Origin: Yuukianura sp. NJ FZ-2021
Lineage: Eukaryota
DNA length: 64,000 nt
NCBI GenBank assembly: GCA_046563655.1
Contig: CM102290.1
Location: forward strand, 9,672,001-9,736,000
Direction of reading: 5' to 3'
Every line of letters begins with the position of its first letter. Within the stretch, counting starts at the first letter, position 1. The notes below the pieces were generated by a model. The model was not told where the DNA came from. It was given only the letters and a program-made list of their open reading frames with translations, and ran no database searches. A program made the position numbers and the translations under genes. This document shows positions 1 to 64,000 of this stretch, in pieces.

Positions 1-1440
1 GTCACATGTCGTGGGAATGTCCGAGCGGTAAGTTTTTTTTAGTTGTAATAAATATTAATATAGAATTTGAGTTTAATCTTGAATACTACGTTTTGTATAG
101 GAGGTTCTAACAACGGGCCACGTGTAGGAGGCGGTAAAAAGATTTGTTACAATTGCCAACAGGAAGGCCACCTTGGTCGGGAATGTCCAGAACCCAAGAA
201 CTACAACAGTAATGTTAACACAAGTATTAAAATGTGTAATTTAATGACACTAATGAAATGAAATGTACATTCTAGGCAACAGGCAGTATTCTAAACCACG
301 ACAGGACGACTGGGGAACTTCAGCTGCTACCCAGCCAAACCTCGTCGCTACGGCAACCGACGATGACTGGGATGCTCCAATGACCACTCCAGATCCCGTC
401 AATCCAAAAGCTGGTGCTGCTGCAACAGATGATGACTGGGATTCGCCAGCCCCAGCGGTGTCCAGTACAGGAACTGCTCAACTTACTACATCAACACCTT
501 CTACGTCTGTCAATGATGATGACGGCTGGGGCATGCCTACCGTTTCAACATCATCTACTCCAAATACAAGCTTTGATGGCGGTAACAGAAGCTTCAACAG
601 CAGAGGTCGCGGAAGCTTCAGTGGTGGAAGAGGGCGTGGGGGTGGTCGTGGTGGCGGGCCTGGAAGTGGACCGCGAGTTTGTTTTCGTTGTAACCAAGAA
701 GGTCATATGTCTAGGGAATGTCCGAATGGTAAGTTTTTTCGTTATAATAAATGAAATAGAAAATAGTTCAAGTCACTGTTTTGCTTTAGGAGGTTCTAAC
801 AACGGGCCCCGTGTAGGAGGTGGTAAAAAGATTTGTTACAATTGTCAACAAGAAGGCCACCTTGGTCGGGAATGTCCAGAACCCAAGAACTACAACAGTA
901 ATGTTAACACAAGTATTAAAATGTGTAATTTAATGACACTAATGAAATGAAATGTACATTCTAGGCAACAGGCAGTATTCTAAACCACGACAGGACGACT
1001 GGGGAACTTCAGCTGCTACCCAGTCAAACCTCGTCGCTACGGCCACCGACGATGACTGGGATGCTCCAATGACCACTCCAGATCCCGTCAAGCCAAAAGC
1101 TGATGCTGCTGCAACAGATGATGACTGGGATACCCCAGCAACCACTCCAACTCCTGCTAAGACAAAAGCAGCCAATGCTGCTGCAACAGGCGATGATGAC
1201 TGGGATTCGCCAGTCCCAGCGGTGTCCAGTACAGGAGCTGCTCAACTTACTACATCAACACCTTCTACGTCTGTCAATGATGATGACGGCTGGGGCATGC
1301 CTACCGTTTCACCTTCATCTACTCCAAATACAAGCTTTGATGGCGGTAACAGAAGCTTCAACGGCAGAGGCCGCGGAAGCTTCAGTGAAGGAAGAGGTCG
1401 TGGGGGAGGTCGTGGCGGCGGCCCTGGAAGTGGACCATGA
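1..1440 (+). CDS. CCHC zinc-knuckle / RGG / acidic-Trp (DDW, WG) repeat protein, 5'-partial; ends at a TGA that looks premature
   Basis: Exons 1-27, 101-208, 276-728, 790-897, 965-1440 with GT..AG introns in consistent phase 1. Knuckles CYNCQQEGHLGREC and CFRCNQEGHMSREC, RGG tracts, repeated DDDW/DDGWG motifs. Confidence 0.75.
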
Positions 1441-1492
1441 GTTTGTTTTCGTTGTAACAAGGAAGATCACATGTCCTGGGAATGTCCGGAAG
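101..1492 (+). repeat. Tandem duplication of a two-exon/two-intron module, period 689 bp
   Basis: 101-728 recurs near-identically from 790, including intron 209-275 = 898-964. The second copy has an extra DDDW-containing segment. The window start carries the tail of an earlier copy. Confidence 0.9.
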
Positions 1493-1869
1493 GTAACTTG
1501 TTTCGTTTTAAAAGATAAAATGACAGTTAAGGTAACCCAATAAGTTGTATATTTATTTACTTGCATTTACCCCAATAAGTGCATAGTTCGTTGTACTACA
1601 CTAAAATAGCTAAGGTTTTTAGTTTCTAAAAATGAATTCCCATTAAGTTAAATGGCACTAGATCCAGAAGATTTGGAAATGAATTATTTAAGGATAAGAA
1701 TGTGTTGGACTTGAGTAGTTTTGTTGTCCTCCATCCAAGGGGGCTGTGTTTGCTCTACGGTGGAATTATAAATAGGCTTGTTCCAGGGCTTCTGCCCGGT
1801 CGATCGAGCAATCGAACGGTCGAGGAGGGAAAAACTTTTTAAAAATTACTTATAGGAGTTGGGGAACGA

Positions 1870-4800
1870 TTATCTTGATGAAATGGCTTCTATCATCTTC
1901 CTCAACATAGGCTCAGGCTGACATTCCCTTGGGTCACACTCCATCATACCCCCACTCCCACACCTATGAAACAAAACGTAAAATTAGTTTTTATAAGGCT
2001 CTCTGACATAATACCTTAATGATCTGATTCTTAACATTTGACAATGGGTGTAATTAGGATGAATTGTTGTTATATTACTTGTTAATATATAATTAAACAT
2101 GTAAAATATTCATGTAAATATGTAATGCCTAATATTTTGTTGTATTGATGTAGTACCTGCACTCTAAACAAGGTCCTGATGTCGCCGTAATGAGCTGCCC
2201 AGCATCGTAGTATTCTCCCTGGATTTCACATCCTGGACCTCCACCTCCTAAGTTTGACCCCTGATTCCCTCCCACGGTGCTGCTCTGATTGGTCAGAAGA
2301 TGCGGATGGGTGTAGTATGATGGTGGAGCGTCAGATGGACTGCTAGTGTTATTACTTCCGACGGGGCATTCGTATCTTGGACAACAGAATCCAGGAATTG
2401 GTTCTTCGTAGCAGCCGGGTATTGGTGGTGGACAGCTCTGTTGGAGACAGATGATGTCACCGCGGAAGCAGAAGCAGAAGTCACATGGATCATCGCGTGG
2501 AATTTGTTGCGCAGACATGTACACGCGAGAGTCAAAGAGACAGGCTCCGTTGGACACGGCTGGTGCACTAGTTGTGGTACTGGAACCTCCTACTGGATAT
2601 GGCCAAGGAGCTGGAGATGGTGTTACTGTTGTTGTAGTCGTTACAGGGTACAGAGATTGTTTCGGTGGCTGTTCCGTACTTGTCACATTCTTGTGCTCTT
2701 CTACGATTGGTTGAGGCGGGAGTGACGTCACTTTTGGTTGACTCGCCTCACTTGTGCTTTGTGGTTCTACGGAATGGACAGTTGTGGCTTCCGGCGTTAT
2801 TTCTTCGGAGGGTGTAACTGGAACGGCTGAAGAGACGACATGAGCGGATGGAGATGTGGTTGTCTCGGATGGTACAACGGTTTCGTTTCCATGTGGCTGT
2901 ACGGTCGCGTTCGCGGATTCGATTCCAGGTAAAGTTGTGGCCGTTTCTTTAACAATTGATGATGGTGTGGTTTCATTTTCAGGAACAGTAGTGATTCCTT
3001 GAACTGGTGACGTTGTTGCTGCTTCAGGAACTGGCGACGTTGTCACTACTTCGGGAATAGACGACGTTGTTACCGCACTGTGTTCAGGTGGAGACGAAGC
3101 ACCTTCAGATACTGCAGGAGATGACGTCGTCGTTTCGTTTTGTGAGGCAAGAGTTCCTTGCACAGGCGTAACTGGTCCACTGGAAGGAGACGAGGCAACC
3201 GGTTCTTGTTTTTCTGTCGTAGTTTCATGTATGGATTCAGGCTGTTGCGTCGTTTCACCGGCTGGAGCGTGATGTTCGACATCGTCGTGAGCAGGGATTG
3301 GTTGGACAGAAGACGTTTCTTCTCCCTTTCGTCTTTCTGCTTCCGTCGTAGTTACTTGGACTTCTGGAATTGAGCTTTCAGTGCCACCGACTCCTGGAAT
3401 AACTGGAACGACGTGTGGCTCTTTCGTAGTGATCTCGGGGGAAATCGGTTGTGCCGTAGTTACTCCTGCCATTTGACTCTGACTACCGTTCATGCTGGCT
3501 TCTTTTGGAAGTTCCGTAACCTCATGTTCTGGATGTGTTGTCGATCCAATTTTCTCTACGGATTCAACAGTAGTTTGCTCCATAAGTTCTGGACTAGGAG
3601 GAACGGATGACGGTGACGCTGTTTCTACAGTTGTTTGCGTCTCTTCCGAACTAGTTTTGCTTGGTGTTGTTTCACCCTCTCCGCTTGATGGCGTAACACT
3701 TTTCTCTGTGGTTGACGTCTGCGCTTCTGGCGTGATCGTTACGTATTCTGGTCGTTTGTCTCGAATCGATTCTGGTGTGACAAGAACCACTGGACGAGGA
3801 GTCGTGTCTTCTACAAAAAACAAAACAAAAAAAAATTATATGCTAGTATATGATTTATTTTATTTCAAGGTCGAAGTCAATTTGACGAAAACCTTGATGT
3901 TCGATTTCAATATTTGTTAAAATTTGTCATGTTGTTTAATAGTTTTTCGTGAAGAGATTACCTTTCTATCGTTCTCCGTTTTCGAGATATTAATTTTCAA
4001 AATATTATTTTAATTTTCAAAAACTTTGAAAATTCATAACTCAGGAACGGAACGCGATAGAGAGGTAAACTCTTCGCCGCTGAATTCACAAAAATATGTA
4101 GTATTTTAAAAAAATTTAAAAAGGTACCCTCAGATTTTGACCAAATTTCAAAAAAACCATGGACTATTATAGTCCATGGTTTTTTTCAAAATTTGACGAA
4201 AAACTTGATGTTCCATTTTGGAGTTTTCAATATTTCTAAAATTTCTTCATCTGTTTTGAAGGTTTTTCGTGAAGAGATTAGATCTCTATCGCTTTCCGTT
4301 CACGAGATATAAAATTTTAAAATTTCATTTTAATTTTCAAAAACTTGGAAAATTCATATCTCGGGAACGAAAGGTGATAGAGAGGTAAACTCTTCGCCGC
4401 TGAATTCACAAAAATATATAGTATTTTTAAAAATTTTAAAAAGGTACCCTCAGATTTTGACCAAATTTCACAAAAAACCATGGACTATAGTCCATGGTTT
4501 TTTTCAAAAATTTGACGAAAAACTTGATGTTCCATTTTGGAGTTTTCAATTATTTCTAAAATTTCTTCATCTGTTTTGAAGGTTTTTCGTGAAGAGATTA
4601 GATCTCTATCGCTTTCCGTTCACGAGATATAAAATTTTAAAATTTCATTTTAATTTTCAAAAACTTGGAAAATTCATATCTCAGGAACGAAAGGTGGTAG
4701 AGAGGTAAACTCTTCGCCGCTGAATTCACAAAAATATGTAGTATTTTTAGAAATTTTAAAAAGATACCCTCAGATTTTCACCAAATTTCACAAAAAACCA

Positions 4801-7800
4801 TGGACTATATATAGTCCATGGTTTTTTTCAAAATTTGACGAAAAACTTGATGTTCCATTTTGGAGTTTTCAATATTTCTAAAATTTCTTCATCTGTTTTG
4901 AAGGTTTTTCGTGAAGAGATTAGATCTCTATCGCTTTCCGTTCACGAGATATAAAATTTTAAAATTTCATTTTAATTTTCAAAAACTTGGAAAATTCATA
5001 TCTCAGGAACGAAAGGTGGTAGAGAGGTAAACTCTTCGCGCCTGAATTCACAAAAATATGTAGTATTTTTAGAAATTTTAAAAAGGTACCCTCAGATTTT
5101 CACCAAATTTCACAAAAAACCATGGACTATAGTCCATGGTTTTTTTCAAAATTTGACGAAAAACTTGATGTTCCATTTTGGAGTTTTCAATATTTCTAAA
5201 ATTTCTTCATCTGTTTTGAAGGTTTTTCGTGAAGAGATTAGATCTCTATCGCTTTCCGTTCACGAGATATAAAATTTTAAAATTTCATTTTAATTTTCAA
5301 AAACTTGGAAAATTCATATCTCAGGAACGAAAGGTGGTAGAGAGGTAAACTCTTCGCCCCTGAATTCACAAAAATATGTAGTATTTTTAGAAATTTTAAA
5401 AAGATACCCTCAGATTTTCACCAAATTTCACAAAAAACCATGGACTATAGTCCATGGTTTTTTTTCAAAATTTGACGAAAAACTTGATGTTCCATTTTGG
5501 AGTTTTCAATATTTCTAAAATTTCTTCATCTGTTTTGAAGGTTTTTCGTGAAGCGATTAGATCTCTATTGCTTTCCGTTCACGAGATATAAAATTTTAAA
5601 ATTTCATTTTCATTTTCAAAAACTTGGAAAATTCATATCTCGGGATCGGAAAGCGATAAAGAGGTAAACTCTTCGCCGCTGAATTCACAAAAATATATAG
5701 TATTTTTAAAAATTTTAAAAAGGTACCCTCAGATTTTGACCAAATTTCACAAAAAACCATGGACTATAGTCCATGGTTTTTTTCAAAAATTTGACGAAAA
5801 ACTTGATGTTCCATTTTGGAGTTTTCAATATTACTAAAAATTCTTCATATCTTTTGAAAGTTTTTCGTGAAGAGATTAGATCTCTATCGCTTTCCGTTCA
5901 CGAGATATAAAATTTTAAAATATTATTTTAATTTTCAAAAACTTTGAAAATTCATAACTCAGGAACGGAACGCGATAGAGAGGTAAACTCTTCGCCGCTG
6001 AATTCACAAAAATATGTAGTATTTTAAAAAAATTTAAAAAGGTACCCTCAGATTTTGACCAAATTTCAAAAAAACCATGGACTATTATAGTCCATGGTTT
6101 TTTTCAAAATTTGACGAAAAACTTGATGTTCCATTTTGGAGTTTTCAATATTTCTAAAATTTCTTCATCTGTTTTGAAGGTTTTTCGTGAAGAGATTAGA
6201 TCTCTATCGCTTTCCGTTCACGAGATATAAAATTTTAAAATTTCATTTTAATTTTCAAAAACTTGGAAAATTCATATCTCAGGAACGAAAGGTGGTAGAG
6301 AGGTAAACTCTTCGCGCCTGAATTCACAAAAATATGTAGTATTTTTAGAAATTTTAAAAAGGTACCCTCAGATTTTCACCAAATTTCACAAAAAACCATG
6401 GACTATAGTCCATGGTTTTTTTCAAAATTTGACGAAAAACTTGATGTTCCATTTTGGAGTTTTCAATATTTCTAAAATTTCTTCATCTGTTTTGAAGGTT
6501 TTTCGTGAAGAGATTAGATCTCTATCGCTTTCCGTTCACGAGATATAAAATTTTAAAATTTCATTTTAATTTTCAAAAACTTGGAAAATTCATATCTCAG
6601 GAACGAAAGGTGGTAGAGAGGTAAACTCTTCGCCCCTGAATTCACAAAAATATGTAGTATTTTTAGAAATTTTAAAAAGATACCCTCAGATTTTCACCAA
6701 ATTTCACAAAAAACCATGGACTATAGTCCATGGTTCAAAATTTGACGAAAAACTTGATGTTCCATTTTGGAGTTTTCAATATTTCTAAAATTTCTTCATC
6801 TGTTTTGAAGGTTTTTCGTGAAGCGATTAGATCTCTATTGCTTTCCGTTCACGAGATATAAAATTTTAAAATTTCATTTTCATTTTCAAAAACTTGGAAA
6901 ATTCATATCTCGGGATCGGAAAGCGATAAAGAGGTAAACTCTTCGCCGCTGAATTCACAAAAATATATAGTATTTTTAAAAATTTTAAAAAGGTACCCTC
7001 AGATTTTGACCAAATTTCACAAAAAACCATGGACTATAGTCCATGGTTTTTTTCAAAAATTTGACGAAAAACTTGATGTTCCATTTTGGAGTTTTCAATA
7101 TTACTAAAAATTCTTCATATCTTTTGAAAGTTTTTCGTGAAGAGATTAGATCTCTATCGCTTTCCGTTCACGAGATATAAAATTTTAAAATTTCATTTTA
7201 ATTTTCAAAAACTTGGAAAATTCATATCTCGGGATCGGAAAGCGATAAAGAGGTAAACTCTTCGCCGCTGAATTCACAAAAATATATAGTATTTTTAAAA
7301 ATTTTAAAAAGGTACCCTCAGATTTTGACCAAATTTCACAAAAAACCATGGACTATAGTCCATGGTTTTTTTCAAAATTTGACGAAAAACTTGATGTTCC
7401 ATTTTGGAGTTTTCAATTATTTCTAAAATTTCTTCATCTGTTTTGAAGGTTTTTCGTGAAGAGATTAGATCTCTATCGCTTTCCGTTCACGAGATATAAA
7501 ATTTTAAAATTTCATTTTAATTTTCAAAAACTTGGAAAATTCATATCTCAGGAACGAAAGGTGGTAGAGAGGTAAACTCTTCGCCCCTGAATTCACAAAA
7601 ATATGTAGTATTTTTAGAAATTTTAAAAAGATACCCTCAGATTTTCACCAAATTTCACAAAAAACCATGGACTATATATAGTCCATGGTTTTTTTCAAAA
7701 TTTGACGAAAAACTTGATGTTCCATTTTGGAGTTTTCAATATTTCTAAAATTTCTTCATCTGTTTTGAAGGTTTTTCGTGAAGAGATTAGATCTCTATCG

Positions 7801-10800
7801 CTTTCCGTTCACGAGATATAAAATTTTAAAATTTCATTTTAATTTTCAAAAACTTGGAAAATTCATATCTCAGGAACGAAAGGTGGTAGAGAGGTAAACT
7901 CTTCGCCCCTGAATTCACAAAAATATGTAGTATTTTTAGAAATTTTAAAAAGATACCCTCAGATTTTCACCAAATTTCACAAAAAACCATGGACTATAGT
8001 CCATGGTTTTTTTCAAAATTTGACGAAAAACTTGATGTTCCATTTTGGAGTTTTCAATATTTCTAAAATTTCTTCATCTGTTTTGAAGGTTTTTCGTGAA
8101 GAGATTAGATCTCTATCGATTTCCGTTCACGAGATATAAAATTTTAAAATTTCATTTTAATTTTCAAAAACTTGGAAAATTCATATCTCGGGATCGGAAA
8201 GCGATAAAGAGGTAAACTCTTCGCCGCTGAATTCACAAAAATATATAGTATTTTTAAAAATTTTAAAAAGGTACCCTCAGATTTTGACCAAATTTCACAA
8301 AAAAACCATGGACTATAGTCCACGGTTTTTTTTCAAAATTTGACGAAAAACTTGAAGTTCCATTTTGGAGTTTTCAATATTACTAAAAATTCTTCATATT
8401 TTTTGAAAGTTTTTCGTGAAGAGATTAGATCTCTATCGCTTTCCGTTCACGAGATATAAAATTTTAAAATTTCATTTTCATTTTCAAAAACTTGGAAAAT
8501 TCATATCTCGGGAACGGAGAGCGATAAAGAGGTAAACTCTTCGCCGCTGAATTCACAAAAATATTTAGTATTTTAAAAAAATTTAAAAAGGTACCCTCAG
8601 ATTTTGACGAAATTTCACATGGTTTTTTTCAAAATTTGACAAAAAACTTGATGTTCCATTTTGGAGTTTTCAATATTACTAAAAATTCTTCATATTTTTT
8701 GAAAGTTTTTCGTGAAGAGATTAGATCTCTATCGCTTTCCGTTCACGAGATATAAAATTTTAAAATTTCATTTTAATTTTCAAAAACTTGGAAAATTCAT
8801 ATCTCGGGAACGAAAGGTGATAGAGAGGTAAACTCTTCGCCGCTGAATTCACAAAAATATGTAGTATTTTAAGAAATTTTAAAAAGATACCCTCAGATTT
8901 TGATCAAATTTCACAAAAAACCATGTTTTTTTATTCAAGATTTGACGAAAAACTTGATGCTCGATTTTAGACTTTTCAATATTTGTTAAAATTTGTCATG
9001 TTTTTTGAAAGTTTTTCGCGAAGAGAGAGAGAGGGGAAGATCATCCTACCACCCAAAATTTGCCAAAATTTTAGCAACCTCAAAATTTCATCAATTAAAA
9101 AAAAACGAAATTTTTCCCAACCACTATAGTTTGCCACTATTTAGCTGAAATATATATTTTTAAAGCCATTTGTTTTCTTAAATCGAAAAGCAACTTTGTA
9201 ATTCCGAAAGAAAAGAACGTTTTCGCACTTTACTCGTTTACATTTACAGTTTACATCTGTAGTATTGAACACATATTTTCCGTAACATGTTAGGCAAGGT
9301 AATATTAATACAAGGTAAGGTTAAGGTAAGGTAGTATTAGGTCAGGTACGTTAGATTGATTAGTTCTGATACGAAAAACATGTTCTTTTTAAGCGGCTTT
9401 GAAAATTTCTTTTTGTACAATTTCTTTACACCATCCATTTCAAAAACTAGAATTACCTTGGGTACAATTGTAAGTTGGACAGCATGTGTCCTGCTTGTAA
9501 ATGGCTTTACATCGGTCTACTCCATTTGGTGAAAGTGGAGCCGCCGGACAATGGACCAAAAGGCAGTGGACGATACTGTTTTGACATGCGCAGGCAAGTT
9601 GACAAGGCGTTGACGGTGGAATGCGAGAGCCGTTTCGGTAAGTAACTCCCTCTACGAAACAACTTCCTTCTCCTGGAACTCGACTGGATGGCGTTGACTC
9701 TTCAGCGGTTTCGGGTGTGGCAGGACTCTCTTCGGAAACTTCCGTGGAAGGACCAGCGACGATACTTTCTGGACGAGTAGTCGTTTCTCCTACACCTTCA
9801 ATTCTTACTGTTGTAGACGCTCCTTTGAGTTCCTCGGATTCCTTCGACTCGGAAGATGGAGTTGTCACTGGAGCGGAAGTTCCAGCCTCTTCGGAATGTG
9901 ATGTTTCATGCGACACTGATGACGTTTCCTCGGTAGAGCTCAATTCGCCTTCTTTTTCAATCGGTTGTGGTGATTCGTGTTTTGGAGCTTCCGTTTCAGC
10001 TTCATCTGACTGTGGGATTGGTGATGTAGCAGAAACGGTTTCTTCGGAAGATGCTTCTTTTACCGGTAGTGAAGTAGTGCCTTCTTGTGGTACAGCTGGC
10101 AACGTTGTAACGCCTTCTTGTGCCGACGAAGTGGCATTCTCAGCTGAAACTGGTGATGCTGTAACCTCTTCTTGTGGTGAAACTGACGATGACGTTACAT
10201 TTTCAGCGGAAACTGGCGACGACGTGACATTACTTGATGCTGTTACATTTTCAGGGGCTGCCGGTGAAACTTTGATACCTTCAGCTGGTCCAGGCGAGGT
10301 GGTGGTTCCTGCTTCTTCAGATTCAGAAGCCGTTGACGTGTGAGCGACATGTTCGGGGTACAATGTTACCATCTCGTTGCCCATTTCTGGTCTGGCGGTG
10401 GTTCCTGTAGTCGGTTCAGTGTGTTCCGGAGTTTGTGCCTTAGGGTGCTCAGTCACAGAAGGCTCAGATGATGCTGAAACATGTTCAGGCTTCGTCGTTG
10501 GAATTTCCGTAACATGTTCAGTTGGTAACGGAACTCCACTTTCCGTTGTCACATGCTTCTGAGCCTCTGATTCGCTAACATTCGTCTCTGGTTTCTTAGA
10601 AGTTTCAGTAAACTCGGAAGGGCTGGGCGTTGTCACTGTTGACTCGAGTTCGCCAGGCGATACTGGTGGTACTGTGCGCTCTCCGGATGATGATTCTGTT
10701 TGAACAGTCGGTTGTTCCACTTCTCTTGGACCGCTGGTCGTAGCTTCGGGCCGTTCAGAATGACTCGAAACTGTGGTTGCTCCCTCTGGTTCGCTCGGAA

Positions 10801-13800
10801 CTGGACTATGAGCCTTTGGTGGTTGAGCAGTAGGGATTCCTTCAGTGACTTGCTCCGTCTGCGATTCCGTTACAACGGTGACAGGTCGTGGTGGGGCCGC
10901 CATTATGTTTTCTGGTCCCGCCTTGTGTTCCACTGGTGGCTGAGAAGTTGATCCTTCCGTTACGTTTCCTGGAGCTTCAGTTCCCGTGCTCATCTGACTT
11001 TCAACTTCTGGCCTTTGCGTAGTTCCCATTTCACCTTCTACAACTTCCGTTGTAGTTGTAACTGGAGGGTGGACTTTTGACGAGGGAGTGGATGTCGTGA
11101 GGTGGGGCTCAGAGGGTGCGTGGGTAACCCCTTCTCCAGTTTGTTCTGTGGTGACATGATGTCCTTGACCTTCACGGTCATCAGCCAAAGCACTCTCCGT
11201 AGCTTCTGATGTAACAGCAGTTGGAAGAGTGTGAGATGGTTGTGTTGTGACTTTAGGCTGTTCCGCCAAAGATTCTGGAGTTGTCGGTTTTGTGATTTCT
11301 TCCGGAACAGCAGTCTCTGTCGCTGATGGAATTAAAGTTGTTGCTTTCCCAATTTCTTGTGGCTGAGAAGTTTCTGCAGCTGATGGAATGGAAGTTGGTT
11401 TCCCAAGCTCTTCCGGAATCGATGTTTCTGTTGCCGATGGATGAACGGTTGTCTGTTTTCTGATTTCTTCTGAAGAAGTTTCAGTTGCCGAGGGATGTAA
11501 TGTGGTTGGAATTCCAACTTCTTCAGGAACCGAAGTTTCTGAGACTGATGGAACAGTGGTAACTGGTTTCCGAACTCCTTCTGGAATTGATGTTTCTGTG
11601 GCGGATGGCTGAAGAGTAGTCGGCTTTCCGAGTTCTTCTGGAATAGAAGTTTCAGTTGCTGATGGATGTGTAGTTGTTGGTTTTCCGACTTCTCCTGAAA
11701 CTGAACCTTCCGAAACTGAAGGAGCAAGAGTGGTTGTTTTCGCAGCTTCTTCCGGAATAGAAGTAGTTTCTGAAACTGTCGGAACTACGGTAACCGGTTT
11801 CCGCACTCCTTCTGGGACCGATGTTTCTGTAGCAGATGGATGTAAAGTTGTCGGTTGTCCGAGTTCTTCCGGAAGAGAAGTTTCTGTTGCCGACGGCAGC
11901 AACGTGGTCGGTTTTCGAGTTTCTCCAGGAGCAGAAGCTTCTGAGACCGCTGGAATCAGAGTTGTGGGCTTCACGATTTCATCTGGAAGTGAAGTAAAGG
12001 CAGTGGGTGGAGCTAGAGTTGTTGGCTTTCCAATTTCGTCTGGCCGAGAGGTTTCCGTTGCCGATGGATGTAGAGTCGTAGGTTTTCGGACATCATCGGG
12101 AAGGTCAGTCTGTGCCACATGTGGAGCTGTAGTTGTCGGTATTCCGACTTCTTCTGGTTGAGATGTTTCAGTTGCCGATGGATGTAACGTAGTTGGTTTT
12201 CCAGCTTCTTCTGGAACTGAAGTTTCTGAGACTGTTGGAGTAACCGTAACTGGTTTCCCAACTTTTTCTGGAACCGATGTTTCTGTAGCAGATGGATGCA
12301 AAGTTGTCGGTTGTCCGAGTTCTTCCGGAAGTGAAGTTTCAGTTGCCGATGGCTGAAGAGTTGTTGGTTTTCTAATTTCTCCAGGGACGGAAGGAACCGT
12401 AGTTGTTGGTTTGCCAATTTCTTCAGTAGCCGATGTTTCTGTTGCAGATGGAATTACTGTTGTGGGTTGATGGATTCCTTCTGAAGCGGAAGTTTCGTTT
12501 GCTGCAGGGTGTGATACCAGTGGTTCCGCAGTGGTGGGTTTTCCAATTTCTTCAGGCGGAATCACAGTTTCAGTTGGACCTTCTTTGACTACTCCAGGAT
12601 GAGAAGTTGTGATTGGTTCGTTGGTGGATGCTGGAGTAGTTTCTCCACTAACTGGAGCTGATTCGGTTACATTCTCTTGTCCTTCTTTCGGTTCCACAGA
12701 GGCTGGACGTTCTGAACTTGACGGAGCAACAGTTTCAGGTAGTTCGTGAATTGGTTCTGGTTTGTATGTGGTGGTACCAAGAGCCTGGATAACCATTCTG
12801 GTTGTCGTTCCTTCGGCGTGAAGCGATTCGCTTGGTTCTGTCGTTTCGTGTTCTTCAACCTTCTCCGTCGAAACCGGCGGGATTTTGGAAATTGACGCAG
12901 GAATTGTTCTCAGCGTAGTCGTCTCTCCTTCACTTTCTGTCACTGCAATGGAGCTAGGAGTTTGTATTAAAACTGATTTGATTGTTGTTGTCGTAATGGT
13001 TTCAATTCCCGTTGTTCCATTAGCTAAAAAAAAGAACGAAATATTAAGAAATTAATTATTCGATTAATCAATAATTTCCTTTTGCAGATAGCCTTTTGAA
13101 ATCTAATACTAAAACGGTTCCATTAAGCACAATATTTTTGCCGTGTTCACAAATTACGTAACATGCTGTTTTAGGAGGGTCAAACCAAATGTGACAGAAA
13201 AGTATTTGGTTAAATTACAAATTCAAATCAGTGTTGAAAAACGAAGAAAACAGCGAGGATTGTGCTTATATTTAAAAAAAAATTGAGAAGAGTGTTTGGT
13301 TACGTAATTTTTGAACACCCGCGCTAATTAGTTTCAAGTTCATAAAAGTTAGTTACAGTCACAGACAAAGAGGAAGAAGAAGAGCGTTTTCCTAAAAGTG
13401 TATTACCATGCATAAATGGTGTCTACTACGGTGTACAATACAATACGTAAAAATTTACTACTACTAAAATCGTTAGTACAATCAAAAAATCTTTTTGAAA
13501 ATTTCTGAAAATTGAAAATTTACCGCTCATCTCCATTTTAAACATTCGATCTTGTCTTGCAGGATCTAGAAAAGTCGTAATGTTGTAAAGTTGAAAAGAC
13601 AGAAGAGAAGAAGAAGGATGTTGTCGAAGAAAAAAGAAAGAAAAAAATTATAGTTCGAAAACTTAAATCACGATTTAGAAGAAAAAAAATTATAAGCAAA
13701 GAAATTAAAAAAAATACAAAACGTGTAGAAATGTTTATGAATAAAACATTTAATACTTACGGCAAGTATATTTCTCAGGACAGCAGAGACCAGTTCGTGG

Positions 13801-16800
13801 CGGAATTGCTTTACAGTCTCCACCTTCAGTTTCTAAAGGACTTCCGCAGTTTTGTACAGCACAAACAATCTAAATAGAATAAGAACATAAAATTCAGATG
13901 TTTTTCATAATTTTTTCAAAATTCGACAGTTTCAACTTTGAAATTTTGAAATTTCTCTTTACTTCTCCTCGCATGCAGTAGCAATGTTCACAAGGAGCTT
14001 CTCCTGGCGTCGGAATCTGGGATCCATCTCGATAAAATTCTCCTTCCCGCATGCAGCCTCCCGCATGCGGTAGTGGCGTCGGTGTGTTAAAAATGGTTGC
14101 CATTGTGGTCGAAATGAGTCCAGCGATCGTTGTGGTTTCAATTCCAAGCGGAAAGTCACATTTGTAGCGAACTGGACAGCAAACTCCATGTTGAAATACA
14201 GGTTCACATCCTTCGATATGTAAAATGCATTCCTGCATCACACAAGCCGTCCGATTTCGGATGCAGTAACAGAGTTCGCAAGGTTTTTCTGGATCCGAAG
14301 CTACTTGAGCACCATCAGGATAAAATTCTCCACCAATCTGACATCCGCGTTGAGACGGCAAGGCCACGGCGGTTGATTCTGCAGGTCCAACGGTCGTCGT
14401 GCTCACGGACAGTCCTGGAGTCACGAGACTTACGGGAACTGAAACAATTTCCGACATGAAAAAATTAGAAAATGACAAAAAATTAATAGTTTCCCAATTC
14501 ACGAGCATGGAAATTCACGATTTTTGAAAAGATGAGTTATTGAGTGGTGAATGGCATCATGACTCTTTCATTGTTTTGTGAATTGATGGCTAATTGCTGA
14601 CGATTGTTGCCAATTGATTGTTACCTTCTGGGCAAGTGATTGTTGGACAACATTGGTCAGGCTTCTTCTCCACTCGACAGTCTTGTCCAATAGGTTTCGT
14701 GAAGGGACAGACCCTGAGATAGCACATGAGCATCGAGTTGTGACAAGTACAGTTGAGACATGGTTCATTCGTTAGGATCCGATCACCTTCCTCGTAGTGA
14801 GCAAACATGTAGTAGCACCCTCCTGCCAAAATCAACGTCAGTATATTAATCCAGGAAATCAATCAACTTGTCAAACAACAAACCAATCATTGACAGAGAC
14901 AGGTCGCCAAAAGTCAAAAGTGATCAGTCCATTCACAAACTACGTCAAAGTACAAGGGGGACAACAAAAAAAAATTGCGCAGCGTCCATTACTATTAACA
15001 AAAATGCAAAATTAACAAAAATTCATACATCCTCAAAATTCATTGTTAACTCAAAAATAAAAAATTTGTGAATATTTGCATAAGTTGTTTGCTTGTTTCG
15101 CTTCTCGAGAAGAAAATCTGCTTTTCTTTGCAATATACAACTTCACTTCTCCCGTTGTTGGGTGTATAACGCGCACTGTCTTTTTGTATAACGCGCATCT
15201 TTGCTCGTTGGTTTTGGAACATTTTTTGTTTCGTGACTACAGGAGAGAAAGAATAAAGTAAACGGAGCATTGTGTTGCAGTTTTTTGACTTTTCGCAAAA
15301 GTGAAAAAATTTGGAATTTGCATTGGTTTAATGATGACGTAATTTGTGAATGGGAAAGGAAGCAATTTCCGGTTCGAGGGAACTTGAATTTTTGTGAGTT
15401 GGAGTAAGTGTCACTTTACCTTCACTCTCATCGTCTTCCACTGCAGGAGCTGTATGTAATAAAACGAAGTGAATTAGTTGTGTTGAATTAAAATAATTGT
15501 ACACTAATTGCTAAGTATGTCTCTGCTCTTGTTGGTGGGAACAAGGAACCCACGTCCCCCCAGGGGGAAAAGTAACGGCGCTCAGTCAAATACAAAAGCG
15601 AATCAACGGCTTTGGTCTAAAGTCAAGTCGTTCCGTCTGCATTTTTCCTACGGAAGGAAACATGAGTCTCCAAAAAAAATTGCAAATCTCACCCCATCAT
15701 CTGACTCTCAAATGTCCGAATCTTAATTGAAGTTCCAAAGGAAAGGAATAAGTGAATGACATTGAATCTCCCGCGCGCCGGCATTTTTTTCTAATTTCCC
15801 ACCGCAAACTCTTCTCTTCACAAGAAATCAAACAACCAGTTTCCGCATTCCCAACATCCCGCTCTTACACCGCCCTCACTTTTTATTCAACTCCCTTTCA
15901 AACGTTTTCGTTTTTCTTTACCACTCTTCAACCTCCGTAACATCACATAATTAAATCTCGCATAACGTAATTCACCATAACATTATTTAGTATAATCCAT
16001 TCCTACATAACCATACGTTTCAAAATTTCAACCCTTTAGTTTCAAAATTTATCTGAAGCTCGCGGACAAAAATTGGGTTAATTTCGATTTTGTGTTTCTC
16101 CTATCATAATGTCAGTCGGGAAAGTTTTTTTTTGAAGTTAACAAGAAATTATATTTTTCATAAATTCAATTGAAATGAAAAACTTTGGTTAGGCTACCAT
16201 CTAAAACTTATCAACATAACATGAAAACTTGTTTTAAAAAACTTTTTTTCATTTTTTTTTTGAAAACATAAGTTATAGGAAGTTTCGGAAGATGATGACG
16301 GTGGGTTGGGCAGCAGACGAAGAAAGAAGAAGGATAATGTTACGCTACAACTGAAAGCATCGAGATTTGAGAGTGTTTTATGATGATGTGCGTGAGAAGT
16401 TGACCGGGGGCAAGGTCACGTGTGGGAAATTGACTTTTTGCCTTGGCAGAGCATTAAATTGAGCTAAAAATTGGTCCATCCATGCAAAAGTACATATGTA
16501 ATGTTCAAAGTAGGGGGAGGGGGGATAAGCTCAAGGAAGAGGAGAGGGGGGGGGGTGAGATTTCAGAGGTCATTGACCTTAGGTACCTCAGGAAACAAAT
16601 TTATAAGTACTAATCCCATTCTCCATCATCAATCATCATCATTCCGAAACGGAACTCGACTCGAACAAACAGAGAAAAAAACATCATCTTTTCCTTTTCT
16701 GAATTTTTTTTAAAAACAATTTCCCTCTCTCTTCCTTCCGTTTCGACTCCACTTACGTTTTTCCAAAAAAAAAGTTTTTCCAATTCAAAAATGACGCCTA

Positions 16801-17483
16801 AGTACCTCTTCACTACCTAGGTCATTGGCACATGCTCATGGGACCATGACCTTCAAAAACGCACTTCAAGATCTCCATCTCTCTTGAGAACTTTGGTAAT
16901 TTGTTGTTTGTAAGTTTTCATTTTACGAAAAAGTTTTTTTTTTAGTTTGAGAGTTTACGATCCTGAAAATTTGCACGAATTGCAAATTCTTGAGCGTTTC
17001 CTGTCCATGTTTTTCCTTTTCAAATAACTCAGAAAAGGCTTCACGCCTTTCATCTACTCTCGAAATCGTTTTCACACGGTTGTCCAGTACCAAAAGAACT
17101 GCCCAAATTTTATATTTTTTTTTCTAAGATTTTGAGGTCGTAAACTTTGAAGTGCAAATAATTGTCTCATAAAATCAACCCGCTGGTTTTTTAAAACGTT
17201 TTCTTAAAAAAAATCGTGTACCCAAGTACCCCACGCTGAAAAAACCTTGAACTTGGCCAACATTGGGTTTCAAATTTTGGCAGTAAATTTTAAGTTTCAA
17301 GGAGCGGAATTTAAAAGATTAGTTCGGAAAGTTTAAAATTTTTTAACTTTTCAAAAATTTTGCATTACCTGTTAGGGAGGTTGGGATGATGAGCACTAGA
17401 AGTAGTAGACAATACGAGAGAGCTAGTGGAAGGTGAAGGTAGGTGGACGACGGTGGCCTCCTTGAAGACGTTCCGACCGTCAT
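1870..17483 (-). CDS. tnc: Tenectin/tenebrin-like secreted ECM protein: signal peptide, multiple VWC domains, two long Ser/Thr/Pro/Glu mucin-like regions
   Basis: Phase-consistent exons 17483-17369 (signal peptide), 15449-15420, 14822-14625 (GCYYMFAHYEEGDRILTNEPCLNCTCHNSMLMCYLRVC), 14438-13963, 13869-13761, optional 13565-13524, 13023-9457, 3810-2157 (SAQQIPRDDPCDFCFCFRGDIICLQQSC), 1963-1870 (stop TAA). The VWC motifs match what I recall of insect tenectin. Confidence 0.85.
3890..9020. repeat. Intronic tandem array of ~320-bp palindromic units (~16 units), MITE/foldback-like satellite
   Basis: AAAAAACCATGGACTATAGTCCATGGTTTTTT recurs every ~320 bp from ~4150 to ~8330 and is collapsed at ~8620 and ~8920. 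A second imperfect inverted repeat lies inside each unit. Confidence 0.95.
11280..12560 (-). repeat. Coding minisatellite, ~57 nt / 19 aa (PEExGKPTTLHPSATETS-like) in the tenectin-like mucin exon
   Basis: Repeated KPTTLHPSATETS(L/V/I)PEE units in ORF 9440-12943. Confidence 0.85.
13143..13318. mobile_element. Small MITE-like element in an intron
   Basis: 20-bp terminal inverted repeats GTGTTCACAAATTACGTAAC / GTTACGTAATTTTTGAACAC with 1 mismatch. Confidence 0.5.
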
Positions 17484-18609
17484 GTTGGCCTGGACTGGCG
17501 CAGAAGGACTATGATGGACTACACCCAACTTCCCAGTCTACCTGAAAGTTTGAAAATTGCAAAGTTCAAAAAATTGGCGCCATAATGCTACTACATAATT
17601 CCCTCTGTTTAAAACCGCAAGAGCAGCGACATTAAAACTCACAGAAACCTCATAGGTTAAGGTGTCAATTAAGTCGTTCCCTTCGTGCAGTCGAACAATC
17701 ATAGTCTGGTTCAAGTTCAAACGAAATGTTTGCGAAATCCACCAATCACAGAGGAGCGTCAAGTTCAAATAAAATGTGCGCGAAATCCTGTGATTGATGC
17801 AAAGGAACAACGCATGAACCTCACAAACAATAAAAACCTCAACAACGGATCTTTTCTTCTCACAATAATTTCTTTCTTCACTCGTAAAAAATGTTTGATT
17901 TTGAGGGGTCACGACCCTCTTCCGGAATCATAATCTCAAAAAAATTAACGCCACACTTTCATCTGAAATTTCAGTGCCAGAATTCTGTCTCCAAATTCGG
18001 TGCCAACTAAAAAGTCAAGAACAAAAAAACGACGGAGAGGAAGGCTTATCTGTAAAAAAGACAAAATTTGCCAATTCTGCTCAAAATTTCTTGGAAATTC
18101 TGAGCTTAGCGAATCTGAACTTTTACCAAAATTTGTTTCTACTCTCAGGAAGGAATTCTTTTTCAAAGTTTAGAAAAAAAAATCGTTGGCGATAGTCTGA
18201 CGTTGGGAATGGCAACATCAATTTGACAATCCTTCAACCATCCATCTATCTCTCAATCTCCGAAAGTGAATAATAATTTTTAAACCAGTTTTTCTCCGTG
18301 TTTTTTTTTCCACCAAATTGTATGGGAGAAACATAAGGGAAAGGAAGATGTTTGAAAATTTTCGTAGTTCCATAGGCCTTCCTCCTTTTGCTGCCTTGAC
18401 TTGTCTTCTCCCGTATTTCCAAGCTAAGATTACTACTCTAGAGACAACAATCAGGAACAATGGTTCGATGAACTTCGTCATTCTTCCTCACACTCACAAC
18501 CATCCATCGTCATCATCATCACTTGTGTCTCTCTACACCCCTCAACACTACTTATGAACTTTTTCTCAACTTCCGGAACCAATCAACTGTCAATCACTAA
18601 CATATACGA

Positions 18610-18825
18610 ACATACACCTCGTACTGGGCAGTACAACCAAACATATACGAACATACACCACATACTGGGCGCTACAACCTAAGATGACATACACCACATA
18701 CTGCGCACTACAGCCTAAGATGACATACACCACACACTGGGCACTACAACCCAACATAACATACAGGACATACTGCACACCTCAATCTAACATAAAATAC
18801 ACCACATACTGCGCCATACAACGCA
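18610..18825. repeat. 36-bp minisatellite, ~6 diverged copies
   Basis: CATACACCACATACTG(G/C)GC(A/G)CTACA(A/G)CCTAAGATGA recurs with period 36. Confidence 0.8.
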
Positions 18826-21767
18826 CTTCGTTACACAGCTTTCTTCACTTCAAAAAACATTCGGCAGTACATACACACTTGTGCAACAGTAGCAGTATAC
18901 CACAACGCACGTACGCATGAGAGACAACATAGCGTAAACACACAGAACAACATTATATATTCTCACATTACAACCCAACAACAAACGTACTTTGCAAAAT
19001 ATATACCAACATACGTACAGTGTCAAACATTCGTATGCTAAAATAACATATACACATGGTATACACAAACTGTACCACAACATTCTCAAAAAGTATACTA
19101 TACTCACAGTATTCTGGTAAATGCGATGACGTAACGTACTGAACCGTATACGGATACTAACATTAACATACTGAACAACATATTATGTACAATAACATTA
19201 TCATACAGAGCTGAACATTGTAATATAGTGACAACACGCTCGTTAAATAAAATGTATTTTTAGGCCTTAGGAAATTTCTGAGCAGCAAAGTCGTTGAAAC
19301 TGAGTACGCACTATACAAACTGTTTTAAAAATTTGCACAAAACCTGAAAGGCTGCGACCTTGCAGTAATAAAGACTGATGAGATGAGCCAGTTTAGTGAT
19401 CTTAACCAACTTGGTAACCACAAACTGCCCGATCAGCATAACTTACCTTAACTCACAAAGTTACCATAACCATAACTATACCAAAAGTAGCCATAACCAT
19501 AACGAGTAACAAAGGGAGTATTATAACCTCTTGAGTAAATATAATCAATGGAAAGTGGTGTATGATGATCTTCTACAATTGTAAAATAAGTTGTCGTTCA
19601 TTTCCTTATTGTTACATTAGCAATTCCACAATTCTTTTCTTTTGTTATATAACTTTTAGCTAATGTTTAGTAACCAGAATTTCACGCCTTCAATTCATTA
19701 TGTTCATTAATTTCTACTCCAATAAATCAAACCACCCCGTTTTTTTCAAAACGTAATTTGTAATCAATTGGAAAATCTGTTCTTGTTTCCAAAAAAAAAA
19801 TTGCACAGTTGCACTTTGCAAAAAAAAAATCAAAAGCTTTTTTGTTGTTAAATTTCCTTCCTTTTCTACCTTTTCCTTTTACCTTGAAATACATTTGGTT
19901 TACGCCTTCAAAAAAAAACGGAGATTTTGAGTGATGTGTGAAAAGGGTGAATGACCGGAACGGAACTGTGCAAATCTTCCCAGAAATGCAATTTCTTTTC
20001 TCCGCACTGGACTTCCTTGCAAAATTCATATTTTTTACACCAGCAATAAAATCCCTTCTTCCGAAAATCAACCTAACACATCCTTAACTCCAAAAAGTTA
20101 AGCTAAAGCCTAACTAACCTAACCTCAGCCTAACTAACCTAAGTTTCGTTTTGCTTTATTTTATTTAAAAGATGACATTTGATTTTGATTGAGATTGACG
20201 ACAAAGAATCCGGCCTAACCTTGACATTTGAAACAAAGGCGTGAAAGAGACAAAAGTTGTAGTTTAATTACGAAATGATTAAAGTTAATTAATAAACAAT
20301 AATTAAAGACGACAAGAAGGGAGTGTGAAAGTGAAGCTGTTTAGGACTGTGTCATCGTCCTAAGGACTTGTGTCTTGAGGCTGGACCAGTATTTTTGCCC
20401 AGGTCATTGTCACCCCCTCCACACTTAATTTCATCCCTCAAAAACCGCATCTTTAAAAAAACCTAACCGTCCAGTCACATCATACAATTAAAACACAATT
20501 TCCTTAACCTAACCTAAAACCTGTTCAACATTCCTCACAAAACTGTCACCGGACATCACAAATAACAGTGTCCAATTTACAAACAAAAATCCCAACTTCC
20601 AAAAATTATACAACTTCCTAACAAGATATCGTCAAACTTTGCATACAAAAAAAGTTTCTCACCAAAGTGTTGGCTTACAAAATGACCTTCGTTGAAAACA
20701 AAAGTTAATTTTTTTTTCATAGTCAGGTTGAAAATCGAAATGTGCAAAATTTCGAGGAAAAAAATCTTTAAGATCCATGTTGAGAGAATTTCAAAACAAA
20801 ATTTAAGTTTGTGAAATTACAGAAAAAAAAAGTTTTCTAAACCAGAGACAAAAACATAAAAAGTGATTTCTAAAAAACATAAAAAGTGACGCGTCTAAAA
20901 TTGATTTTGAGATTTCGGATCAAACTTTGCACGAAAAATAATAAAAAAAAAATTACAATTGCGAAAGAGAAAAAACAATTTGAGAATTTTTTTTTCAAAT
21001 TCATTTGAGACGTTTAAAATTTTTCGATCTGCTTGTTTTGCTTTTAGTTTGTTCAAAATCTCAGCTTCTCTCAGTGAGTATCTCGCTGTTAGCGGCTGCA
21101 ATTTTCATTAAAAGCAGCAATTTGATTTTGACTTGATTTTCGAAATTGGTTTATTTGGTAAGTTTTTCCCTTTAAAGTAAATCTTTAGTTATTGGTTTTG
21201 GAAAACTTTTTCTTTTTTTAGACCAAGACAAATTTCGCACATGGGGAAAGCCAAACTACCGCGACGACCTTGCCACCCAAGTGAGAGTTTTGTAGTGCAA
21301 ACTTTGAGCAGTTAGTAAGTTGAAGATGAGCTAAAAAGTTTGCGTTTGGCTCAAACTAACAGCGCAAGGTCGTCTGACCAAGGATTATTGATTATATCCT
21401 CTTGACTTAATGGAAGTGAAGGAGTTTAAAGTTAACTTGAAGTTAATTAAGTATAATGGAAATGAGAAGCAGAGTTAAGTAAATTGTTTCTAAACCGTAT
21501 CTTCTTCACTAACTCAAGGGAGAGGGTGACCCAAAGATGAGGACAAACTAGTTCTGGAGGTCAGTGGAGGCACTTTTCAAAAATGGTTCTACTCTGCATA
21601 ATTGTTCCGTAAGACCCCGTGCACCAAAATATTGGGAGTGGTAGGCTGCATTTACAAGTCAATTCTAAATCATCTGCTGCAATTTGCAATTCTTCACAAC
21701 TTTGTTCTTCTCATCCCCTCAACCTAATGAATGATGCATCAGGTAGTAGTGAGTAGCGACGCCTTAA

Positions 21768-22136
21768 CGATACTCATGCTCATACTCACTCACAATAACC
21801 TATGACATAGTCGTACTCGTTGACACTAACCTCATGTTCTGACGTAATCCTAGTCATAAGATTACTGACCAAGCGGCTACTCACGCTCATACTCATTAAC
21901 TGCCGACGTCGAAAGTCAAGCTCATACTCATTTCATGCTCATACTCATTCGCCCTGACCTATGTCTTATTCGTACTCGTTGACACTAGACTGATGCTTTG
22001 AGCTGACTCTACTCACATCATTACTGAGCAAGCAGATTAGAAAGATACTCATGCTCATACTCATTTCACACAGGCGAAGATACTCATGCTCATACTCATT
22101 TCACACATGCGAAGATACTCATGCTCATACTCATTA
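21768..22136. repeat. ACTCATGCTCATACTCA repeat cluster including a 35-bp tandem triplet
   Basis: GATACTCATGCTCATACTCATT at 22044, 22079 and 22114; related copies near 21770, 21880 and 21920-21950; TCGTACTCGTTGACACTA at 21811 and 21970. Confidence 0.75.
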
Positions 22137-25100
22137 ACGCAATTGAAACTCACCCATACTTTAAGTGACGCAGTGGCGTATACTCAAACACCCATTTCTA
22201 AAGATGCAAATAGTTTTGCTGTATTTTATGTGGGCAAACGTAAGCATTAATGCTCATGCTCGCTGGCGTATAGGCACACACTCATTGGCGCAGACTCAGA
22301 GCCACTACTACCTAATTGGTTCAACATTTAAGCCATTTTTGGCTGGGTCTCAAAAAACTTGAAAAGTAAGAGTCGTTTTCTGGTGAAGTAACTTCCAAAC
22401 AACTCAACAACAATTCATAAATTCATCTTTCAGTAATATGATTTAACAGGACCATAATCCAATTCCGTAATTTTTTACTAAACGTTACAAACTTCTTCGT
22501 GCCTACCGTGCACTATTGAAATTTCATTACAAGTTTTTTGGGTACAACTTTTCCAACTTTAATATGCTTGTATGTGCACCAATTATTCCAATAAAGTTGG
22601 TTACAGAGGAGCAATATGCAACGTAACCTCAATTCAATCAACGTCAACTTACACTTCAATAGCCTAAAACCTAATGCAACAGCAACTCCACCTCCAAAAG
22701 TGCATCACTTACTACATCTCAACATTTATATCTACCGCTACCGCAATTTCGAAATTCTTGCAAATTTCGAAACCTCCATTTTTAAAAAACATATTTTTTT
22801 TAAACACTTCACTTCTATTTTGTATATAAAATGTTACTCCTATTGAACTTTATTGCTATTGTTTTAATTTTCGAAAAAAAAAACAGAAATGATAAAAGGC
22901 TATTTTTGCACACCTTTTTCCCATGCGCAAACCGTTTCATCGGCGTTCGAAATTTGCAAAACTTCTTTTTTCAGGTTGATGCCGCTCTAGTCTCAACACT
23001 TTTTTCCAAAGAAGCGGAAGTTGGTGCTCGTATAAGGAGAAAGTAAATTGGTGGAACACTTACCTTAAGGCTATTGTCTTCCAGGAATTTTGTTGTGTCC
23101 AGAGAGAAACAAGCTGTCCAGGAACTTTCCAAAACTGACGAGTCCTTGGTACTGGAAGGTTGTTAGACTAGTGGTGACACTGTTGCATCCACTTAAGGAT
23201 GATCTGAAGACGTTGGAGTTTGGTGGTGGGTTGTTGTGTTTCGGAGAGCGACTACTGAGTGTGTGACTGTGGTGACTGGTCAGTGGTCAGACGGACAATG
23301 GTTTCTGAAAGGCCTCGCAAGTGACTCTCCCTCTTTCAATTCCATTCCCAAACTCTGCTCAATTCCGTCGTCTGTGCTGGTGGCTGGCCAACCTCCCGGG
23401 CCCAGGCGACGACAGTCTTCCACGGGGGGAACTTCCTCCGTCCCTGACAAACGAACATGTCCGATGACTGGCAGCAGTTCCCGGTCGAGGTGGACGTCAA
23501 AGAGGAACCACCGAACACTTTTGTTTCCGCTCGCTCTACCGCCGCCATTGTCACTTCTTTGACAACTCAGTTTAGTCTTCACCGCTTTTGACATTTCCGA
23601 CCTAAAAAGAAAAAGAACGGAATTAAAATCTGGTTTGCCAAAAACCATACAAAATTCACCATCAAAAACAGAAAATTGAAATTTTCTGAAGCTAAAGCTT
23701 CAGAAGAAGTGTTGAAAATATTTGCATTTCCCGCAGGACAGAAAATATTTCACGGTTTTTGAACATTTCAAAAACGGTTTTTTGGATTAAGTAAATGGAA
23801 TTGAAGATCATCGACCAAAACAACAGAAAGGAAGAGAAGCTTTGATGCCTCACCTTGTCCAATTAAAACCCGCTTCTTTTCCCCCGCCCCCATTCATCTT
23901 ATTCCCACCACTCCAAGAGGAAACAAAAAAACAAACAATTGGCAACAAACTGACCATTCCATCAAACAAGTTCCACAACAATCAAGAGCAGAAGGAGGAA
24001 AAGGAGAAAGGTGATGGAATGATCGGAATGTGGAAATGGTTTCACTCTTTTCTCAGAACAAACACTAAAAGCTTTGGTACAAAATTCTTGCCAAACATTC
24101 AAAAAATTTGCAAAAATTTTTGCAAAAATTTGCCAAGGTTTTTCTAAGGTTATCGGACCAAACCCAAAAAGAAAACTTTAAAAATCGCACTTCCTTCAAA
24201 AAGTAAATCGGGTTCCGGGTAATTAAAAAAAAAGTTCCGTAAGACTGTTCGACTTTTTTAAACAATTTTTTTTGAAAAGACGCACCATTTGTGGAGTGCT
24301 ATAAAAAGGAGTGTTGGAAATTGACTTGTAAGAGTAGAGAATAGGTGGGTGGGTGATTGTAGCGGAATCTTTGTTGACAAAAGGTTATTTTTGACCTTTG
24401 AAGGAGGAGCGGGAAATTTGAATCAAATATAAACGTCTTGAACGGGACTTTTTATGAAGTCCGGTGCCGGTGAAGAGGTGTTTAATTGATTTATATTTTT
24501 AACATTTTTTTAATACATTTTTAATTTCTTTCGTAAGCGTGAGAAGGGCGGAAGTGCGGGATCTTTTGAAAGGAGAGATGCTGTTCGACTCATCTTCTCA
24601 GATTGAGCTCAGAGTAATATAATTCCACACTAATAAATGATGATGGCATAATGGTAATGAACTTGGAGACATGTGGAGAGACCACGGCTATTAAAAGAGA
24701 ACAATCATTCCTACACGTAACAATTCATAACTCCAATCGGTTCAAGAAAGTACCCACCACTGAAAAAAAAATTGAATGAAATGAAAAAAAAAAATAACAA
24801 AACTTGAAAAACTTTAAAACTAAAGAAAACAGGGAGTGAAAATGCCACTTGAACTGACTGGTGAAGATGTAATTTGCAAAATATCATTTTTGAAAAAAAA
24901 AACTCAAAAACTCCTTCCGCTTTCCCATATTTTCCCACGATGAACCCAAAAATTAAAAAAGTCCAAAATTTTACCTCAAGGTCAAAGTTTTGATTACAAC
25001 GTCAAAATTCTGATCTTGAGGTCAACAGAGCTCAAAGCATTAGCACAGTAATTGATCTAGAACTAAAGTCAAGTTGCGGACAGAGCGACATACTGAAGTT

Positions 25101-28100
25101 ATGAAGTCGCAAAAAAGTTTAGCGTTTGGCGGATTTAAAATTTGGCGTGGGGTTGGTGGGTCTTTGGTCAATGGACTCGACTAGTATAATTCCTGAGTGG
25201 TTGAGTGTCAAGAGCAAATGACGACGGGGGGCTTTTTGGAATAGTCATTTCCCAACACCAGTTAGGATTAATAGCTCATCACAATTTTCCAAAGGCCATC
25301 AATAAAAGGGCTGTGACGGAAGGGAGTCTTATCCCGCTTCTTACCCAAGAGTCAGGCCAAATCAAGGTCAACGTCACCCTGGTCCTGCCGAACTGTTCTC
25401 GTTGTTACCAATGGTTGACGAAGGCGATAAAGTCATCCGACTGCCCCATTTCCTCTAATGTTGGTCTCAATTCTAACTTCGATACTCAACGACAGTTACG
25501 TCTGAATTTTAGTTGTCATCTCCATCGCAGAATCTAGTTCACCAAAATAACAAACCAAATTAATCAAAAGTCAAGTCATCTCCAATAGTTTTGACACAAG
25601 TTGCTCACATTTTTGCCATATTCACATCCCTCCAGTATTCCACGACCTTGCTCCAACATAGTTGCTAATTTCATAACTGAAATCATGAATTGGATAAACT
25701 GAGGTTAAAAAACAAGGTCAGGGGTCAAAGGTCATATGGACCTTCTGGAACAAAGTGTTGAAATTGAGACTTTGTAAGAAGGATGTGACATAATGAACCT
25801 CATCATTGCGTTGTTTGAAAGTGTTGGCTAAACCACGTCCTTGCCCTTGCTTCATCCTCTTCCATTCATTCTTCCATTGTTTTGGTGTGTGTAACAAGAG
25901 ACAGGGGTGATTGGGTCAGTCCGTCGGTCGAAGGTCACACCCAAAGGTCACTTCCTCCTGGAGATACTGATCATCATTTTGGGAACAATTACATAAAATG
26001 AACAGTTGAGAGAAATTTCACCTGTAATTAAGTAATGGTGGACTACAGTGGGATTACAACATCATGCACTTCATGGCACATGGATCAACGGATGATCATA
26101 GGGTACACTCTCCTTCCTTTTTCTTGGATTTTTGTCTTTCTATTGTTCTTTGTCTTTCAATTGTCTTCATCTCCATCTCTTCTTTACAGCACCTAAGATT
26201 TATTTAGCAAGAGAAAAAAAGAGCTGTGAAGTTAATTAGTAATTGGGGGATGAGAAGCTAAATCAAGTTACATTTTTGACTTCCTTCCTTCCTGTCTTTC
26301 GTTTGTAAAATTGTAAAACTGGCCAAAGAGCATTGCAGTTGTGGTGCACGTCCGATGATTGGCCGCTGCTGAGCAACTTCGTAATTCCAACTCAAGGTCA
26401 ACCACCTAACCCAACCAGAAAGAAATTAAAGAAATCATGAAGAGTGATATAACTTAAACGAGTTAGCGTTATGCCTATTTAGTGTAAGAGTAAAAAATGA
26501 ATTCATTTGTTGCAACTTCAGGAATTTGAATTGATTGATGATGAATTGAAATGATTTCCCTTCTCTCACCTTATGTTGATCTCATCCTAGCGTGGAATGT
26601 CGATTCGACAACATACTACGATGGTCGATGTGTCAGAATCTTGTAAAGATACTTGAGCACTGTCAGGTCATTGACACTTTTGCTCCCAACATCCGACGTT
26701 ACGATGAGGACGTGGACGTGTTGTTCATAAACATCAGTTCATGTGGCCGCCTCGCTCTTCTCTGGAATCTGGAATTGAATTTTTCGTCAATTAGAGAACT
26801 GATGAGAGGAATTAAGGAATTGGCAGTTTGGGAAATGGAGCATAATGAGAGGGGCGGCATGAACGTTAGGTTCATAAACTACGTCGCCAAAAAATACCCG
26901 CTTTTGCCGTCTATCCCTTGATTGATTGGAGAATTGATGTGATGCTATCAATTGCTCTAAAAATTAGTTCAAAAATGTAACTGGTTCAGAAAGATTTCAG
27001 CATCAGAAAATATACAAGTGTTGCATTTCATTTTTCATCGGTGGCAACTTATTACCCATTCTCGTGGTGACGTAAAATACGGACGGAGGTATGCCATCAG
27101 TCGCTGATCTTGTCTGTAATTTCTTTTGACGCCATTCAGCTAATCTGCGACTCAAGTTCTGTATATGTTGTGCATCGTGTGCTTTGCTTTCGTAGTGATG
27201 ACAGAGTTGTAAACGATGACATCGGGACCCGACACAACGTGCTAGGACTCATCATCTTTTGCGATCTTGACCTTGAAGGACGGCTCACATCTTTTCTGGG
27301 AAAAAGAATTTAAAAAATTGGTGAGAAACTTGAAGAGTGACTGCCAACAAAACTGGTCTGTGGGGGCCAATCCTTAAAATGGCAAATATAGTACTTTCGT
27401 CGTCTTCAAATCCATTTTAATTCTAACTCAATTTTTATGTTTTAGCAAACTTCCTCAACAACTACTCGAGGTCAAACCTAAAATTACCTTCAAGATCTTA
27501 AAACATTCCGCATCACACATTTTTACGTAAGTGAGGGTTTCGTTTTACATTCTTTACAGGAGTAAAAGCCGCAGGGTTCGTCAGACCCAGAGGAGAGGAG
27601 AAGATCTGCTCTAAACCACTCACATCTCGTGCCCAACGCGTACAATGCTGGCGTTCCCAAATCTCAGCAAACGATACAAGGCACTTGCCATGCTGCCAAT
27701 ATCAACGATTAATTACAAATAATATCCCAGCAATTAATTACAATTAGGTTATGGAAGGTTGACTCACTCTCAGATTCAGGCAAAGGTTTAGTCCAATCGA
27801 TTCAGCAAACAGGTCAATAGGCGATTCATAGTAGAGCAATTGCATTAATTGAGAATCCGTTCCAGCGATACATCATACGAAGATACGATTCGTCCTGATG
27901 CCCAAAGACTCGAGTGGACAGGACCGGACTACCCTGCAAAGAAAAGAATGAACGCCATGAGAAATCATAAAGACATTAAGGAATTAACAAATGAGTAGGA
28001 TTAAAAACATGTTATTTTAAAGGATTTATCCAAGAAAGCAAATCGTTTTGCTCTTGAGTTTTCGTGAATACAGAAATTCTGCATGCTTTAAATATTTTTC

Positions 28101-31100
28101 TAGTCTATTAAGTATAATGTGTTCGTTAAATATTTTGATTGGATTTGGAATCAAACACCAATTAATTGGACATGACTTCTTAAAAGATGAGCCACTTGTC
28201 CCCTTGTCATGTTACTCTTGATTGTAGTCGATTAAGTATTAAGAAGGTATTGGATTGAAGGCAGTTAATCCAGTTTCATCCTCTCAAGAAATTACTCTTT
28301 TCTGTCCATCTCATCTTGTTATTTTCTTGAGAATAATTGGCAAAAACTGCACAGATCCCTGCCAAATCCTACCATATTACGAGCAAGTAGCAGTGAAGGA
28401 ATGTCATGTCAATGTCCACTAAGTATTTACACCTTTTGTTCATCCAATTTGAGCAAACAATGAGTCAGAGGTCAACAAATTGGCAACGGTGATTCAACAG
28501 TCGTCAAATTAAAGACGGAACCAGGAAGAAGACGTTCATTTAGTACCGGGATGGATGCGGATGCTAAAGACCCTTAATGCCGTGTCTAAACATTGAAAGA
28601 TGTGATGTAATTGTCCATTCCGTTGGTCTTTGATGGTAAACTGCCGTCATTGGACACTCCTTTACCCAGAATTTCTCAATTTACCTTGAGTAATATGGTA
28701 GACATTTTTTGGGAATTTGTGCAGTTACACAAGAGTGCACTCACTTCTTCTGTAGAGTGTAGACATCAATACGAAGGGATTAGTGAGTTCCTGGAAACAA
28801 TGACAAATGGATGTACGTGTATCGAGTATGGTAGTAGTTTGGCAACGTTAGAAATCAATTGGAATCTACCTTGAAGGGTCCCTTGGGCTTGAGTCAGCCA
28901 TCCATCCGACGTTCTTCCTTCAGTGACCTCTTGACTCACCCCACCGCTCTTAATAGCTAACCATCTTCAATGTTGTTTTGGGAAGATGATGAACGTACCA
29001 CTTTAATCCAACCCGGCTTGATTTATGGTGGAATCTTTGACGTGTCAAGGTCAACGTACCCAACTGTCACTTGGAGGTCAACAACTGTCGAACTGTCGGT
29101 ACTTGGAGGTCACCAATAGTAGAAATGCCGTCAGTTGGAGTTGAAGGTGAGAAGATCCCATGTGATTAAGTCCTTTGTCTTCATCGCCGGAATCCCGCTT
29201 TTGAATTTTTCGCGCTGCCGGTGAAAAGTTCCAGCAACAAACGTCGGCAGAAGAGTCTCCGCTCATGGACTATTTTTGAAAAATACGAGTTTCACTTTTA
29301 AAGAAATCAATATTTATATCGAAGTTGTACTTAATGACAACTAATATGCGGAAGTTGATTTTTATTGTCAATTTGCACTAAATTTTCATTGCCTTTTGTT
29401 TAATTACAAATTGCATAAAGTTGTTACCCACACTTTATTTCCTTGCTTTCACACCTTGTAAGTTACAAGTTGTAAGCATAAACTTTACTAATGAGACCAG
29501 TTAAATTCTTCAGCTTTATTTGAGATACAAGCTAACTACTAGTCTCTTTAGCCAAATGCAAACGTACATCTTTAACCTAACAATTGTACTTAATTAAACT
29601 AACCCGAATTTCAGTTAATAACAAACATAAAGATTAACCTAAAGATAAACCCTGAGATTTAATCATGAAAGCAGAGGTGATATGACAAAATGTGCCGACA
29701 ACTGAGCAGACAGGAAATGCAGCATGTCAACGTCTATACCGTCCATTTTCTGCAACAGACTAAACAAAATGGCGGTGATGTTTAAATGTTGCAAATTGAG
29801 CAAACGTCAAAATTGAATTCGAAGGTGAGTGTGAAACATTGCAATTGCAAGCGTGAGAATACTTAAGTTTTTTTTAAGTAGTGACTCTTTGTCTTATTGT
29901 TTGATTCATCATTTTTAGTCATTAATTAGATAACTTATAAACAAGCAAGAAGTAGTAAAAGAAGAAGATGATGTCAAGCATCAAACGTTTCCAATTTTTA
30001 CTCTCTTCCGCCAAGGCCTTCAACCTCACGATTTCCCAGGGATCACATCACAAAATCCTCACTTCTTTCACTTATTGCATTGTATCTACCTTGCCCCTTC
30101 CAGAACTTCCTCAAACAAAAGAAACATCAACAAAACAACCGCTGTTTCTCATAATTTACACAAACTCGACTGCAGCATGCAACCACTAATTGTAGTAGCC
30201 TGCCGCTACGGTTCAAATAACTTTCAGGAAGAATGAACATAACCGCATGAAAATATCATCTGAGGAGCTTCTGCTTTTTGAATATCCGGTATTCCATGAT
30301 CATCTTCCGCTCATGCGTTTGGCAATGACCTCAAACGTCGGGCATTCGTCACGGACTCGGCCAAAAGAAAAAACGCCTTGAAGCCTGGCCGGGGTTGACG
30401 TTCTTGCAAATGTGATCGATTTTGGTCGGAACTGCCAAAGGCTTTTCGGTAGTTCCTGGAAGGTTTCCGTAGAGTAGAGATAAAACAGAAGAAATTCTGG
30501 AAAAATGTGGTGCTGACGGTGCTGTTCTGGAATGCTGCCCATGACGATGCACATAGGGAATGGTTACGCATCGACATGAGTTGAACGAGTAAAACAAGTT
30601 GTAGAGAGGGAGTGACTGGAGACCGTGACATGGTCCATGTCATGACTAGGAAGACTCCTCAAGGTCAACTCATAAATCCTCTCCAAACAATTAAGACTTC
30701 TTGATCGTGTCACACTTAATCTCTTACGCCAACGGCAGGACGAACAAGATATTTTCCCCAGAAAGTCCTGAATGTTGTGTATGAACTCATCCCTAAAAAT
30801 GTCGACACGAATTGCTATACAAAAGTAAAAAGTTCTTATTAATGACGTCTGGACTTAGGATTTCATCATTCCTTGCTTACCTCCAGACAACATCACACTG
30901 TCCATTTTTTCCAACGGACTGTTTGTCTCGAACAAATTGTCTGACATAATTGACTCCTCTGATGACAGCACAACGAGCTCAAGAATATGGACATTGTGTC
31001 CTCAGAGGTATTGACACAATGTCAATATTTACTTCCTGTTGAACCAGTCCATGATGAGGGGAATTTGGAATTTTGACTCCATTGTAGGAAGATTTAAATA

Positions 31101-31335
31101 CTCCCTCCGAAAAAGAACCTTTTGGTATCCAGAGCTTCCAGGATGTAATTTACTCCGGATGTCGAAGTGACTGACCTCGACCGTGACCTGCCAAAATTTT
31201 TGATTCCTCTAACCCTGCTAATGCTATCGAAACGTTTATTAGTGCGATACAAATGTTTTAAAGTTAGCGCAAACTTTTGAAAGATATAGAAATACGAGAT
31301 TAATTGGATTAAATTAAATTAATTAAAGTATGTGG

Positions 31336-32862
31336 TCAACTTTTGGAGTTACTTTGATCACGAGGTCGCGGTTCACGAGTCCGTAGTCCTAGTGAAGAAA
31401 GAATGAGGCGTTTGGCTGTGTTGGATTCCGTTGCAGGGCGACGTTTGAACGGAAGTCGACGTTCACGTGAACTTGCTAGCATTAGTTTAGTTTGACGAGA
31501 AGCGCTTGAGACTGGACGACATTTGAGCGCTGGATGCTGAATCGTTTGCAGAGCTTTCTCGGCGACTTCCTTGGCAGAAAAACGGACTATCGCATGCGTA
31601 TCGTCGGTCCAACTAAAATTAAAAATGAATTAGTGGAAAACACACAAACTAAGTATTGTGAAACTTTTCGGTTTTGAAGAATTTCGAAACATACTAGATG
31701 CTGAATCCCGCAGTTTTGAATTCTTCAAATATTTCAGAGATGTCCTTCTCAACAAACTCTGGTGGAAAGTCATAAACTTCTAAAGTATGGGCCAGTTCTC
31801 CAGATTCAAAATGTGGACAAATGTCAGTCACGTCTTCGAGTTTCGTCCAATCTGGCTTCATTATCCATACTTGACCCATAGCTTGCAGAATCTAAAAAAT
31901 AGTCAAGAAAAAATGCTGAACATGGTTGAATAATCATGATTGGTGACAATGCTCCTCTCTTACGTCAGTAAGGTGACAGGGTGTAAGACTGGTCCAGGTA
32001 CAGTCGGGATGAGGTTGATAGGCCTTGAGAGCTTCTTCATCTTTCGGAAGGGGGTCGTCCAAAATTCTGCTTCCAAAGAGTGCATCCTCCGTTGAGCACT
32101 TGGGTTGCTGGACTTGGGATTGCAATGTCGTCGTGCAGCTTGAAGAATTGGATGTATCGTTAAGTAGTGCTTCCTGTTTGTTCTCATCACGTGATTCGTA
32201 TACCCAACCTCGTTTTATTCGAAATGTGTTTTTGGCAGTTTCTACAAGAGTCACCGTAGCTTCGGTACGCTCGCTGTGACTTCCGGTCATTTGAAGCTTG
32301 TCGACTGCAAGAATATCCTTCATGATTTTTCTACAACAGAAAACGTTTTAGTTTTTTTAGGACATTCAAGATTGCAATTTTGGAAGGCACAAATTGAATG
32401 TATAAACATGCTTCCAACTTTGACATTTCTCACCGCTGTAGGACGTCTTCATGACAGATGACTAAGCGCAACTGACCCGATGGTCCAATACTAACGGCTG
32501 TCAGAGATGTAAACAATTCTCGTAACACTGCACTTGTTATAAATACTGCCCATTTTGACAATGGCGGAAGGACGAGTACACAGTACCTTGAAATTCAAAA
32601 AAAAAATCATAAATCATGGTAGTGAAACACTGATGTTATTAGAATTACTTAAACATTATTACCCCATATCGCTTGACCCAAATCTTGGTTGAGCCAGCGA
32701 CTTTTCAAATCCAGAAATCGTTGTGATGATTCCATGGACGTATTCGTTTTGGGAATATTTGAAGAGTTCGTCCTCTGCATTATTATTGGGACGTATGAAT
32801 GGGGGTAACTTCGTTCCTCCTTTGACATAATTCTCTTCTGTATCTTCACCATTAAATTCCAT
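31336..32862 (-). CDS. R3HCC1: R3H and coiled-coil domain-containing protein 1-like (R3HCC1/R3HCC1L family)
   Basis: Five phase-consistent exons. The C-terminal region ELAHTLEVYDFPPEF..GFSIYWTDDTHAIVRFS..RPATESNTAKRLILSSLGLR matches the family motif HxxEIYDFP..WVDDTHA..RPETSxxxARRLxxxALG. The N-terminal VLVLPPLS..SIG..RLVICH segment resembles its R3H domain. Confidence 0.8.
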
Positions 32863-33213
32863 ATCACTAATCAATTAAGTTTCAATTAAATTGTAGGCAA
32901 ATTATCTTTCCCAAGCAGTAACCAAAACTGTGAATAACCCAAAAATAAGTACTAAAAAAAAATAGTACTATAAATGTTTTCAACTCATGCACAGGACTCA
33001 ATTTTATAAAATATTATTTTTTACTTCCAAAATCGCGCGCTTTCAAGTGCAAAAATTAGTTGAAGTGAACCGGAATCGCAAACCTGCAACCACAGAACGA
33101 AATGGGCACATTTTTCTTAAAATCGGACGTATTGCTGTAGTAAATAGATAGATTATATTTGCTTTTAAGGTAGGATGAAATTGGAGCTCATGTCTGAGAC
33201 GATGTTGTGTTTA

Positions 33214-34358
33214 CTAGTACAAACGTCGCAAGTGATTCCATCTAAGTTCTCCTCGCAATATAGCGTTTGCATCGTACCGTCGGAACTTGGAATCGCCAAT
33301 CCTGAAAGTCACGAAGATGTTCGGTACGCAATATTTAGCCAAAATCCAAATTGTAGGAATCAAAGTAACGGAAGAGCATACCGATACTTATTGAGATCCC
33401 CAACTTTTCCATTGTCGAGAATGTTAGAGATAAAATCTTCACTGAAAACGTCACGCGGAATACGGCGATGGTTGATCTCGTTCTCCTGCCAGGATCGAGC
33501 AACTAGAGCATTATGTGTCTTGTTAACTGATTCGTAGAGAATAGGAATGGATGTTTCGGCATCTCGAGTCGATAGCATAGTGATTCTAGCTCCAAACGCC
33601 TGCAAAATACAATACAGAACGACATGAAGTTTGTGAAGCACATGGATTTCAAATTAGTACTGCTGACATACCTCGAGGACACAAATAAACTTTACAAAGT
33701 CATGTCTGCGCTTGAACTTTCCGGGCACAATGAATGGATAATCTTCACTGTTGACGATTGTAAATGTCGGGACGCGGTTGGCACATGACAAGATTTTGTT
33801 CCTGTTTATGTCACAGTTGAAGGTAGTGTTGAAAATATCGACAAGGGAGCACTTATCTGCATGCGGATGGTAGTCGTCGATATCAAAGTCCTCAAACTCT
33901 GGCAAGCCCTGGGTCCTCTCATTAACTGAGTTATTCTCCACCTCCATTAGCTCCGTACTGATTTCGTTGTACTCCTCATTTTCGGTTCTGTCATTAATTG
34001 AGCTAGTGGCCTCCTCCATTCTATCCGTGCGGATTTCGTTGTTCTCCTCGTGTTGGTCTACTTCTGGACGTCGTCTACGGTTCCGGTCGTTTGGCTTAGA
34101 ATGTCCTTGCTGGTTCGATGACACAGAAGTACGTGAGACTCTATCCTTGATAGATACTGGTGTTCTTCGTGTCCTAATAGTCTTCTTGGTCTTCGTTTTC
34201 CGCTTAACATAAATGACTTTCTTCATAACTTCAATTTCTAATGATGCTTGTCGCTCGTTCTCGGATTTGATTGTTAATTTATTGTTTCCACGATCTGCAA
34301 TTTCTGTCTTTACTCTTTCGTTCATCAATCCTAGTTTTGGTTTTACGTCCTCGGCCAT
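33214..34358 (-). CDS. Protein with a disordered basic/acidic N-terminus and a C-terminal BRCT-like domain resembling the RAP1/TERF2IP N-terminal BRCT
   Basis: Three exons (34358-~33672, ~33599-33382, 33301-33214) joined in phase: ..YPFIVPGKFKRRHDFVKFICVLE|AFGARITML..DVFSEDFISNILDNGKVGDLNKYR|IGDSKFRRYDANAILRGELRWNHLRRLY*. The domain call is by eye. Confidence 0.55.
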
Positions 34359-34925
34359 AGATAACTCCTTCCTCCGTCCCTCCACGCTTTTAATGAACTC
34401 CGTTCCTTGAATTTGAATTAGTATCAGTGTCAACCTAAACAGGAGTTCAGGAAGGACTGTTAACAATAAACACCAAAACGTAATTAAACAAATCAAAGTC
34501 TTGTATGAGAATCGTTCAACTCAACTTACTGAACGACGCTGAGCAATAAAACGAGTTGATGAAAACCAAGACAATTCACGTTATTCTACAAACAAGTTGA
34601 ACTAATATCTTAAAATTAAAGATTTCAAAGAAATTGCAGTTGTAAGTCACTTGTCCAACAACAAGAACAACCTTTTGGTTTATTGTCGTTATTAAATTCC
34701 ACTCTCGCTACTTATTCGCTTCCACAACCACAATAAGAATTCGCGAGCGAAAAAATGCGTTGACGTAAACCAGAAAGTGGTACGAGTACCCCAGGTATAA
34801 GTTTACAGCATATCTAATGTTTTATGGGACGGCAGCGGCAACGGAAATCATTGTTTCCAAATCTTTATTCCTAAAACAATGAACATTGACGGTTTTGTCG
34901 ACAAAGTTTTAGTATTTATTTAACA

Positions 34926-36278
34926 CAAGGTATGATACCCGCTTGTGAAAGCGGGGCTAGCTTTTGAGGTAGTGTATACGAACACACATAGAAAAACGTA
35001 TCACTTATGGGAACCCGCTACCCACTCGAGACACATGCTGACCCGCTTGGACTATTTTTATGAAAATTATCCTACCCTACGGCCTACGCTTTGCCCAGGC
35101 GGAAATCCCTTAAAACTACCCGTCCATCCAATTAATGTTTAACATGTAGAGACAACAATTTACTGTGGAACTTAATTCTTTTTGGTGCCAAAAGTCACAG
35201 AATTAACGCGCCATACGTGAACCGAGTCCATTTGACCGCCTCTTTCGAATGATATATCACAGGCATGCTTGTATGTACTTCTTATGGGGTCATCGCCATA
35301 GATCAAAGGTCACAGATCAATCTCATATATCAATCGACTGCATTTGACTTTGACCCTCCTTTTTCGAACAACGTACGCATGCCTATGTTCAGCTTAATTC
35401 TATGTGAGGTCACCGCTCTGGGTCAAGGGTCATAGATCACAGGTCAATGTGTCATACGTCATTCTACTGCATTTCTGCTTTGAATGTCATGTAACTTGGG
35501 TATGTTTAGTACGATTTTGTGCGGTCATCGCGCTAGGTCAAGGGTCAAATGTCACAGTTCAGGATGTCACGTAGCCTGTAATCTTCGGGGTGATCTCGCG
35601 AAGAAAGTGACACCTCGTTTGCCCAAATCGGTACAGTAAATTCAGAGGAGTCGCAGGACACGCAGATAAGCAGGGTCTCGATTTTATATAAGTAGATGCC
35701 TATGCTTGGATTATTTCTTGTGAGGTCACCGAGCTAAGTCAAGGGTTAGAAGTCACAGGTCATCATGTCATACATAAATCCACTCCACTGGACATCCCCT
35801 TTCGAATGATATATTGCATTTCTGGGTGTGGTTTAATTCTATGTGGGGTCATCGCTCTGGGTCAAGGGTCAAAGGTCATACATCATCGTGCCATACGTCA
35901 ATCAACTTCTTTCAGCCTCCCCGTTCGAATGATATATCACATGCCTATGTTCGGCTTAATTCTATGTCAAGTCACCGGTCTGGGTCAAAGGTCAAAGGTC
36001 ACAGGTCAATGTGTCATACATCAATCGACTGCATTTGGCCTCTGCTTTCGAACGACATGTCACTTGCCTGTGTTTGGTACGATTTTGTGAGGTCATTGCG
36101 CTAGGTCAAGGGTCAAAGGTCACAGGTCAAGATGTCACATAGCCTATGCTCTTCGGGGTGACCTTAGGAAGAAAAGGACACCTCATTTGTCCAAATCGGT
36201 CCAGTAGTTTCGGAGGAGTAGCAGGACACACACACACACACACACAGATAAACAGGGTCTCGATTTTATATAAGTAGA
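34926..36278 (-). mobile_element. Non-autonomous Helitron-like element with an internally duplicated 5' end
   Basis: On the minus strand it starts A|TCTACTTATATAAAATCGAGACCCTG followed by a (TG)n tract. It ends with the hairpin CCCGCTTTCACAAGCGGG, 8 nt, then CTTG|T, giving an A-T target with no TSD. An identical 5' terminus occurs again at 35696. Confidence 0.7.
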
Positions 36279-36902
36279 TGTACAAAATTGCTTCTTGCTT
36301 TAACACTATTGTGAGGATAACTGTGGAGGAATCAAATTACAAAAAAAAAAGATTAAAAAAGAAAGGTTTTAGCAACAGGATTGTAATTGATTAAGTTGTG
36401 CCAACAAATGAGTACCTTTGTAACTGTAATTTTTAATACTAAACTCGTACACCATCATGATTCGTAACTCGACAACTCGAGTCGAGAAATTGCGAGCCCA
36501 AATTGTGAATTAAGTACCTCTGGTTACAACAATTGCCAACTATCCTTACCTTCCACGATTTCGCTCGTACCGTACCATACAGTCCTCGGATCAACTTTCA
36601 AGAACTGTGTGACATCGGTAAGTTACCTACGGCACGGTACCGTGGATTCTCACCTCAACTGAAAAACCAAAATTCGACTCAATTAATTAAATAAGAAGTA
36701 ATACATAAGTAGTCAATTAATCGGTCCAGCGCACTCAACGTCTGTCTACTAACAAAGGTATTCTCACAAGTTTCAAGATTACTAACGTAATTCATAATTT
36801 GTGGCAGGACATCGCATAAGTTTTACTTCATCGTCTGTACTTATAGCTTTTGTTAACTTTTTACTTAATCGTGGTTGGAAATTCCAATTTTCTGATTCTC
36901 AG

Positions 36903-37265
36903 ATGGGTCATTTAGCATTCGGGAACTTGGCCAAAATCCGAGGCCTCATTACTTACTCAATTTCTCCATATGAACAGAGAGCACTGGTTGGTATATTCTC
37001 CAAGGGCATCCCGAATGTCTTTCGGAGAATTAAGGAGTCGGTCTTTGTCGTTGTTCCACGTAAGTATCAATGATAGTATTGGATTGCTAGTAGTCTCTAG
37101 TCGTTACAACAACAAGTAATAATGTAGTAATGATATCCAATTACTACTACAAATTAACGTTTCATTGCAGCCTTTGCTATTGGCTACATGGTCTACGTAT
37201 CGGCGAAGAAGGAACACCATCGACTCAGTCGAAAAAACCCTGCTGAATTTGAGAACGACGTGTAA
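36903..37265 (+). CDS. UQCRQ: Cytochrome b-c1 complex subunit 8 (QCR8)
   Basis: Exons 36903-37059 and 37171-37265: [83 protein letters not shown]. Typical SPxEQ and RKNPxxxEND motifs. Confidence 0.95.
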
Positions 37266-37619
37266 ACATCGATGAACCTCTTCGTCTAGACGTTGCATCA
37301 CCGTCGTAAATCGCAACCCAAAGTCAACTCTAGAAGTAATTGATTGGAGAAGCTTGAAAAATGAAACAGTTGATTATTGAAAAGTAGTCATGTACTAGAT
37401 AGCAATCAACCTACGACAGGAAAACAATAAACGACAACTGAATAACGTTTCGATTGCTCGCTAAATATACCAGCTTTGTTCTCACTTCATCTCCCTTTAT
37501 TTAGTCCCACACGCAAGTAAGTCTTCTTCGATTTCCTTACTTGGAAATCGAAGAAGTGAAGGAATAGTGATAATTAAAAACTATTAATTAGTCCTACCAA
37601 AGAAAAAACTCTTAAATTC

Positions 37620-40600
37620 TCACTCCTTCTTGGTGGGAACGTCCTTTCGTCTCCAGTTGTCATCCCCTCCAACACTACCAACGTTACCACGATCTCGATC
37701 AGCAGGTCTGTTTCCGTAACCACGGTCACGGTCCTTCCCTTCAAAGGCACGCCGCTCTCGTCCATCGTCATATGGGCGTCTGTCTCCTCCGCGATCTCTT
37801 CCGTCTTCAAAGCCACGGCCTGACGGACGGTCTCGCCCATCTTCAAATCCGCCACGAGACGGACGGTCTCGTCCATCTTCAAATCCGCCACGAGACGGAC
37901 GGTCTCGTCCATCTTCAAATCCGCCACGAGACGGACGGTCTCGTCCATCTTCAAATCCGCCACGAGGAGACGGACGGTCTCGTCCATCTTCAAATCCGCC
38001 ACGAGGAGACGGACGGTTTCGTCCATCTTCAAAGGCGCCACCACGCGTCGACGGACGGTCTCGTCCATCTTCAAATCCGCCGCCACGAGCGCGATCTTGA
38101 CCATCTTCGAAACCACCACGACCTGACGGACGCTCACGTCCTTCGTCAAAACCGCCGCGACCTGCTGGACGATCTCTTGCGTCTTCAAATGGACGACCAG
38201 ATGGACGTTCTTCGCGTCGTACACTGAAATTGTTGAAATAATTATAGTCAACGCATGATTATTTGTAAATTAACTTTTCCAGCCTTACCCAAAACCACCA
38301 GTGCTGGCACGACCACCTCGACTACCATTTCAAAAAAAAAAAAATAATAATAACAAATTAATCACACTATTGTTAATTCTCTGAATCATTTCCAAGCATA
38401 AGTAAAAAGCTTACGACGGTGGCACATAGACGTCACTTCGTGGTGGTCCACTGCTACGCCATGAATCTTCCTTTGGTTCCTATTAAAAATCATAGCCAAG
38501 TTTTAAAATCCAATATTACAGAATTTCAATAACAAAGTTCTAAAACTAATTCAAAGTGATAATTTTTGAATCTTACCTCTTTCCTGTAACTTCCTCGTTC
38601 CATGTCTCTTTCTCCATCACGATCTCCTCTCGCACGGTCACGGTCCATTCTACGGTCGCCTTCCATGTTACGGTCACGGTCCGCTCCTCCATCAAATCCT
38701 CGAGCTCGATCACGTCCACGGTCATCCACAACGTCTCTCTGACCAGGTCCACGGTCATCCACGTCTCTCTGACCTCGCGGTGTCGTTGGAGCCGACTGTG
38801 ATCCTGCTGCACCAGCTTCACGACGAAAGGATGGTCGCCACGCTCCAGAACTTGGTTCAGCGGCTGGAGCTGGTTTGGCGGTTTCTTGTGCTGCTTGATT
38901 GGCTCGCTCCCGCTCACGTTCCTTCTCTTCTCGCTCCTCAATTTCTCGCTGTTTGGCCATTTGAAGTTCCATCGTTCGACGATTCCTTTCTTCCATTTCC
39001 TTTTGTGACTTTTCACGCTCTTCACGCAGACGCTCTTCTTCTTCACGCTGTAATTCTTCTTGTCGTCGACGCTCTTCTTCTGCTCGTTCTTCATAGTATC
39101 TGCGTCGTCGCATATCAAATCTTTCCTTCTTTCGTTCATTCAAACGTCGTGCTTTTTCTTCAACCAAACGCTTCTCAAAATCTTTCAATTTCTTGGTAAA
39201 AACGCCACGTCTTGATTCCAGCAATCCTAAATTAAAAAATAAGTCCATTATTTCAAGTTCGTAATTATTATTTCCTAAAAATCTTTAAGTAATTCACAAT
39301 TCAACCCAAAATTACCTTGCAAGAAAACTTCTTTGTCTTCTAGCATTCTCTTCATACGATCGCGATTCTCTACAGAAACTTTTCGCTCTTCAATCAAGTT
39401 AGCAATCCGCTCCTCTTCATGCGAATTCCATTCGGCCTCTTCCATTTCCTTCTTCTTTGCTGTCTGTTCAGCAATTACTGGAATCTCTTCCAGACGTTTA
39501 GCTCTCTCTAGATGATCCAATCGCTTAAACTGAGCTTGCATTCGAACTTGACGCTCAGATGCCTCCTTTTGAAGTTCCTCTTGTTGACGAAGCATCACCG
39601 TCTCAATGTCCAACTTACTCAAATCATCTTCTTCCAATCGACTAACCACGAGACGACCTAACTTCGTTTGAGCCATTTGTCCAATCTTGTCACGAATTCT
39701 CTTTTGTTGAATTTCCAAAACTTCCATTTCTTTCTTCTTACGCTCACGATCTTCACGCTCGGTTTCGAGACGACGCTGTTCCAAAATCATTTGTTGTTTC
39801 ATCACTTGCTCACTGCGCCACTTCTCTTCATTTTCTCGATCAACGGCTGTCCGTTCTAGTTCTTCCCGACGGTCAGCAATAATCTTTTGACGTTGGAGAA
39901 TGGCAATGTGACTCTGCTTCTCTGTAAGGAGGTGATTTGCATAGATTTTTTGACGCAGTTTCTCCTCAGTGACCTTGAATAAGCACATGTTCGTTGGTTT
40001 TGCTCAAAATAATGGAACTCATCTTAGAAAAACTAACTAAGTTCTTACCGAAACACGATTTGGATTGATAATATTAATTGCTTCTTCGAGACAGCTGTAG
40101 ACGTTGACAAGTTGAAGGCGAACAGACTCCGAAGGCATTTCTTGCAATTGAATTTCTTCCAAGTCTTCGTCGTATGGCGTTTCAGTAAGTCCGGATCCAA
40201 ATCGAACACAGTTGTCACGATGGTCGATTGTAATCTGCATGTCACTGTACCGAACCATGTCCACAATCAGTTGTTCCAAGCGAAGTTGATCAGCAAACAC
40301 CGTAAGTCCAAGGAAGTGTCCATAGTCGATGCTTTGATACACCTAGTAAAAATGTTCAATTGATTATCGTCACATTGTAATTGTATGCGCATCATACACA
40401 GCATTCTACAAACTCTATTATAATAGGCTTACCTGCGAGACTTGACGGATGAGACGAACCAATGCCACGTCTTGAATGAATTCGACGTATTGCTCAAGAT
40501 GTTCGTTTTCCGGATTAGAAATGATTGTTCCAATACTTCGATTAACTCGGTCGCAGAGTTCTAGTGGATTGAATTCCGTTTCCAGAATGTCATGAAGTGT

Positions 40601-42425
40601 TTGAAACTCTTCATTAGCACTGGACAATACGCCGTAGCGAACCAGGTCACGTAACATGGAAGATCTCGTCGGAGGACTTGGTAGAAACAGTAGAGTGGCC
40701 AACTTTTGAGACTTCTCCATCATCCCCTTCTCAGTTTCCACAAATCTCTCAAATTCCGGATGAACCACAGGAAAAGGAATGGCCAGCGTTGCAATAATCA
40801 GTTGCGATGCATTTCTACAATAAGCAAACAGTTTTTAGCATTTTTTTAAACGAAGAGTTCAGGTGTAACTGGCTTACTTTTGAAGCTCGACTGAAGAGAC
40901 ATTCTTCTTCATGTCCTTGCAGAGATTAAAATAGCGAAGGAGCGTGGCAGCATGAAAAAGAAGATTTCCAGCCTTCCAGAAAACAAGAGACAGTTTTTGG
41001 TAGTAGTAAGCCATCATGCGTGTCTGCGACCGTCGAGACTGGTTCATCAGAAGATGGATGTCTTCGATGGCCTTGTAGGCTTCTTGCCACAGTTCCATGG
41101 AAATGGCCGAGTCTAATTGAGACAGACGAGTTTCCATGTTCAGTTGCTGTGTTTCCAATGAAGAAAAGTCAATGCTATTGGGCTGGACGATAGCACGATT
41201 GACGATGTCATCGAAGTGTTTCCGCAGTCGTTCACACAATTTCCGAAACTCGGTCTTCCGGTTGTAGCTCAAACAAAATTTAAAAGCCTGAAATTATGAA
41301 GCACGTCTTTAGATATATTTTGGTGTTGCTCCACTTGTAAAAACAAAAAACAAGAAAATGGTACCATTTGGGCAATGTCGTGGTACAAAGCTTCTAACTT
41401 CGCATTGTTTCGTAGCAAGTCAAGACACTGCGTGTAGGACTCCCACAGAAACTTGACCCACGGAATAATTGCTGCACGATCATTTCGCTCTTGTGCCTGT
41501 TCTTCAGTGATGACACTGAAAAAATACGAAAAGAAATACAGAATTTCAGTTATATCTACCCTATTTTTCTTCTAATACTGTCAATTACTTTAGTAACGTC
41601 ATATCAGCCATTCCCAGATTGTCCAAATCATCAACCTCGGCAATATCTGCACAAGTCTCCAACAAAACCTTGTCTTTCAAAGCTTCCCGGGCTGCCTCTG
41701 TTCTCTCTTCTGCCATTTTAACAAAGCTTCGAATGACTTTTTCGAGGAGTCCAATATTGACCTGGAATTGAAACATAATAGCTCACATTACAGATCAACG
41801 ATCCACCGGTTTCCAACAAGCATAGACATGGAAATGTGTGTATTGTGAAATCTGTGTCTTTGATCACCCTGAAGCAATGGATCATAAAAATCTTTACAAA
41901 TTACCGATTGACACATAAGCCGGTATTGATAAAGTCCCTCCTTTGCCGTATGAGGCTTCTTGAGCTCAACGCACAGCTCCAAGTATTTGAGCATGATGGG
42001 CTCGAAGACTTTTTCACTAAAAGTACGGTGCTTCTTCCCTTTGATGACATCGTAGAGCGTATCCAGGGCCCTCGTCGGTTTTCCAACCTCAATGAACTCT
42101 GAACGTGAAAATATTTCAAAATTATTAACGCCGAAGTCATCCTCCGTGTCACAAAATTTAACAAGTTCATATTCATTACTTCAAGATTCAGTTACACATG
42201 TTTTGCCTAGGTTATTTCATGTAATTATTCATTACCCTCAAAACTATTAACCTCAAAAGCAAAACGTTCCTACCGGCCGGCTTGGGGCTTGACAGTGAAC
42301 GTCAAACACAAGCATGATGAAAACCAAAACCAAAGAATAGCATTAACAACCAAGTAACCAAATTATCTCCACTTACCGTTTGCCTTTTTGAGAGCATTCT
42401 CAGGCCGTTGATAGTATCTGGACAT
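37620..42425 (-). CDS. EIF3A: Eukaryotic translation initiation factor 3 subunit A
   Basis: Multi-exon. [70 protein letters not shown] domain, coiled coil and an R/D/G-rich repeat tail; stop TGA at 37620-37622. Confidence 0.95.
37815..38125 (-). repeat. 36/39-nt coding tandem repeat ([12 protein letters not shown]) in the eIF3a C-terminal tail
   Basis: CCGCCACGAGACGGACGGTCTCGTCCATCTTCAAAT repeated, with several copies identical. Confidence 0.85.
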
Positions 42426-43949
42426 CCTGTGATTATTGTGCTAATCGTTGACTGAATTTAAAAACGACTCACACTAATAATTAAAATGTTTAAATTAAAT
42501 ACAGCTGTAAAGCTGTTATGTCCACTATTGCGATTACTAATTAAAATATTGGGAAAAAAACAATAGAAATTCTCGGCCTCCGCTTATTCTGATTAGGTTT
42601 CTCTTTTAATATTCAGAATATGGACAGTTTGAACCCTAGGCTTAGTTGGTTGTACTGCAAAGGCTACCGACAGTGCTGAAATTTAACACGAAAAAATATC
42701 TAAGCACACCCAGGCGTGCTTTGGTGGTCTAATTTTAAAATTAAACTTCGCGCGGTAATTTCACTGCTGTGCAAAATTTGTATTAGCCACCACACTCAAA
42801 CCGATTTTCCAATTATAATTATAATATATTTCACAAATTTATAAACATTTCGAACTGCAAATTAAATAAATCCCCGTTGCAAACCGTGCATTCAAAAGTA
42901 GCGCAAGCGCAAGCAGAAGTAGAAGGTACCTTGAGCAACAAAAAATTGTCTACAAACGAAACCTTTCTAACTACTTTTAATACAAAAAAAATTCAAGAAA
43001 CGTGACCTTGCTAACTCCTTTGAGTACAAAAAAAAAATTGTCGAAAAACGAGGCCTCGCTGTCTTGAGTACCAAAAAATTGAGTGGCTTCGCGTAAAAAG
43101 GGTTAAACTCGTTTCGAATTGGCATTAGAATTAGCCCAGTTATATTAGTCCACTCCACTATTTTAAAATGTTTTAAAGATTGAAAAGGAGTTTAACCAAC
43201 CGCGAAGGCAGAAGGCATTCAATTGTCTAAAAACGAGACCCGGCTAGCACCGGTTCGCGGTTTTCGTAACGGCACTTTTACGCACCTCTGCATATGCCAA
43301 CTTAATGGCGGTGGCTGTTGGCTTCTACTATTTCGTTACTTTTTGTTTGCTTTTTCCGTTACTGCTCAGCTCTGTGGTTGCTTTCCCGTCTCTGTCGCTT
43401 CGTGTAGCTGAGGTTGTTCACAATCACAACCTTTGTTCTTGATTATTTTGGAAATTTAAGAATTTTTCTTTGGAATAACAGGCTGGGCAACAAAACAAAT
43501 AAATTTATAACAAATTAAGATCCAACATCACTGAATCAGGTAATTGAAGCGTACGACAAATTGACATTTGACAGAAAAACATTAGACAAAACATGTCGTA
43601 AGTTTGCAATTATTTGGGGTATTCGTTTCTCCTACGTTATTACTTCCACAGGCAGTTAGACTTAATAAAACATAAATGGGAACGGTACTTACTAACGTTG
43701 TTTTTGGGTTGCATTGTTTCATTGATTTAACTAGCGTTGTTTTGAAAATGAGTGAATTGACAGTACACATGCGCAATGCACGTTTTAAATGCTGATAATG
43801 GAAGACCTTGTACTAAAAATGTGTAAACGTTTTTGTTGTTTTTAGGGTTGGACGCGTATGTGTGAAAAGGCCAAAGAAGGAAAAGAAGACAATTGACCCG
43901 TCTCTCGGAGTTGAGTTTGCAACATTTTACGCTGGATAAAGAAAGTGTG

Positions 43950-45718
43950 ATGCTGGTTGCACGGTGCGCCTTGTGTGATGAACTGGACAGTCCACATCGT
44001 CCACTGATCCGCAGATTTTTCCCGCCAAATCACCCAGGCGTAGATGAAAACGAAGCTGTGGAGATTTGTGATGCAGTGAAGAAGATTTTCGAATGGAAAT
44101 GTAATGGAAAACGTCGTTTCAAAATTGAGAAGAAAGTTCAAGTTTGTCGAGAATGTGGTACCTGCTTGGGGAAATTGTACGCATCAATCCTCTGTTTCGA
44201 CTACCTCAAGAAACCGGAGTCATACATTCACAAGGGATTGCTTAGGGATCAAGCTGAAGAGGACATTCAGCGATATCGAGAACAAGTTCGAAGAAAGTCT
44301 CTAGGCATGTCATTTGGAAACGTGTCAAATATGGGTCAGGAGGTACAAATTGTATCCCAAGGTGACACTAAGCCTATACTCGTTGGCTTTGGACCTGCAA
44401 AAACGGGTACGTATGAATACGCTACTCAGGTTTCGGCAGAGGAAGATGACGACGGGAGTGGAACTTATGAAGACGACCTTGGAATGGTAGACGATGAGGA
44501 AGCAGATCCAGATTTCCGGAAGGAGTACCACCACAGAGAGAAGAAAGGTCTGAAATCATCGTCACTTGATTTTATGACAAAAATAAATAGAATTATCTTA
44601 AATGAAATTTTATATTGTTTTCCACAGTAAATGTTACAAAATTGAATCAACGATTTAGTAAGGTTGGTGAAGATATTCCCACTGTTATACTTGGAGTTGA
44701 CGAGTCGCCACCAAGTCCCAGAGCTGCTGCTGCTCCCGTGGTAGATTTAGAACACAAGAGTTTCCGATGTCAACTGTGTCCGAAAGGTAATCACCATAAC
44801 CCAAATCCAACTATAAAATATTACCAAAAAGTCTAAGATTTTCTGATCGCATAATACTAGTCGAAAACCAACTTTTTTTTAAGGATTTGGTACAAATCAA
44901 GGCCTGCGTACTCATCTGTTGTTGACTCATGAAATCGGAACGAAGACCAAGAATCACACTTGCGTCCACTGTGGCAAGTCCTTCTTCTACGAGTACTTGC
45001 TCAAGAACCATTCAAAAGTCCACTCAGATGAGAAACCAGTCGAGTGTGCAGTTTGTCCGTCAAGATTCAAAACCAAACTAGCTCTTGTTCATCACCAGAA
45101 AAACGTTCATGCTGCCAGTGATCGCCCTTTCAAATGTGTCGATTGTGGAAAAGCTTATAAGGAAGCTCGCAGTTTGAGGTAATAACTCAGAAGACTCTTT
45201 CAATTCCACTTCTACAAATTCTGGATACAAACCCTAACAGAATTAAGTTTATGATACTCCAAGTACTCAGCTGTTTATTTCATTCCAGAGAACACATCAA
45301 CATTACCCATAACGGGGCCGGTCCTGTTTTCAAATGCAAGTACGAATGTGGCTCAACGACGTCCAGAAAACGTTCCATGTTGAGTCACCTACGACGGTGT
45401 CGTTTTCGTCCAGAAACTGACGAGGAACGACATTTGTTCAAGATGCCTCGTCGTATCACTCCCGCGACTTCTCTCATCAAAAAGGAACCAACTTCGGAAT
45501 GTTCGGATTTTGAAGGAGAACTCAAACTCCGCTGTAAGTGGAACTGTGGCCTTTACTTCAAAAACAAAAAGGCAGAGATGCGCCACAACGTCTACTTTTG
45601 TCAACAACGTCCCACTCGCCATTCCATCGAGAAGATGCCGGATATCGTCAAAAACGAACCCGTTGATATCCATGCAGAAACGGACGTTGACCGTATCATG
45701 GAGATGTTCCTGCAATGA
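43950..45718 (+). CDS. ZAD (zf-AD)-like plus C2H2 zinc-finger transcription factor
   Basis: N-terminal RCALC...VCRECGTCL pair, acidic linker, then C2H2 fingers (CQLCPKGF..H..H, CVHCGKSF..HSKVHSDEKPVECAVC). Four exons with introns at ~44548-44627, ~44787-44883 and ~45179-45288. An in-frame stop at 43863 points to the ATG at 43950. Confidence 0.8.
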
Positions 45719-46275
45719 TTTAACCTAACTTCGTCATCGTCACTTCAGACTCCTCTTCCTATGAATTTACAGAGATCAGAAGAGGGCATACACAGAAATA
45801 CTAATTGTTTTTCAAAAAGTATATTCAGATTAAGCAAAGCTTTTTTTCAGGTACAACTATCAACCAAACTGTATTTAATATAAAGAGTTTAATTAAATAG
45901 GTTTAATTTATTACAAATTTAAGTGAAAAGTTAAAGCTTACATTCACTAAAGTGAATTTAAGAATACTATTACAGATTTGTTTTATAATGGTGTCAAACG
46001 CTAACTTTGGAGGCTTATTCCTCCCTGCCTTCCTTTTCTCTAAGAACGAAATGCTATGCTGAATAGGCCACAGAGTTGCAGTCACAGGAGGTACTGACAT
46101 CACCATTCTTAGAACAGTTTTCATTAACGTTTGGATACTGAATGTAAGTATCTTATCAAAATCTAAGCTAGCAAACAAAATATTTTGGACAAAAAAGTTA
46201 GCTGATAGACGGATCGGAATCAAAACAAGTGAATCTCACAGAGTTGACTACAGTAGCAGTTCGTATGTTTTTAAA

Positions 46276-47897
46276 TTAGTTTTGTTTCGAAGGTACTTTC
46301 GATGCCGGTTGTGACTGAATTGCACTTCTGAGAATGAATAGTGGAATGATAAAAGCAAGTGATCCGAGGCCATAAGCCACTTCTGGACCGTAGCGCCAAA
46401 ACATGGCTGCTGACACGATCGGACCAAAACTTCGTGCCAAAGCTCCAAGTGACCGGAATATGCCCATTGCAACTCCGTTTTCGTTTGCAGAAGGTACTTG
46501 GGCAGCAGCTAAGGATGTTAGACAAGGGCCAACGATTCCAGATCCTAAGAAGTTAGATGAAATTCATGTCAAATTGATTGCCAACCTAAGTTATGTAAGG
46601 TTAGTGTAACGCTTACCGAAAGAGTAGAGAAATAGTCCAGCGTAGAGCATAAAGGCCTCGGAACAGAATCCAATGAGTATAAATGCAGGGATCATAATGA
46701 AAATACCAAAAGTGGCACTTGGACCTTCCAGTCCAGCTTTGAGTCTTCGTGTGAGCACCCCTTGGATAAAGGTCATGCTAATTCCCATGAAAGCAAACAT
46801 TTTCCCTTGATCTCGTGGGGTGTATCCAAGTTTTTGATGAGCGAGGAATGTCAGAGTAAATTCGAGTCCACTGTAGAAGAAAATGTAAATGAAGAACGTA
46901 AGGCCGAGTGGCATGAGTTTCCGCCCCGTGGACACGGCTTTGAAACGAAATAAGTATGGCGGCCATAAGTAATTGGCAACTTCTTTGCCACGGCTTGATC
47001 CTCGTTTTTCCTAAACGCAAATCATTTTACTGAGTACTTTAGATCATTGTGATTCAAAAAGTTTGTTCTACTTACAACAGGTAACGTCTCTGGTACAAAC
47101 GCTAGCACCAGTAGGAATGAAATGATTGATGAAGCACAAGAGATAATCGCTGGTGTAGTAAAATCTCCTACTTTGGCATAGTAAGCACCAAGGGCTGGTC
47201 CAACGGTGAATCCAATTGAAAAGGCACCACCAATAAGTGCCATTCCGCGAGCTCTGGAACTTGGTTCAGCGTCGTCTGCTACAATTGTTGTGCAGATTGA
47301 TACGTTTGCTCTTGCTAGACCGGCTAGAAGACGAGCAATGACGAACGACCGAAAATCTTTGGCGAAAAACCACACAAAATGGCTCCCAGTGATGGCAATC
47401 TGTAAAGCAAAAAAAAATGTAATCAGTAATTCGCCTGTTGATTTTTTACGACATGCTTGTGAAACTAACAAGGCAAACGAGAAGAGATATCCGACGACCT
47501 TTGACATCTGACACGGCTCCAACGATCGGAGAAGACAGAAACTGGAGAAACGAAAAGGCTGATCCAAGGATCCCACCAATGAGTACTGTCTCTGATTGAG
47601 TTGCTGGAGCCCCAATCAATGCGCCAAGACGTCGCGATCCGTCAGCGACCCAGGCATATAGTCCACTTGGATCGTTGGCTTTGTAACTTTCAAGAATGGA
47701 CGGAAACAGAGGCAGGATAATTGTAAATCCAATTAAGTCGACCAGTAGTGATCCAATTGTGGCCAGCATCACAGTTCGTCGTTCACGTCCGGATCCGGTA
47801 CTTCCCTGTAAATTAGACATTATACTGATTACAACTCGTAATTGAATTTATATAGAATTGAGTTTTCTATGCATACCTTAGGTTGAACACCAGCCAT
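46276..47897 (-). CDS. MFSD10: Major facilitator superfamily transporter, MFSD10/TETRAN-like
   Basis: Exons give VDLIGFTIILPLFPSIL, GSAFSFLQFLSSPIVGAVSDVKGRR (MFS motif A), AFSIGFTVGPALG, YSGLEFTLTFL, GIFRSLGALARSFGP. Confidence 0.9.
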
Positions 47898-49036
47898 TTT
47901 CAGTTGTATCTAATCCGAACCGATTTCTGACTACTTACGACTGATTACCGGATTGTCGTAAACTCATACAAGTTATCAGAGGTACTGATTAATTGCCATG
48001 GGATTTGTGGAAGGAATTGTCTCACCGTGCCCAGATGCCAATAAAATCAAACCTGGTCAAACGCTATCTCGAGTCTGTTACTTTACATATCAATAAATAC
48101 CGTTATTCAAATCCGTCCCAATTGTCGGTTTGTTGTAACAGACGTCAGCACCTGAAGTTGTGATCATGATTTGGTTGTAGCAGTATCAAAAATAAAATCA
48201 ACTCAAAAAACTACATCATATAATTTCGCTTTTTATACTCAACCACATTGTATCTAAATAATCATATTTTTGTAAAAACATTAATGTTTAATTTAAATTT
48301 TTATATTTTGTCAAATTCATTAGTAAAACATTGCACGGCTAGGTTAGTAAAGTTAAATAATTTTCTTGATAGTACCTTTATTAGCAAAAGGTAATATGTA
48401 GTAGTCAATACTAACGGTATTAAAAAGTATCTCAGTATTTAGCTAAAAGAACAAAAATTGGTCTTACTGTATGTATACTGTACAATGTATGTTAATTATC
48501 AATGTGCAATTTAATTCTTTTGCGTTGTATTATAAAAAAAAAAGAACGGAAGAGAAGCGCCGCAAATGCCGACGTCCGCTAGGTTTTTATAAGCAAGCCT
48601 TTACTGCATAAAAGTTATTGGCATTGAATAAAAAAGTTGAAAAAACAGGAATTCATTCATAAACATTTTTTCTGTGACAATTCATCAATTATTCGTGAAT
48701 TAAGATGAGCTTGACAGTTGGAAATATTGTAGTTCCAGCAATCGAATTCAAAGAACGGTCATGAATAATTGAACGTCTTGCTAAACTTCCTTCCCTTCCA
48801 TGTCCGAAAAGTGTTGAAAATGTTAAAAATGACCTCCCGAACAAAGTCATTTAGCAGTGGCAGGAGTTGACACTTCTGCCTCGTGTCGTACTTATAAGTG
48901 ATCAAAGGAATAGGACAGGTACACTGCAACTCTAAAGTATTCAGATAATTACCAACATGTATTTCTGTAAAACGCATTGGTATTCATTGTTCTTTTTCTT
49001 TTAAAATAGGCTAAGTGATTGGTGGTTACTGGCAAT

Positions 49037-52000
49037 ATGGCTGAAACGCATAATCGTGTGATGGAGTCAAGCGGATGGAGTACGACAGACGTCTGGCCAG
49101 TACCAGTTGAATGTCTACTGAACGGAATGACAACGGGCGATTCGCATCTGATGTTCGGGGGAGGACATATGATCCAACATCCGTTTAGACAGCGATTTCA
49201 AACTCCTTTGCAACAACTAAATGGCCCACCACAACATCTCGTATCTATCAATCCCAACTCCATTCCTACACACTCAATAATCGAAAATAATGTCACGGTA
49301 GACGGTAATGGCCAAGTTGAAGTTAATGGTGAAGGTGGACAGGATACCCTCTCACAGAATATGCCTATGAATGACAATGGTATGTTTGAATCCTGTTGAG
49401 TCAATCTACAATGATCCTTACAAAGCTATAATTTTTTATGCTTTTCAGTTTTGGACGAGTCTGATGACAGTTCCGACGAGGACTTGTCCCAGTCTGGTCC
49501 TCAGATGTCTCTTACTCATGGACTCAGTGACAATAGTTTGGTTCAAGTTCAATGCGGAGGTGATCAAGTTCCTGTCGTTCAAGACAATATGGTTCACAAT
49601 CAGTTGCCGATGAGCGGAGATACGCACAATACTTGCCATCACCAAAAGCTGCGGAATGATGTAACCGTGATGAATCATCATGCCATCCATGATCCACCGA
49701 TCAACCCTCTATTCTTCCAGCAAGCAGATCACTTTGAGCCTCCGCCAGTCGTCGTTGAAGAACCAGTAGATGAGGGAGGGAACGATCCAAATACCGGGTT
49801 TTCCGTTTATGGAAAACTTTACTATGAAAGAGAGGGCCGCGTCGTTCTTCATCTAAAACAATGGCTGGATTCCGAATCGGACCAAAACGGAACTGGCATG
49901 AACTTTGACCCGTCTGACCCCTTGAATGGAAAAAATCTCATACAGGGTTGTGCACTCTGTCGGCTCTCTTCGCCTAACCAGGACGCTTACAGAAATCAAA
50001 AACAAGGACATAGGCATACTTTTCGTGGAGTCCTGTTCACCTTTGAAGAATGTACAATTGTAGAACTCTACCCGGAACAGAATCATCCAATTACTTCCCA
50101 CAATGGTAAAGAAAAGTAATTATAAGTAAAATACCTTATGACTTATTAACTGAAATGGCATGACAGTTCATGTCAATTTTAGAACAGCTGATAGCAGTAG
50201 CAGTGTCGAAATTAGCACATTTGTCCGTCTAACTTCAACGTCGCAGAAATTTTTTAGCTTGAGCTCGATGTGTCAAGTGCTTCTTTAATGGTTTCCAGCA
50301 TATTCAATCAAAGCGGTTCTAAGTTCTGGAAGGTTTTGAAAATATGTTGTTCTGATTTTAGGCTTGAAACCCCCGAACGATCCTCAGAGAAAGATTCTAC
50401 AGCAGCAACAACAAAATGGCCACAGACTTATGCCTGCCTACTTACCACCGCCCGTTGATGATCAAATCCAGCAACAGCAGCAACAACAACATTTAGAACT
50501 AAACCAACTCCAAGCTAATTCTCACCCACCGCCACAGCAACACAAAGCTCCGCCTCCAGCAGACCATCAAGCTTGGTGGGACGAATTTGAATCAGAAGAG
50601 GAACTAAAAGACGACGACTCTTCCGAGTTTAGTGACGACGAAGTGGATCCATCAAGTCCAATCAGGGAACACGACCACCAACAAGAGATAGTGACTGGAG
50701 TTATCGGCGGACCTGGACAACCGACACAATGTTTTCCAGAAGAGTCCAACTACCAAACAACAGCTGATTCTCCTTATCTTCGCCAAGAAGCCGAATGTGA
50801 TTCGGCCGAAGCTTGCGAATCATCACAAAATTCGCCACCCGCTCTCGAATCTCTCATGTTAATTGACCATCAACAATCAATTGGTGGAGAAGATGGACAA
50901 GATGAAAATCTGGCTACTCCCAAAAATCAAGAAACGCATGCAGATGAAATCGGATATAACATGGTGGAATCCGAAGTCGAAGATATCTCTTCTGTTCCTC
51001 AACCGTCACCACCTTCTGTTGTTCCACGACCTCCAAAATTACGCGGGAAATTTGAATGTCCTTGTTGTTCAAAATCATTTCCGCTCAAGAAAACTCTCAA
51101 AAGTCACCTTGATGTACAACACATGACGAATCCTTTGCGATGTGACAATTGTCGTAGGCAGTTTGCTGATGAAAGGGGGGTGTCAAAACATGTTTGTTCT
51201 GGAGTCACAATTACGACAGGAGGTCAACGGTTAAATAATTCCAAAAGCCGAATCACCACGGTAGAATCTACTTTGAATAAGTTTGGAGACTCGGATGGAA
51301 GCTCTACAAAAACGAACAAAGCGAAGGAATCTAGTCAAATGGAAATAAAAGAAACTGAATCTGGGACCAATCACATCAAAAACAAGGACAAGAAAAAACG
51401 ATATGCTACCAAGAAAGTTCGGACTTCTCCGACGAAACAGCTGACGGCAAATCCAAAATTTCCGTGCAACCTTTGTGCCAAAACGTTCAGTGTCCAAAGG
51501 AGACTTGATACTCATCGCCTCTCACACGTCAATGACAAGTCGTCACAGTGTGAAAAATGTGGAAAACGATTTGCCCGAAAAGACAAACTCATGCGACACA
51601 TGTTTGTACACAGTGAAGAAAAAATGTTCGTTTGCAACTTATGCTCAAAACGATTTTCGAGGAGGGACAAATTGGCGGATCATTTGAAATCTCATGGCGG
51701 ACCGGAAGAGACACATCACTGCCCGTTATGCAAAAAGGAGTTTTTGCGTCCGGATATTCTCAAACAGCATGTCAAACTGCATGGAATGGGCAACAAGCAT
51801 CAGTGTCCAGAATGTCTCCGATTTGTGACTGGGAGGGACCGACTCCAACAACACATGGCTCGTCACGAAGAGGCAAAAGCTCAAGGTCAACCGCTGCTCT
51901 GTCCGCTTTGTACCAAAAATTTTATTCAGCGACAAAGTTTGAAAGCTCACATCAAAAAGTTTCATTCGACGGCGCATGCTCGGCTGCTATCTGACCTGGA

Positions 52001-52829
52001 ATTTCCTCCGGATCCTCTGGAAGTAGATGCAGATTTAGATGAAGGTGTACTGGTTTCAAAACCGAGAGTTTCCGAAGTTTCCAAGCCGGCAAAGGAACGG
52101 CGTAATCAAGGTGGCAGTAAATTCGGTTGTGAATTTTGTTCAAAACGTTTCAGCAAAAAAGGACCGCTTTTACGTCACGTCGAGAAGAGTCACCAACCGC
52201 AGAGAGAAACTGTTCAACCAAAACCGGAAAAACCAGCGACACAGAACCGGAAAAAGAAAAAGGCGCGAAAGATAAATGGACTTTTGAAAAAAGACAAGGA
52301 AAAACGGACCAAGGATACCGGTCCGGTTCTGCCACTGAAGTCAAGTCCCGGTTCCGGTTCGAATTCTACCGCCATGCCTGATTTGACGTTCACTTCTGCC
52401 GCATCGGAAATTGTTAGTCCACCGATGTCACCAGCAGTAGCCGAAGATGAGTTGCGGCTTCCACAGGAAATGGGGCTGAGGTCTACTGCACATGAGCATG
52501 TCCTGGGTTCAGTCCACGTCCAAGATGGGACCGGGTTCCACTTAACGCCGAATTCGCAGACTCAGATTCCGATTACTCTGGCTACGGTTGCTGTCAATTC
52601 CAATGCAGTTTCATCGCAGAATGGGATTTTAATGGGAACGTCGTTGCATCATGCTCATGCTCTTCTCCAGCATTCACATCCTCTAGCCCAGACGCTGCCA
52701 CCAATGGCTCATCCACAGGGCCAACTTCATACACACATCAGTCATGTGACTATGCCGCATCACGTGGCCCAGGCACAACAAGCTATGTGTGGAACTCCGT
52801 ACGTTATTTATCCGCACTACTATCAATGA
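49037..52829 (+). CDS. Multi-C2H2 zinc-finger transcription factor with long low-complexity N- and C-terminal regions
   Basis: Exons 49037-~49379, 49449-50105 and 50362-52829 join in phase 1. About nine C2H2-type fingers, including CEKCGKRFARKDKLMRHMFVH and CNLCSKRFSRRDKLADHLKSH. Confidence 0.85.
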
Positions 52830-53984
52830 ACAGAGGCACAAACTCATTTTTTAAAGATCTCAGTCACAATCGGTCAGTAACGCCTTTATATATATATATC
52901 TTAATTAACTAATATACTAATTAATTGTTAAATTAATTATGAACAAAGAAATAACTAGGAAGTACGAAGTAGTTGGAAGTAGATAAAGCTTTAGTAGTTA
53001 AAGAATGCAGCGTTTAGTGAAGTTGAGTGTTTGTCAATCGTCTTTCAAAAAAGTTTCACATCTTTTATTTGACTAGTTTTTCAAAAAACAAAAACTTTTG
53101 TACCTCATTTTCAAATTTTAGAAAAGCGCAAAAGCAGTAGGAGCAGGATACGTTTAATTGCAAATGGGACGAATCAAATGTACAATAATTTGAAGTTACT
53201 ATGCAAATTTAAAGAAAAGAAATAAAAATGTGGAGTTTGTCTCCGTGCACATTGAAAGAAAAGTTGAATTTTGAAATTTTCTGGAGTGAAAGTTACATTT
53301 TCGGTGTAAAAACGAAAAAAATGGGACCGAGTGGGGGCGGGGTAAGTTCTGGCTTCTAGGTAAACAATGAAGGTCTTCGAAGAATGGAATTTAATGGGAC
53401 ATTGTTCCACTTTGGCAAATGGCACTTGCCATAGTACTCTAAGCTCCGTTTGGAATCTGAACAATTTCCTTGACAGGCTTCCTCACGTGCTCAGCGGAAT
53501 GTCATTGGCTAAAATGGAACAGTGGGGGAGTGTCAAGCATAGTTACGCATTACCCCAGTTGAGGATTTCCTCAAAATCCAAACGCCCTCTTTTCCAAATT
53601 TCTACTTTCCTAATTAAGAAAATTATTAAAAGAATGATTTAAGAAATACTCATTTTTTTTAATGAAGCAAAAAATAAAAATTCAAATTATACTTTTGTTA
53701 AAGTTGGGTGTTACAAATGTAATACCCCCTATGTAGTTAGAAAAATAGACAGTATGACGCTGGTTATACTGCATGATTACAACGAACCCAATTCTGGTTT
53801 ATATTATGGTAGCTACTCAATAGTTATAATTGTTGACGTTCAAGTTAACATTTTGAGGATTTCCTCAGTCAAAAGGGGAGCGTAGGTATGAAAAGCGTTT
53901 CTTCAACAATGGTATTTGAAACAGTTCGGTTGAAGACGAGAGAAGAACGCTGTGGCTGATGGAGCGGTGTCGTCAGGACGCAAT

Positions 53985-54418
53985 ATGGACGCAACGTCAA
54001 TGGTCCTCAGCATTTTGGGACTGGCTTTACATTGGAGCAGCATCGCCATGACCTCTGACCTCCAGCACTACTGCTACACTGAACTCATCACAGCCTTGGC
54101 AATAAGCTGCGATCGTATCTACGCCGCCGACTCTTCTACAACTAGTAAGCTTTCACACAAGGACTAAAGCAACCAATCACAATTCTGCAAAAATTTTCCT
54201 AACCAATCAGAGACTAACAATTTATTTTCATTTTTGAAAGTTGTCAATTTTTGTAATTAAAAAAACTAGGTCGAGGCCGAAGGTCACCGGAAACAGTTGG
54301 AGCTGAAGATATTCGACGTCGGCTTCCGAGAAATGTCGTAGAACAGTGTTGTAGAAGACCGTGTAACGTGGCAACGCTCCAGCGGTACTGCAGTATTATT
54401 CGAGAAAACCGGCGGTAA
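53985..54418 (+). CDS. Insulin-like peptide (ILP-1 of the cluster)
   Basis: Exons 53985-54144 and 54270-54418 (phase-1 intron). Signal peptide, B chain HYCYTELITALAISC (C-x11-C), basic sites RGRR and RRR, A chain NVVEQCCRRPCNVATLQRYC (CC-x3-C-x8-C). Confidence 0.85.
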
Positions 54419-55877
54419 AATCTAAATTTTGAACAAGCGCTATTGTTTTTTCATGGCACTAATTCACCCTGTTCTTAGTCAATAGACTTTCCACAGCAGC
54501 AAATTCAAACGGAACGACACGAACAACTACGCCGGCACCAGTAAGTTCATTCCGTATGCAATTTCATCAACGAACAAAAGTTCAACCGAAATAGTTTGAA
54601 AATCCGCTTGTTATACCAGTGACTTTGAGAGTACTAGTATTTTAAACTTGACCTTCATTTGGTTTAGTTTACAATTCGAAAAAAAAGGAAAAGGAAACAC
54701 TAAACATTTGACTTTTTAGTGTCAAAAACTGTTTATAATTTTAGTTTCAGCATTGACATTGTTCTTTTCCTTTTATTTGTTGGAAATGGCAATTAACAAA
54801 GTGAGTTAGCTTCTAGTTAGTTGATTTTTTATAGCTTTTTGATGACTCGCTTTAACTTTGTTAACTAGGGAATTGGGACTACGAGGCGTGGAAGAGGTCA
54901 AAGGTCAACTACCCCTGTGGCGGATGGGCGCTCCACTCTACAGAGCCTCACGGAGTCACCTTCCCCTGACCCCGTCCCTGTGGGGGACTTTAACTTCTAT
55001 CCCTAAACAATTTCAAGTTGAATTTTTTCCAAAAATTTTTCGATTGAAAAACTTCCAAAGTCTGACATCATCTTTTTTGATTTTTTTAAGATCGTGATTG
55101 TCTAGTCGTATCGAAATTAAGTATTAAAATTTTAGCTTTAAAATTTATTCGATAGCTTACTATTATAAGAAATTAAAAAATGTGATCATTTCTCAAACTC
55201 TGGTCAAGACAAACTGGCATTGCGTCAGGTTGTTTGTAATGGTACAGTGTAACCACTGCGATTGTAGCTAATGAATTCCGTTACAATACTTGCAACCACC
55301 GAGTTGTTACTGTAAATGAGTTTAAGTTATAAATATATGCAGATTGAAAAACAAAAAACAGCTAACTTCTAACTCTAGTTTATATGTTACTTACAGTGGG
55401 TTAGTTACATTCGGAGTACGCCGTTGGTTCAAGACGTTTGTTTCGAATGCGAATAGTTTCGAAAAATGTTTGTTTCGAATCACAAATTGTTGCCTGGTTA
55501 CTAGTAATACTTTTAGTAACTATTTCATTGTAGCCACCCACTGTAACCACTGATAAATGGTAGCAGTGGTTACCTTTTGTGGTTACATCTGACGCAAGTT
55601 TGCTCCAGTAAAACTGTTACATTACGTTTTAGTTCAAATGAAAATCAAGGAAATTATAGACAGGACGTCCATGGTTCATTGAAACCCATAATTTCTTCAA
55701 GATTCAAATTTGTTCTATGAAACACGCGTTTTCTTACGTATTTTTTTCAGAACATGATTACAGACCAAGCCATTCTTTCAAAATTAAAAAAATGAAAATT
55801 CGAAAATTTCCATGAATGGAAAACGTTTTTGGATCTTGGGATCCAGGGCGGATCCGTAGCTTAGCAACAACTTTTCG

Positions 55878-55885
55878 TATATAAA
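55878..55885 (+). promoter_or_regulatory. Candidate TATA box of ILP-2
   Basis: TATATAAA upstream of a putative non-coding exon (donor ~55951, acceptor 56039) that precedes the ATG at 56045. A 5'UTR intron is typical of insulin-family genes. Confidence 0.5.
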
Positions 55886-56044
55886 CGTATAAAACTGAAG
55901 GCAGCAGTCCTTTGAAATTTTAGAAATAAAGCTTCACCAGTGGAAGAAAGGTAGTTCAAAATATCACACAAATTCAAAAGTAGTGCTCTGAAATTTGAAG
56001 TTTGGTTCTAAAAATGTTGATTTTTTGAATAGTTTTTAGACCCA

Positions 56045-56579
56045 ATGATGAAGATGGTCCATTGGTGGGTACTATTGGGTCTATTTACTTTTGTCGCCAC
56101 TGGATTTCCATTTTCGACTCATGAAGATCACGAAGACAGCGGCAAGGAACAAGATGAAGGGTCACACCTCGTCATGCCGTCTTCTGTCCCGCGCCCGCCA
56201 AAAATTCATATTTGCGGTTACCGAATTCTGGCAGAAATTTCGACAATTTGCGGTCATACACATCGTCCAAACGGTAAGGAAATTTTTGAACCTAAGACAT
56301 TTTTGGAGAAAAACGTCCTAACTTTCCGAATCATAGACTTTCTTTTTTATAATAAAAGTTTTAAATTTTTCTAATAATTTTTTAAAATCTTTTTTGAAAG
56401 TAATAAACTTTGATTGGTTTTTTGATTTTTTCAAATTAGGAAAGCCACAGCGCGACTTACTTCCACGTCGTTCCATTCGTTCCGTCGTAGACGACTGTTG
56501 TCGAACGGGTTGTAATTTAAGTGAGCTGCAACGATACTGCGCAAATCCTGCATTTGGAGTGGTAAGAACGCAGACTTGA
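56045..56579 (+). CDS. Insulin-like peptide (ILP-2)
   Basis: Exons 56045-56273 and 56440-56579. Signal peptide, acidic N-terminal extension, B chain HICGYRILAEISTIC, short C region, A chain SVVDDCCRTGCNLSELQRYC. Confidence 0.9.
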
Positions 56580-59304
56580 CAGTTACACACGCCAACACAC
56601 ACATGCGTACAAGATTTCAGACAAACTCAAGTTTTCAAAATGTTGAAAGACAAGAGTTGGAAAAATTTCAGTTCTTTAATTTTGTTTTAAAATCATATGT
56701 CTTAGAGTTTCATTTTTTGTCACTTTTCCAAGTTTCTTTGTTAAAACTCACCTTGTAATCAAAAATTTACTTGAAAATAAAGTGACAATCTGCAAAATTT
56801 CAATTACGGAGTCCACAAAACCTGAAAGCCAAAAAAACAAGCACATTCTTAAAAAAAATAACTTTTTTAAACCCCTTCATCAAACTGTAAAACGAAAAAA
56901 AAATTCCTAGAATGGAAGAAAAAGAAACTTTTTCTGAAAAGTTTCCACTTTCGCTATTAAAACAATTCAATTTCTTTCGGAATTTGGACTGCGTGTTATA
57001 CAACGCGAAAGTTGTATAGCACGCACTTAACTAAACCATTTTTGTTCTAAGGAGCACGCACCACGTACCCTCTCACTTCAAGAGTTTATTCAAGAATTTG
57101 CTGATATACTGGAGGAGGCGACGGGGGGTGATCCGACATTTGAATCGGCTCCAGTCGAAGGGTCACCGCGTGGGGTGAAGGCCGTTTACTTCCAAGACTT
57201 GGCAGAAGTCGGTGACGAATCAGGACAGCCGAGTCGCCTCGGAGAAAAGACTCTGCGTACACATAAGAAAGGAATGTCATCTGACGAGTTGTCCCATGAA
57301 CTGGACGAGGGGAGCACTGTGTCCATTGGTCACATGGTGTCAGCTGACTACAAGTCATCTGACTCACTCTTTTCGGGCATGGAGAAACTAGCAGCAGCAA
57401 AAGGCGGGATAGCTGTCATCATTCCAGCCAGACGCATTTGACCTGCCTACATACACTTGTGCACACGCAAATTTCTTTGCATACAATCCATTCTGTGCAG
57501 AACTTCTTTCCAAATTTTGCAATTCAGCTTCAGCCCAAACCTCAGAATTTCTGGTTCAAGCGTTAGATTTCGTTAATATTGTTGTGCGAGTACATTACAT
57601 TTCATGGACATACGTCCTCGCATTCGTTTGCGTATCATGCGTACTTAATTTGTGCACATGCGTTAACTTCTGTGGATTTCAATCAGTTAACTTGACTTCG
57701 ACGTATCGTTAAAATTCAAAATCAAGTGTTAGAACAAACTCCTTCTTCGAGATTTCAAAGCAAAACGTTCGTCAAGAAACTTCGTGAAGCGCATGCAGCG
57801 TCTAAAAATGAATATGTCCATGCAAAACTTTCAAACGGAACATAGCAATGTTAAAAACATAGGTGTCATAAAAACGCGTATGTTTTCGAAATGAAATCGA
57901 AATGACTATTTATTGATTTAGGAGAGTAGTTTAGCTTAAAACAGAATAAAAATGATGATGGAATGACATCGCAACTTGTCTTCATGTTCTTTTGAATTTT
58001 CAAAATGTAGACAAAATAAACTACTTTTTTTTAGTTTGAAAGTAGAAAATGAATTTCTCGAGTAACATGACCCCAGGTCATGTTACTCGTCAGGTGAACA
58101 AACATTCGTAAAAAAAAATCATTACCCGTTATCCTTCTTCTTACGATTGGAAAAAAAAATAAATATTTTTAGAACTGAACCTAAAAATTTCGTTTTCGTT
58201 TAGCGCAGGTCAAAGGTCAGAAATCATCAGTTTCTTTGATGATGATGATTGGCTTACAACATCTTTGTAGTGCTTACTCCTTCGATCTATTATAAGATTG
58301 ATGAAATTTGCTGATTGCGAACATTGTTTCTGCCTCCATTCATATCCTGTTCTTAGAACTCGTGAATTGGGCTGAATTTGCGAAAAATTTCACAAACGGA
58401 ACATTTTCGCATGATGCATTTCTAATTCACTCTCTCACCAACTTCGTAATTTACAAATTGACTCTTGACTAACGCTAACTAACATTTGTTAGTTTAAAAA
58501 ACGATACTTTATATCTTTACTAATCCTAAGAATTTATTAAGTTGTCATCCTCCCCTTCACCTTAATAAAAAAAAAGACTTCAACATGCATACATTTTAGG
58601 TTAGCGTAAACGTAAATAACATCCATTGTAACCACCGAGAACAACGCATGGTTACCAAACTTGTCTAAATTACTAAACTTTTTTTTTGAAATTTTGGAAT
58701 TTTTTGAAAGTCTTGTATTCACCTTGAGTGTAACCACCCAACATAATCAGACAAAAATGGCGCCGGTGGTTACACTTTGTGTTTACAGTGAATGCAATTT
58801 TGGTTTACATCAACCTAAAATGTTTATCAGAACCATTTATTAAATGCTCAACGAGTTTAAAACGGTGCGCGTTATACAAAATGTTGGTTTGTATAATGCG
58901 AATCCAGCAAATTGGGTCTGACCTCCAAATTTCTGTAATAATCATAGTTAGTTTTTATATAAGCGGAAGTTACTCAAAGTTTGAAAGTCAGCCAACTTAA
59001 GGTTAATTAGTTAATTGTAATTAAGAAGAGGTTGATGTTCTCTGAGAAAATGAATGGAGTGTTTACTTTATGCCAGTCAGGAAGTTCATTGTCACAGGGG
59101 AGAATTCATGATGTGGCTCCCTTCCGTAGGGAGTTGGGCGGTAGGAAGCTGGAAGAGCGCTGTTAAGGTGTCAGCGACCCACTTAAAATTTTTACACTTC
59201 GTACTTGCGACGCTAACTGGACACTTCACACCTCCAGGCTCTGATAGCAGTTCCAGCCTTCGCTAATTAATTGACAACCTAGTTCAAGTGATTACTTTCT
59301 GGAA

Positions 59305-60612
59305 ATGAGTTTCAAAGGAGCACAGTTTATGGTGACGGTCGCTGTCGTTGTGGTTGCTGTTGGTCAATATACTACGAGCCATCCTGTCCCACCGTCGTCC
59401 CGCCACCATGTCCATACAGAGCCACCAAAAACGTCCGTTTGTGGAGTTCGCATTAGGGAACTCATTCGAGTCACTTGTCCACATTTACACAAACAAGGCT
59501 ACTATGTCCCCGGAAATCACATCTTGCAGAAATGTAAGTTTACATTTCAATACATCCAAGAAAATTTGTTTCAATTTCGGTTTCAAAACTTTGTGAAATT
59601 TTCTTTGAAATTTTTAAAAAGCTAATGCCGTTCTGCCGGTGGTACTTGAAGACAACATGGAGGGACTCAAGCGTCTGCGTAGACAAATCGTGAAAGAATG
59701 CTGCAAACAACCGTGTTTGAAGGCAGATCTGAAAAAATATTGTAACGCCGTCCAAAATTTGAACATCCATCAGCAAATGTAAGAATTTTTTTTTGTCCAC
59801 ATCAAAATAATTTTGAAAAGTTTGAAGATTTTCTGAATCAGGTTTTTACATTTTATAGTGAAAGTGAAAGTTTCGAAGAAAATGAAACCAGTTTCCAAGT
59901 TACTGAAGACCCAATGTTCAGCAGTTCTGTAAGCACAGTGTCAACTTTTTCAAAAAACTATTTTTGATTTTTAAAATTTGAAAATGTTTCACTTTTCAAA
60001 ATTTGGCGGCTGTTCATTTCATGCTTGGGTGTGTCTAATAGTTGCCACTAGGTGTGCGTCATGGTGCAAGCGCTGAATCCAGAACCCGAGTCCATTCTCA
60101 TAGTAAACCCAGAATGAGACTGCGACATCAAAACAAGGTTTGCATGTTTTAAAAAGAAGCTTGGTGTTTCAAAATTTTCAAAATACGTTTTTAAATTTTA
60201 GAATTGTACAGTTAGCATAACAATAACCTAAGCTTAACCTGTCATACAGCTTAGCCTAACGCTAACAATTATGTAGTTGAGGAATCGTATTGCTTCTGAG
60301 CTTCAGTTTTTGCCTGTCGTTCTTCCTTTTGGAATTGGGAAAATTGTTCTCGCTGCTTTCAAAACTAACTGGAATCCATCGTTGGTAACCACAATTTTCA
60401 AAATTAAAAAAATGCGAGAAAGAAAAATTAATAATTTTACAAATTTTTCAGAATTTTCTATCAATGGTTTTGATTTGTTGTTTCAGCAATCACTGATTTC
60501 CGAAGAACTTGAACTGGAGAGACGTCCGAGGCGTGGAATGGAAGTTCGAACGGTTCCGCCACAGCCAGAGCCGGTGATTCTACATGCCAACGAGTACTCC
60601 ATTTACAACTAG
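59305..60612 (+). CDS. Insulin/IGF-like peptide with C-terminal extension (ILP-3; architecture like arthropod IGF)
   Basis: Exons 59305-59533, 59622-59778, 59859-59928, 60487-60612, all in phase. B chain SVCGVRIRELIRVTC; KRLRR; A chain QIVKECCKQPCLKADLKKYC; tail IESESFEENE..QSLISEELELERRPRRG..YSIYN*. Confidence 0.8.
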
Positions 60613-60819
60613 ACGCCTGGAAATGCATTCTGCGCAGATGCAAAAATAAATTTAAATCCATCCAAACGAATCTCTCCATTTCTTAGAAAATCAGAATTCA
60701 AATTTAGAATTAAACAGAAATCGGTTTTATTTTGAATTTAACAAAAATGTGTTAGTTTTTTAACTTTGTTTGAACCTTAAGGTTTAAATTTTGGCGCGAA
60801 TTTTGTTTTCCTTGGAAAT

Positions 60820-61447
60820 TTAAACAGGACACAAGGAAGACAATCCAGCGAGATGCAGAGGTGAGCAATTGGAAGATTCCGAACAACAGGCACGCACAAT
60901 GTCGTCGTGACTGAAATTTGTTTGACGCACTCGTCGATACGCCTTCCAAAACAGTGGCCATCCACTCGCGGGTTTTTCGAAATTTGGAAATTCAAATGTA
61001 TTTGAATTTTTCTGGTCTCCCGCTTTTGCGTTTTCCATCTCCTCTGCAACCGCTGCCATAAAAGTCATTTCCATTACTGCTTCCTCATCTTCATCTGTAA
61101 AACAAAATGGCTGGAATTTCAAATGTCTAAAATTTCATAATTTTGGAGGGAAAAATGTTGTAAAATAATAAGAAACTAAAGTTTTGATTCATAATTTAAA
61201 AAAAAGAAGTTGCTTTTCAAAATATACCGAGCGGTTTCCAGTTGTTTCCGGAGGGTTTCGTTGGCGTCGTGTCGAATCGAAAACTACGAGCAGCTTGAAT
61301 GCTACGCTTGGCGACGGCACAAGCTCGGGCAACGACATACAAAATTTTATCGTTGGCGCAACCTTTGTACTTGTGTGCGTCAGGCCACGAGGTCGCAACA
61401 GCAGTCATTCCAAGTACGAAAAGTAGAATCCACCAGGAGCCATTCAT
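60820..61447 (-). CDS. Divergent insulin-family peptide (ILP-4), gonadulin-like
   Basis: Exons 61447-61228 and 61094-60820 (phase 1). Signal peptide, B chain GCANDKILYVVARAC followed by AVAKR, RRVR site, A chain DIVRACCSESSNCSPLHLAGLSSLC. Confidence 0.75.
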
Positions 61448-61935
61448 TTTGGCGCCAAAACTTTTGTTTAAAAATTTTTGAAATTCAGTTTTAAAATTTA
61501 CGCGGGAAAAGAGTTCCTACATGTCGTACGTCTGAGGACACAATGGCGCCAAAACTTTTTCTATCATAACCTGAGCTCTTTCTAAATTCAAAATCTGCGT
61601 ATCTTATCGTGTTGAAAAAGTAGAGCAACGTGGCCTTTGACCTCTAGTTTAACTCAATTCAATAAAAAGTTAACGACTTTAGTGTGTTCCGTCATGCACA
61701 ACACTTTATAAGTTAATTATAGCACAGTTAATTAACATTAAAGTTAACTAAAGTTGACATCAAGGATTAAAAATAGTTAAGGAAGCGAGAAGGAATGTCA
61801 TGAACAGATTCTTTTCTGGTGTTGATGAAATTGTACCAAAGACATTGGGCAAAACATTGTCAAACACAACATTAGTTTAACATTGGTCAAAGTTAGGTTT
61901 CCAATTCCGCCAATCAGAATCCAGCAATTGGAATT

Positions 61936-63356
61936 TTACTTGTCGCAGAGATTGTACTGCCGATCCACTTCTACGAAGTCAGCAGAAGAACAGCCACTCA
62001 CACAACACTTGACGATGATTTCATTTATGCGAGCCTGACGGCGCCATCTTTTAAATGGATCGGGAAAAAACGGGGGACGACGCATGAAGGGGTAGAAGAA
62101 AAAAGGGGGAGGAGCTAGGAAGGGGAATGGTGGAGGGGGTACAAGGGGGTATGGGGGTACAACCATGTCCAACGTCCAAGGATCTGGGGGTCCCAAGTCA
62201 TAAAAATCATCTCCAGCACTTCCAACAGCGCCATCTACAAACAAAATTGTTTCATGATAATAGGGGGTTTGTGTTTCAAATCATTTATAGAAATTATAGA
62301 ATTTAGTAAGTCCCGTCCCTTTCCACCCCCAGCAACCCGCTTTGTTACGGCTTCCGTTATTGGTTGATTTCAAATGTATGACGTCACTTTCCAAACTTTT
62401 CTCATTTATGGAACTTATGTCCCATGTTTATAATGTGAATCCGAAAAGTTTGAAAAGTGACGTCATAAATTCTCTACTTTCTATAAGTTCTATAATTTAT
62501 TGATAACGCAAACTCCCTAATTAATAGTTTATTTGCGTTTTAGCATCACTTATATGACAAAATATTGGCATAAAAAGCTATGGTTTTAGGTTCGTCAAAA
62601 AAAATTTCAGACAAGATGACCTTGAACTTGCCAGAAATTCAGAGAATTTCTACGATGAAATTCGACGTGAATCAAAACTGGTAATTAAATTCCATAATGA
62701 ATTTCATAAGAGTTTTTTGAGTTTCTAATGATGTCATACTTGCCGCTAACTGAACACTTAACAGCCTTTGAACTAACCGTCACCAAACAAATCTAGCCTT
62801 CTCATAAATTTACGTCGCGAGTTCGCATCCCGCCAACGAAAATTCCGTTAAAATTCCCTAAAAAAGAATAACAAATCTAGTTGACCTCGAAATACTTACA
62901 TTCTCCGCCTTTCGTCAAAAACAAACAACATCTTGTCATTTTTTTAAATCTCCAGCCTTCCGTTCATTTTGAACCACTCTGAACATTCCCTTGTGCATTT
63001 ATTATGAAAGACGTTGTACATTTCTTACCGAGAAAATAGGCGGCATTCCGTTTGTACACGACGCAGACTCGTAGGAGATGCCTCGTAATGGCCGACTTGT
63101 TGCAGTTCTCGTTGAGCCAGTAGGGAACTTTTGAAAAAGCGTTCGGGTAAGGGCCGACAGACCCCGTCACTAAAACAGCACATATAAGGATTAATACGGT
63201 CAAAACCCAGAGGTCAGAGGTCAATGACGTTTGGGTTGACCTTCCTCCTGCAACCACAAGAGACAATTACTTTTAGTTACATTAACAAAAGTAAATGTTA
63301 GCCTGTATATATTCATACGTGTACTTACGTCCTACAGTTCGAATCCGATCTGACAT
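61936..63356 (-). CDS. Divergent insulin-family peptide (ILP-5), gonadulin-like, with a Pro/Phe-rich C-peptide
   Basis: Exons 63356-63329 (alternative in-frame ATG at 63374), 63247-63029, 62234-61936. Hydrophobic signal, B chain NCNKSAITRHLLRVC followed by VVYKR, KRWRR site, A chain INEIIVKCCVSGCSSADFVEVDRQYNLC. Confidence 0.75.
62263..62517. mobile_element. TA-flanked MITE-like element in an ILP-5 intron
   Basis: Flanked by TA on both sides. Imperfect TIRs GGGGGTTTGTG..TTATAGAAATTATAGAA / TTCTATAAGTTCTATAA..CGCAAACTCCC, plus an inner 24-bp inverted repeat at 62378-62401 / 62443-62466. Confidence 0.6.
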
Positions 63357-64000
63357 CTGATTGGTTCCCAACATTCAGACTCTCCTCTTCTGATTGGTCC
63401 AATGTAGCTAGGTACCACTGGTCCCTTCAAACATTTCCAGGCCTCCTTGCGACACTTCGACTTCTTACGCAAGTTTCCAGTTCACTCCAGTACACAAACT
63501 AAATTAAAAATTCCAGAGGCGTACGAATGCGACACTTGAAACGAGAAAGTCGTAAAATCTGGAGCGGCTGCTTTTGTTATGGTAAACAATGGGAAGCCAA
63601 GGAAAAACAACAACTTAAAAAAATTCTCACACGTTTCCCCTTTCAAAAACGAAAATCTTGAAAATCTCAAAGCTTTTTTGCAGATTACCAACAAGAAAGT
63701 TTAATATTTAAATAACTTTAATTAAATAACTCTGGAATATCTCGCTCCTCCTCTCCACACATCTCCTAAGCACAATTTCTTAATAAAAATTGCAATTAAA
63801 TTCATTTCAATTTTTTGAAATTTTGAATTTTAGAAACTGAAACGCTTTGATTTTTTTTTTTGGGCAAAGCCTATTTCGGAAGAATTTGGCTGTGCCACGG
63901 TGTAGCTCCATTGAATCATTTTCCTCACTGTCCCTTCTCTCCCTCCTCCACAGCAGCACCACTCTCTTCAATGACCTTTGACCCCTCACTTGGAACTGGT

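Follow-up and report, generated by a model that had tools for sequence, protein, structure and literature searches.

Which genes occupy the 9.4 kb between positions 53985 and 63374 of a 64-kb stretch of DNA from Yuukianura sp. NJ FZ-2021 (the window, meaning the whole stretch analyzed), and do they belong to one family? Five gene models could be built there, three on the forward strand (g1 to g3) and two on the reverse strand (g4 and g5), which is where the original prediction had placed five insulin-superfamily genes. Very likely, all five are protein-coding members of the insulin/IGF/relaxin superfamily that form a compact tandem cluster, in which g2 is IGF-like, g3 and probably g1 have the layout of arthropod IGF (aIGF) genes, and g4 and g5 form a paralogous, gonadulin-like branch.

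Five genes within 9.4 kb

Every intron of the five models is bounded by GT and AG, and in all five genes a phase-1 intron separates the B-chain exon from the A-chain exon. The original prediction had taken this intron as a feature of insulin genes, and it is indeed called characteristic of insulin-type genes in Veenstra, 2021 (PMC8286064). Leaving the N-terminal hydrophobic stretch aside, each product has exactly six cysteines, and in each the connecting peptide is flanked by KR, RR or RxxR sites. Every product has, somewhere in its first 45 residues, a hydrophobic window of 10 residues (mean Kyte-Doolittle value 2.2-3.7). Codon usage did not separate three of the models from null open reading frames (ORFs), the null fractions being 0.29 for g1, 0.22 for g4 and 0.37 for g5. 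The cluster also holds five exact (perfect) DR1 nuclear-receptor elements in 10 kb.

The cysteine spacing of g1, g2 and g3 is exactly canonical, i.e., C-x11-C in the B chain and CC-x3-C-x8-C in the A chain. In a six-frame translation of the 64-kb window the latter motif occurs three times, always within the cluster, compared with a mean of 0.06 and a maximum of 1 in 100 Markov shuffles; a loosened A-chain motif was observed six times against 0.75 expected from such shuffles. Given this excess, the cluster is not a product of chance. With the gathering score (23 bits) as cut-off and the exons run separately, Pfam Insulin (PF00049) recognized three of the five A-chain exons, those of g1 (30.3 bits), g2 (27.3 bits) and g3 (24.6 bits), and none of the five B exons alone. 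At the level of separate exons, the Pfam check proposed with the original prediction was positive for g1, g2 and g3 and negative for g4 and g5. In the PDB, the A-domain exons of g2 and g1 came closest to the structures of vertebrate IGF-II and Drosophila DILP2/DILP5, with an alignment confined to the A domain of about 25-30 residues. The best match of g1 was the DILP2 A chain (3.6e-5) and that of g2 was IGF-II (6.5e-5), aligned from the basic site across CC..C..C into the first D-domain residues. It is these Pfam and PDB matches of g1 to g3 that identify the cluster as one of insulin superfamily genes. The earlier statement that an ORF list misses the A chains of g1 and g3 is plausible, their stop-to-stop ORFs being only 53 and 54 amino acids long.

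The divergent genes and a second organism

All five genes had been described as highly divergent; this holds for g4 and g5 only, in which the cysteines keep the family order and their spacing deviates from the consensus. The first exon of g4 (61228..61447, - strand) encodes a putative signal peptide, the motif WPDA.KY and a B chain with C-x12-C, followed three residues on by KR, and ends in phase 1. Its second exon (60820..61094, -) carries a long C-peptide, an RR site and an A chain with CC-x5-C-x11-C, with the stop codon two residues past the last cysteine. In g5, a first exon present in the model only (63329..63374, -; start codon plus 15 codons, then a phase-1 intron) precedes exon 2 (63029..63247, -), which holds a hydrophobic stretch beginning only at residue 33 and again a C-x12-C B chain with KR three residues on, ending in phase 1. 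Exon 3 of g5 (61936..62234, -) encodes a Pro/Phe-rich C-peptide, KR/RR sites and an A chain with CC-x3-C-x14-C, the stop codon again lying two residues past the last cysteine. Separate exons of g4 and g5 gave no match in Pfam, and a PDB search with either gene gave none at E values up to 10.

A HMMER search of 1.84 billion proteins with g4 exon 2 found the protein P0002 (E = 2.7e-4; 5e-12 by BLASTP), whose source is a metagenome contig of 2584 bp (L001). This contig contains a two-exon g4 orthologue with a phase-1 intron at the matching place and six cysteines in family order (C-x12-C and CC-x4-C-x8-C); identity to g4 is 35% over exon 2, and the A-chain loop lengths differ. On the opposite strand, tail-to-tail with it as in the window, lies an orthologue of g3; its introns are in phases 1, 2 and 0, and its A exon scores 26.4 bits with Pfam Insulin. 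Four exons are conserved between window and contig by tblastn (E values from 7e-12 to 2e-9; 7.3e-12 for g4 exon 1), whereas blastn aligns only 50 bp, from which it follows that the exons have been kept and the non-coding DNA has not. Since a second organism has the g3/g4 pair too, this part of the suggested lineage-specific expansion is not confined to a single species.

Profile comparisons indicate that g5 can still be recognized as a paralogue of g4. Run on g5, an HMM of the g4 family from which signal peptides had been left out scored 12.8 bits, its B and A parts matching in collinear order; none of 2000 shuffles reached this score. Among 2643 window ORFs, g5 exon 2 was the top non-self match of the g4 B-exon HMM and g5 exon 3 that of the g4 A-exon HMM (E = 0.055 and 0.069, respectively). 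No g5 orthologue appeared in any search, all of which require shared 5-residue words. An HMM of g1 to g3 ties weakly to the pair: its score was 4.2 bits on g5 (0/2000 shuffles), that on g4 was reached by 45 of 2000 shuffles and that on the L001 g4 orthologue by 523 of 2000. In an ORF scan with the canonical HMMs, the B exons of g4 and g5 and the A exon of g4 were absent from the top eight. Together g4 and g5 make up a fast-evolving six-cysteine branch, with a 13-residue spacing of the B-chain cysteines, KR right behind the B chain, a connecting peptide of 90-100 residues and variable A-chain loops, and they fit a gonadulin-like description.

C-terminal exons of g2, g3 and possibly g1

The B and A exons proposed originally for these genes stood, but the models were incomplete at their 3' ends, lacking a third exon in g2, two more in g3 and probably two more in g1. 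In g2, exon 1 (56045..56273, + strand) encodes a putative signal peptide, an acidic N-terminal extension and a C-x11-C B domain and ends in phase 1; exon 2 (56440..56561, +) encodes a short C domain and the A domain and has a phase-0 donor. Exon 3 (57052..57441, +), which has the highest codon-usage score among all exons, adds a charged C-terminal (E-like) domain of 129 amino acids. Its short C domain (26 residues separate the B and A cysteines) and the long C-terminal domain added by exon 3 make g2 IGF-like, and its product would probably stay a single chain.

Exon 1 of g3 (59305..59533, +) encodes a putative signal peptide and the B chain and ends in phase 1, at an exon end conserved in L001; exon 2 (59622..59782, +) carries KR/RR sites and the A chain (1.7e-10 by tblastn to L001). 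At 59779, a phase-2 donor (GTAAGA) shares bases with the stop codon of exon 2, and the same arrangement is found in L001. Beyond it lie an acidic exon 3 of 70 nt (59859..59928, +), whose counterpart in L001 is 61 nt long with equal phases and place, and a C-terminal exon 4 (60487..60612, +) containing RTVPPQPEPV, which is conserved in L001 (tblastn 2.3e-9) together with its acceptor; an AATAAA follows at 60645. Judged from these sequence comparisons, g3 certainly has two further 3' exons, in the arthropod IGF gene layout.

A similar layout may exist in g1. Its exon 1 (53985..54144, +) has the start codon, a hydrophobic N-terminus and the C-x11-C B chain and ends in phase 1, and exon 2 (54270..54418, +) has basic sites and the A chain. 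The short form stops at 54416-54418, and a GTAAAA donor at 54415 overlaps this stop codon in phase 2. By way of this donor, g1 possibly has two further 3' exons confined to a long form: a putative exon 3 (54486..54540, +), with AG/GT sites and phases 2 then 0 as in g3, and a putative, Arg-rich exon 4 (54869..55006, +), which ends in a Pro-rich tail (..PV..F.FY) similar to the g3 one. Exon 4 was not recovered among window ORFs by an HMM of the g3 last exon, and the layout of both exons can be drawn without conservation support. As the donor leading to these added exons overlaps the stop codon, one gene (g3, probably also g1) could yield either a short insulin-like or a long IGF-like product. 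There is no cysteine beyond the sixth in g1, g2 or g3.

Alternatives and known insulin-related loci

Might the insulin family here be g1 to g3 only, with g4 and g5 real secreted-peptide genes of an unrelated six-cysteine family, neighbors by accident? Such an origin, which we consider improbable, would fit the failure of the g4 and g5 exons to match anything in Pfam or the PDB, their spacing (C-x12-C, with A-chain loops of x3-5 and x8-14) and the fact that canonical HMMs left their B exons unranked. It is opposed by the phase-1 intron between the two-cysteine and CC..C..C parts in g4, g5 and the L001 orthologue, by two hydrophobic residues before CC at A2/A3-equivalent positions, by the stop two residues past the last cysteine, by their location within a cluster of insulin-like peptide (ILP) genes with conserved g3/g4 adjacency, and by a canonical HMM score on g5 that no shuffle in 2000 reached. 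Moreover, published gonadulins are likewise six-cysteine peptides too divergent to be recognized by similarity, according to Veenstra, 2020 (PMC7357564).

We likewise give little credence to the idea that at least one member, most likely g5 or g1, is a decaying duplicate, unexpressed or non-functional. For g5 one could cite the lack of a detected orthologue, the unusually long N-terminal region ahead of the hydrophobic stretch, a Pro/Phe C-peptide of low complexity and a codon-usage score below those of the other genes. However, all frames are intact, the splice sites are canonical, all six cysteines are in place and g5 retains its KR and RR sites; the failed orthologue searches need shared 5-residue words that are often missing at 35-40% identity. 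It is similarly unlikely that g1 and g3 yield only the short two-exon insulin-like products of the original prediction and leave the downstream exons unused, even though both A exons finish at an in-frame stop and g1 exon 4 has no significant similarity to the g3 last exon. For g3 (and g3 only), the last exon, its acceptor, the middle-exon phases and the donor over the stop codon are all conserved in L001, where the surrounding DNA cannot be aligned, and the downstream-exon layout matches that reported for arthropod IGF genes in PMC7357564. For g1, the short product may be the only one. We prefer the reading of one cluster of five insulin-superfamily genes.

Such a locus is of a kind already known from arthropods and echinoderms, and the present one is one more ordinary case. 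The ancestral cluster invoked by the original prediction has published counterparts: PMC7357564 and PMC8286064 describe clusters of IGF-like, gonadulin and dilp7-type genes in arthropods and ambulacrarians. The former describes an aIGF C-terminal extension on two extra exons, with an easily missed donor that leaves a short ILP if ignored, a last-exon consensus GTVxPx(F/Y), and local duplication of IGF-like genes in spiders and a stick insect. In the window, too, the IGF-like genes are locally duplicated and adjoin very divergent six-cysteine ILPs. The g3 extension has the two extra exons, a layout kept in L001; in g1 they are drawable only, and g2 has one. The last exon of g3 and of its L001 orthologue reads RTVPPQP, which keeps TV.P but not the G or the final F/Y, and g1 and g2 are without the motif. 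Unlike the aIGF locus, the window has two divergent genes rather than one and lacks both a relaxin/dilp7-type gene and an Arg-rich segment that is alternatively spliced and brings two additional cysteines.

Like gonadulins, g4 and its orthologue have six cysteines and are highly divergent and variable between species (35% identity, differing loop lengths), and in both window and L001 g4 adjoins, tail-to-tail, a gene of aIGF layout. For ambulacrarians, PMC8286064 describes two or more IGF genes that lie only a few kb from insulin-related genes of other types and adjoin them, all with a phase-1 C-domain intron. The present cluster resembles this IGF/octinsulin/dilp7 arrangement in its adjoining IGF and insulin-related genes and phase-1 C-domain introns; the eight cysteines of octinsulin were seen in none of the five products, g4 and g5 having six. 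The window peptide strings were not found in two supplementary files of that paper. The same source gives dilp7/relaxin a well-conserved A chain and F domain and an additional phase-2 intron; the g4 A chain, by contrast, varies even against its own orthologue, and the extra phase-2 intron is not present in g4 or g5. No dilp7/relaxin-type gene was found in the 64-kb window, all three canonical A motifs belonging to g1 to g3. The overall reading first proposed is thus borne out in part: the locus is a cluster of insulin-superfamily genes, g3 has the aIGF layout, and g4 and g5, beside IGF-like genes, fit a loose gonadulin description.

The products would be expected to pass into the secretory pathway and to acquire the three disulfides of insulin, and those of g1, g3, g4 and g5 to be cut at KR, RR or RxxR sites into B-A heterodimers. 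Peptides from g1 to g3 may signal through an insulin-receptor tyrosine kinase, and g4 and g5 might, by analogy, act via an LGR-type GPCR. Rather doubtful is a bolder proposal, that g4, g5 and the metagenome orthologue are a previously unrecognized insulin-superfamily branch, perhaps serving as the LGR ligand of gonadulin/dilp8 type in a lineage for which none has been described, and that the DR1 elements might place the whole locus under HNF4/RXR-type control.

By itself the locus raises no new question. It adds one more case, beyond the published species, of IGF-like genes adjoining very divergent six-cysteine insulin relatives, and this supports an ancient origin of the arrangement. It is also a concrete example of how annotation based on short ORFs overlooks A-chain exons and C-terminal IGF exons. 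Finally, the g4/g5 pair, together with one cross-species orthologue, provides a handle for finding gonadulin-like peptides, which evolve fast, in the compact genomes of other invertebrates.

Gene Models and Family Matches

Five insulin-like peptide genes had been predicted at 53985-63374. When we read 53500-64000 and joined open frames over GT..AG introns by script, all five were reproduced at the same coordinates and on the same strands. The models on the forward strand are g1 (53985-54144 and 54270-54418), g2 (56045-56273, 56440-56561 and 57052-57441) and g3 (59305-59533 and 59622-59782, its two-exon part); those on the reverse strand are g4 (61447-61228 and 61094-60820) and g5 (63374-63329, 63247-63029 and 62234-61936). 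In every one of them a phase-1 intron separates an exon with two Cys from an exon with CC..C..C. In each product a 10-residue window close to the N-terminus is hydrophobic, the Cys not lying in this hydrophobic stretch number exactly six, and the connecting part is flanked on both sides by KR, RR or RxxR sites. The Cys spacing is C-x11-C plus CC-x3-C-x8-C in g1-g3, C-x12-C plus CC-x5-C-x11-C in g4, and C-x12-C plus CC-x3-C-x14-C in g5. A phase-0 donor in g2 leads to a third exon of 129 codons, which had the best codon-usage score among all exons; only 26 residues lie between the B and A Cys of this gene, and given that short distance its predicted product looks like a single-chain IGF. In a low-power test of codon usage, g2 and g3 scored above most null ORFs, and g1, g4 and g5 did not.

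In a six-frame translation of the window the canonical A-chain motif occurred three times, always within the cluster (mean 0.06 and maximum 1 in 100 Markov shuffles), and a loosened motif six times, versus 0.75 expected from Markov shuffles. The sixth loose match, at 30130-30177 (-), reads CC-x3-C-x9-C with a stop directly after it and RxxR before it, and has no upstream B-chain exon or signal peptide; with about 0.75 of these motifs expected at random, it was treated as a chance match.

The original prediction had assigned all five genes to the insulin superfamily. When the 11 exon translations were scanned separately against Pfam, the A-chain exons alone of g1, g2 and g3 passed the Insulin gathering score of 23 bits (30.3, 27.3 and 24.6 bits, respectively), bearing out the assignment for these three, but there was no match for any exon of g4 or g5, nor for any B exon. 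A search of PDB sequences covered the A regions of g1, g2, g4 and g5. The best match of the g2 A exon was IGF-II (6.5e-5), with part of the D domain included in the alignment. For the g1 A exon the matches were IGF-II and the DILP2 A chain (3.6e-5), and for the A regions of g4 and g5 there was none at E values up to 10. Searching a protein atlas with the A exons of g4 and g5 gave nothing usable. Homologous-protein searches, restricted to "near" lengths, returned nothing with the g2 A-exon ORF or with exons 2 and 3 of g5, so that they yielded no g5 orthologue, and no relative turned up when genome and viral contig collections were scanned with a profile from the g3 A-exon alignment. Three A-chain strings retrieved 0 papers in a full-text literature search, and A-chain strings from the window had 0 occurrences in two supplementary files of PMC8286064. 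Prediction of a two-chain complex from the B and A parts of g5 scored 0.02, which is uninformative either way.

Orthologues in a Second Organism and Long Forms of g3 and Possibly g1

HMMER with g4 exon 2 against 1.84 billion representatives gave two matches at E ≤ 0.001. One of these, the repeat protein P0001, was judged a false positive, because the segments that matched look to us like a stretch of a Rho-GTPase. The other (P0002; 74 aa, E = 2.7e-4; BLASTP 5e-12, 35% identity to g4 exon 2) gives an alignment with g4 that starts in the C-peptide, spans the RR site and extends into the CC. The protein comes from L001, a 2584-bp metagenome contig from a second organism, in which the g4 orthologue occupies two exons (631-829 and 908-1152) separated by a 78-bp phase-1 intron placed as in g4. 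Its mature part begins WPDA.KY, as in g4, and contains C-x12-C followed three residues on by KR; the A chain is CC-x4-C-x8-C. A g3 orthologue, of which L001 covers the last three and a half exons, occupies the opposite strand; its introns are in phases 1, 2 and 0, its A exon scores 26.4 bits with Pfam Insulin, and the two genes lie tail-to-tail, the same arrangement as in the window. L001 opens (1-100) with an almost perfect palindrome, ~100 bp long, possibly a hairpin element or a fold-back introduced during assembly.

When all L001 ORFs of at least 20 aa were compared with the window by tblastn, they matched the g4 exons (7e-12 and 4e-10), the g3 A exon (2e-10) and the g3 last exon (2e-9), whereas blastn of L001 against the window aligned one 50-bp block and no more. 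Between the two organisms, then, coding exons and their splice positions have been kept in the same gene order while other sequence has diverged, as expected of real genes under selection, and g4 is now supported by these comparisons as a real, conserved gene.

The coordinates of the original models held, but the g3 model extends beyond its original two exons. A GTAAGA donor in phase 2 overlaps the stop codon after the g3 A chain and leads to exons at 59859-59928 (+; 70 nt) and 60487-60612 (+; the last exon), giving a predicted long product of 193 residues. The g3 orthologue has the same donor over its stop, and its middle exon, 61 nt long, agrees in phase with that of g3; the acceptor of the last exon is conserved, and both last exons contain RTVPPQPEPV. 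According to the passages on arthropod IGF (aIGF) genes in PMC7357564, these genes have two extra exons, a donor that, if overlooked, leads to the prediction of a far smaller peptide, and a last-exon motif GTVxPx(F/Y). As far as those passages describe it, g3 has the same layout, with two extra exons behind an easily neglected donor, and its last exon approximates the motif.

In g1, a GTAAAA donor lies over the stop in the same phase as in g3, and putative extra exons at 54486-54540 and 54869-55006 (+) would continue the phase pattern 1, 2, 0 of g3 to a product of 165 residues, with a Pro-rich ..PV..F.FY end similar to that of g3. The putative g1 exon 4, however, was not recovered among 2643 window ORFs by an HMM built on the last exons of g3 and its orthologue, so we propose a long form of g1 only tentatively, at slightly under an even chance. 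With g1 and g3, g5 shares a phase-2 donor over the stop codon (GTAAAA, at 61936-61941, -); no plausible downstream exon was seen in the ~490 bp before g4.

Relation and Class of g4 and g5

An HMM of the g4 family was built from g4 and its L001 orthologue with signal peptides removed. On g5 it scored 12.8 bits, a value reached by none of 2000 shuffles, in two collinear matches, one over the B chain and the other over the A chain together with the RR site; the scores of g1, g2 and g3 were reached by 224, 1231 and 639 of 2000 shuffles, respectively. Among 2643 ORFs, the g5 B exon was the top non-self match of the B-exon HMM (E = 0.055), and the g5 A exon that of the A-exon HMM (E = 0.069). Judged by these g4-family tests, g5 is related to g4. 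With an HMM of g1-g3, the numbers of shuffles (of 2000) that reached the score were 45 for g4, 0 for g5 (4.2 bits) and 523 for the L001 orthologue. The ties of this pair to g1-g3 are weak, and g4 and g5 are the doubtful members of the cluster.

What places them in the superfamily is architecture: their six Cys come in the right order, the intron is in phase 1, a pair of hydrophobic residues precedes the CC, the stop comes two residues past the last Cys, and the genes lie within the cluster. Gonadulins are characterized, in the relevant passages of PMC7357564, by six insulin-type Cys, sequences very variable and too divergent to recognise, and genes adjoining those for aIGF; compared by description, g4 and g5 match. 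They do not fit dilp7/relaxin, which according to PMC8286064 has an F domain, an A chain that is conserved and one more intron, in phase 2; nor, having six Cys, do they fit the octinsulin of the same account, which has eight (PMC8286064).

Repeats, Neighbouring Genes and Nature of the Locus

Direct repeats of nuclear-receptor half-sites with one-base spacing (DR1; RGGTCA-R-AGGTCA) are scattered through the cluster with unrelated flanks. Exact copies lie in or near it at 54049-54061 (-), 54895-54907 (+), 58207-58219 (+), 63211-63223 (+) and 63972-63984 (-), and one with a single mismatch at 61631-61643 (-). The whole window holds 22 matches with at most one mismatch, versus 0.22 expected; the repeats are specific for the one-base spacing, with 17 exact DR1 as compared with 0 for DR0, DR2, DR4 and DR5. 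These repeats could be candidate nuclear-receptor (HNF4/RXR-type) sites or could reflect a 7-bp repeat seed. One precedes the g4 start codon by ~185 bp. Ahead of the g4 orthologue in L001 there is only a two-mismatch DR1, at ~165 bp, and it is not significant, since 42 of 200 shuffles also yield one. Two fall within coding sequence, in exon 1 of g1 and exon 2 of g5, and a third would do so if the putative exon 4 of g1 is real. Separately, a tandem array of ~120-bp units at 35300-36130 contains runs of the GGTCAAA/GGTCAAG heptamer found in DR1; it holds 10 of the 17 exact matches and sits within an open frame at 35692-36090.

Two hairpin-forming inverted repeats are possibly miniature transposons, one in g5 intron 2 (62373-62471; 34-nt arms, 88% complementary, with TGACGTCA in each) and one upstream of g3 (58591-58823; 45-nt arms, 143 nt apart). 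Paired CCAATCAG (CCAAT-box-like) motifs were spotted by eye around the g5 start codon (63356-63410) and in g1 intron 1 (54171-54215).

Neighbouring genes lie at 257-1543 (+), 2129-3835 (-), 9440-14514 (-), 38526-42180 (-), 46591-47847 (-) and 49019-52829 (+). They include two tandem copies of a CCHC zinc-knuckle protein with acidic DDDWD repeats, two Ser/Thr/Pro-rich mucin-like ORFs with terminal VWC domains, eIF3a (PCI domain), an MFS transporter and a poly-Q C2H2 zinc-finger protein, a set that marks the rest of the window as plainly eukaryotic. No RNA gene was detected with Rfam.

No dilp7-type member was seen within the window. An insulin-superfamily cluster, as originally proposed, is upheld by the Pfam and PDB matches among g1-g3; its interpretation as a lineage-specific expansion is not upheld for at least the g3/g4 part, which the second organism shares. 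Judged from its predicted genes, the locus is an insulin-superfamily cluster of the IGF-plus-divergent-insulin-like-peptide kind that is known from arthropods and ambulacrarians.
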